A DNA stretch of 64,000 bases from an uncultured Actinomycetes bacterium. Lineage in GTDB: Bacteria > Actinomycetota > Thermoleophilia > Gaiellales > Gaiellaceae. Made by a program: the position numbers and the translations under genes. Numbering within the stretch: position 1 is the first letter of the stretch; the number at the start of each line of letters is the position of its first letter. The DNA is taken from the NCBI GenBank assembly GCA_963815945.1, contig CAWFIN010000006.1:20166-84165 (forward strand), in the 5' to 3' direction. Positions 1-64,000 of this stretch are shown piece by piece. The notes under the pieces are model-generated. The model made no database searches. It saw only the letters and a program-made list of their open reading frames with translations, and was not told the DNA's origin.

Positions 1-1
1 G

Positions 2-898
2 ACGCACACCGCCGCCCGCGTCGCGATCCCGCTCGACGGCAACGGCACCGACTCCGTGTCGAACGCCGCGCTCAAGACGCTCCGCGACGGAGATCCTGCC
101 GGCGACGATCGGCACGCTCCCGGGCGCGACCTACGCGGTCACCGGCGGCACGGCGGCGTCGGCCGACGCGAACGCGCTGCTCAAGCGCTCGTGGCCGCTC
201 GTGTTCGGCTTCGTGCTCACCTTCGCGTTCATGCTGCTGCTGATCTCGTTCCGCTCGATCGTGATCGCGATCAAGGCGATCGTGCTGAACCTGCTCTCGG
301 TGGGCGCCGCGTACGGCGTGCTCGTCGCCGATCTTCCAGTACGGCTGGGGCGAGAACATCCTGAACTTCCAGTCGCAACGGCGGGATCGCGTTCTGGCTC
401 CCGATCTTCATGTTCGTGATCCTGTTCGGGCTCTCGATGGACTACCACGTCTTCATCCTCAGCCGTGTCCGCGAGGCGTACGACCGCGGCATGACGACCG
501 GGGACGCGGTCGCCCACGGGATCAAGACCACGGCCGGCGTCGTCTCGAGCGCAGCGCTCGTGATGGTCGGCGTGTTCTCGATCTTCGCCACGCTGCCGAT
601 CGTCGACATGAAGGAGATGGGCATCGGCCTCGCAGCCGCCGTCCTGATCGACGCGACGATCGTCCGCGCAGTGCTCCTGCCGGCCACGATGAAGCTGCTC
701 GGCGACTGGAACTGGTACCTGCCGAGCTGGCTCGGCTGGCTTCCGAAGCTCGAGCATGCCCCCGAGACGAGCTCCGAGCCGATCCCCGGTCACGAGCTCG
801 GTGCCGGAGCCCGTCGCCGCGTAGGACGACAAGGCAGAGGATGGACGTGCGGGGCCGCCGGAAGGCGGCTCTCGCTCCCGTCACCGCTTCAAGGGTGA
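2..898 (+). pseudogene. MMPL-family (RND superfamily) membrane transporter, C-terminal part; 5' end outside the window; frame broken at least 3 times
   Basis: Pieces in different frames join into a continuous MMPL-type sequence: AARVAIPLDGNGTDSVSNAALKTLRD | EILPATIGTLPGATYAVTGG..LVFGFVLTFAFMLLLISFRSIVIAIKAIVLNLLSVGAAYGVLVA | IFQYGWGENILNFQS | WLPIFMFVILFGLSMDYHVFILSRVREAY. Frame changes near 90, 330 and 375. The 3' end is uncertain (alternative stop near 822). Confidence 0.75.
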
Positions 899-985
899 GG
901 CGGAGTGGATCACTCCTCTGGACCACGCCGAGACGAACGCTTGACGCGTCCCGGCTGTCTTCGAATCGAAAGAAACGTGCTGGTG

Positions 986-1256
986 CTAGGCGTTCGCGTT
1001 CGTGTCAGAGCTGATCGCGAGCCACGTCACCGAGATGATCGCGACGAGCAGCGACAAGATCGCGCAACCCATCAGCCACTCTTTGCCGGCGCCGATCGCC
1101 GCGGCGACGAAGCAGCGAGGCGACGAGGCACGGAAGCCCGAAGCCGAGGAGCCAGCGGTTCTCCTCCGACGCGCCGGCGTCGGGACCTGTCGTAACGGCG
1201 TGGAGCGGGGCGGTCGCGTGCGGAGCGGCGACCACCGCAGTCGAGGCATTGCTCAT
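986..1256 (-). pseudogene. Small two-helix membrane protein, no family recognised, one frame change
   Basis: ATG 1256 is preceded by GGAAGGAG. MSNASTAVVAAPH..WLLGFGLPCLVASL continues after a shift near 1105 as FVAAAIGAGKEWLMGCAILSLLVAIISVTWLAISSDTNANA. Confidence 0.4.
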
Positions 1257-1523
1257 GAAGTGGACTCCTTCCCTTGTTTTGCACACTCAAAATTACTTGC
1301 CGCGTCAACAACGTATGAAAGGCGTCAAGCGCCCTCGCAAGCCAAGTTCCGAACGCCACAAGACGCCATTCCGGGATGGCCCGGTCAGCGCGTCCGGGGG
1401 TCGCCAGCCGCCTTCGAGCGAAGAGTTCGTGCCTTCGTGCACAAACGGACAGAGACGGCGCGGCCGCAACCGTTTTCGTCGCTCCGGTTGGTCCCGCGCG
1501 ACCGGCGACCGAGACCGTAAGCT

Positions 1524-2270
1524 GTGCCCGTGGCGAAGAAGCCCAGCACGCCTCGGCCTCCCCGCCCGGTCCAGGCGCCGATGCGCCGTGACAAGAAGCC
1601 CTCAGGTGGCGGGTCGTCTCTCGGGTCGATTCCGAAGTGGGTCTGGCTCGTGGTCGTCGTCGTCGTCATCGCTGCGATCGCCGGCGCCGGGTTCGCTCTT
1701 TCAGGAGGAAGCAGCAAGAGCGCGAGCACGACGAACGTCAAGGACACGATGGTCGCGGCCGGCTGCACGTACAAGGACGTCAAGCCGTTCCCACCGAAGG
1801 ACAAGGCGAACTTCCACAACGACGTCCCGACCCTGACGAGCAAGGTGAAGTGGTCGACGTTCCCGCCCGCGGCCGGCGGCCACTACGGGCGCTGGGCGGT
1901 CTGGGGCTTCTACACGAGCCCCGTGAACCCGCGCCAGGTCGTGCACAACGAGGAGCACGGCGGCGTCGTCCTGTGGTGGGGGCCGAAGGTCGCGGCCTCG
2001 ACCGTCGACAAGCTCCAGTCCTTCTACACCGCAAGCCCGGCAGCGATGTTCGGAACTCCGATCGCCGCGCTCGGCGACAAGGTCGCCATCACCGCGTGGA
2101 CGGGCAACCCGGCGCACTACTACAAGAACGGCGACTACGGCATCGGCCACATCGCGGTCTGCCCGGGATTCGACAAGGCTGCGTTCACGACGTTCCGCGA
2201 CGCGTTCCGCGGCAAGGGCCCCGAGGGGCTCCCGACCTCGGCCGACCTGCCCGGCATGGGCCCGCAGTAG
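1524..2270 (+). CDS. DUF3105 domain-containing membrane-anchored protein
   Basis: Intact 248-aa ORF. Basic Pro-rich tail, one TM helix (WVWLVVVVVVIAAIAGAGFAL), then a domain with HNEEHGGVVLWWG and AITAWT motifs as I recall for DUF3105 proteins. Confidence 0.75.
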   Translation: MPVAKKPSTPRPPRPVQAPMRRDKKPSGGGSSLGSIPKWVWLVVVVVVIAAIAGAGFALSGGSSKSASTTNVKDTMVAAGCTYKDVKPFPPKDKANFHNDVPTLTSKVKWSTFPPAAGGHYGRWAVWGFYTSPVNPRQVVHNEEHGGVVLWWGPKVAASTVDKLQSFYTASPAAMFGTPIAALGDKVAITAWTGNPAHYYKNGDYGIGHIAVCPGFDKAAFTTFRDAFRGKGPEGLPTSADLPGMGPQ

Positions 2271-2288
2271 CGAGCCCGCGCTTCTTCG

Positions 2289-3305
2289 TTAGCTGCTGGG
2301 GAGCTCGCCGAGCGTGACGCTGACCGTCGCCGCTCGTCCCCGACTGGTGCGTGATCGTCAGCTTGACGGTCTGACCCGGGTGGAAGCCTGCGAGCACCGA
2401 TCCGAGATCGTCCGAGTTCGCCGTCGGCTTCCCGTTGATCGCCGTGATCACGTCGCCGACCGTGACGCCCGCCTTGGCTGCGGGGCCGCCCGCGGTCACC
2501 GCACCGACGTAGACGCCGCTGCCGGTGTCCCCGATCTGGACACCGAGGTAGGCACGGCCGGAGCTGGTCACGTGGCCGGTCTTCGCGATCTGGCCCGCGA
2601 TGTCTCACGACGGTGTTGCTCGGAATCGCAAAGCCGATCCCGGCCGCCGCGCCGCCGAACTGCGGATCCTGCTGCGGCGAGCGTCGGGATCCCGATCACG
2701 CGGCCCTGGATGTCGACGAGGGCGCCGCCGGAGTTGCCGGGGTTGATCGGAGCGCTCGTCTGGATCGCGTTCTGGAGCGTGACGCCGTTGCCCTCAGGCT
2801 CCTGTCGGTTGAGCGCGCTGACGATTCCCTCGGTGACACTCGAGCTGAGCCCGAGCGGGTTACCGATCGCCATCGCGATCTCGCCCACGTTGATCTTGGA
2901 CGGAGTCGGCGAACGTCGCCGGGTCGAAGCCCGGCGCCGCCGTCGACCTTGATCACCGCGAGGTCGTCCGCCGCGAACTCGCCGACCAGCGTCGCCTTCA
3001 GCTGCTTGCCCGTCGAGGTCGTCACCGTGAAGCTCGTCGACGCCGCTGACGACGTGGTCGTTCGTGACGATGTAGCCCTTCGAGTTGAAGACGATCCCGG
3101 ATCCCAGGCCGCTCGACGTGCGAATCTGCACGACGGACGGCGAAACCTTGCGAAAGACGTTGATGTAGGTCGCCTGGAGCGCTGACGCCGTCGCGGGCGC
3201 CACCGCAGCCGAGGTCGCAGACGAGTGCTTGGTCGTGAAGCCGACTGTGAAAACGACGAGGGCGGCGGCCGATAGGACGATCAGGGGAATCCGGTAACGG
3301 GTCAT
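2289..3305 (-). pseudogene. HtrA/DegP-like trypsin-type serine protease with C-terminal PDZ domain; frame broken about 5 times
   Basis: TM anchor [18 protein letters not shown]; catalytic-triad contexts [21 protein letters not shown]; PDZ (YLGVQIG..GDVITAINGKP..VKLTI). The true end GRAATVSVTLGELPSS-TAA is at 2289. Frame changes near 3030, 2935, 2668, 2607 and 2340. Confidence 0.85.
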
Positions 3306-3338
3306 GCTTCAGTTGTACCGGCGGCCCCTTGGACCCAC

Positions 3339-4027
3339 CTAAGAAGTTTTCCGCACGTTTGTCAGACCGGCGCCGACGTGACCAACGGGCGCGCCGTCGG
3401 CTGCTGCGACCCGCCCATGCGGCTCGACCGTCACCGCCACGATCGCGCCGCTCGGGACCGGGTGACGAAGGCGAACGATCACCGTCTTGTCACCGGCTGC
3501 GAAGGTGCCGGCGGGGGTCGCCTTGCCGTCGACGATCACCCAGGCCTCGTAGGTCTTCCCCGCGGGCGCCGAGGCCATGTTCGTGACGACCATCGTCCCC
3601 TCTCCTCCCGGTCCGACCACGACGGAACCTGTCGCTCCATGCAGGAGGACGCTTCGCAACGCCTGATGCGATCGGTCGAGGCTGCTGCGAAGGGCGATGT
3701 TCCAGATCCCGAGCCCGACGGCGGCGACGCTCGCAGCGACCGCAAGCACGCGGATGGCGACGTCGGTTCGAGACCGAGCACGAAGAGGAATGACGTTCGA
3801 CCGCTCGGCGCCGGCCGCTGCGAGGATCCTGGCACGGAGCGCCGGAGGCGGCTCCGCGGGCTCGACGGCAAACGCGAGCGCGCCGGCCGCAGCTGTCAAC
3901 GACGCGAGCTCGGCCTGACAGTCCGGGCAGCGCGCGAGATGCTCCTCGTACGCGGCGCGCGTCCGCCGGGTCGAGTGCATCGAGCGCGTACGCCGGCCGT
4001 CAGTTCGTGGAGGGCGTCGTTGCCCAC
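3339..4027 (-). pseudogene. rskA: Anti-sigma-K factor, RskA type (zf-HC2 N-terminus, one TM helix, RskA C-terminal domain); two frame changes near the 5' end
   Basis: GTG 4027 follows GGAAAGGAG. VGNDALHELTAG | YALDALDPAD | AAYEEHLARCPDCQAEL, with shifts near 4003 and 3955. TM helix VAIRVLAVAASVAAVGLGIW. C-terminal GKTYEAWVIVDGKATPAGTF..VAVTVEPHG. Overlaps the end of the sigma gene. Confidence 0.75.
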
Positions 4028-4593
4028 GTTTCTCCTTTCCCGGGCGCCTCGAGCAGCTCGTGCAGGCGGGTCAGCCCTGCGAACATGCGGCTCTTGATCG
4101 TACCGAGCGGCTGGCCGAGTCTCTCCGCGAGCTCGGACTGTGTGAACCCTCCGTAGTAGGCGAGCTCGAGCGCCTCGCGCTGGGGGTCGGGGAGCTGCTG
4201 CAGCGCCGCCTGAACCCGCTCGCGCTCGAGGCGAAGCCATGCCGCGTCTTCGGCGCTTCCCTCCGCCGTCGAGAGCGCCTCGCTGTCGAGCTGGTCGGTG
4301 CGCCGCAGGTTCTCGCGCCGGACGAGATCGACCGCACGGCGATGGACGAGCGTCAGGATCCAGGAGCTCGCGCGGCCGCGCTCGGGGATGAAGCGAGACG
4401 CGCCGCGCCAGATCGCGAGGAACGCGTCCTGGACCGCGTCCTCGGCGAGCGCCTCGTCGCGGAGGACGCGCAGCGCGAGCCCATACGCGGCCCGGCCGTA
4501 CCGGTCGTAGAGCTCGGCGAAGGCGAGGTCGTCCGCGCGCGCAGCAAGCGCCATGACGGCTTCGTCGGAGAGGTGTGCGAGGTCGCGTGCCAT
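4000..4593 (-). CDS. sigK: ECF (group IV) sigma-70 factor, SigK-like by pairing with RskA
   Basis: 197 aa from ATG 4593. Region 2 is FAELYDRYGRAAYGLALRVLRD..AVQDAFLAIW. Region 4 HTH is REALELAYYGGFTQSELAERLGQPLGTIKSRM. Lies immediately upstream of the anti-sigma gene. Confidence 0.85.
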   Translation of the reverse strand: MARDLAHLSDEAVMALAARADDLAFAELYDRYGRAAYGLALRVLRDEALAEDAVQDAFLAIWRGASRFIPERGRASSWILTLVHRRAVDLVRRENLRRTDQLDSEALSTAEGSAEDAAWLRLERERVQAALQQLPDPQREALELAYYGGFTQSELAERLGQPLGTIKSRMFAGLTRLHELLEAPGKGETWATTPSTN

Positions 4594-4728
4594 CGATTCC
4601 GGATTCTCACGTCCGATTCGGCGCCGCGCGCGAATCGGTTCGCCTCGGTCCGAACCGGCTCGTCCTTCGGCGCGAATGGTGAGCGGCTCGCACCCGCGGG
4701 CAAGACGACAAACGGAGGGATCCAAGAG

Positions 4729-5313
4729 ATGACTGACACCACCCGCGCACAGTTCCTCACCCGCGCCAGCAAGGGCGGCCTCGCGCTCGTTGCCGGTGGC
4801 ACCGTGCTCGGTCTCGTGGAGGGAACCGCGTTCGGCAAGGGCATAGCCGACTCCGACATCGCAAAGCTGGCCGCGACCGCCGAACTGCTCGCGATCGACT
4901 TCTACGCCCGCGCGATCGCGTCCAAGAAGCTGACCGGCGACGAGCTTTCGTATCTCGTCGGAGCGAAGGCGAACGAGGTCGCCCATTACAACGCGCTCAA
5001 GGGCGTCCTCAAGACAGCGACGCCGGCCGGGCTCAAGTTCAAGTACCCGAGCGGATCGTTCTCGTCGCGCACGAACATCGGCAAGCTCGGCGAGGCGCTC
5101 GAGACCGCTTTCGTCGGCGCCTACATGGGGGCGGTCACGGCCTTCTCGAGCAACGAGTTGAAGGGTGTCGCAGCCGAGATCGGGGCATGCGAGTCGCGCC
5201 ACCTGAGCGTCCTGACGAACATCGGCGAGGGGGCGATCGTCCCGGCGCCTGATCTGCCGAAGGTCTTCACGGCCGCCCAGGCGACGGCCGCGGTAACCCC
5301 CTTCATCGCCTAG
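4729..5313 (+). CDS. Ferritin-like domain protein with twin-arginine-type signal
   Basis: ATG 4729 follows GGAGGGA. Signal TRAQFLTRASKGGLALVAGG. Helical repeats AATAELLAIDFYARAI, ETAFVGAYMGAV, GACESRHLSVL. Divergent from sigK. Confidence 0.65.
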   Translation: MTDTTRAQFLTRASKGGLALVAGGTVLGLVEGTAFGKGIADSDIAKLAATAELLAIDFYARAIASKKLTGDELSYLVGAKANEVAHYNALKGVLKTATPAGLKFKYPSGSFSSRTNIGKLGEALETAFVGAYMGAVTAFSSNELKGVAAEIGACESRHLSVLTNIGEGAIVPAPDLPKVFTAAQATAAVTPFIA

Positions 5314-5322
5314 TTGCGTTCC

Positions 5323-5698
5323 CTACTTCTTCTTCGCAACCACCGTCACCACGGCTTGCATGCCGAGCTGGCGGTGGTTCGCGATGCTGCACCAGAGGCG
5401 GTAGCGGCCAGGAGCAAGGCTGAGGCTCAGGTCGTAGTGGTCGCCCGGTTGCACCTGCGGGGTCGCGAACACACGCGTGCCGCCGACCCGCTGGAGCCGC
5501 AAGTCGTGCGGGTCCTCGCCGAAGTTCACGAGCTCGACGATCGCCGGGCCCGCCACCACCGAATGCCGTGACAGGACGAAGTAGAACTCCTTCGCGACAA
5601 CCTGGAGGCGCGCAGGAGCACGGCGGCGCAGAAGCTTGCGCGGCGGTGCCGGTGAGGAGCAGGGCCAGAGCCGCGAGCGCGGCGAGCGCATTCCTCAC
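5323..5698 (-). pseudogene. Secreted cupredoxin (type-1 copper site pattern); one frame change after the signal peptide
   Basis: GTG 5698 overlaps the DUF1501 stop (GTGA). Signal VRNALAALAALALLLTGTAAQASA, shift near 5640, then LQVVAKEFYFVLS..DPHDL..LWCSIANHRQLGM (H ... C-x4-H-x4-M). Confidence 0.7.
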
Positions 5699-7074
5699 TT
5701 GACGAGCGCCGGTCGCTGGTACGCGGCCGCGCCGGGAATGAGCGGGTTCGCGTCCGTGCCGAGCCACTGCTCGAGCAGAGCTGCGTACACCGCACGGAAG
5801 TCGCTGGTCGGAAGCAGGTTCCCCTGGGCGTCGAGACCACCGGTGAGGCCAGGGAACGTCCCGACCTGCTGCCCCTTCGCCCTCGTTCCGATGACGAATC
5901 CGACGCCGGCCGACCCGTGGTCGGTCCCGGCGGAGGCGTTCTCCGCCGCACGCCGGCCGAACTCCGACCAGACGTGCACGAGCACGCGGTCGGCGACGCC
6001 GCGCGACTCGAGGTCACGCTGGAAGGCGAGCAGCGAATCGGAGGTGAGCTGGAGCCCGCTGCTCAGCGTGCCCGCCTGCGTCGCATGCGTGTCGAAGTGG
6101 CCGGGCGAGGTGATCGACACGACGCGAAGCGGCAAGCCCTCGGCGATCATCTCCGCGAGGCCCGCGAGCCGGTGCGGGAACGGATCGGTCGTGGCCGGAT
6201 ACGCGACCGGGCTCTTGAAGCCGTACCGGAGCGAGCCGAGCTGCTGGTAGAGAGCGTTCGACTCGACCGCGATCGTGCCCGCCTGCTTCAGCCCCGCGTC
6301 GGTCGACTTGGCGTGGGCGGCACCGATGTTCGCGGACTCCTCGATGATCGACGACTCGAGGGGATGGGCCGGGAGGCCGGGCGCGGCGAACGTGTACTGG
6401 TCGGCCGCCTGGAGCGTCGCCACCGGCACCTTCGCCGTCGCGAGCGCCGGCTGGAGGGCGACGTCCAGCGTCAGGCCCTGCAGCGGGTTGTCCTGCGTGC
6501 CGACCGCGTCGAGGTACCGGCCCATCCAGCCGGTACGGAGGTTCGCGTCGGTCGCGCCGACCTCCCAGTAATGGCGGGATGTGAAATGGGACTTGTCGGA
6601 GTTCGCGTACCCGATCGCCGGCAGCACCGAAACCTTCCCCTCGCCGTGGAGGGTTGCGATGCCACTCGCGGCGGAATGCCAGCGAAGGCGGGCGTCCTCG
6701 GCGAAGGGCCGGCCCGAGCTCTGCGAGAGAGCCAGGGTCGGGCGGAGCGAGTAGTAGGCGGGGTCGCCGGCCGGGAACAGCACCGAGAGCGCGTCGATTC
6801 CACCCGCCAGGAAGACGGAGACGAGCACGCGCTGCGTCGACGGCGCGAGCGAGGCGGCTTGTGCGATCCCGTCGTCGAAGGCGTACGAGCTCAGGTTGGC
6901 GCCGCCGTAGACCGCGAGCGCGAGCCCCGCGGCACGCGACACGAAGCCGCGGCGGGTGAGGCCGGTGCCGGCCGGGAGCGGCATTCCCGGCTCGATCCCC
7001 GGCAGTCCACGCCCCGCCTCTGCGGTCGCCCGCCGCAGGAACTCCGTCCGGTTGCAGTCGCGGCAGTTGCTCAT
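5695..7074 (-). CDS. DUF1501 domain protein (sulfatase/alkaline-phosphatase-like) with Tat-type signal
   Basis: 459 aa from ATG 7074 (ATGA overlap with the DUF1800 stop). LTRRGFVSRAAGLALAVYGG; FLAGGIDALS; SPGHFDTH; WSEFGRR..GTDHG. The listed 659-aa ORF extends spuriously upstream. Confidence 0.85.
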   Translation of the reverse strand: MSNCRDCNRTEFLRRATAEAGRGLPGIEPGMPLPAGTGLTRRGFVSRAAGLALAVYGGANLSSYAFDDGIAQAASLAPSTQRVLVSVFLAGGIDALSVLFPAGDPAYYSLRPTLALSQSSGRPFAEDARLRWHSAASGIATLHGEGKVSVLPAIGYANSDKSHFTSRHYWEVGATDANLRTGWMGRYLDAVGTQDNPLQGLTLDVALQPALATAKVPVATLQAADQYTFAAPGLPAHPLESSIIEESANIGAAHAKSTDAGLKQAGTIAVESNALYQQLGSLRYGFKSPVAYPATTDPFPHRLAGLAEMIAEGLPLRVVSITSPGHFDTHATQAGTLSSGLQLTSDSLLAFQRDLESRGVADRVLVHVWSEFGRRAAENASAGTDHGSAGVGFVIGTRAKGQQVGTFPGLTGGLDAQGNLLPTSDFRAVYAALLEQWLGTDANPLIPGAAAYQRPALVK

Positions 7075-8372
7075 CAGGCGGTCTGGAGGTCGGGAGAGGA
7101 AGCGATCAACCGCCGCACGGCGGTCTCGACATCCGAGGCGAGGTTCTTGCGCGCAAGTTGCGCCTTGGCGAACCTGGTGACGAGGTCGCGTGTCTCGGGT
7201 GTGATCGTCGGGAAGCCCCAGAACTGGATCGAACGGTCGACGAGCTTCGCCGGATCGCTCGGAGAGTCGGTCGGCTGGCCGGCTCCCTGTACGAGCGCGG
7301 CGATGAACCAGCGCGCGCGGAAGGTCGCCGTGTCGAGCCAGCGGGTGTAGTCCCAGCCGCCGACATCGGGCGGGTAGAACAGCTGCTGCCCGGCCGACTG
7401 GCCGAGCGTCCACCAGGTCGAGGTGTCGATCCCACGCCCGCGCATGCGCAGGAGGCCGGCGTTGAACACGACCGGCGACTTGAGCATCCTCGGCCCGGTG
7501 TAGAGGGCCGGGTGCTTGAGGATCGCCTCCACGACCGGGAGGATCTGGCGCTGCGCATAGAGCGCCTGGAGCCCTGCAAGCGTGGCGGCGTCGTAGCGGA
7601 CGGGCACGAAGTAGCTCCAGAGCTTCGAGACGAAGAACGAGGGGTGCAGCTTGTGGTTCAGGCAGAGGTTGCACGAGTCGTGCCAGTCGTACGGGCCGCT
7701 CTGGCCGAAGATCGTCTTCGTGCCCGTGTCGTGCTGCCGAACGTCATAGGTGAACGGGGTGATCACTCCCTTGTTCACCGAGCCTCGCCAGCCGGTCAGT
7801 GCGCGGGCCTGCTCCCGCACGTCGGTCTCGGTGTACGCGCCACGGTTCGCGCCGAGAGTGAACAGCTCCATCATCTCGCGCCCGTAGTTCTCGTTGGGAT
7901 GTCCCTTGACGTTCTGGTTGCCGTTCAGCCAGACGAGCATCGCCGGATCCTGCGTCACCCCGACCAGCAGGTCGGCGAACGAGCCGAGGGCGTTCTGTCT
8001 GAACAACTCGTTCTGGTCGAGCATCAGCTTCTGCGACGACACTCCCTGGTTCGAGGTCGCAAACCAGCTGTGCCAGATGAGCGTCATGCGCTCGATAAGC
8101 GGCGCGGAGGTGCGCACCATCCGGTCGAGCCACCAGAGATGGTCGTGACCGTACGCGTCGTACGGAGCGATCGGCCTGCCTTTTTCGTCGTGCGGCTCGG
8201 GCCCGACGAGCTGGAGGCTGGCGGGATGGGTGAGCGAGGCGACCGCTGCGTCGAGGCCGAGCTTCGAGAGTTTTACCGCCTCGCCGGCGCGCGCGCCAAC
8301 CCCTGCGCGCCAGAGAAGCCGCTCCGCCTGCTCCTTGCCGAACGGACCGCTGTAGACGGGGACTCCGCTCAT
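7074..8372 (-). CDS. DUF1800 domain protein
   Basis: Intact 432-aa ORF with ERMTLIWHSWFATS, NENYGREMMELFTLG and DVREQARALTGW, as I recall for DUF1800. The usual partner DUF1501 is immediately downstream. Confidence 0.85.
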   Translation of the reverse strand: MSGVPVYSGPFGKEQAERLLWRAGVGARAGEAVKLSKLGLDAAVASLTHPASLQLVGPEPHDEKGRPIAPYDAYGHDHLWWLDRMVRTSAPLIERMTLIWHSWFATSNQGVSSQKLMLDQNELFRQNALGSFADLLVGVTQDPAMLVWLNGNQNVKGHPNENYGREMMELFTLGANRGAYTETDVREQARALTGWRGSVNKGVITPFTYDVRQHDTGTKTIFGQSGPYDWHDSCNLCLNHKLHPSFFVSKLWSYFVPVRYDAATLAGLQALYAQRQILPVVEAILKHPALYTGPRMLKSPVVFNAGLLRMRGRGIDTSTWWTLGQSAGQQLFYPPDVGGWDYTRWLDTATFRARWFIAALVQGAGQPTDSPSDPAKLVDRSIQFWGFPTITPETRDLVTRFAKAQLARKNLASDVETAVRRLIASSPDLQTA

Positions 8373-8385
8373 CGCACACGTCCTA

Positions 8386-8433
8386 CAGAGCAGACGTAAA
8401 GCATCTACACAAAGTACGTCAGAGCAACGTAAA
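8386..8433 (-). promoter_or_regulatory. Two near-identical direct repeats in the AT-rich spacer upstream of the DUF1800 operon (candidate operator/promoter element)
   Basis: Plus strand has CAGAGCAGACGTAAA (8386-8400) and CAGAGCAACGTAAA (8420-8433). On the coding strand these read TTTACGTCTGCTCTG and TTTACGTTGCTCTG, 34 nt apart, within the 67-bp gap between the ABC exporter stop and the DUF1800 start. Confidence 0.4.
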
Positions 8434-8439
8434 TACCTG

Positions 8440-10323
8440 TCAGACGCCGAGCCCGGCGACGGCCGGGCCTTCGATCACGTCCGCATCTCGGGCGACGAGG
8501 GTGGCGTAGCGGCCGCCACGCGCGACGAGCTCGTCGTGGGTGCCGATCTCGGCGACGGAGCCACCGTCGAGGACGACGATCTGGTCTGCGTCGCGAACGG
8601 TCGAAAGCCGGTGGGCGATCGCGATCGTCGTCCGTCCCTCGACGAGCCGGTCGAGCGCCTTCTGGACGGCGCGCTCGGTTTCGGTGTCGAGCGCCGAGGT
8701 CGCCTCGTCGAGGACGAGGATCGGCGGGTTCCGAAGGATCGCGCGGGCGATGGCGAGCCGCTGCTTTTCGCCCCCCGAGAACCGATAGCCGCGCTCGCCG
8801 ACGACCGTGTCGTACCCGTCGGCAAGAGACGAGATGAGGTCGTGGATCTGCGCTGCCGCGGCCGCAGCCTCGATCTCCTTGTCGGTCGCGTTCGGTTTTG
8901 CGAAGCGCAGATTGTCGCGCACGCTCGCGTTCAGGAGATACGTCTCCTGCGAGACGACCCCGACCGCCGAGGCGATCGACGCGAATGTGAGCTCGCGCAC
9001 GTCGACCCCGTCGATCGTGACAGCACCGCGCGTGACGTCGTAGAGCCGCCCGACCAGGTAGCCGAGGGTCGTCTTCCCAGCTCCCGTCTCGCCCACGATC
9101 GCCGTCTTCGTCCCAGCAGGAACATCGAAGGCGATCCGCTTGAGCGCCCAGTCGTGGCCCTCGTAGCGGAACCACACGTCGTCGAGGGAGACGTCTCCGC
9201 GCAGGTCGTGCACCTCGCGCGTTCCCTCCTCGATGTCCACGCGCAAGTCGAGGTACTCGAAGATCCGGTCGAAGAGCGCGAGCGACGCCTGGACGTCGAC
9301 CGAGATCGAGAGCAAGCTGCCGACCGGGGCAAACAGACGGGTCTGCAGCGTGGTGAAGGCGACCAGGGTGCCGATGGAGATCGAGGTCGCATCCTTGGAG
9401 ATCGCGAAGCCGCCGAACCAGTACACGGCAGCAGGCATCAGCGCGAACACCATCTGGATCGACGCCATCATCCAGCGCCCCGTCATGCGGCTCCGGATCT
9501 CGAGACCGGCGAGACGGCTCGACTCACCGTCGAAGCGCTCGGCAAGCTCCTGCGATCGTCCCATCGTCTTCCCGAGCAAGATCCCGGAGACCGACAGCGA
9601 CTCCTGGACGAGCGAGGAGATATCGGCCATCGACTCCTGCCGCTCGGTCGCGATCTTCCGCCGCTGCCTGCCGACCCGGCGCGTCATCCAGACGAAGAGC
9701 GGCATCAGCGCGAGCGCGAAGAGCGCGAGCTGCCACGAGAGCAGGAACATGGCGATCACGACCGCGATCACGGTCGTCACGGTCGAGACGACCGAGGTCG
9801 CGGTGGACGTGAGCACGTTGTCGACCCCGCCGATGTCGTTCGCGATCCGGCTCTGCACCTCACCCGTGCGCGTGCGCGTGAAAAACGCGAGCGAGAGTCG
9901 CTGGAGATGGCGGTAGACGGCGGTCCGGAGGTCGTGCATCACGCTCTGGCCGACCTGGGTCGAGTAATACGACTGGATCACTCCGAACGCGCCGGTGATG
10001 ACCGCGATCGCGACCATCCCGCAGACGAGCTCGGTGAGCAGGACCATGTTGACCTGGGGCGGGTTGTACTGCGTCTGAATGGCGGTGTCGAGGATCGCGC
10101 GCAGCAGAAACGGCGAGACGACCCCGAGTGCCGACGAGATCACGATCAGGAAGAAGACGAACGTCAGCTTCGCCCAGTAGGGACGGAACAGCCTCACGAT
10201 CCTGCGCCCGTGGGCGCGGCGAACGGCCGGATCGGCAGGGCGCGTTACGTCTTCACGGGGCGACCACGGCCCCCTGCCGCCGCCGCCACCGCCGCCACCA
10301 CCTCCGAACCCTCCCATCCCCAT
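8440..10323 (-). CDS. ABC exporter, fused permease and ATPase (MsbA/CydDC-like architecture)
   Basis: Intact 627-aa ORF. Six-helix exporter domain, then Walker A GETGAGKTT, signature FSGGEKQR and Walker B ILVLDEATSALD. Gly-rich N-terminus. Confidence 0.9.
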   Translation of the reverse strand: MGMGGFGGGGGGGGGGRGPWSPREDVTRPADPAVRRAHGRRIVRLFRPYWAKLTFVFFLIVISSALGVVSPFLLRAILDTAIQTQYNPPQVNMVLLTELVCGMVAIAVITGAFGVIQSYYSTQVGQSVMHDLRTAVYRHLQRLSLAFFTRTRTGEVQSRIANDIGGVDNVLTSTATSVVSTVTTVIAVVIAMFLLSWQLALFALALMPLFVWMTRRVGRQRRKIATERQESMADISSLVQESLSVSGILLGKTMGRSQELAERFDGESSRLAGLEIRSRMTGRWMMASIQMVFALMPAAVYWFGGFAISKDATSISIGTLVAFTTLQTRLFAPVGSLLSISVDVQASLALFDRIFEYLDLRVDIEEGTREVHDLRGDVSLDDVWFRYEGHDWALKRIAFDVPAGTKTAIVGETGAGKTTLGYLVGRLYDVTRGAVTIDGVDVRELTFASIASAVGVVSQETYLLNASVRDNLRFAKPNATDKEIEAAAAAAQIHDLISSLADGYDTVVGERGYRFSGGEKQRLAIARAILRNPPILVLDEATSALDTETERAVQKALDRLVEGRTTIAIAHRLSTVRDADQIVVLDGGSVAEIGTHDELVARGGRYATLVARDADVIEGPAVAGLGV

Positions 10324-10359
10324 GTTCGAAACGGTAGCGCGATGCTCGCGAAACCGGTG

Positions 10360-10812
10360 TCAGCCGATCCCGAAGCGCCTGTCGAGCGAGTACAGCCGCG
10401 ACGGCCAGATCGCGACCACGAGGCCCGGGATGCCGAGCGTCATGTCGCGGGCGATGCTCCAGAACCCGACGCTCTGGTGGGCGAGCGTGCCGAAGCAGCC
10501 GCAGTCGAGCTGGAGGCCCCGCGCCCACGCCTGAACCTGCGCGATCAGGAACGCCACCATCAGGACGCAGGTAAAGATCGCCGTCGCGCGAGTGAACAGC
10601 CCGACGAGCAAGTAGAAGCCGGCGAAGACCTCCACGAACGGGAGCGCATACGCGAACGGCTGGACGAAAACGTGCGGCAGGAGCTTGTAGAGGGAAACCT
10701 GTGCGTGGAAGTGCTCGAGGTCGAGGATCTTCGCGATACCGGCGGTCAGCCAGATCGCCCCTGCCAGGAGCCGGAGCGCCAGCCCGGCCCAGGGCAGTAC
10801 GGAGCTACGCAC
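10360..10812 (-). CDS. MauE/DoxX-type redox-associated membrane protein
   Basis: 150 aa, four TM helices, LQLDCGCFGTL motif. 8-nt overlap with the upstream thioredoxin gene. Confidence 0.7.
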   Translation of the reverse strand: MRSSVLPWAGLALRLLAGAIWLTAGIAKILDLEHFHAQVSLYKLLPHVFVQPFAYALPFVEVFAGFYLLVGLFTRATAIFTCVLMVAFLIAQVQAWARGLQLDCGCFGTLAHQSVGFWSIARDMTLGIPGLVVAIWPSRLYSLDRRFGIG

Positions 10813-11599
10813 CAGCCGCCTGGACGAGCTGCTGCCGAAGAAGTGCGTTGGGCTGCTCGCCGTCGGAGGCGAACGTGACGCGGCCCTTCGGGTCGATCAC
10901 GTAGAAGGTCGGGTACGACGCCACCCGGTAGGCGTTCGACACGGGTCCCGGCGACCCGGGCGAGGTGAAACTGCCTGGGTGCGAGCTCGGGTCGAGCAGC
11001 GCCGGGAAGTCGAAGCCGTAGTAGAGGTGGTAGGCAAAGACGCTCGGCGCCGTCTCCCCGTCGGCGTTGACCGAGACGAAGGCGTACTTCCCCGCCGGCA
11101 TCGACTTCGAGAGTGTGCGGATATGCGGTGCCTCCGCATTGCAATGCGGGCACCAGGTGGTGAAGAACTCGAGCAGCGTGGCCTTCCCAAGAGAGTCCGA
11201 CAGGCTCACCTTCTTGCCTGTCGGCGTCTTGAGCGTGAACGCGGGCGCCTTCGTGCCCGCCTTGAGCAGGTTCGGGTTCGACGGCGGGCTCGCCGCCGAC
11301 GCCGGCTGGCCCTCGACCTCGCCGACACCCGGCTCTGTCGTTGGATGAAATCCGATGTCGTGCGCTGCCGAGACGAGTGACGCCGGGGCGTTCCGGTCCG
11401 CCGCGGAAACGGTGGACGCAGGAGGCGTCGACGGCGAAGTCTTCTTCGTCAGCAGGAGAACCCCGACTACGACTGCGACGCCCAGCGCCAGGATGAGCGT
11501 CGCGATGAGCACGTTCCTCCGCGCTTGCATGACCGGCTTCGGAATCGGCGGCGGCGGCACTGCTCGCCGGTCGGCTTTGAGCCGGGACTTCCTCCCCAT
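10805..11599 (-). CDS. Membrane-anchored TlpA/ResA-like thiol:disulfide oxidoreductase
   Basis: 264 aa. TM anchor, Pro/Ser linker, thioredoxin fold with LLEFFTTWCPHCNAEAP. ATGA overlap with the SCO gene. Confidence 0.85.
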   Translation of the reverse strand: MGRKSRLKADRRAVPPPPIPKPVMQARRNVLIATLILALGVAVVVGVLLLTKKTSPSTPPASTVSAADRNAPASLVSAAHDIGFHPTTEPGVGEVEGQPASAASPPSNPNLLKAGTKAPAFTLKTPTGKKVSLSDSLGKATLLEFFTTWCPHCNAEAPHIRTLSKSMPAGKYAFVSVNADGETAPSVFAYHLYYGFDFPALLDPSSHPGSFTSPGSPGPVSNAYRVASYPTFYVIDPKGRVTFASDGEQPNALLRQQLVQAAGA

Positions 11600-12192
11600 C
11601 AGGCCGCTCCTTGCAGTGCTTTGAGGTCATGGACGACCGCGTCGGCCGTCACTGTGGAATCGTAGATCAGCCGCTCCTGCTGCTGCGGATCGATCAGGAT
11701 CTCGAAGGTCGAGTGAGTGACCGTTCCCTTCGGTCCAGCAACCGCCGCGACGTGGAACCTCTTCCACACCGCCTCAAGCTGGGAGGGGGTGCCGGTGAGA
11801 TACCGAAATGCGGGCACGAGCTGGTGCTCGCGGGTGAACTTCTTCACGGAGGCCGGCGTGTCGCCCTTCGGGTCGACGCTGACTGCAAGAACGCGAAGTC
11901 CGGCGCGGCGAGCGGTCGCCGTGTGCAGGACGCGGTTCAGCGTTCCTGCGACCACGGGGCAGACATCGGGGCAATTCGTGTAGAGGAACGTGACGATCGC
12001 GTAGTGGCCCGGCGCCAGCGGGAGACCTGCCGCGTGCCCGGCCTGGTCCTGCAGCGTGAATCCGGGCGCGGGGCGCGGCGGCGTAAGCGCCGTCCCGCGG
12101 AACGCCGGAGCCGGCGTTCCCTTGGTTCCCCCGCATCCCGCACCGGCCACCGCCAGAGTCGCGAGAACGACCGCACCGACAAGCCTGAGCAT
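11599..12192 (-). CDS. SCO1/SenC copper chaperone, probable lipoprotein
   Basis: 197 aa from ATG 12192. LAVAGAGC lipobox-like signal; YTNCPDVCP copper motif with a downstream His (VTHSTF). ATGA overlaps at both ends. Confidence 0.85.
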   Translation of the reverse strand: MLRLVGAVVLATLAVAGAGCGGTKGTPAPAFRGTALTPPRPAPGFTLQDQAGHAAGLPLAPGHYAIVTFLYTNCPDVCPVVAGTLNRVLHTATARRAGLRVLAVSVDPKGDTPASVKKFTREHQLVPAFRYLTGTPSQLEAVWKRFHVAAVAGPKGTVTHSTFEILIDPQQQERLIYDSTVTADAVVHDLKALQGAA

Positions 12193-12833
12193 CACGCTCG
12201 ACGCGCTCTTCTGCGCCGCACGAACAGGACCACGGCCAGCAGCGCAAGCACGACTGCCACGCCTCCGGCGATCTCGAGCCGATCGTTTCTGGTGGACGAG
12301 CTCGGAGAGGTCACCGTCACGTGCGAGAGGTCGATGCCGCGACGCGCCGCGAGCTTCTGCACCACTCCACCCGCCGCCGCGACGAGTGCATTTCCTGCGC
12401 TCGTGCCAGGCGCTGGGAGGGCCGCCACGAGCGCCCGGTCGGCCGCCGGGGCCGGACCGTGCTTGTAGACGCCGAAGCCGTTTGGCATGACGACAAGCAC
12501 CTCTCCCTTGTACCAATAGAAGAGCTCCTGCCCCAGGAACCGGGAGTACCGCACCGGTTTGCCGAAGAGGACCGGGACCGACCCCAAGTCGTATGGCTTC
12601 GAGATCACGGCGACGCGGATCTGGAAGCCGGCCTTCTTCGCTGCCGCGAGCAGCGAGAGCAGCTGCGCCGAGTGCGCCTTGTCGATGTTCGCGTCGAAGG
12701 GCAGGAACGCTGGCTGCGTGATCAGAAAGTCGCTCGCGGGATCGCCGTCGGCAATCGCGGCCGGGACAACCGCGAGGCCGAGAGCGACCCCAGCGAGCAT
12801 CGCCACGAGCCGGTGGCGCGCAACGACGTTCAT
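12192..12833 (-). CDS. Exported protein with C-terminal membrane anchor, family not recognised
   Basis: Intact 213-aa ORF. Signal LVAMLAGVALGLAVVPAAIA, soluble domain (FQIRVAVISKPYDLG, YWYKGEVLVVMPNGFGVY), C-terminal helix GGVAVVLALLAVVLFV followed by RRRRARRA. ATGA overlaps on both sides. Confidence 0.6.
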   Translation of the reverse strand: MNVVARHRLVAMLAGVALGLAVVPAAIADGDPASDFLITQPAFLPFDANIDKAHSAQLLSLLAAAKKAGFQIRVAVISKPYDLGSVPVLFGKPVRYSRFLGQELFYWYKGEVLVVMPNGFGVYKHGPAPAADRALVAALPAPGTSAGNALVAAAGGVVQKLAARRGIDLSHVTVTSPSSSTRNDRLEIAGGVAVVLALLAVVLFVRRRRARRA

Positions 12834-14569
12834 CCGGTTGCGTGGTCGACGAGGAAGGCGTTGAACGGCTGCCTGCCACGCGGTGTCACTTGCAGGCCGA
12901 GGCCCCAGTGCCCGACCATGACGAGCGCGGGCGCCGAGTGGGTGTAGACACCCTTCCCGGTCTCGGTCAGCCGGTAGGCCTGCTGCTGCATCTCCATGTC
13001 GAGCATCGAGAAGTTGAGGATGACATCAGCGCCGCGAACGGGCACCCCGTTCTTCGAAATCGTGACCGCAAAATCGTTCGGCACGGCGGCGCGGTTCGGA
13101 GAGACGACCACTGCGAGCTTGTAGCCTCCGGCGGTCACGGTTCTCGCCACCGGCCCGGGGCCGACCCTTGCGAGGGCTTTCGACTCGAGAGCGAGCGCGC
13201 GGGCAGGCGGAGGCAGGCTCGACAGGAGCGCTGCCGCGAACACCGCTACGGCGACGATGACCGCCTCGGCGCTGACGAGGCGGCGCAGAAGAGACGCCGC
13301 GGACGGACCGAGCTCCGCGCGATCCCGCGCTGCGGCGGCGAGCCGCGGCTTCGTTCGCAGCAGGTTCACGGCCGCAAGCGCGATTGCGAGGGCGAGCAGC
13401 GCGGCCTTGGCGAGGATCGTCTTGCCGTACGAGGTGTCCCAGAGAGCGGCGAGGATCGGGAGATGGATGATCGTCGCGGCGATGCCCGAGCCGAGCAGGA
13501 CGATCACCGAGACGAGCGCAACGTTCGAGAACCGCGGCACGCACACCGAGAGCACGGCGACGCGTCGCTCGGCGGAGACGCTTCGCCAGAGAACGAGCAG
13601 ACCGACCAGGCCGCCGATCCACACCGACCCGGCGGCAACGTGAAGCCAGTCCAGGGCCAGCGAAAGCGTTCGCGGTGCCGTCTGCGCGGCGTGGCCCGCC
13701 ACCCCGGGTATCACCATCACCGTCGCCGCTGCAGCAAAGGCGCCCGTACCGGCGAGGAGCTCGACCACCGAGCGCTGCGCCCGTTCTGGCCGGTCGACCC
13801 AGAGGGCAACCGCGGCCGCCGCGACGAAGAGGGCGAAGCAGATCTCGAGGTCGACATAGCCCCGGCCGAAAGCAGAGGTGCGAACCAGCGGTAAGAGAGC
13901 CCCGACGTCGAAGGCCGAACGCAGCGCGAACTCTGCCGTCGCGACGAAGAGGTACACCGGAATCGCCACCAGCCCGGCTGCCGCCGCAACGTAGAACGCG
14001 ACCGAAAGCGGCCGGAGCCGCGTCCCGGGAACGCGCGCAGCAACCGGGCGGACGATCGCGATCCGGAGGATGAAGAGGCCGATCGCGGTCATCACCGACA
14101 GCAGAGCCGCCCACCGAGTGATCAGGAGCGAAGGCGTCGCCGCGGTCTCGGAGATCGACGGGATCACGAACTGCGGCGCCGGGCCGGGGTTGGGCCCAAC
14201 GGCGAACGTGAAGGCGCCGCGCACCGGGTGGCCGTCGACCGAGATCGCCCGCCAGTACACGAGATACCACCCCTCCTTGAGATGCCGTACGGGGACGAAG
14301 AGGGTGTTCGGGTCGGCGGCGCTGCGTGCAACCGGCGCAGTGGCCTCCTGCACGGGCGGGTCGCTCGAATCGGTGACCGAGATCGTCGCGAACCGAGGCT
14401 CGACCGCCTCGTCGAAGGTCAGCGAGACCCTCGGCGGCGAGCTGGCGAGAATCCCGCTCGCCGAGGGAAACGTCCTGATCAGGTACGCGTGGGCATACGC
14501 AACTGCCGGCAGCGCGAGCCCGACCAGGACGGCGGCTGACGCCGCGACAACTCGGCCCCGGCCTCTCAC
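12830..14569 (-). CDS. CopC-CopD fusion copper transport/resistance protein (YcnJ-like) with C-terminal YtkA/FixH-like domain
   Basis: Intact 579 aa. Signal ends AYA-HAY. CopC sandwich (RVSLTFDEAVEP, GWYLVYWRAISVDGHPV), multi-helix CopD region, C-terminal Ig-like part (DFAVTISKNG..MLDMEMQQQ). GTG 14569 overlaps the ycnI stop (GTGA). Confidence 0.85.
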   Translation of the reverse strand: MRGRGRVVAASAAVLVGLALPAVAYAHAYLIRTFPSASGILASSPPRVSLTFDEAVEPRFATISVTDSSDPPVQEATAPVARSAADPNTLFVPVRHLKEGWYLVYWRAISVDGHPVRGAFTFAVGPNPGPAPQFVIPSISETAATPSLLITRWAALLSVMTAIGLFILRIAIVRPVAARVPGTRLRPLSVAFYVAAAAGLVAIPVYLFVATAEFALRSAFDVGALLPLVRTSAFGRGYVDLEICFALFVAAAAVALWVDRPERAQRSVVELLAGTGAFAAAATVMVIPGVAGHAAQTAPRTLSLALDWLHVAAGSVWIGGLVGLLVLWRSVSAERRVAVLSVCVPRFSNVALVSVIVLLGSGIAATIIHLPILAALWDTSYGKTILAKAALLALAIALAAVNLLRTKPRLAAAARDRAELGPSAASLLRRLVSAEAVIVAVAVFAAALLSSLPPPARALALESKALARVGPGPVARTVTAGGYKLAVVVSPNRAAVPNDFAVTISKNGVPVRGADVILNFSMLDMEMQQQAYRLTETGKGVYTHSAPALVMVGHWGLGLQVTPRGRQPFNAFLVDHATG

Positions 14570-15147
14570 GTGAGCTGGCGCTTCCCTCCACCCGCGACGA
14601 GCGCGATCACGCCGAGCACAACACCGACGGCGCCGAGGACGAGGGCGATGATGGCGAGCGTCGAGCTTCCGCCCCCGAACGAGCTCATTGCCTCGACCGT
14701 CGCTGTGGGCGTGTCGGACGACTCGGGGCCATTCCAGTCGACGACCGACCCGTCGGAGTACGTCTGCTGAACGCCGAACGAGTAGGTCTTGCTCGAGGCT
14801 GCCAGGCCGAGGAACTGGAACAGCGAGTCCTCGCCGGTCGGCGTGCTGCCGCCCGACCAGGTCACCTTCTGGATCACGGCCGACTCACCGGAACCGGTTT
14901 GCTGGACATCGCGCTTCCATCCTGGCGCCGCGACGAAGGAGTCGATCGAGAACCCCTCCGGGAGCGTGAGGACGACTTTGGTCGTCGTCGCGTTCTCCTT
15001 CTCGGTGGGGACGACGAGGCTGTACAGCTCCGATTGCCCTGAGAGGGAGACGGACGGGCTGATCCGCGCGTGCGCGAAGGCACCGGAGGCCGCGGTCGCG
15101 GCGACCACCGCGGTCGCGGCGAGAGCGAGTGTGAGGCGGGCGTTCAT
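14566..15147 (-). CDS. ycnI: YcnI-family (DUF1775) copper-binding protein with C-terminal membrane anchor
   Basis: 193 aa. Signal ends GAFA-HARISPS. VVPTEKENATTTKVVLTLPEGF, PGWK and VTWSGG blocks resemble B. subtilis YcnI. C-terminal TM helix. Confidence 0.85.
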   Translation of the reverse strand: MNARLTLALAATAVVAATAASGAFAHARISPSVSLSGQSELYSLVVPTEKENATTTKVVLTLPEGFSIDSFVAAPGWKRDVQQTGSGESAVIQKVTWSGGSTPTGEDSLFQFLGLAASSKTYSFGVQQTYSDGSVVDWNGPESSDTPTATVEAMSSFGGGSSTLAIIALVLGAVGVVLGVIALVAGGGKRQLT

Positions 15148-15157
15148 GAGGCTCCTT

Positions 15158-16004
15158 TCATGTCACATTCAGGGTGAACGGCGCCGTCACGAGACGGCCA
15201 CCGACTTTGGTCTGGAGGAAGAGGCGCCACTTCCCGGGCGCGGGCAAGAGGACGCCGACGTTCAGCTTTCCGGGTGTCGTCGACGTGCCCGTGACCTTCG
15301 CGGGCCCGAGGACACTCGTGCAGCCGGTCGCACCGGGCGAGCAAACGTGCGTGTGGAAGTAGTCGAGCGTTCCGCGGCGGAAGAAGATCGCGTGCGCGAG
15401 CGCCCCGTACCAGGGGGCGAAGCTCGCGGGACGGCCGTGCGGATCCGTCACGTTCACCGTCACGTCCTGGGCCTGAAGCGCTTTCAGGTGGGAGGCGCCG
15501 CCGAGCTTGAACCTGTAACCGCCTGCGTCGACGATGGCATCCGGAGGCGGGCAGCGCCTTCGGTTTGTAGGCGCCTGCGACCCTGATCTGGTCGAAGAGC
15601 TGGAAGTTCGTCTGCGGCCCGCTCGCCGGGTACACGTCGATCACGACCCGGTACGAGCCCGAAGCGGGGAAGACGACTTGCTGCGAGATCGTTCCGTCCG
15701 CGGCGACAGACGGATGCCGGTGAATGAAGTGCGCAAGATCGCGGCGGACGAGGATCAGATGGACGCCGGTGTGTGGTCCGGGCCCGGTCTTGAAATCCGT
15801 GAGCGCCGTCCCGTCAGGCTGGCGAATCACGAACGAAACGGTGGTCGGGCGCCCGGGACGGACAGGGACAGCAGGCTTGAAATCCGCGAGCGAGTAGACG
15901 TGGGCCGCCTGGATCGTGGGCAGGCCATTCGACGAACCTCCGCAGCCGGCGAGCGCAGGCACGACGAGCAGGAGGGCCAGAAGAACACGGACGCGGACGG
16001 TCAT
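15158..16004 (-). pseudogene. Two-domain lipoprotein of unknown family with a repeated F-x-H-x-H motif; one frame change
   Basis: ATG 16004 follows GAAAGGAA and makes an ATGA overlap with the upstream stop. Lipobox LVVPALAGC. First half has AHFIHRHP, second half DYFHTHV. The halves are in different frames (change near 15540). Confidence 0.55.
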
Positions 16005-16488
16005 GTGATTCCTTTCGGGAAGAGGAAGAAGCGGTGCGGCGGGACGTAGCCGCCGATCTCGAGCACGATCTCGGCGTTCTTCGTAAGCGGGACCGATGTC
16101 GACAGGGCCGGCCACGGGCCGCCCGTTGACGTACGCGCGCACGGGCGACCGCGACGTGAACGACGCGAGACGGTGGGCTCCGAGTGGCTGGCCCCAGACG
16201 CGGAAGAGGTCGCCGACGGTTCGCGGGCCCCGTGTCGAGACCGAGAACACGCCGATCGGTGTTCTCGTCCGTACCGTGTCCGAGCAGGCGCCGATACCCG
16301 CCGGGATGACCACGGCATTGCGCCTCGGCGAAGAGCTCGACATGCACCCGGAAGGTGCCGGCGGAAGAACAGGTCGACTCCTGGACGACGCGTCCCGGCG
16401 AAGGCCTGTAGGCAGCGCCCGGGCCGATCGGAACCGGCTTCACCGAGGGATCCCCCGCGAGGGCAACCGCTGCGAGCAGAGCGATCAT
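16001..16488 (-). pseudogene. Exported protein, family not recognised; two frame changes
   Basis: ATG 16488 (ATGA overlap). MIALLAAVALAG..TFRVHVELFAE | AVVIPAGIGACSDTV..LFRVWGQPLG..VNGRPVAGP | ..VPLTKNAEIVLEIGGYVPPHRFFLFPKGIT. Shifts near 16330 and 16100. Confidence 0.45.
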
Positions 16489-17429
16489 CGCCGGGGTCGC
16501 CGAACGTCGTCGAAATCGGGCAGAAAGCTCAGGGCTGCCGCGGCCGCGCCCCCGACGAGCGCGAGCCCACAGGCGAGACGTACCGAGGTGGCAGGAAGCG
16601 CCGAGATCACGACTCCGTGCCAGAACACGGGCAGCGAGCCGATCGTCGCAACTGCGGCGATCCCGCCAATGACACCGGCGACGTGAACGCGGCGCCGGTC
16701 GTGGAAGACGACGAGCAGCACGGCGAGGACCGCGCCGACGACCACCCCGGCGGCGATCTGGAACCACGCGACTCGACCGTTCGGAGCGTCTCTGGCAGCG
16801 AAGGTCGTGATCGCGACGAGCGCACCCAGCCCGGCTGCGGTCCCGAGCCCGACCGTGAGGGTCGACCGCCAGCCGCGCCGTAGCGCGGCCACCGCAGCCA
16901 CGGCAACGATGAAGACGGCGGTTCCCGCGAGCCACGGCCACGCCGACGGGCTTCGCACCCGCCAGAACGTGCCTCTGATGACGGCCGCGCGGCCGTCGAC
17001 GCTGATCGGGACCGAGAAGCTCCCGGCACGGCCCAGGCTGGCTCGCGGGCGGAGGGGCGAGGCGGTGGTCGTGCCACGCGATCGAGCTTCCACTACTCAC
17101 TCGAACCCAGCCGGAGCCGGGCTTCGAAACCAGCTTGTCTGCCGCCGCCGTGGGGGAACCGGCGTTCACCCAGACCCCGTCAGGCCCTATCCGCAGGACA
17201 GGCTCGCGCAGAAGCCCACGGACGACCACGCGATGCCCCCCGGCGACCGAGACCTGGAGCGACCGGTCGCCGTCGAGCACCCGGACGCTGACCCCGGGGA
17301 TCGACTGGACCGCCGGATCGATGTCCAGCCGAAAGTCGAGCGCGACGACCGGCGCGCGGCCGTGCGCCGCCGCCTGCGCGGGAAGCGCAAGGGCGGCGAG
17401 GCCAGGACGGTGACGAGACGTGCGCGCAC
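16485..17429 (-). pseudogene. Exported domain with predicted N-terminal His plus four C-terminal TM helices, family not recognised; two frame changes
   Basis: GTG 17429. MRARLVTVLA | GLAALALPAQAAA-HGRAPVV (shift near 17400); beta-rich domain with SIAWHDHRL; shift near 17050; then four hydrophobic helices (WLAGTAVFIVAVAAVAAL and others). Confidence 0.45.
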
Positions 17430-17430
17430 G

Positions 17431-17916
17431 AGGCGCCTTGAAGGTGAACGACGCCTTCTCGCCGTTGACGACGACGCTGACCTTGTACGTGTCCCCGGGC
17501 TTGAGCGACACGTTGTTGCCGTAGTGGAAGTCGGATGCGCCCTTGGTGACGCCCTGCATCGCGACCACGGCGAGCTTCGTCCCCGCCATCGACATTGCCG
17601 TCGTGTCGGTGATCGTGATCTTCGGCTTCACGTTCGAGACGACGGCTCCGGTCGAGGCTGACTTGACGTGCAGCTCGAGGTGCCGTTCTGTCTCGCCCTT
17701 CATGGCCATCGAGCTCCCCATCATCGACCCCGAAACCATGACTTCCCCTGTCTTCAGTTTCATCTTCTTCGCGTCCGCCTGCGTGTACATGGTCTCTTCC
17801 GGACCGACCTTCAGCGTCAGCGAGTAACTCGGCGTCTTGGTGGTACGGGTGATGACCGCCGCCGAAGCCGCGGCTGCAGCGACGAGGGCGACGAGAAGGA
17901 CTGCGATTGCGCGCAT
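17431..17916 (-). CDS. Secreted Met-rich protein, P19/FetP/Tp34-like metal-binding fold (tentative); no stop codon found in frame
   Basis: ATG 17916 follows GGAAGGAG. Signal MRAIAVLLVALVAAAAASA. MVSGSMMGSSMAMKG, ERHLELHV and DFHYGNNVSLKPGDTYKV are reminiscent of the HLEADIH / GPHYGxN motifs of the periplasmic iron-transport (P19) family. The frame runs on past FTFKAP. Confidence 0.45.
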
Positions 17917-17960
17917 CCTGGACTCCTTCCTGGTTGGTGGTGTAACGCTCTGGAACCGCG

Positions 17961-18565
17961 CTAGGCGGTAGGCGGCGCGCGCCCGGCGGCCGCAAACGCA
18001 AGCGGCGACCGCGGGCCGACCGAGACGGCCCGGCGCAAGCTGAGCGGCGACAGGCCGAGGAAGACGCGGCGGGCGGAGAGTCGCCCGGCGGCGAGACGAC
18101 CTCGCAAGCAACGCGGAGCAGCGCCGCGACGGCGGCTCCGGCGACGGCTGAGGCGACAAGCGCCCACCAGCCGCCATGGCCGAAGACGCCGGCGAAGCCG
18201 CTCGGGTGACCGACCGCGAAGACGCTCTCCAGCAACTCCTGGATGACGTAGATAGCGACGAGGCTCGCCGAGGCGAGCAGCCAGAGCCCGGCGAAGGAGC
18301 GACGCGGATGGTCGTCGCCACCCGCGACGAACGCGCGGGCGACGCGGAGCAGGAAGGAGCCGGCGCCGAGGCCGATCAGGAGCACGAGCCAGGGCGCAAG
18401 CGAGTTCAGGTACGAGTGCCCCTGCGCCGCGAGCGCGCTGTCCGCGTGCGATCCGTATGCCAGCGTGTAGCGGAGCTGGTGGACGGCGAATGCCGCAAGC
18501 GGCAGCAGCAGAACCCCGCGGCCGGAGACGACCCTGCGGGAGCGTCCGGGGGCCATGCTCGCCAT
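17961..18565 (-). pseudogene. Polytopic membrane protein of unknown family, paralogue 1; 3' end unresolved
   Basis: ATG 18565. LLLPLAAFAVHQLRYTLAYG, QGHSYLNSLAPWLVLLIGLGAG, LWLLASASLVAIYVIQELLES, GHGGWWALVASAVAGAAVAALL. The nearest usable stop (TAG 17961) is in another frame. Confidence 0.5.
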
Positions 18566-18605
18566 GATACCTCGGAGAATCGCGTCTTCCCCAACCCGCC
18601 CGCTG

Positions 18606-18836
18606 GGTGACTTTCAGGAGACCCTTCATTCCGCCGGCCGCTTGGCCGGGCACGGTGCAGAGGTACTCGTATGTTCCGGCCGTCTTGAAGATCACTCGCA
18701 GCGTGGCACTGCCACCGGGTGAAATGACCGGAGTTTGGACGCCGGCACACGAGTTGCCCAGCCCACGAGTCTGCTTCGAACAGACTCGGAAGGCGTGCTG
18801 GAGTTTTCCGCGATCGGTCAGCCTGAACGCCACCGC
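18606..18836 (-). pseudogene. Cupredoxin domain fragment lacking its N-terminal strands, joined to truncated paralogue 2
   Basis: VAFRLTDRGKLQHAFRV..SATLRVIFKTAGTYEYLCTVPGQAAGGMKGLLKVT follows the plastocyanin-like C-x2-P-G-H-x3-G-M pattern, but with Gln (18642-18644) where the His ligand is expected. No own start, signal or in-frame stop. Confidence 0.45.
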
Positions 18837-19264
18837 CCGCAGCGAGAGAGGCGACGAGTGCCCACCAGCCGCCGTGGCCGAAGACACCGCCAACGCCACT
18901 CGGGTGACCGACCGCGAAGAAGCTCTCGAGCAGCTCCTGGACGACGTAGATCGCGACGAGGCTCGCCGCGGCAAGCGCCCAGAGCCCGACGAAAGAGCGA
19001 CGAGGACGGTTGTCCTCCTCCGGCAACGAAAGCTCGGGCGACACGGACCAGAAACGAGCTCGCTCCGAGGCCCATCAAGAGCACCAGCCATGGCGCGAGC
19101 GAGTTCAGATAGGAGTGCCCCTGTGCGGCGAGCACGCTCCCCGCATTCGAGCCGTAGGCCAGCGTGTAGCGAAGCTGGTGAACGGCGAACGCAGCCGCCG
19201 GGAGCAGTACGAGCCCGCGACCGCGGACGATGCTGCGAAGACGCGAGTGCGTCACGGCGGGCAT
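18837..19264 (-). pseudogene. Polytopic membrane protein, paralogue 2; frameshifted and 3'-truncated
   Basis: ATG 19264. LVLLPAAAFAVHQLRYTLAYG..QGHSYLNSLAPWLVLLMGLGAS..VARAFVAGG | EEDNRPRRSFVGLWALAAASLVAIYVVQELLES..GHGGWWALVAS, with a shift near 19020. By eye clearly homologous at the DNA level to 18176-18565. Confidence 0.5.
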
Positions 19265-19282
19265 TTTACCCCGGGGCCTGTC

Positions 19283-20788
19283 TTACGGAACGGTCGCCCG
19301 CGCCGCCGCGGCTTCCTCCTCGAGCACCGCCTGGAGCTCGGGAGTGGTCGGAGCAGCCCTGTACGGCTGCTCGTCCGGCACGTCGGTCTCGTGGTAGACG
19401 CTCTCGGCGTTGACCTCCCAGATGTCGTGGCGCGCGCCCGTCAGCAGGTTGTCGACCGCGCGCATCGCCGTCAGCATCGAGTGGTCGGAGTTGTTGTAGC
19501 GGTGGAGGCCGTTCCGGCCGACCTGCTGGAGATTCTCGGTCATCTCGAGCCAGTCACGGATGATGCCGACCCGCTCGGCGTACTCGACGTCGTAGATCGG
19601 GTACGCCTTCGGGACCCGGATCGCGAAGCCGCGCTCGACCTTGCTCCGCGGAGCGAGACCGAGCTGCTCGAGCTCCCGCGCGGCCAGCTCGACGAGGTCG
19701 TCGTCGTCCATCATCCAGAGGTCGTCTCCCTCGAAGCAGAAGTACTCGAGGCCGATGCAGGCCTTGTCGGGGTCCGGAACCATCCAGGGGCTCCAGGAGC
19801 GGTAGTTCTGGATCCGGCCGACGCGAACGGCCGGCTCGTGGATGTAGAGCCAGTTGTCCGGGAACAGATCCTCGCCGTCCACGACGAGCGCCACGGTGAG
19901 GAAGTCGCGATACCGCAGCCCGAGTGCCGCGTCGAGGATCTCGTCCGGAACGCGCGGGCTCGCCATGCGAACGGTCTCGCGAAGCGGCAGCGACGAGATG
20001 ACCGCCGCGGGCTCGTACACCTCGCCGCCCGCCTCGACACGGACGACCCTTCCGTCTTCGAGCTCGAGGGTCTCGACCGGCGCGCTGAGGCGAACCTCGC
20101 CTCCCTCGGCCTCGATCGCCTCCGTCATCGCGTCCCACATCTGCCCGGGCCCGTACCGCGGGTAGTTGAACTCGGAGATCAGGCTCTTGACCTTGTTCCC
20201 CTTGTTGCCGAAGAACGCGGCCTTCGCGGCCGAGAAGAACGACAGCCCCTTGATCCGCTGCGCGGCCCATTCGGCACGGATCTCGGTCGTCGGAACGCCC
20301 CACAGCTTCTCGGTGTAGGTCTTGAAGAAGAGCTCGTAGAGGCGCTTGCCGAAGCGGTTCGACACCCAGTCCTCGAACGACTCCTCCTTGCGCTTCGGCA
20401 TCACCGCCGCCTTCACGTACGAGGCGACGCAGCGTGTCAGCTCGACCGGGCCGAGCTTGCGAATGACGTCCGGGCCTCGCAGCGGGTAGTCGAGGAAGCG
20501 TCCGTTCCAGTAGATCCGCGACATCCGCGGCCGGAGGAGGAACTCCTCGCCGAGGATCTCGTGCCAGAGCATGTCGACCTCGATCGACTTCGTGAAGAAG
20601 CGATGGCCACCCAGGTCGAACCGGTAGCCGTCGATCTCGACGGTCTTCGCGAGCCCGCCGACCTGGTCCTCCGCCTCGAGCACGACCACACGGCGTCCGG
20701 CCCTTGCGAGCAGGTACGCAGCGGTCAGCCCGGCGGGTCCACCGCCGAGGACGAGCACCGTCCCGTGTTCGTTGCCGTTTTCCGTCAC
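19283..20788 (-). CDS. NAD(P)/FAD-dependent oxidoreductase (amine-oxidase / UDP-galactopyranose-mutase-like fold)
   Basis: Intact 501 aa. Dinucleotide-binding VLVLGGGPAGLTAAYLLARAG..VVVLEA..GG; GGHRFFTK; YTEKLWG; NYPRYGPGQMW. Confidence 0.8.
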   Translation of the reverse strand: MTENGNEHGTVLVLGGGPAGLTAAYLLARAGRRVVVLEAEDQVGGLAKTVEIDGYRFDLGGHRFFTKSIEVDMLWHEILGEEFLLRPRMSRIYWNGRFLDYPLRGPDVIRKLGPVELTRCVASYVKAAVMPKRKEESFEDWVSNRFGKRLYELFFKTYTEKLWGVPTTEIRAEWAAQRIKGLSFFSAAKAAFFGNKGNKVKSLISEFNYPRYGPGQMWDAMTEAIEAEGGEVRLSAPVETLELEDGRVVRVEAGGEVYEPAAVISSLPLRETVRMASPRVPDEILDAALGLRYRDFLTVALVVDGEDLFPDNWLYIHEPAVRVGRIQNYRSWSPWMVPDPDKACIGLEYFCFEGDDLWMMDDDDLVELAARELEQLGLAPRSKVERGFAIRVPKAYPIYDVEYAERVGIIRDWLEMTENLQQVGRNGLHRYNNSDHSMLTAMRAVDNLLTGARHDIWEVNAESVYHETDVPDEQPYRAAPTTPELQAVLEEEAAAARATVP

Positions 20789-20820
20789 TGTTCGCTCAGC
20801 GCCCCGGCTCGATGCTAACA

Positions 20821-20842
20821 GCGCCTCCCGATCGGGAGGCGC
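20821..20842 (-). terminator. Perfect 9-bp GC hairpin between the glycosyltransferase and oxidoreductase genes (terminator or processing/attenuation site)
   Basis: GCGCCTCCC gatc GGGAGGCGC. The sequence is its own reverse complement, has no clear U-tract, and sits in the 66-bp spacer 20789-20854. Confidence 0.4.
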
Positions 20843-20854
20843 CAGGGGAACGCG

Positions 20855-22348
20855 CTAGGCCGGCTTGCGGACGTAGACGACCGCCTGGAGCGGCTTGAAG
20901 TAGTTCAGCTTCTGGAGGATCTCGTTCGTTCCGACGAAGCCGATCCGGCGGAAGCGCGGGTCACGCGCGATGTCACGAGTCCACGTCTGCGAGGTCAGGT
21001 AGACGGCCCTCGTCCAGCGCGACTGCCAGGCGCGGTAGTCGCGGAAGACCGGCGAGACGACGACCAGGTGCTGGCCTGGGCGAACGGACGCAAGCACCGG
21101 AGCGAGGTCGGCAGCGGGGGTGACGGCGTGGATCCGGTCGAGCGCGTCGCGCCAGTCCATCACCTGCTGGTCGCCGACAGGGCCGAGTGTCGTGGCGAAG
21201 CGATACCCGGGCCCGAGGTAGTAGCGGAGCACCGGCACCTGCTCGGGATGTGTGGAGAGAATCACGTCGCCGGGCCGGATGTCGGGCGAGACGCCCGCCG
21301 CGATCGCGCGCGCGTTCTCCTTGTTGTCCTGCTGGACGTAGTTCGTCCAGATCACGCAGACCGCGACGAGCGCGACGAGGCCGAGGCGCCCGGCACGGGC
21401 GAGGCCGGCCGCCGAGATCATCAGCAACGGCCCCAGCACGACCCCGAAGTAGCGGGTTGTCCATGCCGGCGTGATCTGGGAGGAGAGCCAGGCCAGGAGC
21501 ACGGTCGCGCCGACGACCGTGGCCAGCGAGAGAACCGGCCGGCGGGCGGGGTCGGAGCGACGGCGGATCGTGGCCGCGAGCCCGACGCCACCCGCGAGCA
21601 CGATCGCCGTGAACGGCGCGTCGCCGGAGAGCACCGCACCGGGCGCGAGCAACAGCGCATGGAGGCTCGGCGCCATCGCCCACGGCGCCGCGGTGTGCTT
21701 GCTCTGGGAGAGCAGCGTCGGCAGCCACGGCAGGTAGAGGAGCAGCATGATCCCGCCCGCGATCGCCGCTTCCTTCCACTTGTCGCGCGCGAACAGAAGC
21801 GTGGCGACCGCGTATCCGAGAACGAGGAAGAGGCCCCAGTTGTGCGTGTAGAGAATGAGCACGAGCGTCACGCCGAGGACCGGGAGGTAGCGTCGGCGGC
21901 CGTCCAGCACGCCGTGGACGTAGGCGATCGCGGCAACGAAGGAGAGCGCCGCGACCAGCGCGTACATCCGCGTCTCCTGCCCGTAGTAGGTCAGATACGG
22001 ATCGACAGCGGCGAGACCGGCGCAGATCCAGCCTGTGAGCGCGCCGAAGATCGAGCGGCCCGCCCAGTACGCGAGTGGGATGCAGGCCAGCGCGAAGATG
22101 AGCGACAGCGCGTGGGTCGCTCGCTCGCTGTCCCCGAACGCGCCCATCCAGACGTGCAGCAGGAGGTAGTAGAGGGGCGGCGAGCCGTCCTGGCGCAGGA
22201 GACCGGGGATCGCGGTCAGCGGGTGGTGAGCGATCCCGACGGAGAGGCCTTCGTCGATCCAGAACCCGGCGCCGAGCACGCGCGTGCGGATCCACAGCGA
22301 GACCGCCGTGATCAGCGCGAGCCCGGTCACCGTCGCCCAGACCGGCAT
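20855..22348 (-). CDS. Polytopic glycosyltransferase, GT39/ArnT-like (lipid-linked sugar donor type)
   Basis: Intact 497 aa. About 11 TM helices with an early FWIDEGLSVGIA loop motif and PPLYYLLLHVW, plus a C-terminal soluble domain. Confidence 0.7.
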   Translation of the reverse strand: MPVWATVTGLALITAVSLWIRTRVLGAGFWIDEGLSVGIAHHPLTAIPGLLRQDGSPPLYYLLLHVWMGAFGDSERATHALSLIFALACIPLAYWAGRSIFGALTGWICAGLAAVDPYLTYYGQETRMYALVAALSFVAAIAYVHGVLDGRRRYLPVLGVTLVLILYTHNWGLFLVLGYAVATLLFARDKWKEAAIAGGIMLLLYLPWLPTLLSQSKHTAAPWAMAPSLHALLLAPGAVLSGDAPFTAIVLAGGVGLAATIRRRSDPARRPVLSLATVVGATVLLAWLSSQITPAWTTRYFGVVLGPLLMISAAGLARAGRLGLVALVAVCVIWTNYVQQDNKENARAIAAGVSPDIRPGDVILSTHPEQVPVLRYYLGPGYRFATTLGPVGDQQVMDWRDALDRIHAVTPAADLAPVLASVRPGQHLVVVSPVFRDYRAWQSRWTRAVYLTSQTWTRDIARDPRFRRIGFVGTNEILQKLNYFKPLQAVVYVRKPA

Positions 22349-22423
22349 GCGCGTCGACGTCGAGCCTCAGCCCACGACCGCGGCTCGCCGCCGCCGAGCC
22401 CGAGAGCGACGACACCCCGCTTC

Positions 22424-22723
22424 TCAACCGGGCTCGGCCGGCGGTGACGCGATCATCTTCAGGTTGGAAACCGTCCGCTTGCCGTTCAGCGTGTAGACGA
22501 CGTCAACCGAGTCGTTCTTCCCGTAGCTCCCCGCGACTCCGAGGAACATCGAGGCCATGCGCCAGAACCCGAGCTTGCCTTCTTTTTCAAGCGGGCGCTC
22601 GAAAACGAGTGCAGAGCCGACGATGTCGTAGTCGTCGCCTTCGATCTGGGGAACGCCGTTTACGAACACCTCGAACGGTGGGCGCACGTGTGGCGGCAGC
22701 TCAACCTGTGTTCTCTGTTCCAT
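22424..22723 (-). CDS. Small conserved-looking hypothetical protein
   Basis: Intact 99-aa ORF with balanced composition (VFVNGVPQIEGDDYDIVGSALVFERPLEKEGKLGFW). ATG 22723. First gene of the minus-strand array. Confidence 0.55.
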   Translation of the reverse strand: MEQRTQVELPPHVRPPFEVFVNGVPQIEGDDYDIVGSALVFERPLEKEGKLGFWRMASMFLGVAGSYGKNDSVDVVYTLNGKRTVSNLKMIASPPAEPG

Positions 22724-22743
22724 CGCTATACCATGCCACTTGC

Positions 22744-23958
22744 GTGGGTTGGAACGCGAGACCAGGGGAACAACACCGAGCGGGGCTCTGGGCCCGGCTC
22801 ATCGCCGTCGGCGCGGTCGCTGCTACCGGCATGGCGGTCGTCTCGGGCGCTGCGGGTTGGGGAACCGCGCACCGGCTGCTCGCCGGCGTGACGCTGCCGC
22901 CGCTCATTGCGCTCGTCGTCCTCGCCTGGGTGTCCCTGCGCCGGCTCCTCGTCCCGGCGGTCGCGGCGCTCGTGCTCTTCGGGCTGGCAGCGCTCCTGAC
23001 CGGGCCGACCGTGCACCTCGCTCTCGCCTCCGCTGCCTTGGCCGCGACCACGCTCCTGGCGATCCGGGTCTTCCGAAGCGGCAAGCTCGCGCGAGGAGAG
23101 GACGACCTTCGCGACTACGTCACGCTGACCAAGCCGCGCGTGATGTCGTTGCTTCTCCTGACCGGCGCCGCCGGCGTCTTCGTCGGCGCTTCCGGTGTGC
23201 CCGCGGCGGGCATCTTCGCCGCCACGATGATCGGCCTCGCGCTCGCCTGTGGCGGCGCCGGAGCGCTCAACCACTACCTCGACCGCGACATCGACAAGCT
23301 CATGGGCACGCGCACCGCGACCCGGCCGGTCGCCGCAGGCCGCATCGCGCCCGGGCACGCGCTCGAGTTCGGGATCGCGCTCTCCGCGGCCTCGTTCGTC
23401 CTGCTCGACTCGCTCGTCAACCTCCCGACGGCGCTTCTCGCCCTCGCGGGGTGCCTCTTCTACGTCTTCATCTACACGCAGTGGCTGAAGCGCTCGACGT
23501 CGCAGAACATCGTCATCGGCGGCGCGGCAGGCGCGGTGCCGCCGCTCGTCGGCGCGGCGGCAGCGACCGGCCACCTCGGCTGGGGCGCGGCCGTCATGTT
23601 CGGGGTCGTCTTCCTCTGGACGCCGCCACACTTCTGGGCGCTCGCGCTGATGATCAAGGAGCACTACGCGAAGGCGAACGTGCCGATGCTGCCGGTCGTG
23701 CGCGGCGACCGCGAGACGGCCAGGCAGATCGTCTTGTACTCGATCGCCCTGGTCGTGGGGACACTGGTGCCGGTCGCGTTCGGAGTCTTCGGCCTCGTCT
23801 ACGGAGTCGTCGCGCTCGTCCTCGGTGCGCTGATGCTCTGGTGGTCGATCGAGCTCTGGCGCGACACGAGCCGCCCGAAGGCCGTACGGGTCTTCCACTA
23901 CTCGATGCTCTACCTCGCGCTGCTCTTCGTCGCGATGGCCATCGACGTCAGCGTCTGA
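22744..23958 (+). CDS. ctaB: Protoheme IX farnesyltransferase (heme O synthase) with an extra N-terminal multi-helix extension; start uncertain
   Basis: DYVTLTKPRVMSLLL, GGAGALNHYLDRDIDKLMGTRTATRPVAAG, NIVIGGAAGAVPPLVG and FLWTPPHFWALAL are UbiA-family CtaB/CyoE motifs. About 110 aa of TM helices precede them. GTG 22744 is the first in-frame start. ATG 22733 would need a frame change. Confidence 0.85.
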   Translation: MGWNARPGEQHRAGLWARLIAVGAVAATGMAVVSGAAGWGTAHRLLAGVTLPPLIALVVLAWVSLRRLLVPAVAALVLFGLAALLTGPTVHLALASAALAATTLLAIRVFRSGKLARGEDDLRDYVTLTKPRVMSLLLLTGAAGVFVGASGVPAAGIFAATMIGLALACGGAGALNHYLDRDIDKLMGTRTATRPVAAGRIAPGHALEFGIALSAASFVLLDSLVNLPTALLALAGCLFYVFIYTQWLKRSTSQNIVIGGAAGAVPPLVGAAAATGHLGWGAAVMFGVVFLWTPPHFWALALMIKEHYAKANVPMLPVVRGDRETARQIVLYSIALVVGTLVPVAFGVFGLVYGVVALVLGALMLWWSIELWRDTSRPKAVRVFHYSMLYLALLFVAMAIDVSV

Positions 23959-24065
23959 AACAGGAGCCTCCGAGGCCGCTCTGGCGGTAGGACGCTCGCG
24001 CACCGTACGGGCCTCCACCCTGGAGGCACCACGGACACAGACTTGCCCTGCCATCATGTGACGAC

Positions 24066-24575
24066 GTGACTCAAAAGTCGGGCCGGATGCGCTTTGCGCC
24101 GAAGGTAATCCCGCTCGCGGTCGTGCTCTGCGCGCTGGCTTCCAGCTCCAGCTCGGCAGGAGCGGCTTCGAGAGGAGTCGGCGTCTGCGGTTCGGCGGTT
24201 CAGACGGGGACACTGCCCGTCTGGGCGCGCGGTGGCTTCCGCCCCCCGACGCAGCGGATTCCGCACGTGCTCGGGCGCTCGGGTGCGATCGTCGCGATCC
24301 TCTTCGCCTATCCCCTGCAGGCGCCGCCGCCAGTCACTCACAACAACAAAATCCTCTGGGTATCCCGCGCTCCCGTCAACTCGCTCACAAGTCTAAAAAT
24401 CTCTGCGCAGCGGATGAACGGAACGCGGCTACTCGGCAATCCGGTTCAAAGGAGCGTCACGGGTGGCCCCGGCCCCTCGATCATCAACCTGCCCACCCCA
24501 GGTTGCTGGCGGCTTTCGCTTCGCTGGGCAGGTCGCGCAGACAGCCTCGATCTCCAGTACCGACCGAGGCACTAG
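24066..24575 (+). CDS. Hypothetical exported protein
   Basis: 169-aa ORF. Signal-like VIPLAVVLCALASSSSSAGA. Non-repetitive composition in a locally lower-GC stretch. No family recognised. Confidence 0.45.
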   Translation: MTQKSGRMRFAPKVIPLAVVLCALASSSSSAGAASRGVGVCGSAVQTGTLPVWARGGFRPPTQRIPHVLGRSGAIVAILFAYPLQAPPPVTHNNKILWVSRAPVNSLTSLKISAQRMNGTRLLGNPVQRSVTGGPGPSIINLPTPGCWRLSLRWAGRADSLDLQYRPRH

Positions 24576-24688
24576 ACAACCTTAGAACCGGTCATATTGG
24601 CCGTCAGCGTTCTCTGAGGTCATTCGCGAACGCTCGGGCAGCCGACGGTCATCACCTCGTACCGAGCTTTCTGGGCGCCGAGAGCCTC

Positions 24689-25042
24689 CTAGTTCGGCGT
24701 CCCATGAGGTCCCTCGAGGGCGAAGGGTGTTCCCTCCGAGTCGCGACAGATCACCCACCGGTCCCCCGGATGGACGATCTCGCCGCCGAGAGCATCCACC
24801 CGCGCTACGGCGGAAGCGAGGTCGGCGACCGGAAAGTAAGGGAGCGAAAAGCGGTCGCCAGGGCCCGTGCCGCGCTCGTGCAACCCGACCACGATCCCCT
24901 CGTACTCGGTCTGCCAGCCGCGCCCATCCTCTGGTTGGCGATTCTCCAAAGTTGTCTGCAGCAACTCCTGCCAGAAGTGTCGTGCCCGCTCAGGATCGTC
25001 GGCGGGGAACTCGATCAGGAACCGAGAGCGCAAGACGTTCAC
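24689..25042 (-). CDS. VOC (glyoxalase/bleomycin-resistance-like) family protein
   Basis: 117 aa. ERARHFWQELL..GIVVGLHE..YFPVADLASAVARVDALGGEIV..RDSEGTPFAL matches the single VOC module pattern. Confidence 0.6.
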   Translation of the reverse strand: MNVLRSRFLIEFPADDPERARHFWQELLQTTLENRQPEDGRGWQTEYEGIVVGLHERGTGPGDRFSLPYFPVADLASAVARVDALGGEIVHPGDRWVICRDSEGTPFALEGPHGTPN

Positions 25043-25077
25043 ACCGTACCGAGAACCCTTCGCTTGCGCTCTCCTCG

Positions 25078-25380
25078 TCAGGGGTCGAACGGCTCAAAGA
25101 TCGCTTGCAGGGAGCCGTCGGCTTGCACGTCAAAGCGGAGGTCGATCCCGGCAACATGATATTCGTCGCTGATCGCGTCGAACGCGGACTGAACGTCGGC
25201 GCGGGTTAGCAACGGGCTCGTGAGCACCAACACGGCGCCCTCGTCGCCCTCGTAGCCCCATCTCGGGGCCAGGTCGAAAACCACCGCACAGGTCTGCCGG
25301 AAGATCTCTGGTCGTGATCGAGCCTCGAGCGGCACGCGACCGCTTCGGGTTTGTTTCGACGCAGGATGCACAAGCACCAT
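25078..25380 (-). CDS. Hypothetical protein
   Basis: 100-aa ORF upstream of and co-directional with the VOC gene (35-nt gap). No motif recognised. Confidence 0.4.
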   Translation of the reverse strand: MVLVHPASKQTRSGRVPLEARSRPEIFRQTCAVVFDLAPRWGYEGDEGAVLVLTSPLLTRADVQSAFDAISDEYHVAGIDLRFDVQADGSLQAIFEPFDP

Positions 25381-25592
25381 CGTCTCGACTCCCTTTCAAT
25401 CGGCTAATGAAACATAGAGGCGCCGGAGCCGGCTGTCATCGGTGAAGCCACTGACCGGTATGTCAAATTTTCCGCAGATAGCGTGAGCGGCGCGGAACCC
25501 AAACCGCCTCGCCACACCAACCACTCCGCTCTACAGCACTCGACTGGCCAGGACGACCCGGCAGGGTTCGGCCCGCCGTACCGGCTTGAGTG

Positions 25593-25889
25593 CTAGGTAA
25601 CCGAGTCGCGGAAACCGACCGCCTCGCCGGCGATCGCGCTCGACTCCTCGACCGGGAGGATCGGTGTCACCGTGAGTCGCAACCACGGCACCCAGGGCGC
25701 CGTTGTCCGGGCAAGCGCCGCAGCGCTGTCGGCTTCGACGATCGCGACACCGCCACTACCGTCTGCGAACCCATAGAAACCCTTGAACTCCGCACCTGCG
25801 GGCGGCTGCCATTGAGCGAAGACTGCAAGCGACCGTCGCGTACCCTCCTCGCTCGTATCGATGAAGTCCCAGGTTACGTGGAAGAGCAC
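25593..25889 (-). CDS. DUF3303-like small protein
   Basis: GTG 25889 follows AAGGAGG. VLFHVTWDFIDTSEEGTRRSL..WQPPAGAEFKGFYGFADGSGGVAIVEADS..WLRLTVTPILPVEE matches the pattern I associate with DUF3303. Confidence 0.55.
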   Translation of the reverse strand: MLFHVTWDFIDTSEEGTRRSLAVFAQWQPPAGAEFKGFYGFADGSGGVAIVEADSAAALARTTAPWVPWLRLTVTPILPVEESSAIAGEAVGFRDSVT

Positions 25890-26074
25890 CGGCGTACCTC
25901 CTTGAAGTCGACGGTCGAACCCTAACGAGGCCGCCACGGCCGAGCAAGCATCCTCCCAAGGAAATGCCGACCGCCGGCGGACACTCGGGCGAGGTGGGCG
26001 CCCGGGGAACATTCCCAAATGCCGGCGCACGTGAGGACTCTCTCGCACCTGAGCACCGCTGAGACTCGTGCTGC

Positions 26075-27130
26075 TCAGACGGCGCTGGAGGCGGCCCAGA
26101 TGTTGATGTCGCTGTCGGTCGCGTAACGGTCGATCTCGGTGAGCTCGTCGGCGGTGAAGTCGAGGCGCTCGAGGGCGGCGACGTTCGCTTCCAGTTGGGC
26201 AACGCTCGATGCGCCGACGAGCGTCGAGGTGATCCGAGGATCGCGCAGTGTCCAGGCGAGCGCCATCTGCGCGAGCGTCTGCCCACGGCGGGTTGCGATT
26301 TCGTTCAGCGACCGGATCCTTGCGAGGGTTTCTTCCGTGAGCAGCTTCGGCGAGAGGGAGGTGTCCTCACTCGCCCGCGATCCCTCCGGGATCCCGTCGA
26401 GGTATTTGTCGGTGAGCATCCCCTGCGCGAGCGGCGAGAAGCCGATGCAGCCGACGCCCTCCTGCTCTAACGCGTCGAGCAGGTCGGGCTCGATCCATCG
26501 ATTCAGCATCGAGTAGGACGGCTGGTGAATCAGGAGGGGCGTTCCGAGCATGCGCAGGATCGCCGCTGCCGCTCGAGTCTTTTCGGCCGAGTAGGACGAG
26601 ATGCCGACATAGAGCGCCTTGCCCTGGCGAACAGCGGTGTCGAGCGCTCCCATCGTCTCTTCGAGCGGGGTTTGCGGGTCGAAGCGGTGCGAGTAGAACA
26701 GGTCGACGTACTCGAGCCCCATGCGGGCGAGGCTCTGGTCAAGGCTCGCGAGCAGGTACTTGCGCGAGCCCCACTCCCCGTACGGGCCCGGCCACATGTC
26801 GTAGCCGGCCTTCGTCGAGATCACGAGCTGATCCCGGAAGGGTGCAAGATCGTCGCGCAGCAGCCGGCCGAAGTTCTCCTCGGCCGAGCCGTACGGCGGC
26901 CCATAGTTGTTCGCCAGGTCGAAATGCGTGATACCGAGGTCGAATGCACGACGGACGATCGCCCGGCTCAAGTCGAGGGGACGGTCGTGGCCGAAGTTCT
27001 GCCAGAGCCCGAGCGAGACCGCCGGCAGCTTGAGGCCGCTGCGACCGGCTCGGTTGTAGAGCATCCGCTCGTAGCGGGCCGGGGCAGGCGCGTACGTCAC
27101 GCCTTGCAGACTAGCCCGATAACCCGCCAC
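26075..27130 (-). CDS. Aldo/keto reductase (YghZ / L-glyceraldehyde-3-phosphate reductase-like)
   Basis: Intact 351 aa. RSGLKLPAVSLGLWQNFG, FDLANNYGPPYGSAEENFG, SRKYLLASLDQSLARMGLEYVDLFYSHRFD, IHQPSYSMLNR. Confidence 0.9.
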   Translation of the reverse strand: MAGYRASLQGVTYAPAPARYERMLYNRAGRSGLKLPAVSLGLWQNFGHDRPLDLSRAIVRRAFDLGITHFDLANNYGPPYGSAEENFGRLLRDDLAPFRDQLVISTKAGYDMWPGPYGEWGSRKYLLASLDQSLARMGLEYVDLFYSHRFDPQTPLEETMGALDTAVRQGKALYVGISSYSAEKTRAAAAILRMLGTPLLIHQPSYSMLNRWIEPDLLDALEQEGVGCIGFSPLAQGMLTDKYLDGIPEGSRASEDTSLSPKLLTEETLARIRSLNEIATRRGQTLAQMALAWTLRDPRITSTLVGASSVAQLEANVAALERLDFTADELTEIDRYATDSDINIWAASSAV

Positions 27131-27310
27131 GTCAGGGTGCGTCAGTTGGGCCGGCTGCTCGAGTGGAGGGAGGGCTGGAGGCCAGGCGTGAACCGTCGAG
27201 GTTCAACACCCGGCCTCCAGCTTGATGCGCGTCCCGGCCAGGGAGAGGACCCGTTATGGGGCCGGGACTTCTGTTGAGCGGGAGACTACTCTTTCGCCAA
27301 TGAGATAAAC

Positions 27311-27871
27311 GTGAGCGGGCGAGCCAGGGTCAACGCGATTCGCAGCGTCTCAAACGCTGGCGCAGCCCTCCGTGCTCGTCCTATGACACGTGCCGGGTCG
27401 GACGCGCGACGTACATTCATCGGGGTGCGACGTTGCGTGACACCGTTAGCGGCGGCCCTCACAACAGTGACGCTGACAGGGCTCGTGTCGGGGGCTTCGG
27501 CTTCCGGCGAGTCGTCCCGGACGCCTGTACCCGCGTTTGGCGGCTGCTCGGCGGCGGCACCAGTCATACGCCCGGAGGTAATCATCACGGGCTGTGGCGA
27601 CGGTGGGCAGTACTTCTCGCTCGAGCGCTGGTCCTCTTGGACACGAGACCGCGCCCAGGCGAGCGGCACCGAGTTCATAAACTCGTGTACTCCTTCCTGT
27701 GCCGCAGGCCATTTTCTCGAGTATCGAGTTCTTGTCCTGCTTTGGCGCCCGCGCGTATGCAGCAACCGGAAGGTTGAGTTCACGCGCCTCACCGCCCGTC
27801 GGCTCACCAAAGCTTCGGCGCTCACACTCGTGAGCCCGTGGAGCCACCTCGACCCTGTGTCCTGCCCCTAG
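27311..27871 (+). CDS. Hypothetical Cys-rich exported protein (start may be ATG 27383)
   Basis: 186-aa ORF. Signal-like CVTPLAAALTTVTLTGLVSGASA, eight Cys in the mature part. No family recognised. Confidence 0.4.
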   Translation: MSGRARVNAIRSVSNAGAALRARPMTRAGSDARRTFIGVRRCVTPLAAALTTVTLTGLVSGASASGESSRTPVPAFGGCSAAAPVIRPEVIITGCGDGGQYFSLERWSSWTRDRAQASGTEFINSCTPSCAAGHFLEYRVLVLLWRPRVCSNRKVEFTRLTARRLTKASALTLVSPWSHLDPVSCP

Positions 27872-27930
27872 GGTCGGGCGTCAGAACGCAACGCTGGCGC
27901 GTTCCAGCGTGAACCGCAACCGGTCGCCCC

Positions 27931-28611
27931 TCACCTCGTAAGCGCTGTGACGTTCGCCGCAGAGATACCCGCAGCGCGAAGGAATGGCCGCATCCGAGCG
28001 TTCAGGCTCTTCAGCCTCGCACTCGCTTTTCCCGACCCGCTCGAAAAGAGCGTCGCGAACAAAGCCGGGTCGATCCCGATCGCGTCGCGGACGTCTGCAG
28101 CCGTGGACTTCTTGCTCAGCATCACGGTCGCGGCCCGGCAGTAGTTGATCTTCTTCCCGTGGTTGTCGAAGCGGAGGATGAGGCCGAAGTTTTGCTTCTG
28201 GGCGACCACCCATTGCCGAAACAGCGGTGAGTCCGGATGCACGGCGGCGAGCGTGTCGCGCACCCCGGTGATCTCCGGCCTGAACTGGTTGACGAGATCG
28301 GCGAGCAAAGCCGGCAACAGCGCGAACACCGCGGCGAAAGCCTTCGCAGGGTCCTTCTTGAACGTCGGACAGTTCTTGAGGGTCTTGTCGAGACTCGTGT
28401 TGTCGTTCTTCTTCGCTGCGATTGCACGAAAGGTCGACACCTTCGCGTCGAGCGTCCTGGCCAGCGCCCGGTCATGGGCATCGGGCGCCGGCGCCTTCGC
28501 ACCGGCAGCCGAGACCGCGCCAAGCGCCAGCAGACAGACGATCGCAAGAGTTCCGCCGAGACGGATCCCGCCGCTGCGGCCCATCGCCGACGGGTGAACC
28601 AAGGCGGCCAT
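27931..28611 (-). CDS. Hypothetical exported helical protein
   Basis: 226-aa ORF. Signal GTLAIVCLLALGAVSAAGA, Lys/Ala-rich helical body. No family recognised. Confidence 0.5.
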   Translation of the reverse strand: MAALVHPSAMGRSGGIRLGGTLAIVCLLALGAVSAAGAKAPAPDAHDRALARTLDAKVSTFRAIAAKKNDNTSLDKTLKNCPTFKKDPAKAFAAVFALLPALLADLVNQFRPEITGVRDTLAAVHPDSPLFRQWVVAQKQNFGLILRFDNHGKKINYCRAATVMLSKKSTAADVRDAIGIDPALFATLFSSGSGKASARLKSLNARMRPFLRAAGISAANVTALTR

Positions 28612-28731
28612 CGACCGATCCTACCCCGGAGCATCCTGAATCGGCTGCGCCCGGCCGAAGCGTCGCCCGTTCCTGGATGGCCGCGCGCCCCAACGGTTTC
28701 GAGCAGGACGAGTCTGTGTCAGACTCGGCTC

Positions 28732-30915
28732 ATGTGGCGCCCGCGCGTGCTCCTGCTTCTGCTCCCGGCTCTGCTCGCTGCGGCGATGGTGCCGTTCGGC
28801 GGCGCGACCAGCGGCCGGGAGGCGGCGACCGTCATAGGCAGCACGACACTCGCCGCGAACAATGGGACACCCGACCTGTTCGGCAAGAACGTTCCCGTCT
28901 TCCAGGGCGCCGCCGCCGCAGGCTATGTCACGAGCGTCCCCGCGAACGGGACGCTCACGTCGTGGAGCTTCCGCAGCGCGGGCGTCACGAAGGGCAGCCG
29001 CTTCGTCCTGCGGGTCCTGCGCCCGGTCGACACGACGACGTGGCGCGCGATCGCAACGAGCGACGCGGCCACCGTGACGAGCGTGACGGGAACGGACGCG
29101 CTACTCGGCCCGTTCCCGGCGCACCTCGCCGTCGTCGCGGGCGACAGGATCGCGCTGCAGCCAATCGACGACGGCTACACCCCAATCGAGCAGGGCGCGA
29201 ACGGCAAGGACGGCGTCCGCTATTTCACGGCTCCGCTCCCGGACGGGTCGAGTGCCGCGCTCGCGCCCGGGAGCGGAGCCAACAACGGCCAGATCGTTCC
29301 GCTCCAGGCGACCCTGGACATGACCGTGACCGCCCTCGCGAACACCATTCCGCCACAGATCACGGGGACGGTATCGGTCGGCCAGACGCTGGCATGCTCG
29401 CCGGGCACGTGGGCGCAGAAGCCCGACTCGGTCGCCTACGCGTGGCTGCGCGACGGGACCGCGATCCCCGGCGCCGCCGCCGCCACCTACCCGGTCTCGG
29501 CGGACGACGCCGGCCACGCGCTGACATGCAGGACGACCGCTACCGCGGGTACGGCCTCCGGATCGGCTGCCTCTGCCGCGGCCCAGGTGCCGGCCGTACC
29601 GGTCGCCGCGGCGAACACGGCGCCCCCGCGCGTCATAGGCGTCGTGAAGCCCGGCTCGACGGTCACGTGCGACCCCGGCACCTGGACGGGCAACCCGTCA
29701 TTGGCCTACACCTGGGTCTGGCAGCGGCAAGCGCGCGTCCAGCCGTTCCACCTCCGTCAGGCCGGCCGCCTGATCGGGACGACCAAGGGGAGCTACTTCC
29801 ACGCCGCCGCGCCCCGGACGGTCACGGCGATCGCGGTGATCGCCACGACACGGACGCTCGTCGTCCCCGACCTCCCCGCAGACGGCGCCAAACTCGGCTG
29901 CACCGTGACAGCGTCGGGGGGCGCTGCGACCGCCGCCAAGCTCACCCTCTCCTCGCAACCGTTCCTCGTACAGACCTCGCCCCCGAGCCTCGAGCGTGAC
30001 AAGCGCGGCCGGTTCCACCCGCCGTCGATCGCGCGCAACGTCGGCTCGGGCAGCAGGAACACGTGCCAGCCCGGCCTCTGGGGGAACTATCCGACCTTCA
30101 CCTATGCCTGGTACCGCCTCGGCGCGCTCAGACACCAGATCGGCCCGCGCCCCCGCACGCTGCTCGCGAAGGGCCAGTCGATCGCGTTGACGCCGGTGAA
30201 CGAGAAGATGGACATCGAATGCGTCGTCACGGCCTCGAACACCGCGGGCTCCGTCGCCCTCGCGAGCAACGAGTACATCGTCCCGGCCGGGGCGCCGCAT
30301 CCGTTGCAGCAGCCGTTCGTCGAGGTCAAGACCGAGAGCCCCAACACGGCGCCGGGACTCGTCGGGCCGGAAGGCGGAACCGTGATCGCCGAGAAGATCC
30401 ACCTGCACTGCCTCGGCGGGCACTGGGATCGCGGCGACCTCACCTTCCACACGGTTTGGCAGGGCGTCGACGCAAAAGGCAACCTCGCCCCGAACACCGC
30501 TGTCGCCGGCGAGCGCCTCGATCTCGACATGAGCCCGGGCAAGCCGGCGCTCGCGGCGGACGTCACGTGCGTGGTCACGGCGACGACGAGCCACGGCGTC
30601 TCGGCGATCGTGCGCTCAGGCGTCTTCGCAGTCTGGAACGGCTGCGTTTGGACGCGCGGGCCGGATGCCATCTCGGTCGGGACGTTTGCGAGCCCGTACG
30701 GCTTGGGGCTCGCCGCCGGCACCGTCGCGACGATCGCGACCGGCGGGCTCGCCGGCCTGGGCCTCACCGCCATCTTCGGCGACGCAGGCTACGGCGATTT
30801 CGGCCTGGCCTACGGCGCCGGGGACCGGATCGTCTACACGGTCGGCCCGAACTGCCTCGACTACCAGAAGTGGCTCGAGGGGCAGGGATACACGGTCAAG
30901 CAGCGCGACAGCTAG
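28732..30915 (+). CDS. Large secreted protein: N-terminal beta domain plus four Cys-pair Ig-like repeats and a Gly-rich hydrophobic C-terminal region
   Basis: ATG 28732. Signal MWRPRVLLLLLPALLAAAMVPFGG. Repeats near 29347-29590, 29620-29970, 30020-30280 and 30350-30640 each show C-x-PG-x-W ... (Y/H)-x-W ... C-x-V-T-A. Intact over 2.2 kb. Confidence 0.7.
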   Translation: MWRPRVLLLLLPALLAAAMVPFGGATSGREAATVIGSTTLAANNGTPDLFGKNVPVFQGAAAAGYVTSVPANGTLTSWSFRSAGVTKGSRFVLRVLRPVDTTTWRAIATSDAATVTSVTGTDALLGPFPAHLAVVAGDRIALQPIDDGYTPIEQGANGKDGVRYFTAPLPDGSSAALAPGSGANNGQIVPLQATLDMTVTALANTIPPQITGTVSVGQTLACSPGTWAQKPDSVAYAWLRDGTAIPGAAAATYPVSADDAGHALTCRTTATAGTASGSAASAAAQVPAVPVAAANTAPPRVIGVVKPGSTVTCDPGTWTGNPSLAYTWVWQRQARVQPFHLRQAGRLIGTTKGSYFHAAAPRTVTAIAVIATTRTLVVPDLPADGAKLGCTVTASGGAATAAKLTLSSQPFLVQTSPPSLERDKRGRFHPPSIARNVGSGSRNTCQPGLWGNYPTFTYAWYRLGALRHQIGPRPRTLLAKGQSIALTPVNEKMDIECVVTASNTAGSVALASNEYIVPAGAPHPLQQPFVEVKTESPNTAPGLVGPEGGTVIAEKIHLHCLGGHWDRGDLTFHTVWQGVDAKGNLAPNTAVAGERLDLDMSPGKPALAADVTCVVTATTSHGVSAIVRSGVFAVWNGCVWTRGPDAISVGTFASPYGLGLAAGTVATIATGGLAGLGLTAIFGDAGYGDFGLAYGAGDRIVYTVGPNCLDYQKWLEGQGYTVKQRDS

Positions 30916-30956
30916 GCCAGGGTCGCGCTCGAGGGAGATTTCCTGACCGTGGCCCC

Positions 30957-31505
30957 TTAGCCGGCGGCCGAAAGGCCCAGCGGGAAGCCACAGGAGGTCT
31001 TGACGAAGCTATCGATCTTCGGGAGGTCGGCCAGCGCAATCGGGCTGTATTGCTTGAAGGAGTCCTGAATCAGTTTCCGACCGCCGGGGTCCGGCGGCGG
31101 AATCTGAAATCCCACCGACTGGAGATCCTTGAAGAGGTGGCTATAGGCCGTCGTGTAGTCGCGGAGCGTCGGAAGTATCTTCTTGGGCGCCGGTCTCGCG
31201 TTGAGCATGGCGGCGAGCGCGGTGACCGTAACGTTCGCTTCGTGCCTCTGATAGCTCGGAGCACCCACCTTCACACCTCGCGCGAGATCCGCATGGAGCT
31301 GTGTGCCGAGATCGGCGATTTCCTGGGCGCCGGCACAGAACTCCGTCTGCTTCTTCTTGGACACGGATGAACGCGCTCCCGTCTTCGCGTGCCTGACCGA
31401 CCTTGCAGAGGCCGGCCCACCGGTCGAGAGAATCGCTGCAACCGCGGTCGCGGCCATCACGCAAGCCAGGAAACCACGACGCCAGAGCACACTGCGCTGG
31501 GGCAC
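30957..31505 (-). CDS. Hypothetical exported protein
   Basis: 182-aa ORF. Signal GFLACVMAATAVAAILSTGGPASA. No family recognised. Convergent with the repeat protein. Confidence 0.5.
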   Translation of the reverse strand: MPQRSVLWRRGFLACVMAATAVAAILSTGGPASARSVRHAKTGARSSVSKKKQTEFCAGAQEIADLGTQLHADLARGVKVGAPSYQRHEANVTVTALAAMLNARPAPKKILPTLRDYTTAYSHLFKDLQSVGFQIPPPDPGGRKLIQDSFKQYSPIALADLPKIDSFVKTSCGFPLGLSAAG

Positions 31506-31581
31506 GCCGGCACGTTAGCTGATTCCGCTTTCCCCTCTTGGATCGCGACCCGGTCGCCGTCGGACTACGAACCGCTCGCTG

Positions 31582-32049
31582 TCAAGCACCGCTGGGCCCT
31601 GAGGGCCCACTTCCCACGCCGAGTGCGTCGCGGATGGCCTCGATCGCGGCCGTCTCCGCAGCCGTGACCCCGCCCTTCGCTTCCGCGACGGCCTCAGCTG
31701 TGCCGAGGACGAACTGCCGGTAGGCGTCGAGCTCGTCGGGTGCCTTCGCCGAGAGCGTCGCGACCGAGGCGCGCAGGACGTCCATCGTCTCCGCCTCCAC
31801 CTTGTCCTTCGAGGCGGTGAAGCCGAACCCGGTGCCATGGGTGGCGGCGAGCTCACGCACTAACGCGCTCTCGCTCTGCTGACGCTGCGCCCCGACGAAC
31901 TTCGCGAGTGCGCCGGCCTCACCAAAACTGTCGGTGAAGTCCGCGTCGCTCACCGAGACGAGCATCCCGGCGCCGGTCACGCCCTTGTGCATCGCCTGCC
32001 ATTCCTCGTCCGTGAACTCCGCCTTCGTCGCCACGCTGCCTCCCTCCAC
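31582..32049 (-). CDS. Hypothetical cytoplasmic helical protein
   Basis: 155-aa ORF (EFTDEEWQAMHKGVTGAGMLVSVSD..LDAYRQFVLGTAEAVAEAKGGVTAAETAAIEAIRDALGV). No family recognised. Confidence 0.5.
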   Translation of the reverse strand: MEGGSVATKAEFTDEEWQAMHKGVTGAGMLVSVSDADFTDSFGEAGALAKFVGAQRQQSESALVRELAATHGTGFGFTASKDKVEAETMDVLRASVATLSAKAPDELDAYRQFVLGTAEAVAEAKGGVTAAETAAIEAIRDALGVGSGPSGPSGA

Positions 32050-32171
32050 TCCGATCCCTGTCCTGGAGACACTCTAGTCCAACGAGTATTTCGACCCGGT
32101 CGAACAGCGCGGTGGATCCGCATCGCCGAGGAGGCATAGGATCGGGCTCCCTACCGAAAGAGAGGCTGAGG

Positions 32172-32453
32172 ATGGCCATTGGCATCCGCATCAAGCTCCC
32201 AGGCATCACCGAGGAGCAGTTCGAAAAGGGTCACGACCACATCAATCCCGATCGCACACCGCCTAAAGGGCTCCTCTTTCACGCATCTGGGCCGATCGAT
32301 GGCGGCTGGGGGATCATCGACTTCTGGGAGTCCCGCGCGGACTTCGACGCCTTCTCGGCACGGATCACGGAAGGAATGGCCGCGGCGGGAATCCAGCCGC
32401 AAGGACCACCCGACGTCAAGGAGTTTCCCGTCCACGAGATGATTCACCCCTAG
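32172..32453 (+). CDS. Small hypothetical protein
   Basis: ATG 32172 follows GAGAGGCTGAGG. 93 aa (MAIGIRIKLPGITEEQFEKGHDHIN..IIDFWESRADFDAF). Confidence 0.45.
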   Translation: MAIGIRIKLPGITEEQFEKGHDHINPDRTPPKGLLFHASGPIDGGWGIIDFWESRADFDAFSARITEGMAAAGIQPQGPPDVKEFPVHEMIHP

Positions 32454-32530
32454 TTTCAGATCACGAGGGCGGGCGCTCTGCGTTCCGCGGCTCTGCAAAC
32501 ACTCGCGAGTCAGGTTGATAAACTCGGCGC

Positions 32531-32764
32531 GTGCCCGAATACAAGGTGACTGTGGTCGATCCCAGCAACGCTCTGAGCCCGAGCATCTCGTGGAAGCGGT
32601 ATCGATCCGAGGTTCCGCTCGAGTACGGCAACGAGATCGTCATAGAGGCAGATGCAGGGGTCGCACCGGACGCTCCGAGCTCGCTTCGCGCTCGGGTGAC
32701 CTCGGTCGACAACGATGCCTTCTATACGGACACAGTGACTGTCGAACCGATCGGCGAGAGCTAG
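32531..32764 (+). CDS. Small hypothetical protein
   Basis: 77-aa ORF from GTG 32531 with non-biased composition. No motif recognised. Confidence 0.35.
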   Translation: MPEYKVTVVDPSNALSPSISWKRYRSEVPLEYGNEIVIEADAGVAPDAPSSLRARVTSVDNDAFYTDTVTVEPIGES

Positions 32765-32792
32765 CCGCCGGCACACCCGCGGTAGGTGTGAG

Positions 32793-33136
32793 CTACGCCC
32801 CGAATGGCCCGGGGCAGGCTTCGATCTTCGGGATCGAGAAGCGCGCGATCGTGCCGAAGCCCTCGGCGGGCTTGCAGCCTGGGCGACCCCGGCGTCGCAT
32901 GCGACCGAGAGGAAGATGAAGGCATCCTCGATCGTGATCCCGTGCTCGTTCACGAGCAGCTTCGCCGCCTCCTCGGAGACGAGCTGGAGGGCGTCGGCGT
33001 AGTCGGTCGCGCACGCGTGCGGTACCCAGGAGTCACGCAACTCGGTCACCGGCCAGGTCGCCTGCTTGCCCTTGAGGACTTCGAAGCGCACGTCCACCTC
33101 ACCGGCGATCTCATAGCGGAGGCGAAGGGGGCAAAC
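32793..33136 (-). pseudogene. Remnant of an acetamidase/formamidase-family gene (C-terminal third only, also frameshifted)
   Basis: YEIAGEVDVRFEVLKGKQATWPV..HGITIEDAFIFLSVACDAGVAQ | AGCKPAEGFGTIARFSIPKIEACPG, with a shift near 32890. No N-terminal two thirds are present. The upstream neighbour ends at 33245. Confidence 0.45.
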
Positions 33137-33244
33137 GCGATCATCACGATGCGGTTCGATACATCCGAGCTTGGCTCGACCTGAACCGAGATCTGTGCGT
33201 ACGGAACGGCGGTGCGCATCCGCAAAGCCTGAAGGTTGAGCGGC

Positions 33245-34054
33245 TCAGTCCGCCGGGACGTCGGGAGACCAGACGAACGGCGTTGTCGTGGTCACCGCTA
33301 CGAACCCGAGCCGCTCGAGAATCGGCCGGCTTTCGTCCGAAGCGTCGACCTCCAGGTACCGCATCCCGCGCTTGGCGGCGAGGTTCGCACGGTAGGCGAC
33401 AGTGGCGCGGTAGATTCCGCGGCCGCGCCACGCCGGCAGGGTCCCGCCGCCCCAGAGGGTTGCGAATTCGGAGCCTCGTTCGAATCGCACCCAGCCGGCG
33501 CACACGACAGCGTCTTCAGCCTCTGCGACCACGATGGCCACGGCTTCGGGATCCACGGTTCGCTCCGCGTCAAGACTGTCCGCGAGCCAGCTGTGGTCAC
33601 ACTGCCAGATCGCGTGCTCCATCGCCTCGATCCGGTCGAGGTCGCTCCGGTCGCTCACCTCGCGAAGCGACACGGCTTCAGGGAGTCTCGGCTCCCGGGC
33701 GACCTTCGCGACCCGCGCGATCACCACCGTCTCGACGTCCTCCGGGACAAATCCTGCGGCATGGAGCCGTTGTGCGAGATCGGCGGGTCGATCGTGCCCA
33801 TGGAGCTTCCATTCGAACGGCTCCCCTCGCTCGGCGAAGATTCGCACCTGGCGCCGGATCAGGTCATCGAGATCTGCACCGTCGAGCCCCCCGAGATCGC
33901 GGTAGCCGACAAACCCGCGGTTGTCGAGGCCGAAGAAGCGAAGGAGCGGCCCGTCTCGCTCCGCCTGCACGCCCCGCGGCAGCTTGTCGGGCAGCCGCCC
34001 CCGGAGCTGTGCGTCGTATGCGGCCAGGAGCTCTGCGACATCCGCCTCGGACAC
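33245..34054 (-). CDS. GNAT-family N-acetyltransferase
   Basis: Intact 269 aa. C-terminal acetyl-CoA fold (VVCAGWVRFE..TLPAWRGRGIYRATVAYRANLAAKRGMRYLEVDASDESRPILERLGF). Confidence 0.8.
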   Translation of the reverse strand: MSEADVAELLAAYDAQLRGRLPDKLPRGVQAERDGPLLRFFGLDNRGFVGYRDLGGLDGADLDDLIRRQVRIFAERGEPFEWKLHGHDRPADLAQRLHAAGFVPEDVETVVIARVAKVAREPRLPEAVSLREVSDRSDLDRIEAMEHAIWQCDHSWLADSLDAERTVDPEAVAIVVAEAEDAVVCAGWVRFERGSEFATLWGGGTLPAWRGRGIYRATVAYRANLAAKRGMRYLEVDASDESRPILERLGFVAVTTTTPFVWSPDVPAD

Positions 34055-34136
34055 GACCGGGACTCTAGGTCACGCGAATTCGTGGAGCCAACGTTGACGC
34101 TAGGCTCCAGCCGAACCCTCGACGAAGGAGAACGTC

Positions 34137-34430
34137 ATGGCCGAATACGCTCGCGTAGTCACGTTCGAAGCCGACGATGCAGCCCTCGACGCGTTGCTCG
34201 ACGACATCAGGTCGACAGACGGCGCACCGGAAGGCGTGCCCGCAACGCGAATCACCGTCCTCGCCGACCGAGCTGCCGGGAAGGTCGTGGTGGCGATTCG
34301 CTTCGGTTCCGAAGAGGATCTTCGCAAGGGCGGAGAGACGCTCGAGGCGATGAGCCCGCCCAACGCCGGGACGATGCGCCGGACATCCGTCGTTTCGTAT
34401 GAAGTTGCGTTCGAGAAGCAGATCGCGTAG
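34137..34430 (+). CDS. Small hypothetical protein (ABM/dimeric alpha-beta barrel-like)
   Basis: ATG 34137 follows GAAGGAGAA. 97 aa ([24 protein letters not shown]..). Confidence 0.5.
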
Positions 34431-34473
34431 GGGTTGGGGCGACACCCAAACGAGCAGGTCGTCGGCGATAGCG

Positions 34474-34878
34474 ATGGCTGACTCACCGACAGAGTCCGAG
34501 CGGCTCGCGCGCAACAAGGCAGCCGTGATGGCGTTCTACGACCTGATGTTCAACCAGTGCAGGCCTGCGGAGGCCATCGCGCGATACGCAGGCGAGGTCT
34601 ACAAGCAACACAACCCGCACGTCGGTGACGGCAAGCAGGCTTTCGTCGAGTATTTCGAGCGGATGGCTTCGGAGTACCCCGGCAAGCACGTCGAGTTCAA
34701 GCGGTCGATCGCCGAGGATGACTACGTCGTGTTGCACTGCCTGCAGACATGGCCTGGCGACCGCGACTGGGCAGGGATCGACATCTTCCGCCTCGACGAG
34801 AGCGGGCGAGTCGTCGAGCACTGGGACGTCCTGCAGATCGTTCCGGACGGCTCCGAGAACGACAACACGATGTTCTGA
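34474..34878 (+). CDS. SnoaL-like / NTF2-fold protein
   Basis: ATG 34474. [68 protein letters not shown] is the typical SnoaL-like pattern. Confidence 0.75.
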
Positions 34879-34884
34879 AGGAGG

Positions 34885-35253
34885 CTAGTCGGCAGCGCGT
34901 GGGCGGAAACCCGAGCAGAGGAGATCGACACGCGAGATCTTGCCGTCGCCGACGAGGCAATAGAGCTGCTGCTCGACCACGTAGGCGTCGCCCTCCTCGA
35001 CGCCCGCGAACCGATACGAGATGTGAAGGCGATCTCCGACCTGCTCGCTACGGGAGTCGAGGAGGTGCAACTCGGTCGAATCGCCGAACCACTGCGACAT
35101 CAGCGACGCCGCTTCGGTCGCACCTGTGCGCTCCCTGAGGCCGGACGGGACCAGGGCGTGAAACTCGACGTCTCGAGCGAAGCAGTCTGCGAGCGCAGCC
35201 TCGTCCTGCGCGGCGATGGCGCCTACCAATCGCGTTCCAAGTTCATCGGACAT
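34885..35253 (-). CDS. NTF2-like hypothetical protein
   Basis: 122 aa from ATG 35253 (LVGAIAAQDEAALADCFARDVEFHALVP..YVVEQQLYCLVGDGKISRVDLLCSGF). Confidence 0.5.
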   Translation of the reverse strand: MSDELGTRLVGAIAAQDEAALADCFARDVEFHALVPSGLRERTGATEAASLMSQWFGDSTELHLLDSRSEQVGDRLHISYRFAGVEEGDAYVVEQQLYCLVGDGKISRVDLLCSGFRPRAAD

Positions 35254-35344
35254 GGCTGGGAGCCTACGCTCCCGCGGCCGATCGCGTCTGCGCTCAGAAA
35301 GGGTACGCGTCCAGGCACGAGGACCCTTGGCTACGCTGGGAAGA

Positions 35345-36109
35345 GTGCGGACGATCTGCATCGCGAGCGCGCTGACCGTGCTGGCTGTTGCCGGCACCGG
35401 CGCGGCAGAGACTTCTGCCCGGTCGAACGCACTCACCGGGAACGTCTGGCTCCTGACCACGGTGCTGGGGAAAGCGCCCGTCGCCGGGACGAGCCCCACG
35501 TCCGAGTTCACGAGTGCGAGCGTTTCCGGATCCGGCGGCTGCAACCGCTACAGCGGCAAGGTCAGCGTGTCCGGAAGCACGATCCGGATCTCGGCGATCG
35601 CTTCGACCCAGATGGCATGCCAGCCGAAGATCATGGCCCAGGAAAGTATCTTCCTGAAAGCCCTCGCCTCGGCCCACAGCTTCAGCACCAGCGGCAGCAC
35701 GCTGACGCTCAAGGGCTCGAACGGCCGAATTCTCCTGACGTACAAGGCGCAATCCCAGCAGCTGGCGGGGACATCCTGGAGCGTCCTCTCCTACAACAAC
35801 GGGAAGCAGGGCGTCGTCAGCGTGAACGCTGCGACGAAGCTCACCGCAGCGTTCGCGAAGGACGGCAGCCTCACCGGGTTCGCCGGCTGCAACAACTACG
35901 CCGGGACCTTCAAAGGCACCGCACCGAAGATCTCGATCTCTCAGCTCTCGTCGACGAGGAAGTACTGCGCGACGCCCACGGGCGTAATGGACCAGGAGAG
36001 CCAATATCTTGCGGCCCTGCCCACTGCGGCGACCTACCGGGTCGAGGGTCGCACGCTGGAGATGCGCACCAAGTCGGGAGCGATCGCCGCAGAGTTTCAG
36101 GCGAAGTAG
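35345..36109 (+). CDS. Secreted protein with two META (HslJ-like) domains
   Basis: GTG 35345. Signal ICIASALTVLAVAGTGAA. Two copies of the G-CNxY-G...T-M-C pattern (SGSGGCNRYSGKV..STQMAC and GFAGCNNYAGTF..TRKYC). Confidence 0.75.
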   Translation: MRTICIASALTVLAVAGTGAAETSARSNALTGNVWLLTTVLGKAPVAGTSPTSEFTSASVSGSGGCNRYSGKVSVSGSTIRISAIASTQMACQPKIMAQESIFLKALASAHSFSTSGSTLTLKGSNGRILLTYKAQSQQLAGTSWSVLSYNNGKQGVVSVNAATKLTAAFAKDGSLTGFAGCNNYAGTFKGTAPKISISQLSSTRKYCATPTGVMDQESQYLAALPTAATYRVEGRTLEMRTKSGAIAAEFQAK

Positions 36110-36138
36110 ACGGCGCCGGAGGTCTCTCGGAGTCGCGA

Positions 36139-37250
36139 GTGGCGGAAGGTATCTTCATCACCGAGCTCGAGCCGGCGCCCGGGATTCGACTCGCGGTCAA
36201 GGACCTCTTCGACACCGCGGGAGTCCGGACAACGTACGGGTCGGCGGTCTTCACTGAGCACGTGCCGGATCGCAGCGCCGAGGCGGTGCTCCGGCTCGAG
36301 CGTGCGGGGTACGCCAACGTCGGCAAGACGAACCTGCACGAGTTCGCCTACGGGGTCACGTCGCAGAACCTCCACTACGGCACGGTTCCGAATCCAGGGG
36401 CTCCCGGGCGCACGTCGGGAGGCTCCAGCGGCGGGTCGGCCGCCGCGCTCGCCGCGCACATCGCAGACGCCGCGCTCGGCACGGACTCGGGCGGATCGAT
36501 CCGCATTCCTGCGGCCTGCTGCGAGATCGTCGGCTTCAAGCCGACCTACGGGCTGGTTCCTACCGATGGCGTGTTCCCGCTCGCGCCGAGCTACGACCAC
36601 GTCGGGCCGATGGCGCGAGACGTCACGGCATGCTCCGAGATGATGACGGCGCTCGTTCCCGGCTTCGAGCCAGGCTCCGTCGAGTCCCTCGAACGAGTGA
36701 CGGCCGGCTCAGCGTGGACCGAGCACGCTGACCCGCTCGTCCGGGCCCGCGTCGAAGCGGCCGCCGCGCTCCTTCCGCAATCCCGCCCTGTCGCTTTTCC
36801 GGAGCCCGAGGGGACGACGCCGGTCTTCATGCGTGAGGTCGGGGACGTCCACCGCGAGCTCTACGCCGAGTACGGGGAGCTGTACGGGGACAATCTCCGG
36901 CCCAAGATCGAACGCTGCATCGCGATCACCGACGCCGAGGCTGATGCAGCAGCGATCGCCCGCGTCGAATACGAAGAGCAGGCGCTCTCGGCGCTCGACG
37001 GGCTCGACCTCTTGCTGACGCCGACGCTCGGATTCGTGCCGCCGGCCGCCGATGTCGACGAGATCGCGACACGCGAGCGGTTCGTCCGCTTCACGTACCC
37101 GTTCAACCTGCTCGGGTGGCCCGCACTGGCACTGCCGTGCGGCGGGCGGAGGACGGTCTACCAGCATCGATCCAGATCGTCGGCCGCCCGGGGGACGACT
37201 CGCTCGTGCTCGCCGTCGGTCGCGCGCTCGAAGCGGCACTCGCGGTCTGA
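36139..37250 (+). pseudogene. Amidase-signature family amidase; one frame change near the 3' end
   Basis: GTG 36139. [52 protein letters not shown]. After LALPCG a shift near 37145 restores AEDGLPASIQIVGRPGDDSLVLAVGRALEAALAV-TGA (37248-37250). Confidence 0.85.
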
Positions 37251-37292
37251 CGCCGTCTACCACGTCGCCGTCGTCCAGTAGCGTGGCGGGCC

Positions 37293-38033
37293 ATGGGTCC
37301 CGACCTCGCGTTCGCTCAGGAGCTCGCCGACCGCGCCGATGCGATCACACTCGCGCGCTTCCGTTCGCTCGACCTCCGCGTCGAGACGAAACCCGACCTG
37401 ACCCCCGTCTCCGAGGCCGATCGCGCCGCCGAGGAAGCAATCCGCGAGCTCGTCGCGCGTAACCGCCCGGGAGAGGGCGTCCTGGGCGAAGAATTCGGCG
37501 ACGACGGGGCCGAGACGCGCTGGATCGTCGACCCGATCGACGGAACGAGAAACTACGTTCGCGGCATCCCGGTTTGGGGAACATTGCTGGCGCTGGAACG
37601 CGAAGGGCGAGTTGACGTGGCGGTCGTCTCGGCGCCGGCGCTCGGGCGGCGCTGGTGGGCGGTGCGTGGGGGCGGGGCCTTCGCGAACGGCGAGCCCTGC
37701 CGCGTGTCAGCCGTGGGGGAGATCAAAGACGCCGTCATCTCGACGGGGTCCGCGTCCGAGATGCCCCCGGGGTGGGCCACACTCGCCGCGCAGGCGTGGT
37801 CGGACCGTGCTTTCGGCGATTTCTGGCAGCACTGCCTGGTGGCCGAAGGAGGCGTCGAGGTTGCCACGGACGCGGTGCTCAGCCTCTGGGACTACGCCGC
37901 CGTGCAGCTCCTCGTCGAGGAAGCCGGCGGACGCTGCACGACCTTCGCCGGATCCGCGCCCGCGCCGGGCAACTCGTTCCTCTCGACAAACGGCCTCGTG
38001 CACGAGGCCGCGCTCGGGTTGCTCCAGGCCTAG
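37293..38033 (+). CDS. hisN: Inositol-monophosphatase-family histidinol-phosphatase
   Basis: Intact 246 aa. VSEADRAAEEAIR, WIVDPIDGTRNYVRGIPVWGTLLAL, LWDYAAVQLLVEEAGG. Confidence 0.75.
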   Translation: MGPDLAFAQELADRADAITLARFRSLDLRVETKPDLTPVSEADRAAEEAIRELVARNRPGEGVLGEEFGDDGAETRWIVDPIDGTRNYVRGIPVWGTLLALEREGRVDVAVVSAPALGRRWWAVRGGGAFANGEPCRVSAVGEIKDAVISTGSASEMPPGWATLAAQAWSDRAFGDFWQHCLVAEGGVEVATDAVLSLWDYAAVQLLVEEAGGRCTTFAGSAPAPGNSFLSTNGLVHEAALGLLQA

Positions 38034-39388
38034 AGATCGTCGAGCCGCACGCGTGCGACGCGGCGCCCGAGCTCTTGGAGCAGGTCGAAGTCGCCCGCTG
38101 CCTGCGCCCGAATCAACCGGGCGAAGCCGAACGGCCGCCCCGGAATCTTGAGCTCGTCGCCGTAGTCCTCGACGACCTGGATGAAGAGGCCCGTGTTCGG
38201 CCCGCCCTTGTGAAGCTGGCCGGTCGAGTGCAGGAAGCGCGGCCCCAAACCGGTCGTGACGACGCACCCGGTGGCCTCTCGTGCACGGCCCGCGAGCGCC
38301 GCAAGCCGCTCCTCGGCCACCGGCGACGGATCGACGAACGCCTGGATCGAGACGTAGTCGCCCGGCGAGGCCTGAGCGAGCAGCTCTTCAACCGAGCCCT
38401 GCGGCTCGAGCTCGAGATCCCCTGCCTCGAGCACCGCGTTCGTCCGGTCCTTGGCCGCCTGGACGTCGGGCTGGTCGAACGGGTTGACGACGAGGATCGA
38501 CCCGGCGACAGCCGTGGCGAACTCCCAGCGGAAGAACTCCTGGCCGAGCTCGTATGGGCCCGGCAGCCGAACCTCGGCCACCTGCCGGTCAAGCCCGTCG
38601 GGTGACTCGCCGGGCGCCGGAATGAGCCCCTTGCCAGACTTGCCCGTCGACTCGGCGACGAGTTGCTCGGCCCAGAGCCCGAAGCCATGGACGTCCTCGA
38701 TGCAGACCTTGTCCCGGCCCGCCTCCCAGCCATGCCCGAGCTCGAAGCCGAGCTCGATACCGGGATTTCCCTCGTCGAGCCGGCAGGCATCGGCCATCTC
38801 ACGTGCCCGGCCCAGCAGGCGCGCGACGTCCACCCCGAGCAGCGCTGCCGGAACCATCCCGAACGGTGAAAGCGCGGAGTACCGGCCGCCAATCGTGGGC
38901 TCCCCCGCGAAGACGGCGCGGAAGCCACGCTCTCGCGCCAACCGCTCGAGCTCTGACCCGGGGTCGGTGATCGCGACCCACTGCGAGCCGCGCGGCGCGC
39001 ACTTCCAGAAGTAGTCGGCGTGCGACCTCGTCTCGATCGTCGAGCCCGACTTCGACGCGGCGACAAACAGCGTGCGCTGGAGGTCGATCCGCGCTTCGAG
39101 CTCCCGGACGACCTTCGGATGGGTCGTGTCGAGGACGTAGAACCGCTCACCGCCGAACGCCCGTCGCAGCACCTCGGGGGCGAGCGAGGAGCCGCCCATC
39201 CCGAGCACGACGACGTCGGCAAAGTCGCCGACCACGTCGTCTGCGAGCGTCAGCAGGAGATCGATCTCCTCCTGCATGCGCGAGGGCTCGTCGAGCCAGC
39301 CGAGCCACCTCGCCTCGTCGCGACCGGTCCAGATCGCCGGATCGCGCGACCAGATCCGTTCGACGAGCTCCCGTCGCCCGGTCGTCAC
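38030..39388 (-). CDS. pgi: Glucose-6-phosphate isomerase (short actinobacterial type)
   Basis: Intact 452 aa. VVVLGMGGSSLAPEVL, FVAASKSGSTIETRS, GGRYSALSPFGMVPAAL. Confidence 0.85.
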   Translation of the reverse strand: MTTGRRELVERIWSRDPAIWTGRDEARWLGWLDEPSRMQEEIDLLLTLADDVVGDFADVVVLGMGGSSLAPEVLRRAFGGERFYVLDTTHPKVVRELEARIDLQRTLFVAASKSGSTIETRSHADYFWKCAPRGSQWVAITDPGSELERLARERGFRAVFAGEPTIGGRYSALSPFGMVPAALLGVDVARLLGRAREMADACRLDEGNPGIELGFELGHGWEAGRDKVCIEDVHGFGLWAEQLVAESTGKSGKGLIPAPGESPDGLDRQVAEVRLPGPYELGQEFFRWEFATAVAGSILVVNPFDQPDVQAAKDRTNAVLEAGDLELEPQGSVEELLAQASPGDYVSIQAFVDPSPVAEERLAALAGRAREATGCVVTTGLGPRFLHSTGQLHKGGPNTGLFIQVVEDYGDELKIPGRPFGFARLIRAQAAGDFDLLQELGRRVARVRLDDL

Positions 39389-39403
39389 CTCATGCCGCGG
39401 GGC

Positions 39404-39853
39404 TCATTGCTTCATCTCCCGCTCCATCGCCGCGACCTTCTCGAGCCGCGCGGCGTAGCGATCGCCTCCGTCGTAGCGGGCGCCCATGAAGACGGCAACG
39501 AGCTCGCGCGCCACCGACGGGCCGACGATTTCGGAGCCAAGGCAGAGGATGTTCATGTCGTCGTGCTCCACGGCCTGGTGCGCGCTGTACAGATCGTGGC
39601 AGATCGCGGCGCGGATGCCGGCCATCTTGCAGGCGGCGATCGCGGCGCCTGCACCGGAACCGCAGACGAGAACACCGCGCTCCGCGTCGCCCGACTGGAT
39701 CTTCTCGCCGACGGCACGCGCCTTGTCGGGGTAGTCGACACGAACGTCGGGGCTGTCCGTGCCGAGGTCGATCACCTCGTGGCCGGCAAGCGCCTCGAGA
39801 ATGGCGTCACGGAGATTGACCCCGCGGTGGTCGAAAGCGACTGCGACTCTCAT
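39404..39853 (-). CDS. rpiB: Ribose-5-phosphate isomerase B
   Basis: 149 aa from ATG 39853. RVAVAFDHRG, GVLVCGSGAGAAIAACKMAGIRAA, NILCLGSEIVG. Confidence 0.9.
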   Translation of the reverse strand: MRVAVAFDHRGVNLRDAILEALAGHEVIDLGTDSPDVRVDYPDKARAVGEKIQSGDAERGVLVCGSGAGAAIAACKMAGIRAAICHDLYSAHQAVEHDDMNILCLGSEIVGPSVARELVAVFMGARYDGGDRYAARLEKVAAMEREMKQ

Positions 39854-39877
39854 CACGGCGACAATACCCAAGACGCC

Positions 39878-41749
39878 ATGGCCGTTCTGATCGCATCGAA
39901 CCTCCGCAAGGAGATCGCAGGCACGCCACTCTTCGACGGCGTGTCCTTCAAGGTCGAGCGCCGCGACCGGCTCGCGCTCGCCGGGCCGAACGGCGCCGGC
40001 AAGACGACCCTGCTCCGTGCACTCGTCGCGGAGGTGTCGATCGAGGGTGGCGAGGTCGCCTTCGAGAAGGGCGCACGCGTCACCCTGCACGACCAGCGGC
40101 CGCCGGCCGGAAGCGACAAACCGCTCCGCGACTACGTCCTCGCCGGGACGGCAGATCTCGCCGCGCTCGAAGCCGAGCTGCGCTCGCTGGAACAGAGGAT
40201 GGCGGCAGGGGAGCACGACGCGCGCACGCTGCGCCGCTACTCGGAGGCCCAGTCACGGCTCGAGCATGCAGGCGGCTACGACTGGCGCGACCGGGCGGCG
40301 GCGGTCGTGCGCGGGCTCGGCTTTTCGACCGGCGACCTCGACCGCCCCCTCAACTCGTTCTCGGGCGGCGAGCTCACCCGCGCATCGCTTGCGCGTGCAC
40401 TCGCCGCGCAGCCTGACCTTCTGCTCCTCGACGAGCCGACGAACCACCTGGACATCGAGTCGATCGAGTGGCTCGAAGAGGTGCTCCGCACGATCGATGC
40501 CGCCGTGATCCTCGTCGCCCACGACCGCTGGTTCCTCGAAGCCGTGACGACAGCTGTCCTCGAGCTCGACAGCGGCCGCTCGACGTACTTCCCCGGAAAG
40601 TGGCACGTCTGGCGGCGTGAGCGCGCGGCGCGAGCGCTCCACGCTGCGAAGACGGCGGAGCGCCAGGCCGAGGACATCGCGCGCCTGGAGCGCTTCGTCG
40701 AGCGGTTCGGCGCCAAGAACACGAAGGCGCGGCAGGCACAGTCGAAGGTGAAACAGATCGAGCGGATCAAGGCAAAGCAGGTCGAGGCGGGTGGGCCGGC
40801 CCGGCGCACGCTCGGGTTCGAGTTCCTGAAGCCGAAGCGCTCCGGCCGCGTCGTCGTCGAAGTCCAGCACGTCGACCTTCGCGCCGGCGCGAAGGAGCTC
40901 CTCGACAACGTCGACTTCGCGCTCGAGCGGGGCGAGCACGTCGCGCTCGTCGGCCCCAACGGCGCCGGGAAGACGACGTTGCTCGAGACGATCGTCGGCC
41001 GCCGCGAGCCCGACGCGGGCCGGGTCAGCGTCGGCCACGGGGTCGAGATCGCCTACTTCTCGCAGCACGAGGTCGAGCTCGACGAGCGCGGCTCGGTGCT
41101 CGACGCCGCCGTCGCCGGAACCGGCCTGCGCCGGCCCGAGGCGCAGGCGCTCCTCGGGCGCTTCCTCTTCTCGGGCTGGGAAGCTCACGAGAAGCGCGTC
41201 TCGGCCCTCTCGGGCGGCGAGCGGCGCCGGCTCGCGCTCGCGCTCGTCGTCGCCAGCGGCGCGAACTTCCTCGTGCTCGACGAGCCGACCAACCACCTCG
41301 ATCTCGAGAGCCGCGAGGCGCTCGAAGCCGCCCTCGAGGCGTTCCCCGGCACCGCGCTCGTCGTCTCGCACGACCGCGCGCTGCTCGACGCCGTGGCAAG
41401 CCGGACGCTCGCGATCGAGGACGGCTCGATCGTCTCCTATCCGGGAGGCTGGGCCGAGTACATGCGCCGGCGAGGGACGGAACCGGAACCTCCCCAGCCG
41501 CCGCCGAAAGCACCAAAGCCGAAGCGAAGCCAGAAGGCGGCGCGCCCAACGGCACCCGCACCGACGCCGGTCGAGCTCGTCGAGCTCGAAATCGCCCGCA
41601 GCGAGGAGCGTATCGCCGAGCTCGAGCGGCGGCTCGCGGAAGACTGGACGGACGTCGACCTCCTTGCCTCGCACCGCGCAGCCCGCGACGACCTGGCAGC
41701 ACTCCTGGAGCGCTGGGAGACGCTCTTCGAGACCAGCCCGGGGCCCTAG
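39878..41749 (+). CDS. ABC-F family ATPase (two NBDs, no membrane domain, C-terminal coiled coil)
   Basis: ATG 39878, 623 aa. Walker A GPNGAGKTT occurs twice; signatures FSGGELTR and LSGGERRR; LLLLDEPTNHLD and FLVLDEPTNHLD. Confidence 0.9.
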   Translation: MAVLIASNLRKEIAGTPLFDGVSFKVERRDRLALAGPNGAGKTTLLRALVAEVSIEGGEVAFEKGARVTLHDQRPPAGSDKPLRDYVLAGTADLAALEAELRSLEQRMAAGEHDARTLRRYSEAQSRLEHAGGYDWRDRAAAVVRGLGFSTGDLDRPLNSFSGGELTRASLARALAAQPDLLLLDEPTNHLDIESIEWLEEVLRTIDAAVILVAHDRWFLEAVTTAVLELDSGRSTYFPGKWHVWRRERAARALHAAKTAERQAEDIARLERFVERFGAKNTKARQAQSKVKQIERIKAKQVEAGGPARRTLGFEFLKPKRSGRVVVEVQHVDLRAGAKELLDNVDFALERGEHVALVGPNGAGKTTLLETIVGRREPDAGRVSVGHGVEIAYFSQHEVELDERGSVLDAAVAGTGLRRPEAQALLGRFLFSGWEAHEKRVSALSGGERRRLALALVVASGANFLVLDEPTNHLDLESREALEAALEAFPGTALVVSHDRALLDAVASRTLAIEDGSIVSYPGGWAEYMRRRGTEPEPPQPPPKAPKPKRSQKAARPTAPAPTPVELVELEIARSEERIAELERRLAEDWTDVDLLASHRAARDDLAALLERWETLFETSPGP

Positions 41750-41758
41750 CCGTAAGTC

Positions 41759-42053
41759 CTAGCGCTCGAGCGGCGCCAGCGTGAGCCCGTAGCCGGAGAG
41801 CTGCTCGTGGTAGAGCTCGGCCAGCTCGCGGTCGCCCGACCAGACGATCGCCTGACCCGTGTTGTGGATCTCGTTCGCGAGCCGCATTCCCTTGTCGTAG
41901 TCGACGCCGGGAATCGTCTGGGCAAGCGCGAACGCGACACCCTCGAACGTGTTGTGGTCGTCGTTTCGCACGATCACGCGCCAGGCCTCGCCGGTGCCGG
42001 ATCCCGTGCTCCGGCGGGCCCGCTCCCGGGGTGGCGTGAGGGTCGATGCTCAT
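41759..42053 (-). pseudogene. clpS: ATP-dependent Clp protease adaptor ClpS; one frame change in the N-terminal tail
   Basis: Core WRVIVRNDDHNTFEGVAFALAQTIPGVDYDKGMRLANEIHNTGQAIVW. ATG 42053 (MSIDPHATPG) overlaps the pdtaR stop (ATGA) and joins the core after a shift near 42010. GTG 41977 is the only start that needs no frame repair. Confidence 0.75.
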
Positions 42054-42621
42054 TCGGCGTCAAAGGTAGCGATGACCGCCTCGGCGATCACGCGCAGCGG
42101 CCGGCCCGACACCTGGCTCGCCTTGCGCAGGCGGGCGAACGCGTCCGCCTCGGTCAGGCTTCTCCTTCTCCATCAGCAGGCCCTTCGCCCGCTCGATCAC
42201 CTTGCGCGCCGCGAGCGCCTCCGACAGCGAGTCGGCCTCTGCGCGCACCTGCGACGAGCTCCTCGAACCGGGCGCGCGCCGTTTCGATCGCCGGCACGAT
42301 GTCCTGCTCGCGGAACGGCTTCACGAGGTAGCCGAAGACCCCGACCTCGACCGCCCGCGCGACGAGCTCCTGCTGGCCGAACGCGGTCAGCATCACGATC
42401 GGGATCGGCCGCTCCTCGAGAATCCGCCGCGCCGCCTCGATCCCGTCGAGCCGCGGCATCTTGACGTCCATCACGGCGAGATCCGGCTCGAGCTCGCGCG
42501 CGAGCGCGACCGCCTCCTCGCCGTCGCGCGCCTCGGCCACCACCTCGTACCCGGCCCGCTCGAGCAGCCCGCGCAGGTCGAGGCGGATGATCGTCTCGTC
42601 CTCGGCGACCAGGATCCTCAT
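42050..42621 (-). pseudogene. pdtaR: Response regulator with receiver and ANTAR RNA-binding output domain (PdtaR-like); two frame changes
   Basis: MRILVAEDETIIRLDLRGLL..DLAVMDVKMPRLDG..GYLVKPF | ..SLSEALAARKVIERAKGLLMEKEK | LTEADAFARLRKASQVSGRPLRVIAEAVIATFDAE-TGA. Shifts near 42245 and 42163. Confidence 0.8.
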
Positions 42622-44033
42622 TCGGCCGGGAAACCGCACCTCGGCGCGCGCGCCGCCGTCGGAACGAAGGTCGAGCGTGCCGCGCAGCTCGTCCCGCACG
42701 AGCGCTCGCACGATCGAGAGGCCGGTCCCCGGCGCGGCTCGCCGACGATCCCGGGGCCGTCGTCGGCGATCGAGAGCACGATCTCGCCGTCGTCGCGGGC
42801 GAAGCTCGACCTGGACGTGCTTGCCGCCGTGCTCGAGGGCGTTCCCGAGCAGCTCCGAGAAGACGAGCGCGAGCGCCGTCGCGCCGTTGCCGGCGAGCGA
42901 CACGGCTCGAGCTCGGCCTCGACCTCCTTGCCGGCTCCGACGCCCTGCACCAGCATCGCGCGCAGCCGGTCGAGCAGGTCGGCCAGGTCGACGTCCTCGT
43001 CGCGCCGCTCGGTCAGCACCTCGTGCACGGCGGCGATCGCGAGGATCCGGTTGACCGAGTCCTCGAGCGCCTTGCGCGGATCGATGACGCCGTCGGCGCG
43101 AGCCTGGAGGCGCAGCAGCGACGCCACGGTCTGGAGGTTGTTCTTGACGCGGTGGTGGATCTCCTGGGCGAGCACGCCGCGCATGACGGCGCGGCCGTGC
43201 TCGAGCGCGACCGCCGCGTGCTGGGCGATCGAGGCGAGCAGCTCGCGGTCGTGCTGGGTGAACGGCGTGGCCCGGTCGGCGACGAGCTCGCCGATCTGCC
43301 GGCCGCGCCAGCGCAGCGGCTGGCGGAGCGCGTGCGCGTCGGCGCGTCCCTCCGGCCAGGCGATCGAGCCGTCCTCGAGGACGAGCGCCGCGCCGGTCGC
43401 CGAGAGCGCGTCCATCGTCGTCTTGACGATCGCCTCGAGCGACTCCTCGAGGTAGAGCGACTCGGAGACCGCCTCGGAGATCCGCGCGAGCGCCTCGAGC
43501 TCGTGGACGCGCCGCTGCGCCTCGGCGTAGAGCTTGGCGTGCTCGATCGACTGCGCGACCTGCGCCGCGATCGCGAGCAGCAGGTCGATCTCGTCGGCGG
43601 TGAACTCGCGCGGCTCGCGCGTGCGGACGTTGAGCGCGCCCTCGAGCCGCTCGCCGCGCGCGAGGATCGGCACGGCGAGGATCGACTCGTACTCGTCCTC
43701 GGGCAGGTTCGGGAAGTTCTTGAAGCGCGGGTCGAGGTGCGCCTGGCTCGCGATCATCACCGGCGCGCGCGCCGCCGCGGCCGAGCCCGTGATGCCCTCG
43801 CCGGGGCGCATCCGCGGGCGCTGCGTCATCTCCTCGACCTTCGTCCCGTGCGTCGCGCGCAGCACGAGCTCGCCGGCACGCTCGTCGTAGAGGTAGACGA
43901 AGCACGCGTCGGCGTGGAGCGCGTCGGCGACCTTCGAGGCGACGAGCTGCGAGCACCTCCTCGAGGTCGAGGTCGAGTTGACGGCCTCGATCGTCTCGGT
44001 CAGCAGGCGTAGGTGGCGCTCGAGGGTTTCCAT
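42618..44033 (-). pseudogene. pdtaS: Cytoplasmic GAF-GAF sensor histidine kinase with PdtaS-type H-box; frame broken at least 5 times
   Basis: ATG 44033. Two GAF-like modules (FVYLYDERAGELVLRATHG..ILAVPI; TGAALVLEDGSIAW). H-box EIHHRVKNNLQTVASLLRLQAR. ATPase part LVFSELLGNALEHGG, ADDGPGI and GLSIVRALV lies in other frames. The stop overlaps the pdtaR ATG (ATGA). Confidence 0.75.
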
Positions 44034-44060
44034 CCGCCTCGAAGCGTACGCTCGCGCGCG

Positions 44061-44539
44061 ATGAGCCTCGACCAGTGGCTGCTCGCGCTGCACGTGACCG
44101 GGGCGTTCCTCGTTCCTCGGCGGAGCGGTGATTGCGCGGCATCTTCGGCGTCGCTCGCGCTGCGCAGCACGCCGGCCGAGCGAGATCGCGCTGTTCCTCG
44201 GCCTGACACGCGTCGCGGTCGTCTGATCGGCGTCGGCGCGATGCTCACGCTCGTGCTCGGGCTCTGGCTCGTGCACCGGCTCGGCTACTCCTACGCCAGT
44301 GCTGGGTGATCGTCGCCGTCGTTCTGCTCTGGTGGCGCGCGCCGCCGCCAGGCGGGGATCGGTGGCGCGCGAAGACGAAGACCGGCGCGCTCGCGCGAAG
44401 CTCGCGCGGCAGGGCGATGCGCCCGAGCGCGGAGCTGCGCGCCGCGTTCGCGACCCTCGTCACGCTCGCGCTCTCGTGGGGAGCCGGCGCCGGCATGCTC
44501 GCGATCCTCGCGCTCATGATCTGGAAGCCGGGCGCCTGA
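44061..44539 (+). pseudogene. Four-helix membrane protein (possibly DUF2269-like), copy 1; several frame changes
   Basis: ATG 44061. MSLDQWLLALHVTGAFL.., ..LIGVGAMLTLVLGLWLVHRLGYSYAS.., ..FATLVTLALSWGAGAGMLAILALMIWKPGA-TGA. The pieces lie in three frames. Confidence 0.4.
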
Positions 44540-44993
44540 TGCTCGCCGCCGTCCGCCCGGACGCCTGGGACCTGCCGCTCTTCCTGCACGTCCTCGGCGC
44601 GATCGCGCTCTTCGGCGCGACCGCCGCGGTCGCGATCCTCGCCTGCGGCCGCCGCGCAGGTCGGAGCCGTGCAAGCGCTCTCGCGCGCGGACGCCTTCGG
44701 CACGCTCCTCCTCGTCGCGCTGCCGGCCTGGGTGGTCTCTGATACTGCGGCTCGGGCAATGGACGAAGTCGAAGGAGGCACTTCCCGGACGGCGTCGAAC
44801 TGGGTCGAGGTCCCGGCGACGATCGCCGGCGTCGGCATCGTCGTCGCTCCTCGCGGCGACCGGCGATCGCGTTCTCGTGGCGCGGCGAGCCCGAGGGAGC
44901 GTGGCAGCCGCGGGCGCTCGCCGTCCTGTCGGCGCTCTACATCGTCGCGCTCGGCGTCGCCTGGTGGGTCATGACCGCAAGCCCGGGCTTTGA
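44539..44993 (+). pseudogene. Membrane protein paralogous to the preceding gene, copy 2; several frame changes
   Basis: ATG 44539 shares its A with the upstream TGA. MLAAVRPDAWDLPLFLHVLGAIALFGATAAVAILA.., ..AFGTLLLVALPAWVV.., ..ALAVLSALYIVALGVAWWVMTA then KPGL-TGA (44991-44993) after a shift. Both copies end W..KPG. Confidence 0.35.
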
Positions 44994-45032
44994 ACTGCTC
45001 ACAAACTTCTTACCGACGGAGGGGGAATTTCT

Positions 45033-45314
45033 TTGCACGAGGAGAATAGGTTCGGAAGCATGAGCGCAGTCGCCCTCGATCTTCGTTCGACCGCCGGCTT
45101 CCTGGTGGCAGACGCGCAGGGCCGGGTCGTCGGCCGGGTCGAGTGCCCGATGTACGGCAGCTCGCCCGAGACGCCCGACGCGCTCTCCGTCCGCTCGGGG
45201 TTCTTCACCCGCAGGCGCCGGCTCGTGCCCGCCGAGTCGATCGAGCAGATCGACGACGGCTCGAGGGTGATCGGGCTGCGCGTCGAGCGCGACTCGATTC
45301 GCACGTTCCTCTAG
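45033..45314 (+). CDS. PRC-barrel-like small protein
   Basis: TTG 45033 lies about 8 nt after GGAGGGGG. GFLVADAQGRVVGRVECPMY..LVPAESIEQIDDGSRVIGLRVERDSI resembles PRC-barrel proteins. ATG 45060 is an alternative start. Confidence 0.5.
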   Translation: MHEENRFGSMSAVALDLRSTAGFLVADAQGRVVGRVECPMYGSSPETPDALSVRSGFFTRRRRLVPAESIEQIDDGSRVIGLRVERDSIRTFL

Positions 45315-45398
45315 GAGCGAGCCGTGCGCTTCGCGCGGTTGCGCGGACGCGCTCGGCGGCGGCTAGCATCCTCTCGCGCGCGCTCGGATAGTGGGCAC

Positions 45399-45445
45399 GA
45401 GGCAACGGTCGCCTCACGACCGATTCGAGTCGTGGGGTTTTTTTT
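45399..45445 (+). terminator. Intrinsic terminator with an overlapping alternative hairpin, 25 nt upstream of the glnA start (terminator for the PRC gene and/or glnA leader attenuator)
   Basis: Hairpin A is GAGGC(45399-403)/GCCTC(45411-415). Hairpin B is CCTCACGAC(45412-420)/GTCGTGGGG(45429-437, one G-U), followed by T8 (45438-445). A and B share 45412-45415, so they are mutually exclusive. Confidence 0.6.
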
Positions 45446-45469
45446 CGACCAAACCGCGGGAGGAGCGGA

Positions 45470-46921
<1,452 letters not shown>

Positions 46922-47234
46922 GGGCATGGGGAAACCGTGTTTATGAGCCCTTCCTCTTGGTGTTGGTTGGCGGCTGGGGCGGTGGTTCGCGGCGGTCGGG
47001 TTGCTCTGCGGCGACGCCGGCGAGCCGGCATCGCCGCCTGAGGCCGTACGCGCGCGGTTGTTGGCGGTCTCTGTGGCGGGCGCCGGTTCGGTCGGGTCGC
47101 AAGGCCTGGTCCTTAGCTCGGCTTTCGCCTCGCAAGCCGCCGGGTCGCACGCGGCGACTTCGTCGTCAGATGAGGAAACGGCGGCTCAAGGGCGAAACAA
47201 GTCCTCGATTGGAGGGCTGACGAAGGGAGAGGAA

Positions 47235-47633
47235 ATGGCGTCAAACAAGGCAATGACGGGCTGGATCTCGTTTGCCGGCCTGCTCATGATCCTGATCGGA
47301 TCTCTCGACTTCTTCGAGGGCCTGATCGCGGTGATCCGGAAGCAGTACTACGTCTTCACGCCGAGCCAGATCATCGTCTTCAACGTCTCGACGTGGGGGT
47401 GGGTGATGATGCTGTGGGGCATCCTGCTCGTCTGCGCCGGGTTCGGGCTGCTTGCTGGAAGCAGCTGGGCGCGCTGGTTCGCGATCGTGGTCGTGAGCGT
47501 GAACCTGATCGGCCAGCTCGGGTTCGTCGGCAGCTCCCAGTACCCGCTGTGGGCGCTGACTGTCGTCGGACTGACGATCACGGTCCTCTACGCGCTGACC
47601 GCGCGATGGGGGGACTCCCGCGAGGCGTACTAG
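47235..47633 (+). CDS. HdeD/DUF308-like (DUF7144-type) four-helix membrane protein
   Basis: ATG 47235 follows GAAGGGAGAGG. 132 aa. TGWISFAGLLMILIGSLDFFEGLIAV, WGWVMMLWGILLVCAGFGLLAG, WARWFAIVVVSVNLIGQL. Confidence 0.6.
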   Translation: MASNKAMTGWISFAGLLMILIGSLDFFEGLIAVIRKQYYVFTPSQIIVFNVSTWGWVMMLWGILLVCAGFGLLAGSSWARWFAIVVVSVNLIGQLGFVGSSQYPLWALTVVGLTITVLYALTARWGDSREAY

Positions 47634-47643
47634 CGAGGAAAAG

Positions 47644-47679
47644 ACCGGGCGCCGGCCGAATCGACGGCCGGCGCCCGGT
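47644..47679 (+). terminator. Perfect 15-bp GC-rich inverted repeat just after the membrane-protein gene (U-tract-less terminator or protein-binding palindrome)
   Basis: ACCGGGCGCCGGCCG aatcga CGGCCGGCGCCCGGT. Begins 11 nt after stop 47633. A-rich run upstream (GAGGAAAAG), no T-run downstream. Confidence 0.5.
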
Positions 47680-47718
47680 CGGCGTACGCGCGCCAGCGAA
47701 CAGGTTTAGGCTCCGCCG

Positions 47719-48417
47719 ATGCGCTACCAGTTCGTCGACTGTCGCTGGTCGCTCGACGACCCCGAGTTCGGGCGGGCGCAGTATGTGGCCCAGCACATCC
47801 CCGGCGCCACGTTCCTCGACGTCGAGCGTGACCTCGCCGCGCCGGCGGGCCCGAACGGGCGTCATCCGCTCCCTGCGGAGGCGGACTTCGCCCGGGCGGC
47901 AGGACGGGCTGGAATCGCTTCCGACACGTTCGTCGTCGCCTACGGCTCGCTCGGAGGCGCGGAGCGGCTCTGGTGGCTCCTTCGCCACTTCGGGCACGAC
48001 GCGTGCGCCGTGATCGACCTCGATCGCTGGTACGGCCCGCTACGCGCCGGCGACGAGGAGCCGGAGCCGGCCGAGTTCGTGCCGCGGCCACGTGACAGCG
48101 ACACGATCGAGACGGACGAGCTGGCCGCGCAGTTGAGCGAGCTCGTCGTCGTCGATTCGCGCATGCCGTCCCGCTACCGTGGCGAACCGAACGAGATCGA
48201 CAGGGTTCCCGGCCGCATCCCGGGCGCAGTCAACGCACCCTGGCGCGACCCTCTGCCCGTGCTCCGGCGCGGCGAGCTCGTCGCGTACTGCGGGTCCGGC
48301 ATCACTGCGTGCGTCACCCTGCACCGCCTCCAGCTCACGGGACGCGGCGGCCGGCTCTACCCGGGCTCGTGGTCGGAATGGGAGCAGCGCGCCGACCTCC
48401 CGGTCGAGCGCGGCTGA
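47719..48417 (+). CDS. Rhodanese-domain sulfurtransferase (thiosulfate/3-mercaptopyruvate type)
   Basis: Intact 232 aa, two rhodanese modules. HIPGATFLDVERDL, and an active-site loop context VAYCGSGITACV. Confidence 0.8.
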   Translation: MRYQFVDCRWSLDDPEFGRAQYVAQHIPGATFLDVERDLAAPAGPNGRHPLPAEADFARAAGRAGIASDTFVVAYGSLGGAERLWWLLRHFGHDACAVIDLDRWYGPLRAGDEEPEPAEFVPRPRDSDTIETDELAAQLSELVVVDSRMPSRYRGEPNEIDRVPGRIPGAVNAPWRDPLPVLRRGELVAYCGSGITACVTLHRLQLTGRGGRLYPGSWSEWEQRADLPVERG

Positions 48418-48422
48418 GCGCC

Positions 48423-48974
48423 TCAGGCCGTAGCGACGGTCTTGGCGGCGGCGTACGCGCCGAGGTACCGCTCCCACCGCGACGGGATCTTGGGCGTCGC
48501 AAGCCGGATGAACAGCACCGGGGCAGGCGGGCGCGGGGCGTGCGGCAGCTCCATCTGCACCTCGTGCGGCAGGCGGTTTCCCTTGCGGAGGTTGCAGGGA
48601 GCGCACGACGTGACGACGTTCTCCCAGACCGAATCGCCGCCACGTGAGCGCGGGATCACGTGGTCGAGCGTCAGGCGGCCGCTGCTCGTGCCGCAGTAGA
48701 CGCAGCGCCAGTCGTCACGCGCGAAGAGCGCCCTCCGGGAGATCTTCCGCTTCACGATCCGAGGAACGCGGACGTAGTTCACAAGCCGGATGACGTGCGG
48801 CCACGGGTAGACCGTCGTGGCCGAGCAGAGCGGCCGGTCGAGCTCCTCGATGACCTCGGCCTTCCCCTTGAAGACCAGCACGTGCGCGCGTCGGAGCGAG
48901 CACACGTTGAGCGGCTCGTAGCTGGCATTCAAGACCAGGACTTGCTGCACGCTGCGGAAAATGTACCCGCCCAA
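48423..48974 (-). CDS. HNH endonuclease family protein
   Basis: 183-aa ORF. VLVLNASYEPLNV, CVYCG..LTLDHVIPRSRGG..WENVVTSCAPCNLRKGN (HNH zinc-finger nuclease motif). The true start may be internal. Confidence 0.8.
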   Translation of the reverse strand: MGGYIFRSVQQVLVLNASYEPLNVCSLRRAHVLVFKGKAEVIEELDRPLCSATTVYPWPHVIRLVNYVRVPRIVKRKISRRALFARDDWRCVYCGTSSGRLTLDHVIPRSRGGDSVWENVVTSCAPCNLRKGNRLPHEVQMELPHAPRPPAPVLFIRLATPKIPSRWERYLGAYAAAKTVATA

Positions 48975-49016
48975 CCGGCGGCTCTGCGCAAACGCGAATC
49001 ACGATTCGCCCTCTGG

Positions 49017-49501
49017 CTAACGACCCATCGCGCGCTCGACAGCCTCCTGCTCCTCGGGCGAGAGCGCCACCGAAGCCTTGCCACGATCGAGCTCCTTCAC
49101 GTAGATGCGCGCGTAGTCGCGGCCCTGGATCGCCGTGATCACGACACCGCTGCGCGCGGCGTCGAGCAGGGCCAGCGACGCGGACTGGTGGCCTCCGGTG
49201 TCCTCGTAGGCGTCGTAACGGACGATCGCGTGGTTCGAGACCGCTCCGTCGACCCGACGGTCGACGCGCGCGAGCGAAGCAGCGACCTCGTCGACCGCTT
49301 TGTGCAAGTCGTCGATACGCCCCTGAAGCGAGATCGACGAACTCGACGAGATCCCTGCGCCCGCCCGCAATCAGCACGCGCTGCGCCTCGCGGACGCGAC
49401 GCACCCTCACCGATGCGAACCAGGCGAGCCCGACCCCCGTGAGGCCGATCACACACCCAGCGACGCCGATGAGTCGCTGCGGTGGTCGCAGAGACGTGCA
49501 T
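49017..49501 (-). pseudogene. DUF4446-like membrane-anchored protein; two frame changes
   Basis: ATG 49501 (MHVSATTAAT) | LIGVAGCVIGLTGVGLAWFAS..RDLVEFV | ..HAIVRYDAYEDTGGHQSASLALLDAARSGVVITAIQGRDYARIYVKELDRGK..LSPEEQEAVERA. Shifts near 49470 and 49345. Confidence 0.6.
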
Positions 49502-49508
49502 GCCCGGA

Positions 49509-50651
49509 TCAGCCGGGCAGCGAGAAGATGACCGGGTACTGCGCCGAGTTGTTCGCCTTGTTGGCCTCTCCGGCCACCGGCTTCACGTCGACCTTCACGG
49601 TCGTCTGGGTCGCGAACGGCACCGAGCCGAGGTTGGTGAAGGTGACGACCTTCTGCTCGGCCGGATTGATAAGCAGGATCGTCTGCGTCTGGACGATCGG
49701 GCCGCCGGTCTTCTCGATCGTCAACGTGACCGGGATCCGGACCTCCTGGAAGTCGCCGGAGTCGGCGACGGTCACGGCAAACGCAAGGTCGGTCGTGGCG
49801 GTCACCGTGTTCAGGGACCCGGTGTTGAGAGTCTGGCCGCCCGGAAGCGCCTTGACCGAGACGATGTTCGTGCCGTGCAGGCCGGTCACGGTGCCGCCGG
49901 TCGAGGCGCCTCGGATCCGCTGCAGGACGAGCGCCATCGACCGGGCCGTCACGAGATCGCTGGCGACGAAATGCGACTCGGGGACGGTGACGCCGGTGAC
50001 GCCGTCGTTCGTCATAGCGCGGAGGGCGAGCGCTCTGAACAGATCGTCCCAGACGACGTCGCTCGCAAGCAGCCGGGCAGCCTGTTCGGCGAGCAGCGCC
50101 GCGTCGTTCGAGTTGTCCTTCGAGCCCGCAGTGCGCTTGAGAGTGGCCGCGAGGCCCTCGATGCCGCTCACGCGGAACTGGAGTGCCTCGATCAAGTGCA
50201 AATGCTGGGCGCGGAGCGGCCCGGGAGGATTCAGCTTCTGTGCAGCCTGGACGATCTGTTGCTCCTGTTCGGCGATCCCGCGCAGCTTCGCCTCGATGTC
50301 GGTGAGCTTGAGGCCGGGTGTCGTCAACGCGGTGGCGACCGCCTTTCCGTTCGCGTTCGACTGGGACGCGATCTTGGAGACGTTGCTCATGTATGCGGAG
50401 TACGAGTTGTGCTTCGACGTGCCGGTGCACGACTTGACGAGCAGCGCGAAGACGAGCACCAGGAAGATGACCACGACGACGAGACCGAGCAGCCGCAACA
50501 TGGGCGCCATGCCGTGCGGCGGTCCAGCGGGCCCATTGCCCTTCCGGCGAGGGGTGCGAGCCATCCGGCCGCGTGAGACGGCCTCGCTCTCGCCTGTCAC
50601 CGGTTCGTCGTCGAAGAAATCGAACTCGATGTCGTCGTCTCGAGATTCCAT
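49509..50651 (-). CDS. Membrane-anchored hypothetical protein with acidic N-terminus and C-terminal beta-sandwich-like domain
   Basis: 380 aa from ATG 50651 (MESRDDDIEFDFFDDEP). TM helix MLRLLGLVVVVIFLVLVFALLV. Intact and less GC-biased. Divergent from the kinase gene. Confidence 0.55.
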   Translation of the reverse strand: MESRDDDIEFDFFDDEPVTGESEAVSRGRMARTPRRKGNGPAGPPHGMAPMLRLLGLVVVVIFLVLVFALLVKSCTGTSKHNSYSAYMSNVSKIASQSNANGKAVATALTTPGLKLTDIEAKLRGIAEQEQQIVQAAQKLNPPGPLRAQHLHLIEALQFRVSGIEGLAATLKRTAGSKDNSNDAALLAEQAARLLASDVVWDDLFRALALRAMTNDGVTGVTVPESHFVASDLVTARSMALVLQRIRGASTGGTVTGLHGTNIVSVKALPGGQTLNTGSLNTVTATTDLAFAVTVADSGDFQEVRIPVTLTIEKTGGPIVQTQTILLINPAEQKVVTFTNLGSVPFATQTTVKVDVKPVAGEANKANNSAQYPVIFSLPG

Positions 50652-50716
50652 TGCGCAGTCGAATCTACCGGGTTTCGCAGTAGAGGAAATGCTGCGGGCG
50701 TCCCGTACTGCGGAGG

Positions 50717-52340
50717 GTGACATCCGTCGCTCCCGAGCGCCAGCTGATCCTCGGCCGCTATCGCCCTCTGCGCCCGCTCGGATCCGGAGGGATGGGACAC
50801 GTCTGGCTCGCGTGCGACGAGCAGACGGGCCTCGACGTCGCCCTCAAGATCGTCGCGCGGGAGGGCAAGGCCGCAGCCCGCGCGGAGCGAGAGGCGAAAG
50901 CCGCGGCGGCACTCCGGCATCCGCGCTGCCAGCGAATCTACGCGCTCGCGCGGGATCCCGATCACGTCTACATCTCGTACGAGTACATCCCCGGCAGAAC
51001 GATGCGCCAGGCGATCAGCGCCGGAGAGCTCGACGACCAGGCGTCGATCGAGATCGCTGCCCAGGTGCTCGAAGCGCTCGCACACGCGCACGGGCGCGGA
51101 ATCGTGCATCGCGACGTCAAGCCGTCGAACGTCCTTCTCGCCGATTCGCCCGAGATCGACGTGCGCCTGCTCGACTTCGGTCTCGCCCAGATGGAGGAGT
51201 TCGACACCCTGACGGCGATGGGCGACGTCCCGGGCACACTCGGGTACATCTCGCCCGAGCGCCTGCTCGGCAAGCCGTCCACATTCGCAACCGACACCTG
51301 GGCCGTGGGTGTGATGCTCTGGGAGGCGCTCGCCGGGTCTCATCCGTTCCGCGAGGGCGGAACTCGCGAAACCTCACGGAAGATCCAGAGCGGGGCGCCG
51401 CCGCTCGAATCCGTCCGCCCCGACCTCCCGCCGGCGCTGTGCAAGGCAGTCGCGTCCGCGCTGACCCTGAACCCGGCTCGCCGTCCTCCCGCAGGCGTCC
51501 TCTCGGATGAGCTGCGCAGCGCGACCAAGAAAAGCCGGGGCCGCAAGGCCGAGGTCGCCCCGGCCGAGCCGCGGTCCAGGATCAAGCTCTCCGCTGAGCT
51601 TCCCGCCCGAGCGCTCTCCGCGGGCGCGTCGGCCCTCGCGACCGGGTGGGTCGCCGCGACACTGCCGTTCTACCCCGCGCCGTGGCCGCTCGGCCTCGCC
51701 GGGATCGCTGCCGCAATCACCTTCGCAGCACCACGTGCCGGGCTCGACGTTCGCCCTCGCCTCCATCTACTTCCCGCTCGCGAACATCTCGCTCGGGCTC
51801 GGGGTTCTATACGCGGCACTCGCGGCCGGCTGGCTCGTGCTCGCGTGGAACGACGCGCGAGCAGGCCTCGTGGCGCTGACAGGGCCGCTGCTTGCCCCGT
51901 TCTACGCACTCGGGCTCGTGCCGCTTGCCGCCCAGGTCTCGCGCGGCCGTCTCCGCCACGCCGTACAGGCAGGCGCGGCCGTCCTCCTCGCAGCACTCGT
52001 CGCCGGTCTCGACCATGCGCGGCTTCCTTTCGACGCATCGGTGCCCCCGCTCGGGCTCGGCATCGCCGGCGCCGACAGCCCCGGCGCCGTGGCGTATGCG
52101 CTCTGGCGAGCGCTTCTCGCCCACCCGGTCGTGCTCGCCGAGATGGTCGTGTTCGCCGCCGCAGCGGCGATCCTCCCGAGTTTCCGCCGGCGCGGCCCTT
52201 GGCCGGCCGTGGTCTTCTCGGCTGCGTTCCTCGTGGTGGCGACCGCGCTCGCTCCGGCAGCGCCGGTGTGGCCGCTCGTCGCAACGGCCTGGGTCACCGC
52301 AGGGGTGCTCGTCGTCGAGTCACGAAACCCCGGCCTCTAG
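50717..52340 (+). pseudogene. Hanks-type Ser/Thr protein kinase fused to a polytopic membrane domain; one frame change; start uncertain
   Basis: LGSGGMGHVWLA, VALKIV, HRDVKPSNVLL, DFGLA, GTLGYISPE. After ITFAAP a shift near 51730 continues as TFALASIYFPLANISLGLGVLYAALAAGWLVLAW and about 8 helices ending ESRNPGL-TAG. Confidence 0.8.
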
Positions 52341-52367
52341 ACTAGAAGGCCGGGACACCTCCGGCTC

Positions 52368-53144
52368 ATGACCGTGCTGCGCAGCATCGAATCGAAGCTC
52401 GAGTCCCTCTTCGAGGGGGTCTTCGGCCGCGCGTTCAGGGCCAACGTCCAGCCTGTCGAGCTCGCGCGGAAGCTGACGAAGGAGATGGACGAGCACCGCA
52501 GCGTGTCGGTGTCGCGCGTGTACGTGCCCGACGAGTACACGATCTATCTCTCGCCCGCCGACCGCGAACAGTTCTCGAGCTACGAGGACTCGCTCGGTGA
52601 CGAGCTTCAGGAGTACCTCGCCGAGCATGCCCGGCGAGAGAACTACATGCTGCTCACGCCACCACGGGTCAAGTTCGAAACCGACGCCGACCTCGACCTG
52701 GGCGTCTTCGGGATCGCGACGCGGCTCACGCACACCTCGCGGGTCAAACAGCCCGACGCCCCGGCGGCCCAGGCTGCGCCTGGCGCAACCATGATCTACG
52801 CACCGGTCGCGCCTCCGGCCGACGGCCCGCCCGACGTGCCGGCGGTGCTGCCAATCGCAACCGAGCACGTCGCCCTGACGTTCGGGGGCACGCGACACCC
52901 GGTGTCAGCTCCGAACGTCGTGCTCGGCCGGTCGAAGGAATGCGACATCCATGTTCCCGACCCCAACGTGTCGCGACGCCACGCGGAGCTCCGGCAGGAG
53001 GGATCGGCGTACGTGCTCGTGGATCTCGACTCCACGAACGGAATCGAGATCGGCGGGCGGCGCGTGAAGCGAGTCGACCTCGAAAACGGCACACGCTTCA
53101 CGATCGGCTCGACCGAGATCACGTTCTCCCGGGAGGTTCGTTGA
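52368..53144 (+). CDS. fhaA: FhaA-type protein (DUF3662 N-terminal domain plus C-terminal FHA domain)
   Basis: Intact 258 aa. MTVLRSIESKLESLFEGVFGRAFRANVQPVELARKL; FHA part VVLGRSKECDIHVPDPNVSRRHAEL..LVDLDSTNG. Confidence 0.85.
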   Translation: MTVLRSIESKLESLFEGVFGRAFRANVQPVELARKLTKEMDEHRSVSVSRVYVPDEYTIYLSPADREQFSSYEDSLGDELQEYLAEHARRENYMLLTPPRVKFETDADLDLGVFGIATRLTHTSRVKQPDAPAAQAAPGATMIYAPVAPPADGPPDVPAVLPIATEHVALTFGGTRHPVSAPNVVLGRSKECDIHVPDPNVSRRHAELRQEGSAYVLVDLDSTNGIEIGGRRVKRVDLENGTRFTIGSTEITFSREVR

Positions 53145-53623
53145 TCGGCTCGTCGCAGGTCGAGACGACGCTCCTCGCCCTCAAGCTCGCGTTCCTCGTC
53201 CTGCTCTACGTCTTCATCTGGCGCATCGTCCACTCGGCGTCGCGTGACCTGCGGCTCCCACAGGAGTCGATGGTCCTCCGCCCGCATCAGGTGGCCGGAA
53301 TGCTGCACCGGCCCACCGCGCAGAGCCTGGGCCGGCTCGTGGTCGCGGGCGGGCCCGCGCTCCCCGAAGGAGCGGTCTTCGTTCTCGACACTTCCGCGCT
53401 CTCGATCGGACGGGCGGCCAACAACGACATCGCGATCGGCGACGACGAGTACGCGTCAACCCGTCACGCGCGGTTCGAGCCGCGTCGCGACGGCGTCTTC
53501 GTCGAGGATGTCGGCTCGACGAACGGCACGTATGTCAACGGGTTGCGTCTCACGCGGGAGCAGCGGCTTGCTCCGGGTGACCTGATCCGTATCGGCGAGA
53601 CCGACCTACGCTTCGAAGCGTGA
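53141..53623 (+). CDS. fhaB: FhaB/FipA-type membrane-anchored FHA-domain protein
   Basis: TTG 53141 follows GGGAGG and overlaps the fhaA stop (TTGA). TM helix LLALKLAFLVLLYVFIW. FHA part SIGRAANNDIAIGDDEYASTRHARF..VEDVGSTNGTYVNG. Confidence 0.8.
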   Translation: MIGSSQVETTLLALKLAFLVLLYVFIWRIVHSASRDLRLPQESMVLRPHQVAGMLHRPTAQSLGRLVVAGGPALPEGAVFVLDTSALSIGRAANNDIAIGDDEYASTRHARFEPRRDGVFVEDVGSTNGTYVNGLRLTREQRLAPGDLIRIGETDLRFEA

Positions 53624-54657
53624 GCGTCGTGGCGAGCTTCGGGGAGACGAACCCCGGCAGAAAGCGTCGTCGCAACGAGGACGCGTTCGTCTGCGAGCCA
53701 CCGATCTTCGCCGTCGCCGACGGAATGGGCGGCGCCCAGGCCGGCGAGGTTGCGTCCTCGCTCGCCGCCACGGCGCTGTCCGGCGCCCTGGCCGGTCACG
53801 AGCGCGTGGCTGCCTCCGAGGCCGAGCAGACCGTCGCGGAGCTGATCCACGAGGCAAACCGGCGAGTGCACCAGCGCGCGACGAGCGACGCGACCGCCTC
53901 GGGGATGGGGACGACGATGACCGTCGCCCTCGTCGGCACCGGCGACACGGTGACGATCGGCCATGTGGGCGACTCGCGTGCGTACCTCCTGCGCGACGGG
54001 AGCCTCGAGCAGCTGACCGACGACCACTCGCTGGTCGCCGAGCTCGTGCGGCGCGGCGAGATCTCGCCGGCCGAGGCGGCGGTGCACCCGCAGCGGTCGG
54101 TGATCACGCGGGCGCTCGGCACCGAGCCCGACGTGGAGGTCGACGTCTTTTCGCTCCAGGCCAAGAGGGACGACCTCTTTCTCCTCTGCTCCGACGGGCT
54201 CTCGACGATGGTGGACGCGGAGACGATCGCCGACGTCGTCGAGCGGACGCGGACCGACCTCCAGGCCGCGACGCGGGAGCTGATCCGGGCTGCGAACAAC
54301 GCGGGCGGCGACGACAACATCACGGTCGTGCTCTTCGAGATCGGCGAAGAGCCGGGACTCGCCCTCCTCGAGCCCGAGGAGGCGGACACGCTCCATCCAG
54401 AGGACGGTGTCCCGGTGCTCGTCCTCGCGTCCGAGCCGTCAGCCGAACCGCCTGCCGACTCGCCCGACGAGCCGCCGGCTGACCTCGCGGACGGAGACAC
54501 CGTCGTCCTCACGGCCGACGCCGTGCGTGCAGCCGTCGCGGCCGCAGAGCCAGAACGCGAGCTCGTCCCGCTGTGGCGGCTTCTGTTCGCAACGCTCTTG
54601 ATCGTCGCCCTCGCCGCCGCGGTGGTCGCCCTTGCGGTCTGGGGGCTTGCACGGTGA
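53620..54657 (+). CDS. pstP: PP2C-family Ser/Thr phosphatase with C-terminal membrane anchor
   Basis: GTG 53620 overlaps the fhaB stop (GTGA). NEDAFVCEPPIFAVADGMGGAQAGEVAS, GTTMTVAL, LLCSDGLS, GGDDNITVV. C-terminal helix LLFATLLIVALAAAVVALAVW. Confidence 0.9.
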   Translation: MSVVASFGETNPGRKRRRNEDAFVCEPPIFAVADGMGGAQAGEVASSLAATALSGALAGHERVAASEAEQTVAELIHEANRRVHQRATSDATASGMGTTMTVALVGTGDTVTIGHVGDSRAYLLRDGSLEQLTDDHSLVAELVRRGEISPAEAAVHPQRSVITRALGTEPDVEVDVFSLQAKRDDLFLLCSDGLSTMVDAETIADVVERTRTDLQAATRELIRAANNAGGDDNITVVLFEIGEEPGLALLEPEEADTLHPEDGVPVLVLASEPSAEPPADSPDEPPADLADGDTVVLTADAVRAAVAAAEPERELVPLWRLLFATLLIVALAAAVVALAVWGLAR

Positions 54658-55953
54658 CCGAGCGCAATCGAGAGCTCGCGTACCTCGGGCTCGTCGGCGG
54701 CCTCACGGCGATCGGGTTCGCGAGCGTCTATATCGCGAGGCAGGCAGTCGTTTCGTGGGGCTCGCTCGGCTACGCGATCTTCTTCATGGCGCTGTACCTC
54801 GCGGCGCACCTGATCGCCAGAGCGACGGTGCCGAACGCGGACCCGTACCTCCTCCCGATTGCCGGCCTCCTGACCGCGATCGGGCTCACCGAGATCTACC
54901 GGCTCGGCCCGACCGACGCGTTCAAGCAGGGCCTCTGGATCGTGATCGGCGTCGCGCTCTTCGCCGCGGCGCTGCTGGGCCTCCGTCGCGACTACCGCCA
55001 GCTCGAGTCGTACAAGTACCTCTTCGGCATGGGAGCGATCGCGCTGTTGTTCCTGCCACGGATCCCGGGACTCGGCACGACCGTGAACGGCGCCCGTCTC
55101 TGGGTGCACGCAGGCCCGCTCCAGTTCCAGCCGGGCGAGCTCGCAAAGGTCTTCCTGATCGTCTTCCTGGCGGCGTACCTCCGCGAGAAGCGCGAGGTTC
55201 TCAGACAAGGCCGGCTGAAGGATCTCGGGCCGCTTCTCCTCATCTGGGGCGCGGCGATGCTCGTGCTCGTCGAGACGAACGACCTCGGGTCGGCATTGCT
55301 CTATTTCGGGATCTTCCTGGCGATGCTCTACATCGCGACCGCGCGACTCTGGTACGTCGCGGCCGGGCTCGCGTTGTTCCTCGCCGGCGGCTACGCGGCC
55401 GACCGGAAGATCGCGCACGTGCACGAGCGCGTCACGATCTGGCTCCACCCGTGGACAGTCGGGAAGGTGTTCTGCCCGTCGACCGGGACGACGGCTCTGC
55501 GCCAGGACTGCCAGAGCTACCAGCTCGTCAAGTCCCTCTACTCGATCGGTAGCGGCGGGTTCACGGGCGCCGGTCTCGGCAAAGGCACCTTCACGACCGC
55601 CGACGGGCACCCGTTGATCCCGTACGTGAGCACCGACTTCATCTACTCCGCGCTCGCCCAGGAGCTCGGGCTCGTCGGCGCGTCGGCGCTGCTGCTCGTG
55701 ATCATGCTCTTCGTCGCCCGCGGGATGAAGGTCGCGCTCCAGGCCGAGGACGGGTTCTCGAAGCTGCTCGCCGCAGGCCTCACCTTCGGGTTCGCATTCC
55801 AGACGTTCATCATCGTCGGCGGCGTCGTGCGGGAGGTCCCGCTGACCGGAATCACGCTGCCGTTCGTCTCGTACGGAGGCTCGTCGATCGTCGCGAACTT
55901 CCTGCTTACTCGCGGGCCTCCTGCTCGTCTCCCACCGGGCGAACGCAACATGA
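54654..55953 (+). pseudogene. rodA: FtsW/RodA/SpoVE (SEDS) family peptidoglycan polymerase; one frame change about 45 nt before the stop
   Basis: GTG 54654 overlaps the pstP stop (GTGA). LQFQPGELAKVFLIVFLAAYL, DLGSALLYFGIFLAMLY, TDFIYSALAQELG, GITLPFVSYGGSS. After IVANFLL a shift near 55905 gives LAGLLLVSHRANAT-TGA, overlapping the pbpA ATG. Confidence 0.9.
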
Positions 55954-57466
55954 ACAAGCAGATCTCGGCAGTTGGCATCGGCAGCCTCGTTCTGCTCGCA
56001 TCGCTGATCGTCGCGACGACGTACTGGCAGACGTGGGCCTCCGCCGGGCTCGCTGCGCGCCAGGACAATGCGATCGAGCGCGTTGCCCAGTTCGAGGTCA
56101 AGCGCGGGCTGATCTTCGCCTCCGACGGGAAGACCATCCTCGCGGCCAACGTGCGCAAGAAGGTCGGCGGGCAGACGCTCTACTACCGCACCTATCCCAC
56201 GCACGGCTTCGCGTCGCAGGCGATCGGCTATTCGACCGCAAGCCGGTCACGCGTGGGCCTCGAACATGCCGAAAACGCGTACCTGACCGCGTCGAACCAG
56301 GATCTCAGCACGTTCGTCGAAACGCTCGGCGACAAGCTCAAGGGCACGACGGTGTCCGGCAACAACATCGTCCTGAACCTCCGCGTCGGCCCGCAGCGGA
56401 TCGCCGAGAGCCTGCTCGCCGGCAAATGCGGCGCGGCAGTCGTGCTCAACCCGCAGACCGGTGAGGTCTACGTCATGGCCTCGTCGCCGACGTACAACCC
56501 GAATCTGGTCGAGAAACCCGGCGGGTACGCGAAGATCCAGGCGACCAAAGCTCCCTGCACGCCGTCGGCGCCGCTCCTGAACCGCGCCACGCAGGGCCTC
56601 TACCCGCCAGGATCGACCTTCAAGACGATCACGGCGGCAGCCGCACTCGAGAGCGGTGACTACACGCCGACGACGCAGCTTCGTCGATCCGGGGTACTGC
56701 ACCGAGTACGGCAAGACGATCTCGAACGCCCTGAACCCCGACCAGACCTCCGAGGTGTACGGCAGGGTGACTCTCGCCCAGGCGTACCAGCACTCGATCA
56801 ACGCGGTCTTCTGCCAGATCGGGATGAAGCTCGGAGCGGCGAAGATCCTGGCACAGGCGAAGAAGTTCGGGTTCTACTCGGTGCCGCCGCTCGAAACGCC
56901 GTCCGACGCGCGATCTCCGTCGGGGCTGTACAACCAGGCGACACGGAAGCCCTTCGACCCGAAGCATGCGGACACGGCGGTCGATCCGGGGCGACTGGCG
57001 TTCGGGCAGGAGCGGATGCTCGTGACGCCGCTGCAGATGGCGATGGTGGCGGCCGCCATTGCGAACAACGGAAACGATGATGACGCCTCATCTGGTGAAG
57101 AAGATCGTCTCGCCGGGCGGATCCGTCGTCCTGCGTCCGCGACCGCGCATCCTGTCCAAGGCGACCACGCCGAAGACGGCGGCGGCGATCCGGGACATGA
57201 TGGTTCAGGTCGTCGAGGGCGGAACCGGGCGTCAGGCCGCGATCCCGGGTGTCATCGTCGCGGGCAAGACCGGCACGGCCGAGACCGGCGTCAACCACGT
57301 CTACGACGCGTGGTTCATCTTCTTCGCGCCGGCCGACCACCCCGTCGTCGCCGGCGCGGTCGTCGTGGAGAACCAGCTGAACGGATTCGGCGGCAGCGTC
57401 GCCGCTCCGATCGCCAAATCGATCATGCAGGCGATCCTCCCGGACACGTCGAAAGCCAATCCGTAG
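55950..57466 (+). pseudogene. pbpA: Class B penicillin-binding protein (PbpA-type transpeptidase); two frame changes
   Basis: ATG 55950. TM anchor IGSLVLLASLIVAT, PPGSTFKTITAAAAL (SxxK), YQHSINAVF (SxN), VAGKTGTAE (KTG). Pieces lie in three frames, with shifts near 56680 and 57075. Confidence 0.85.
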
Positions 57467-57470
57467 AACA

Positions 57471-59509
57471 ATGGCCTCGAGCGATCTCCTTCTCAACCGC
57501 GTGTTCGACCGCCGCTATCTGATCCGGCGCAAGCTCGGCTCGGGCGGGATGGCGGACGTCTATCTCGCCGACGACCAGGAGCTGGGACGGCAGGTGGCGC
57601 TCAAGATGCTGAACGAGCGGCACGCCACGGACGAGCAGTTCGTGGAACGGTTCCGGCTCGAGGCACAGAATGCAGCCGGCCTGAACCACCCGAACATCGT
57701 CTCCGTCTTCGACCGCGGGCAGGCAGAGGGCACCTACTACATCGCGATGGAGTTCCTGGACGGACGGACGCTCAAGGATCTCCTGATTCGCAACGGGCCG
57801 ACGCCGATCCCGGTGGCGATCGACTACACGCGCCAGATGCTCAGCGCCCTGGCGTTCGCGCACCGAAACGGGATCGTCCACCGCGACATCAAGCCTCACA
57901 ACATCGTCGTCGGCGACGACGGCCGGCTCAAGGTCACGGACTTCGGCATCGCCCGCTCGGGCACGTCGCAGATGACCGAAGCCGGATCGATCGTCGGGAC
58001 AGCGCAGTACCTCTCGCCCGAGCAGGCCCGCGGCGCGCCGGTCGACCCGCGCTCCGACCTGTACTCGCTCGGGATCGTGATGTACGAGATGCTGACCGGG
58101 ACGGTCCCGTTCACCGGGGACGCGCCCGTCGAGATCGCGATGAAGCATCTCTCGGCGATTCCGAACCCACCGTCCGTGCTCCGTCCCGAAGTCCCGCACG
58201 ACCTCGACGCCGTCGTGATGCGTGCGCTCGCGAAGGAGCCCGACCAGCGCTACGCCTCCGCCGAGGAGATGGAGGCCGACCTCGCCCGCGTCGCGCGGGG
58301 TGTCGCCGTTTCTCCGAGGACCGAGGAGGCGATGACACAGGTGCTTGCGGGCGCGGGAATCGCGGCTGCGGCCGCAACGACGGTGTCGCCGCCGCGCCCG
58401 GCCACACCTCCGCCTGCCCCCGCGCCGCCTCCCTACCTTCCACCCGGTGGGCACTCCGGCCACGACGAGCCGCGGCGGCGGCGATCGTGGTGGCCCTGGC
58501 TTCTCGGACTGCTCGCGGTCGCGATCGCCGCCGGCGCCGGCTACCTCCTGTACCAGAGCATCCAGAGCCAACTCGATCAGGCCCAGACGATCCCCGTCGA
58601 GAACATCGAGCTCCTCCGGGCCGACCTGGCGATCCAAAAGCTGAAAGCCCAGGGCTTCCAGGTAACCGTCGTCCGGGACGCGAGCGACACCGTCCCGAGG
58701 GGTGCCGTCATCTCGCAGGACCCCGTAAGCGGTCTCAAGATCGCGAGAGACTCGATCGTCGTGATCCACGTCTCGACGGGGAAGACGACGGGTCAAGGTC
58801 CCTCCCGTCAAGGGTTTCTCGCTCGAGCAGGCCATCTCGACTCTCGTCGGCGCCGACCTGAAGTCGAACCCGGTCTCGATCTACTCGTCGGCGCCTGCGA
58901 ACACCGTCACCGCGCAGGATCCAGCGGCAGGCACGAACGTCGTCGTCGGAACGGTCGTGCGCATCAACATCTCGAAGGGACTGAAGCCGGTGGCGATCCC
59001 GAACGTCGTCGGGAAGACCGTACGCCGATGCCTCGAGCCAGCTCGAAGCCGCAGGGTTCAAGGTCACCCGCACCGATATCGACTCGCCGAAGCCGAAAAA
59101 CCAGGTCCTCGCGCAGAGCCCGGTGTCGGGAACAGACGTGCCGGCCGGCACCGAGGTCACGCTGTCGGTCTCCCAGGGCCAGCCGGTCACGCAGGTTCCC
59201 GACGTGACCGGGCAGAGCGACATCGACGCCGAAACGCTGCTCAGCGGGGCCGGCTTCAAGTCCGAAGTCCAGACGCAGACCGTGACCGATCCAAGCCAGG
59301 CCGGGGTCGTCCTGTCGCAGAGCTCCCGCGGGCGGCACGGAGGCGGCCAAGGGCGCGGTCATCACACTCACCGTCGGCCAGTACTCCCCGCCTGCCACGA
59401 CCCCGGCCGTGACGACGCCGCGACGACGGCGACAACCACGACCACTCCGACCACGACGACCACTCCGACACCGACGACGACCACGACCCCGGCGGCCCCG
59501 ACTCCTTGA
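57471..59509 (+). pseudogene. pknB: PknB-type Ser/Thr kinase with TM helix and PASTA repeats, Thr/Pro-rich tail; about 4 frame changes in the PASTA region
   Basis: LGSGGMADVYLA, VALKML, HRDIKPHNIVV, DFGIAR, GTAQYLSPEQ. TM helix WWPWLLGLLAVAIAAGAGYLLY. PASTA-like units (VPNVVGKTV..AGFKV; VPDVTGQS..AGFKS) lie in other frames. Shifts near 58790, 59020, 59320 and 59420. Confidence 0.9.
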
Positions 59510-60519
59510 GCGGGCGCGTCGCCGTCATCACGGGCGGCCGGTCGAGCGAGCACGAAATCGCGGTCGCCTCGGCCCAGAGCGTCGCCGGCACGCTCGCAGC
59601 GGCCGGCTGGGACGTCGTCACGATCGAAATCGACCGCGAGGGACGATGGTCGCTCGGCGCCGGCACGACCCCCGCGCTCGAGCCCGGACAGGGTCACGAG
59701 CTCGCCCGCCTGCCCGATCGCTCCATCGCGCAGGCGCTCTCGGGCGTCGACGTCGTCTTCCCGGTTCTGCACGGCCCGCACGGTGAGGACGGCACGGTGC
59801 AGGGGTTGCTCGAGCTCGCCGGCGTTCCGTACGTCGGTGCAGGCGTCGCTGCGTCGGCGCTCTGCATGGACAAGGATCTCTTCAAGTCGGTCCTGCGCGA
59901 CCACGGCATCCCGGTGACGCGGAACATCACGCTCCGTGCCGGCGATTCGGCGCGGAATCCGTTCGACTACCCGGTGTTCGTCAAGCCCGCACGACTCGGC
60001 TCGTCGGTCGGAATCTCGAAGGCTCACGACGACGCCGAGCTCGAGGCAGCCGTGGCCCTCGCCTTCGAGCACGACGACAAGGTGCTCGTCGAGGAGTTCG
60101 TCGTGGGGCTCGAAGTCGAAGTCGGCATCCTTGGAGGCATGCCTCCCGTCGCCTCGCTCCCGGGCGAGATCTCGGTGACGCAGGCCGAGTGGTACGACTA
60201 CGCAGCCAAGTACGACGCCGGCGGGATGGAGCTGATCGTCCCGGCGCGGATCTCGGACGAGCAGACGGCCAGAGTGCAGGAGCTCGCGATCCAGGCGTTC
60301 GTGGCGACCGAGTGCGAGGGGATGGCGCGCGCGGACATGTTCGTGCGCGAGGACGGTGAGGTGCTCGTGAACGAGCTGAACACGATTCCAGGGTTCACGT
60401 CGACGAGCGTGTACGCCGAGCTCTTCGCCGCGTCGGGAGTCGGTTACGCACTGCTGCTCGAACGGCTGATCGGCCTTGCGCTCGAGCGGCACGATCGCCG
60501 CAGCAGCCTGCGCTTCTAG
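59506..60519 (+). CDS. ddl: D-alanine--D-alanine ligase
   Basis: TTG 59506 overlaps the pknB stop (TTGA). Intact 337 aa. VAVITGGRSSEHEIAVAS, VFPVLHGPHGEDGTVQGLLE, PVFVKPARLGSSVGISK, GMARADMFV..VNELNTIPGFT. Confidence 0.9.
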   Translation: MSGRVAVITGGRSSEHEIAVASAQSVAGTLAAAGWDVVTIEIDREGRWSLGAGTTPALEPGQGHELARLPDRSIAQALSGVDVVFPVLHGPHGEDGTVQGLLELAGVPYVGAGVAASALCMDKDLFKSVLRDHGIPVTRNITLRAGDSARNPFDYPVFVKPARLGSSVGISKAHDDAELEAAVALAFEHDDKVLVEEFVVGLEVEVGILGGMPPVASLPGEISVTQAEWYDYAAKYDAGGMELIVPARISDEQTARVQELAIQAFVATECEGMARADMFVREDGEVLVNELNTIPGFTSTSVYAELFAASGVGYALLLERLIGLALERHDRRSSLRF

Positions 60520-61842
60520 CCGAGAACGGCTTCCAGCGCCTCTTCCCAGACGCCGAGGGCCTCGTCGAGCTCGGCGTCGGTGACGACGAGCGGGACGAGC
60601 ACACGGATGCAGTTGCCATAGCTTCCACAGGTGATGAGCATCAGGCCGCGCGCGAGCGCTTCCTCGCTCACCTGCGCCGCGAGCTCCGGCGCCGGCTCCT
60701 GGGTCGAGCGCTCCGCGACGAGCTCGATCGCGAGCATCGATCCGAGCCCGCGCACGTCGCCGATCGCGAGAAAGCGCTCCTGCCACGCGAGCATGCGCGC
60801 CCGGATCGTCTCGCCGATCGCAGCCGACCGCTCGACGAGGCCCTCGTCCTCGATCACGTCGAGGACGGCCAGCGCTGCGGCCTGCGCGACCGGGTTGCCG
60901 ACGTACGTGCCGCCGATCGCGCCCGGAGCGGCCGCGTCCATGATCTCCTGCCTGCCGAGCACGCCCGAGAGCGGCAGGCCCATCGCGATCGACTTCGCGA
61001 TCACGACGAGGTCGGGCTCGACACCGGAGTGCTCGATCGCGAAGAACCTGCCGGTGCGTCCGAAGCCGGTCTGCACCTCGTCGACGACCATCACGATGCC
61101 GTGCTCGTCGCAGATCCGCCGCACGTCCGCGCAGGAACTCGGCCGGCGCCGGAACGAATCCGCCCTCGCCGAGCACCGGCTCGATCACGATCGCAGCCAC
61201 GTTCTCGGGCGCGACCTGGTTCAGCAGCTTCTGCTCGAGCGCCGCCAGCGCCGCCGCGCGAGTCGACGCCGCGGTACTCGTACGGAAAAGCGGTGCGGTA
61301 GACCTCGGGCGCGAACGGGCCGAGCCCGGCCTTGTACGGGTGCGTCTTCGACGTCAGCGTCAGCGACAGCAGCGTCCGGCCGTGGAAGCCGCCCTCGAAG
61401 CGCGATCACCGCCGGCCGGCCCGTGTAGGCGCGCGCGAGCTTGACCGCGTTCTCGACCGCTTCGGTGCCGGCGTTGAAGAACGCTGCCTTGCCCGGGCCG
61501 GTGAACGGCGCGCGCGCGAGCAGGCGCTCGGCGAGCGAGACGTAGACCTCGTACGGAACGACCGCGAAGTCGGTGTGGCTGAAGCGGTCGAGCTGCTCCT
61601 GCGCCGCCGCGACCACGTGCGGGTGCGAGTGACCGACGTTCAGGCAGCCGACACCGCCCGCGAAGTCGATGAAGGTGTTGCCGTCGACGTCGGTGATCGT
61701 GACGCCACGCGCCTCGGCTGCGACGACCGGGAACGTCATCGCCAGCGGCCGTCGCGACCGCGCGCTCGAGCCGGGCTCCGATCTCCTGCGAGCGCGGGCC
61801 CGGAATCTCGGTCTTGAGCTCGATCGTGCGGGTGGTCGCCAC
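60516..61842 (-). pseudogene. gabT: Class III aminotransferase, 4-aminobutyrate aminotransferase-like; frame broken at least 5 times
   Basis: ATG 61842. LKTEIPGPRSQEI | TDVDGNTFIDFAGGVGCLNVGHSHPHVVAAAQEQL..FFNAGTEAVENAVKLAR | AFEGGFHGRT.. | AAIVIEPVLGEGGF | VVDEVQTGFGRTGRFFAIEH..DLVVIAKSIAMGLP. The last 600 nt are intact. Confidence 0.8.
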
Positions 61843-61881
61843 GAACCCAGCCTAGCGAACCGGGCATGACAGAATCGCGGT

Positions 61882-62452
61882 GTGGTCCTGTCAGATCGCA
61901 CCATCGAGCGCCTGATCGGCGAGGGCCGGATCGAGATCGACCCGTACGACTCGTCGCTCCTTCAGCCGTCGAGCGTGGACGTGCGCGTCGACCGCTACTT
62001 CCGCGTCTTCCGCAACAACCTGTACCCGTACATCGACGTCAAGGTCGAGCAGGAGAACCTGACGGAGCTCGTCGAGATCGGGGACGAGCCGTTCATCCTC
62101 CATCCGGGCGAGTTCGTGCTCGGCTCGACGCTCGAGCGGGTGAAGCTCCCCGACGACCTCGTCGCCCGGCTCGAGGGCAAGAGCTCGCTCGGCCGCCTCG
62201 GCCTGCTGATCCACTCGACCGCCGGCTTCATCGACCCGGGCTGGGACGGGCACGTCACGCTCGAGCTCTCGAACGTCGCCAACCTGCCGATCACGATCTA
62301 CCACGGGATGAAGATCGGCCAGATCTCGTTCGTGCAGCTCTCCGAGCCCGCCGCGAACCCGTACGGGTCGAACGGGCTCGGCTCGAAGTACCAGGGCCAG
62401 CGCGGCCCGACGCCGAGCCGCTACTGGCAGAACTTCAAGCAGAGACGCATGA
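61882..62452 (+). pseudogene. dcd: dCTP deaminase; no in-frame stop, probable frame change in the last codons
   Basis: GTG 61882. [72 protein letters not shown]. The frame reads straight into MKILVTGG. A 1-nt shift would give TGA 62450-62452, overlapping ATG 62449. Confidence 0.85.
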
Positions 62453-63336
62453 AGATCCTCGTCACGGGCGGGACCGGGTTCGTCGGGCCCGGGTCGTGCA
62501 CGCGCTGCGCGCCGAGGGCCGCGAGGTTCGCGCGCTCGTGCGCACCCCCGAGCGGGCTGCGCGGCTGTCGAGCCTCGGAGTCGAGATCGCGACCGGCGAC
62601 GTCACCGACCCCGCGAGTGTCGAAGCCGCGGCCGACGGCTGCACGCACGTCGTCCACCTCGTCGCGATCATTCGCGGCCGTCCCGCCGATTTCCAGCGGG
62701 TGATGGTCGACGGGTTTCGCACGGTCCTCGCGGCGGCGAGCGAGGCAGGCGTCTCGCGGGTCGTCCTGATGAGCGCCCTCGGCACCGGCGAAGACGACGA
62801 AGGACGGCGTGCCGTACTTCAGGGCGAAGTGGCAGATGGAGCGCGACCTCGTCGAGTCGGGCCTCGAGCACGTCATCTTCCGGCCGAGCTTCGTCTTCGG
62901 CCGCGATGGAGGCGCACTGCCGACGTTCATCCGGCAGGTGAAGCTCTCGCCCGTCGTGACGGTGATCGGGAACGGGCTCCAGCGGTCCCAGCCGATCTGG
63001 GTCGACGACGTCGCCGCCTATTTCGCGCGCGGCGTCGACCAGCCCGAGGCGGCAAACCGGACGTTCGAGCTCGGCGGCCCCGACACCGTCACCTGGAACG
63101 AGCTGTACCTGCGGATCGCGGCAGCCCTCGGCAAGCGGCGCCATCTCGTCCACGTCCCGGTCGGCCTGGCCCGCACCGGCGCACGACTCACCGAGCGGCT
63201 CCCCGGCGCGCCCCTCAGCGCCGACCAGGTGACGATGCTCGAAGGCCCCGACAACGTCGTCTCCGGCCCCGAGGCGACCGACGTGTTCGGGCTCGAGCTG
63301 GTCCCGCTCGACGAGCAGCTCCAGCGAGCCGTTTAA
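62449..63336 (+). pseudogene. NAD(P)H-binding atypical SDR (NmrA / complex I NDUFA9-like); two frame changes
   Basis: [13 protein letters not shown] | ..[34 protein letters not shown] | PYFRAKWQMERDLVESGLEHVIFRPSFVFG..FELGGPD. Shifts near 62490 and 62800. Confidence 0.75.
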
Positions 63337-63364
63337 AAGAAAACGGGCCGCACGAAGGCGGCCC
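63335..63364 (-). terminator. Intrinsic terminator read on the minus strand (hairpin plus U-rich tail)
   Basis: Minus strand reads GGGCCGC cttcgt GCGGCCC GTTTTCTTTT (7-bp GC stem 63345-51/63358-64, tail 63335-44). It directly abuts the TAA of the convergent plus-strand SDR gene. Confidence 0.7.
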
Positions 63365-63594
63365 GTCTCCCGGTGACTAGCAGTATTTCGTAGGGCCGCT
63401 TCCGGCCGACTGTGTCAGCGGCGCGTTACGCGTCGTCCCCCACGCTGGCTAGGCGATTCCCCGTCAGGTCCCGGGGACACGTCCCTACGAGCTAGCACCT
63501 CCACTGCCCGTACTGGAAATCTCCATCTACCGGACCACCTCCTTTCCGCGGTTATCCCTACTTTAACCCGCCAGTCAAGACGGCATTCCCGGGT
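63365..63594 (-). ncRNA. Unassigned roughly 230-nt non-coding transcript segment (3' UTR of the Rieske gene or an independent small RNA)
   Basis: No ORF of 60 aa or more on either strand. Bounded by the Rieske stop (63595) and the terminator. Contains local hairpins (TCCCCG/CGGGGA, GGCCG gaag CGGCC) and GAAAGGAGGTGGTCC at 63545-63531. Confidence 0.35.
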
Positions 63595-63910
63595 TCAGGG
63601 GACCTCGACCGTGACGATCCCGTCGTCGACGCGAACGGGGAAGGTTGCGACAGGGAGGTACGCCGGCAGGGACAGCGGCACGCCGGTGCGGAGGTCGAAC
63701 TCGGAGCCGTGCCGCGGGCAGACGACGACACAGCGCTCCTCGTCCCAGACGCCCTCGCAGAGCGGGCCGTCGTCGTGCGAACAACGGTCCTCGAGCGCGA
63801 AGAGCTCGCCCGCCGCAGTTGTAGACGCCGATCTCGAGCGGTCCCTCGACCACGATCTTCATCGAGCCCGGCGGCAACTCCGCGAGCGGCGCGACGACGA
63901 GCTCAGGCAA
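63595..63910 (-). pseudogene. Rieske [2Fe-2S] ferredoxin-type small protein; one frame change
   Basis: LPELVVAPLAELPPGSMKIVVEGPLEIGVYNCGG | ELFALEDRCSHDDGPLCEG..VVVCPRHGSEFDLRTG..VRVDDGIVTVEVP-TGA. CxH and CxxH ligand boxes present. Shift near 63810. The TTG 63910 start is tentative (alternative ATG 63862). Confidence 0.75.
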
Positions 63911-64000
63911 AGTCCAGCCCCTGCCACTCGTCCGGCAGCGGCGTGCCCTTTGCGCGATGCAGTGCGACCTTGAGCACACCGAGGCCGAGGATCGCGCACT
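63903..64000 (-). CDS. 3' end of an unidentified gene running out of the window
   Basis: Open frame ..CAILGLGVLKVALHRAKGTPLPDEWQGLDFA-TGA (63903-63905), overlapping the tentative Rieske start by 8 nt. Too short to assign. Confidence 0.3.
   Translation of the reverse strand, partial: CAILGLGVLKVALHRAKGTPLPDEWQGLDFA

Follow-up and report, generated by a model that had tools for sequence, protein, structure and literature searches.

A conserved copper-gene cluster of Thermoleophilia carries exported and membrane proteins without a described family that are candidates for new copper-handling parts

The 64,000-nucleotide stretch of DNA analyzed here (the window), from a soil-dwelling member of the actinobacterial class Thermoleophilia, encodes known copper-uptake proteins (YcnI, CopC-CopD, SCO1) in one gene cluster together with five or more conserved proteins, exported or located in the membrane, that lack a described family and, judged from sequence, are good candidates for new copper-handling parts. 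Four of them, ORF_A to ORF_D (Table 1), had been proposed as such in an initial annotation, and this reading is supported by both the family search and the survey of the neighborhood in relatives, to which gene fusions add. The fifth, MembDup (17961-18565), belongs to the same conserved module and had been missed. All five genes are real, are conserved, and fall into no described family, while the copper function of these new families is suggested by genomic context and conserved His, Cys, and Glu residues.

Table 1. Features of the copper-gene cluster and its surroundings in the window
Feature	Coordinates	Strand	Remarks
Fused ABC exporter (MsbA/CydC-like)	8440..10323	-	PF00664, PF00005
MauE/DoxX-type membrane protein	10360..10812	-	PF07291 E 1e-26
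TlpA/ResA-type membrane-anchored thiol:disulfide oxidoreductase	10805..11599	-	PF00578 (AhpC), PF08534 (Redoxin); WCPHC motif
SCO1/SenC lipoprotein	11599..12192	-	PF02630 E 5e-23; CPDVC motif + His
ORF_A	12192..12833	-	213 aa, intact ORF
YcnJ-type CopC-CopD-YtkA fusion	12830..14569	-	PF04234, PF05425, PF13115
YcnI (DUF1775)	14566..15147	-	PF07987 E 1e-15
ORF_B	15158..16004	-	~281 aa after repair; one frameshift near 15545
ORF_C	16001..16488	-	~161 aa after repair; two frameshifts near 16320, 16094
ORF_D	16485..17429	-	~315 aa after repair; two frameshifts near 17400, 17030
P19-like Met-rich exported protein	17428..17916	-	PF10634 E 1e-4
MembDup copy 2, membrane protein	17961..18565	-	no Pfam/NCBIfam match
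MembDup copy 1, His-rich membrane protein	18606..19264	-	three-frame translation
ctaB (heme o synthase)	22444..23958	+	NF003349 358 bits (cut-off 246), TIGR01473 325 bits (cut-off 210)

Every gene from 17916 down to 10360 lies on the minus strand, as initially annotated, and GC3 frame tracking is concordant with this. Among the junctions then described, the GTGA overlap at 14569, the 8-nt overlap at 10812/10805, and the 10-nt gap at 15147/15158, inside which an AAGGAG precedes 15147, were all found, as were the ATGA overlaps at 16488, 16004, and 12833; those at 12192 and 11599 are instead 1-nt TGATG overlaps. The operon limits of 17916 and 10360 are arbitrary: the same-strand run starts at ~22348 and reaches at least as far as 7074, its gaps measuring 19-67 nt. 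Start/stop overlaps are frequent in high-GC actinobacterial operons and are therefore, on their own, weak evidence of a shared pathway, which weakens the original argument from tight coupling; the overlaps themselves are conserved, however, since the 4-nt ones at D/C, C/B, YcnI/CopCD, and CopCD/A are also present in the relatives L001 and L082.

Three of the ORFs as first delimited (15158-16004, 16001-16488, and 16485-17429) are only fragments, broken by five frameshifts, and 12192-12833 alone is intact. We read the frameshifts in B, C, and D as assembly indel errors, not gene decay, because ~29 stop-less frame switches occur throughout the window and because different genes are affected in relatives: in the L001 assembly, B and C are intact and the P19-like gene, D, and TlpA are frameshifted. 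Long-read 'MFD' MAGs are numerous among the relatives. After repair, the proteins each give a single HSP, without internal stops, at 75-84% identity to a relative possessing intact B (278 aa) and C (160 aa), and the codon-position GC3 signal is strong in every shifted segment. An ongoing decay of B, C, D, MembDup, and the P19-like gene into pseudogenes in this genome, with only the intact YcnI-CopCD-A-SCO1-TlpA-MauE part still at work, is thus very improbable, although five frameshifts and a missing stop codon do crowd within 2.8 kb (15158-17916) and the 4.8 kb from 10360 to 15147 contain none.

The names first given to MauE, the TlpA-type redoxin, SCO1, the CopC-CopD fusion, and YcnI hold up in Pfam. 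YcnI has a mature N-terminal His (AFA/HA) and a C-terminal membrane anchor (TM segment 166-184), and the CopC-CopD-YtkA fusion also exhibits a mature N-terminal His (AYA/HA). NCBIfam scores stay below the equivalog cut-offs for CopC and CopD in the fusion, below cut-off for ResA and TlpA in the oxidoreductase, and below cut-off for every equivalog in the ABC exporter. The latter lies 36 nt downstream of MauE, possibly on the same transcript, and occupies the same position in 30 loci with 70-83% identity. The ctaB gene is nearby, as reported before, with both NCBIfam models above cut-off, and at least 24 related loci have it in the corresponding place; it is divergent from the minus-strand run and counts as context only. 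The window revealed no copper-responsive regulator, and a CsoR-type gene is present upstream in L001 only.

The family search compared the window proteins with Pfam and NCBIfam, 53-57 homologues each of B, C, and D with Pfam, and profiles of all four ORFs with PDB sequences. None of the four matched a characterized family in Pfam, NCBIfam, or PDB sequences, in agreement with the initial annotation; A returned no match above threshold in any of the three, and D none in Pfam or PDB sequences. ORF_A comprises a signal peptide, an extracytoplasmic domain with the motifs DLG.VP, FLGQE, and VVMPNGYG, a C-terminal TM helix, and an RRRR tail. Its mature N-terminus displays an invariant GDPASD.L preceded by a nearly invariant Asp (DGDPASDFL in the window), its alignment contains no conserved His, Cys, or Met, and its homologues amount to 1697 cluster representatives at E<=1e-3. 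ORF_B is a lipoprotein (LAGC/GG) with two tandem His-rich β-sandwich domains according to AlphaFold (pLDDT mostly >90), the first with the conserved motif GPHTGVH...H.HPP and the second with ALAHAIFF...YFHTHVC...GC (59% mean column identity). Foldseek reports generic tandem Ig-like folds for it, and the hit with Zcp/DUF4198 (E 6e-6, TMt 0.24, ~280 columns) is no better than these; a Pfam match to DUF4198 was returned by 0 of 57 members. A YtkA match is faint, being seen in 1 of 57 members (E 1e-3, Pfam) and, for the C-terminal domain, with an hhalign probability of 47% over 38 columns.

ORF_C, which is small and exported, has H, E, and H as invariant residues and two Cys that are nearly so. 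It has more than 3285 database relatives, with a Pfam domain on none among the 120 matches listed, and AlphaFold yields a confident fold (pLDDT 82, core >90) for which Foldseek against the PDB reports nothing significant (best E 0.12, beta-grasp-like only). The ORF_D signal peptide ends with AxA/HG, so the mature protein would start with His, and the AxA/H cleavage site is found in nearly all of 53 homologues. After its β-sandwich of ~125 aa, with an invariant WH.HR (W119, H120, R123), come five TM helices in which FWHG is conserved; the AlphaFold model of the D+B fusion P0122 has a pLDDT of 77-95 in the β domain and of 50-70 (low confidence) in the TM region. With the signal peptide removed, hhalign of ORF_D against YcnI and CopC was negative.

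Upstream of D, MembDup copy 2 (~200 aa, 3-4 TM helices, one frameshift near 18080) has invariant residues including H26, R29, H47, and Y49 and the motifs QE..LE, GHP, and FGHGGWW, matches no Pfam or NCBIfam family, and immediately precedes D in 44 of 81 related loci. MembDup copy 1 is frameshifted around 19010 and continues into a cupredoxin segment of the plastocyanin/azurin type (18606-18845; PF00127 E 8e-5, 23.5 bits for a cut-off of 21.2) whose ligand motif, C..PGQ..GM, presents a Gln at the expected His; no counterpart turned up in any of the 81 loci. The P19-like assignment made earlier is marginal (PF10634, 22.8 bits for a cut-off of 21), and a 163-aa homologue from L016 has no Pfam match. 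The SD sequence of this gene is GGAAGGAG; it has no stop codon near 17429 in any frame, where relatives have a TAG/TAA stop and then the GTG start of D.

The neighborhood is conserved well beyond close relatives. Among 81 related species-level loci anchored on A, all from Thermoleophilia-type MAGs, D and CopCD are each present in 68, YcnI in 67, B in 64, and C in 60, counts that are not independent because all are best matches to one anchor within one class. SCO1 (present in 38/81), TlpA (31/81), and MauE (only 5/81) are missing from most. The families were seen in Thermoleophilia-type genomes alone and not in Actinobacteria generally. In 30 loci the whole region is syntenic, including the ABC exporter, DUF1800, and ctaB, a pattern that requires no explanation by function. 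The 38 full-length loci without wider flanking synteny still contain YcnI+CopCD (30), D (31), B (28), and C (25), in at least eight different gene orders or orientations, and module proteins share 28-60% identity where flanks change completely; in a Solirubrobacterales variant, C, D, and A(-SCO1) are all that is left of the module, amid unrelated housekeeping genes. Fusions join D to B (P0122, P0123, and a continuous ORF in L083), A to SCO1 (five representatives of clusters at 50% identity, plus L072:10821-12179), and the P19-like protein to A (P0505).

These data bear on whether the four ORFs are merely unrelated envelope proteins whose order was inherited within one class with no shared function. 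The single-class origin of the loci, the unrelated genes (DUF1800, a PMT_2 glycosyltransferase) that share the synteny of the 30, and the commonness of overlapping start/stop codons in high-GC genomes would all fit, but the rearranged loci with wholly changed flanks, the two independent kinds of fusion within the module, and the ligand-type conserved residues of members that are, by topology prediction, all extracytoplasmic or membrane proteins make it quite improbable. Somewhat less so, yet still unlikely, is that the new proteins serve the biogenesis of a respiratory or envelope complex, or iron or zinc, and adjoin copper genes through a shared client such as cytochrome oxidase. The proximity of ctaB, the Fe2+ transport annotation of the P19-like family, the resemblance (below cut-off) of the ABC exporter to the thiol exporters CydC/CydD, and the lack of metal-ligand residues in ORF_A point that way, as does Zcp, the named metal-binding structural match of ORF_B, which is zinc-buffering (PMC12663993). 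However, YcnI and CopC-CopD accompany the new proteins more tightly and more persistently than any other partner, oxidase subunits and ctaB included; the inspected loci showed no oxidase subunit, ctaB is gone from rearranged loci that keep the module, the P19-like gene occurs in only 4 of the 81 loci, and ORF_A is fused to the copper chaperone SCO1.

Among the closest known systems, ycnKJI of Bacillus subtilis has both core proteins of the window, alike in domain architecture and in their mature N-terminal His. There, YcnI binds Cu(II) via an N-terminal monohistidine brace (PMC8424229), Cu(II) is exchanged between YcnI and the CopC domain of YcnJ (PMC12362106), YcnJ supports the aa3 and caa3 oxidases (PMC13344008), and both are extracytoplasmic Cu(II) binders feeding the CopD membrane domain (PMC8424229, PMC12362106, PMC13344008). 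In contrast, no YcnK-type regulator is seen in the window, and its core is embedded among MembDup, D, C, B, and A in one co-directional run with SCO1, TlpA, and MauE. ORF_B resembles CtaK, a YtkA-domain lipoprotein acting in CuA assembly (PMC13344008), as a lipoprotein of Ig-like β-sandwiches in a copper cluster, but has two domains, falls below the Pfam threshold, and shows His/Cys motifs in place of the Met-rich stretch (SMLDMEM) of the window's own YtkA domain. With Zcp of Neisseria gonorrhoeae (PDB 9mhl, Zn-bound; 9mhm, Cu-bound; PMC12663993) it shares an extracytoplasmic all-β nature, a size of ~230-280 aa, and conserved His, whereas the TM-score is only 0.24 and Zcp is zinc-linked and from Gram-negative bacteria. 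Like the histidine-brace proteins CopC, YcnI, PCuAC, and LPMOs (PMC10952591), ORF_D has a predicted N-terminal His on a β-sandwich, and also the invariant WH.HR; unlike them, it lacks sequence homology to DUF1775 or CopC (hhalign) and its β-sandwich is attached to a five-helix membrane domain. The window SCO1 and TlpA are both membrane-tethered outside the cell and share the CxxxC+His and CxxC motifs, respectively, with known SCO1/TlpA systems, but this SCO1 directly follows ORF_A, to which it is fused in several lineages, a partnership not mentioned in the papers on copper or zinc cited here. SCO1/SenC and TlpA serve CuA-site metallation and thiol reduction in Bradyrhizobium and Bacillus.

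We favor, with moderate confidence, the view that the cluster is a Thermoleophilia-specific, enlarged YcnI/YcnJ high-affinity copper acquisition system joined to a SCO1/TlpA CuA-metallation branch. His-based sites outside the membrane would capture Cu(II) and relay it to the CopD channel and SCO1. In this proposed relay, ORF_B may serve in capture or buffering, as an analogue of YtkA-type CtaK or Zcp, and ORF_D, with its polytopic membrane anchor, may add to the YcnI and CopC sites a third one based on an N-terminal His (histidine-brace-like). ORF_C, with its conserved His/Glu/Cys/His, could be a small soluble carrier or redox partner, ORF_A could dock with or assist SCO1 at the membrane surface, and TlpA and MauE, possibly with the ABC exporter, would keep the SCO1 and CoxB thiols reduced. 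Overall, the cluster appears to be a known copper-acquisition system that has been expanded in this lineage specifically.

At its centre the cluster has the copper-acquisition pair YcnI/YcnJ. In B. subtilis these proteins were shown to bind and exchange Cu(II) (PMC8424229, PMC12362106), and there the pair supports haem-copper oxidases (PMC13344008), whereas here the same core pair is joined to SCO1/TlpA. Pfam analysis confirms the members named in the initial annotation (MauE, the TlpA-type protein, SCO1, the CopC-CopD fusion and YcnI), and GC3 frame tracking and ORF listing recover the unbroken minus-strand run it had described. The YtkA domain that closes the fusion also occurs in CtaK, a lipoprotein of CuA assembly in B. 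subtilis, and at the C-terminus of YcnJ (PMC13344008). Inferred cleavage (marked by a slash) would leave YcnI with a mature N-terminal His (GAFA/HARISP), in addition to its C-terminal transmembrane anchor (residues 166-184), and the CopC domain of the fusion likewise starts with a His (AVAYA/HAYL). The start/stop overlaps are as initially reported, except those at 12192 and 11599, which are 1-nt TGATG overlaps and not ATGA.

Features of the copper cluster and its flanks in the window, with presence by tblastn among 81 loci anchored on ORF_A
Feature	Position	Strand	Evidence or character	Loci (of 81)
DUF1800 protein	7074-8372	-	after ABC exporter	
ABC exporter	8440-10323	-		
MauE	10360-10812	-	Pfam	5
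TlpA/ResA-type redoxin	10805-11599	-	Pfam; WCPHC	31
SCO1/SenC	11599-12192	-	PF02630, 81.8 bits (cut-off 22.8); CPDVC and THS present	38
ORF_A	12192-12833	-	unplaced	
YcnJ-type CopC-CopD-YtkA fusion	12830-14569	-	PF04234 72, PF05425 67, PF13115 37 bits, in order, all above cut-off	68
YcnI/DUF1775	14566-15147	-	PF07987, 58.6 bits (cut-off 25), E 1e-15	67
ORF_B	15158-16004	-	unplaced; lipobox LAGC	64
ORF_C	16001-16488	-	unplaced	60
ORF_D	16485-17429	-	unplaced	68
P19-like	17428-17916	-	PF10634, 22.8 bits (cut-off 21)	4
MembDup, copy 2	17961-18565		~200-aa membrane protein	44
MembDup, copy 1	18606-19264	-	frameshifted	
Amine-oxidase-like flavoprotein	19283-20788			
PMT_2 glycosyltransferase	20855-22348			
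ctaB	22444-23958	+	true heme o synthase	

Regarding the P19-like gene, its assignment is marginal: the homologue in the related locus L016 returns no PF10634 match at E<=0.05, and the corresponding segment of the database protein P0505 matches with an E value of 4e-9. No stop ends this gene in any frame before ORF_D (17420-17450, minus strand), while in the related loci L001, L011, L016 and L023 a TAG or TAA lies a few bases before or at the start of D; some 4-5 nt seem to be missing from the window at this point. The ctaB gene noted nearby is genuine and lies on the strand opposite to the cluster. The ABC exporter is better conserved than the cluster proteins, with 70-83% identity across 30 related loci; its resemblance to the thiol exporters CydC/CydD stays below their cut-offs. 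The closest relative, L001, has genes for a metal repressor of the CsoR type (PF02583) and for an ArsP_1 permease just upstream of the module (2759-4281), where the window has the amine-oxidase-like flavoprotein and the PMT_2 glycosyltransferase. Scans for sigma-70 promoters (0 found) and for terminators (terminator-like sites at chance level) were uninformative.

The initial annotation could place ORF_A to ORF_D in no family, and this holds under profile searches. Neither these four nor MembDup, a His-rich membrane protein upstream of ORF_D and of the operon start first proposed, return anything usable in Pfam or NCBIfam; the profiles of ORF_A to ORF_D find no PDB-sequence match, and 53-57 individual members each of B, C and D yield no Pfam match above cut-off. 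Profile-profile comparison of each unlabelled family with YcnI, CopC, CopD, YtkA, SCO1, TlpA, the P19-like protein and the other unlabelled families never exceeds 55%, as against 100% for SCO1 with TlpA, the positive control. The system type is known, and its accessory families are undescribed in Pfam, NCBIfam and the PDB. ORF_A, which is intact in the window and 100% identical to a protein encoded on a public contig of 218 kb, and ORF_B to ORF_D, once frame-repaired, each align with their relatives as a single segment, the fetched loci alone supplying 53-65 intact homologues per ORF; an exhaustive search returns 1697 cluster representatives for ORF_A (E<=1e-3), and ORF_C has more than 3285 relatives. 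In 23 related loci (for example L083:4333-4956, L004:6864-7481 and L010:6832-7449), B is separated from YcnI by a member of a further unplaced membrane family (~208 aa), which is absent from the window.

By simple hydropathy and sequence inspection, all cluster members are extracytoplasmic or membrane proteins. ORF_B, as modelled by AlphaFold within a natural D+B fusion, is all-beta and forms two tandem, similar β-sandwiches (pLDDT mostly >90), each with near-invariant His motifs and the second also with two Cys; profile support for this internal repeat is 12%. Foldseek searches with the fusion model are dominated by B, so that the matches reflect B and not the D ectodomain. They report generic tandem Ig-like proteins, among them Zcp (DUF4198), a metal-buffering protein (PMC12663993), with an E value of 6e-6 but a TMt of only 0.24, and none of 57 B members matches the DUF4198 Pfam family. 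Similarly, ORF_B shares with the YtkA/CtaK family its lipoprotein nature and a predicted Ig-like β-sandwich, but none of the 57 members reaches the PF13115 cut-off (one stands at E 1.2e-3), and against the YtkA domain of the cluster itself hhalign reaches a probability of 47%, over 38 columns. Of the database entries for B (P0131-P0240), most are gene calls of 425-450 aa in which ~160 aa read out of frame before the lipobox are spuriously included, an N-terminal extension that would mislead family building.

ORF_D comprises a β-sandwich of ~125 residues with an invariant WH.HR motif, followed by five transmembrane helices with a conserved FWHG. Residues A20, A22 and H23 are near-invariant in 53 sequences, which suggests cleavage at AxA/HG and a mature N-terminal His, parallel to those of YcnI (AFA/HA) and of the CopC domain (AYA/HA) in the same cluster; WH.HR would supply candidate Cu(II) ligands. 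ORF_D thus resembles histidine-brace proteins of the YcnI/CopC kind in its conserved N-terminal His, but without DUF1775 or CopC homology: without its signal peptide, the ectodomain shows no detectable homology by hhalign to CopC (0.4%) or to YcnI (0.2%), and on sequence grounds a divergent YcnI was ruled out as its identity. The one profile match of ORF_D at 55% covers the signal peptide and the first residues only.

The ORF_C AlphaFold model is confident (core pLDDT >90) and Foldseek reports no significant match among PDB structures (best E 0.12, TMq <=0.35), the best hits, examined for kinship with beta-grasp/DUF4430-type metal-binding proteins, being beta-grasp-like only (transcobalamin beta domain, 3u7z, ThiS/MoaD-like). 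The family has invariant His, Glu and His residues and two near-invariant Cys. The mature N-terminus of ORF_A carries an invariant GDPASD.L with a near-invariant Asp before it (DGDPASDFL in the window), and the protein ends with a transmembrane anchor and an Arg-rich tail; its family alignment contains no conserved His, Cys or Met. Assignments of ORF_A to MYXO-CTERM (18.2 bits, cut-off 27) or PVV-CTERM (16.1, cut-off 20) in NCBIfam were discarded, the likeness being confined to the C-terminal helix and Arg-rich tail, as was a TPM-like domain, for which neither Pfam nor PDB-profile searches give support.

MembDup exhibits invariant His, Arg, Tyr and Glu residues and belongs to the conserved module (44/81 loci). 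Its copy 1 continues into a segment of the plastocyanin/azurin cupredoxin type (PF00127, E 8e-5) with the ligand motif C..PGQ..GM, in which Gln replaces the expected His. This arrangement has a counterpart in none of the 81 related loci; possible readings are a cupredoxin anchored in the membrane, a duplicate that has decayed, or an error in the sequence.

Several of these proteins are physically joined elsewhere. D and B are one continuous ORF of 584 aa in a JGI contig; another fusion of the two measures 570 aa. The fusion of A with SCO1 is represented by five separate representatives of 50%-identity clusters, and also occurs in L072, a locus from a 'k141' (SMAG) short-read-style assembly that carries A and A-SCO1 fusion genes in tandem (9875-14676). 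A P19-like segment and A are joined in one protein, P0505. Apparent MembDup+D and D+C fusions probably arise from gene calling on frameshifted assemblies. Three A paralogues surround the cluster of L083 (821-1252, 7455-7988 and 8179-8742), and both L083 (7298-7399) and L082 (13617-13718) have a called 33-codon ORF between CopC-CopD and ORF_A, overlapping both; in the window, the CopCD stop directly overlaps the ORF_A start.

The lowest-ranked of three rival explanations is pseudogenisation in this genome, which would account for the state of ORF_B, ORF_C and ORF_D: listed as ORFs in the initial annotation, they are not open in the window, and restoring them takes one frame repair for B, two for C and two for D. 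The window, with a G+C content of ~69%, contains ~29 same-strand switches of coding frame with no stop codon close by, ~1 per 2 kb (for example at 2604-3006, 42158-42904, 45721-46815, 56680-59417 and 61128-62800). Because these spread over its full length, it is treated as an indel-prone assembly, in which ORF-based readings need frame repair. In L001 (71-84% identity), B (278 aa) and C (160 aa) are intact, while the P19-like, D and TlpA genes have frameshifts of their own. Taken with the density of frameshifts throughout the window, this pattern favours sequencing error over decay of the genes.

Ranked above decay is inherited synteny with no shared function. ORF_A has relatives in at least 582 genomes of a one-genome-per-species scan. 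Of the 80 loci kept from it, nearly all bear titles that assign them to MAGs of Gaiellaceae, Solirubrobacterales, Thermoleophilia or unclassified Actinomycetota, and many belong to the long-read 'MFD' series; those relatives of ORF_A that carry a name are Gaiellaceae MAGs. In canonical order the genes run MembDup-D-C-B-YcnI-CopCD-A-(SCO1-TlpA). A wider synteny (downstream ABC exporter and DUF1800, upstream ctaB) is common to 30 loci, which say little on function. The 38 full-length loci without it are more informative: YcnI and CopCD persist in 30, D in 31, B in 28 and C in 25, in at least eight different orders and orientations. A Solirubrobacterales variant has C, D and A only, often with the A-SCO1 fusion, among unrelated housekeeping genes (penicillin-binding protein, malate synthase, BipA), and the D/C, C/B, YcnI/CopCD and CopCD/A start/stop overlaps are found in relatives of ~50% identity as well. 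The leading rival is that the unplaced proteins serve oxidase or envelope biogenesis, or another metal. It can be set beside the ctaB neighbour and the lack of conserved metal-ligand residues in ORF_A; on the other side stand YcnI and CopCD, the most persistent partners. The unplaced families are His-based rather than Met-based, as would suit a role in handling Cu(II) on the outer side of the membrane.

We favour, with some reserve, a lineage-specific extension of the known pathway. ORF_B would be a capture or buffer lipoprotein, ORF_D would provide an N-terminal-His site anchored in the membrane, ORF_C may be a small carrier or redox partner, and ORF_A a factor associated with SCO1; these functional steps are what we infer beyond gene content, conservation, fusions, topology and fold. 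A more ambitious proposal seems unlikely: that MembDup, D, C, B and A form an undescribed extracytoplasmic Cu(II) capture-and-relay machine, with D as a new histidine-brace membrane protein class (a second copper importer beside CopD, or a copper-dependent membrane enzyme) and A as an obligate SCO1 partner in CuA assembly.

A literature search found no paper tying Thermoleophilia to these copper genes, and recent Bacillus work calls bacterial copper import and delivery to respiratory oxidases underexplored (PMC13344008, PMC12362106). Five conserved families without annotation, each with hundreds to thousands of relatives in soil metagenomes, are tied by genomic context to YcnI, CopC-CopD and SCO1, and in two cases physically fused. 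Context and fusions therefore make concrete, testable candidates of B (a His-rich two-domain lipoprotein), D (polytopic, with an N-terminal His), C (small, with a confident predicted fold that has no solved relative) and A (a membrane-anchored SCO1 partner). The cluster is a solid, testable case of guilt by association in a little-studied, abundant soil lineage; if the favoured reading is true, it would extend the copper-trafficking toolkit of Gram-positive bacteria and provide annotations for the abundant, poorly studied soil Thermoleophilia.
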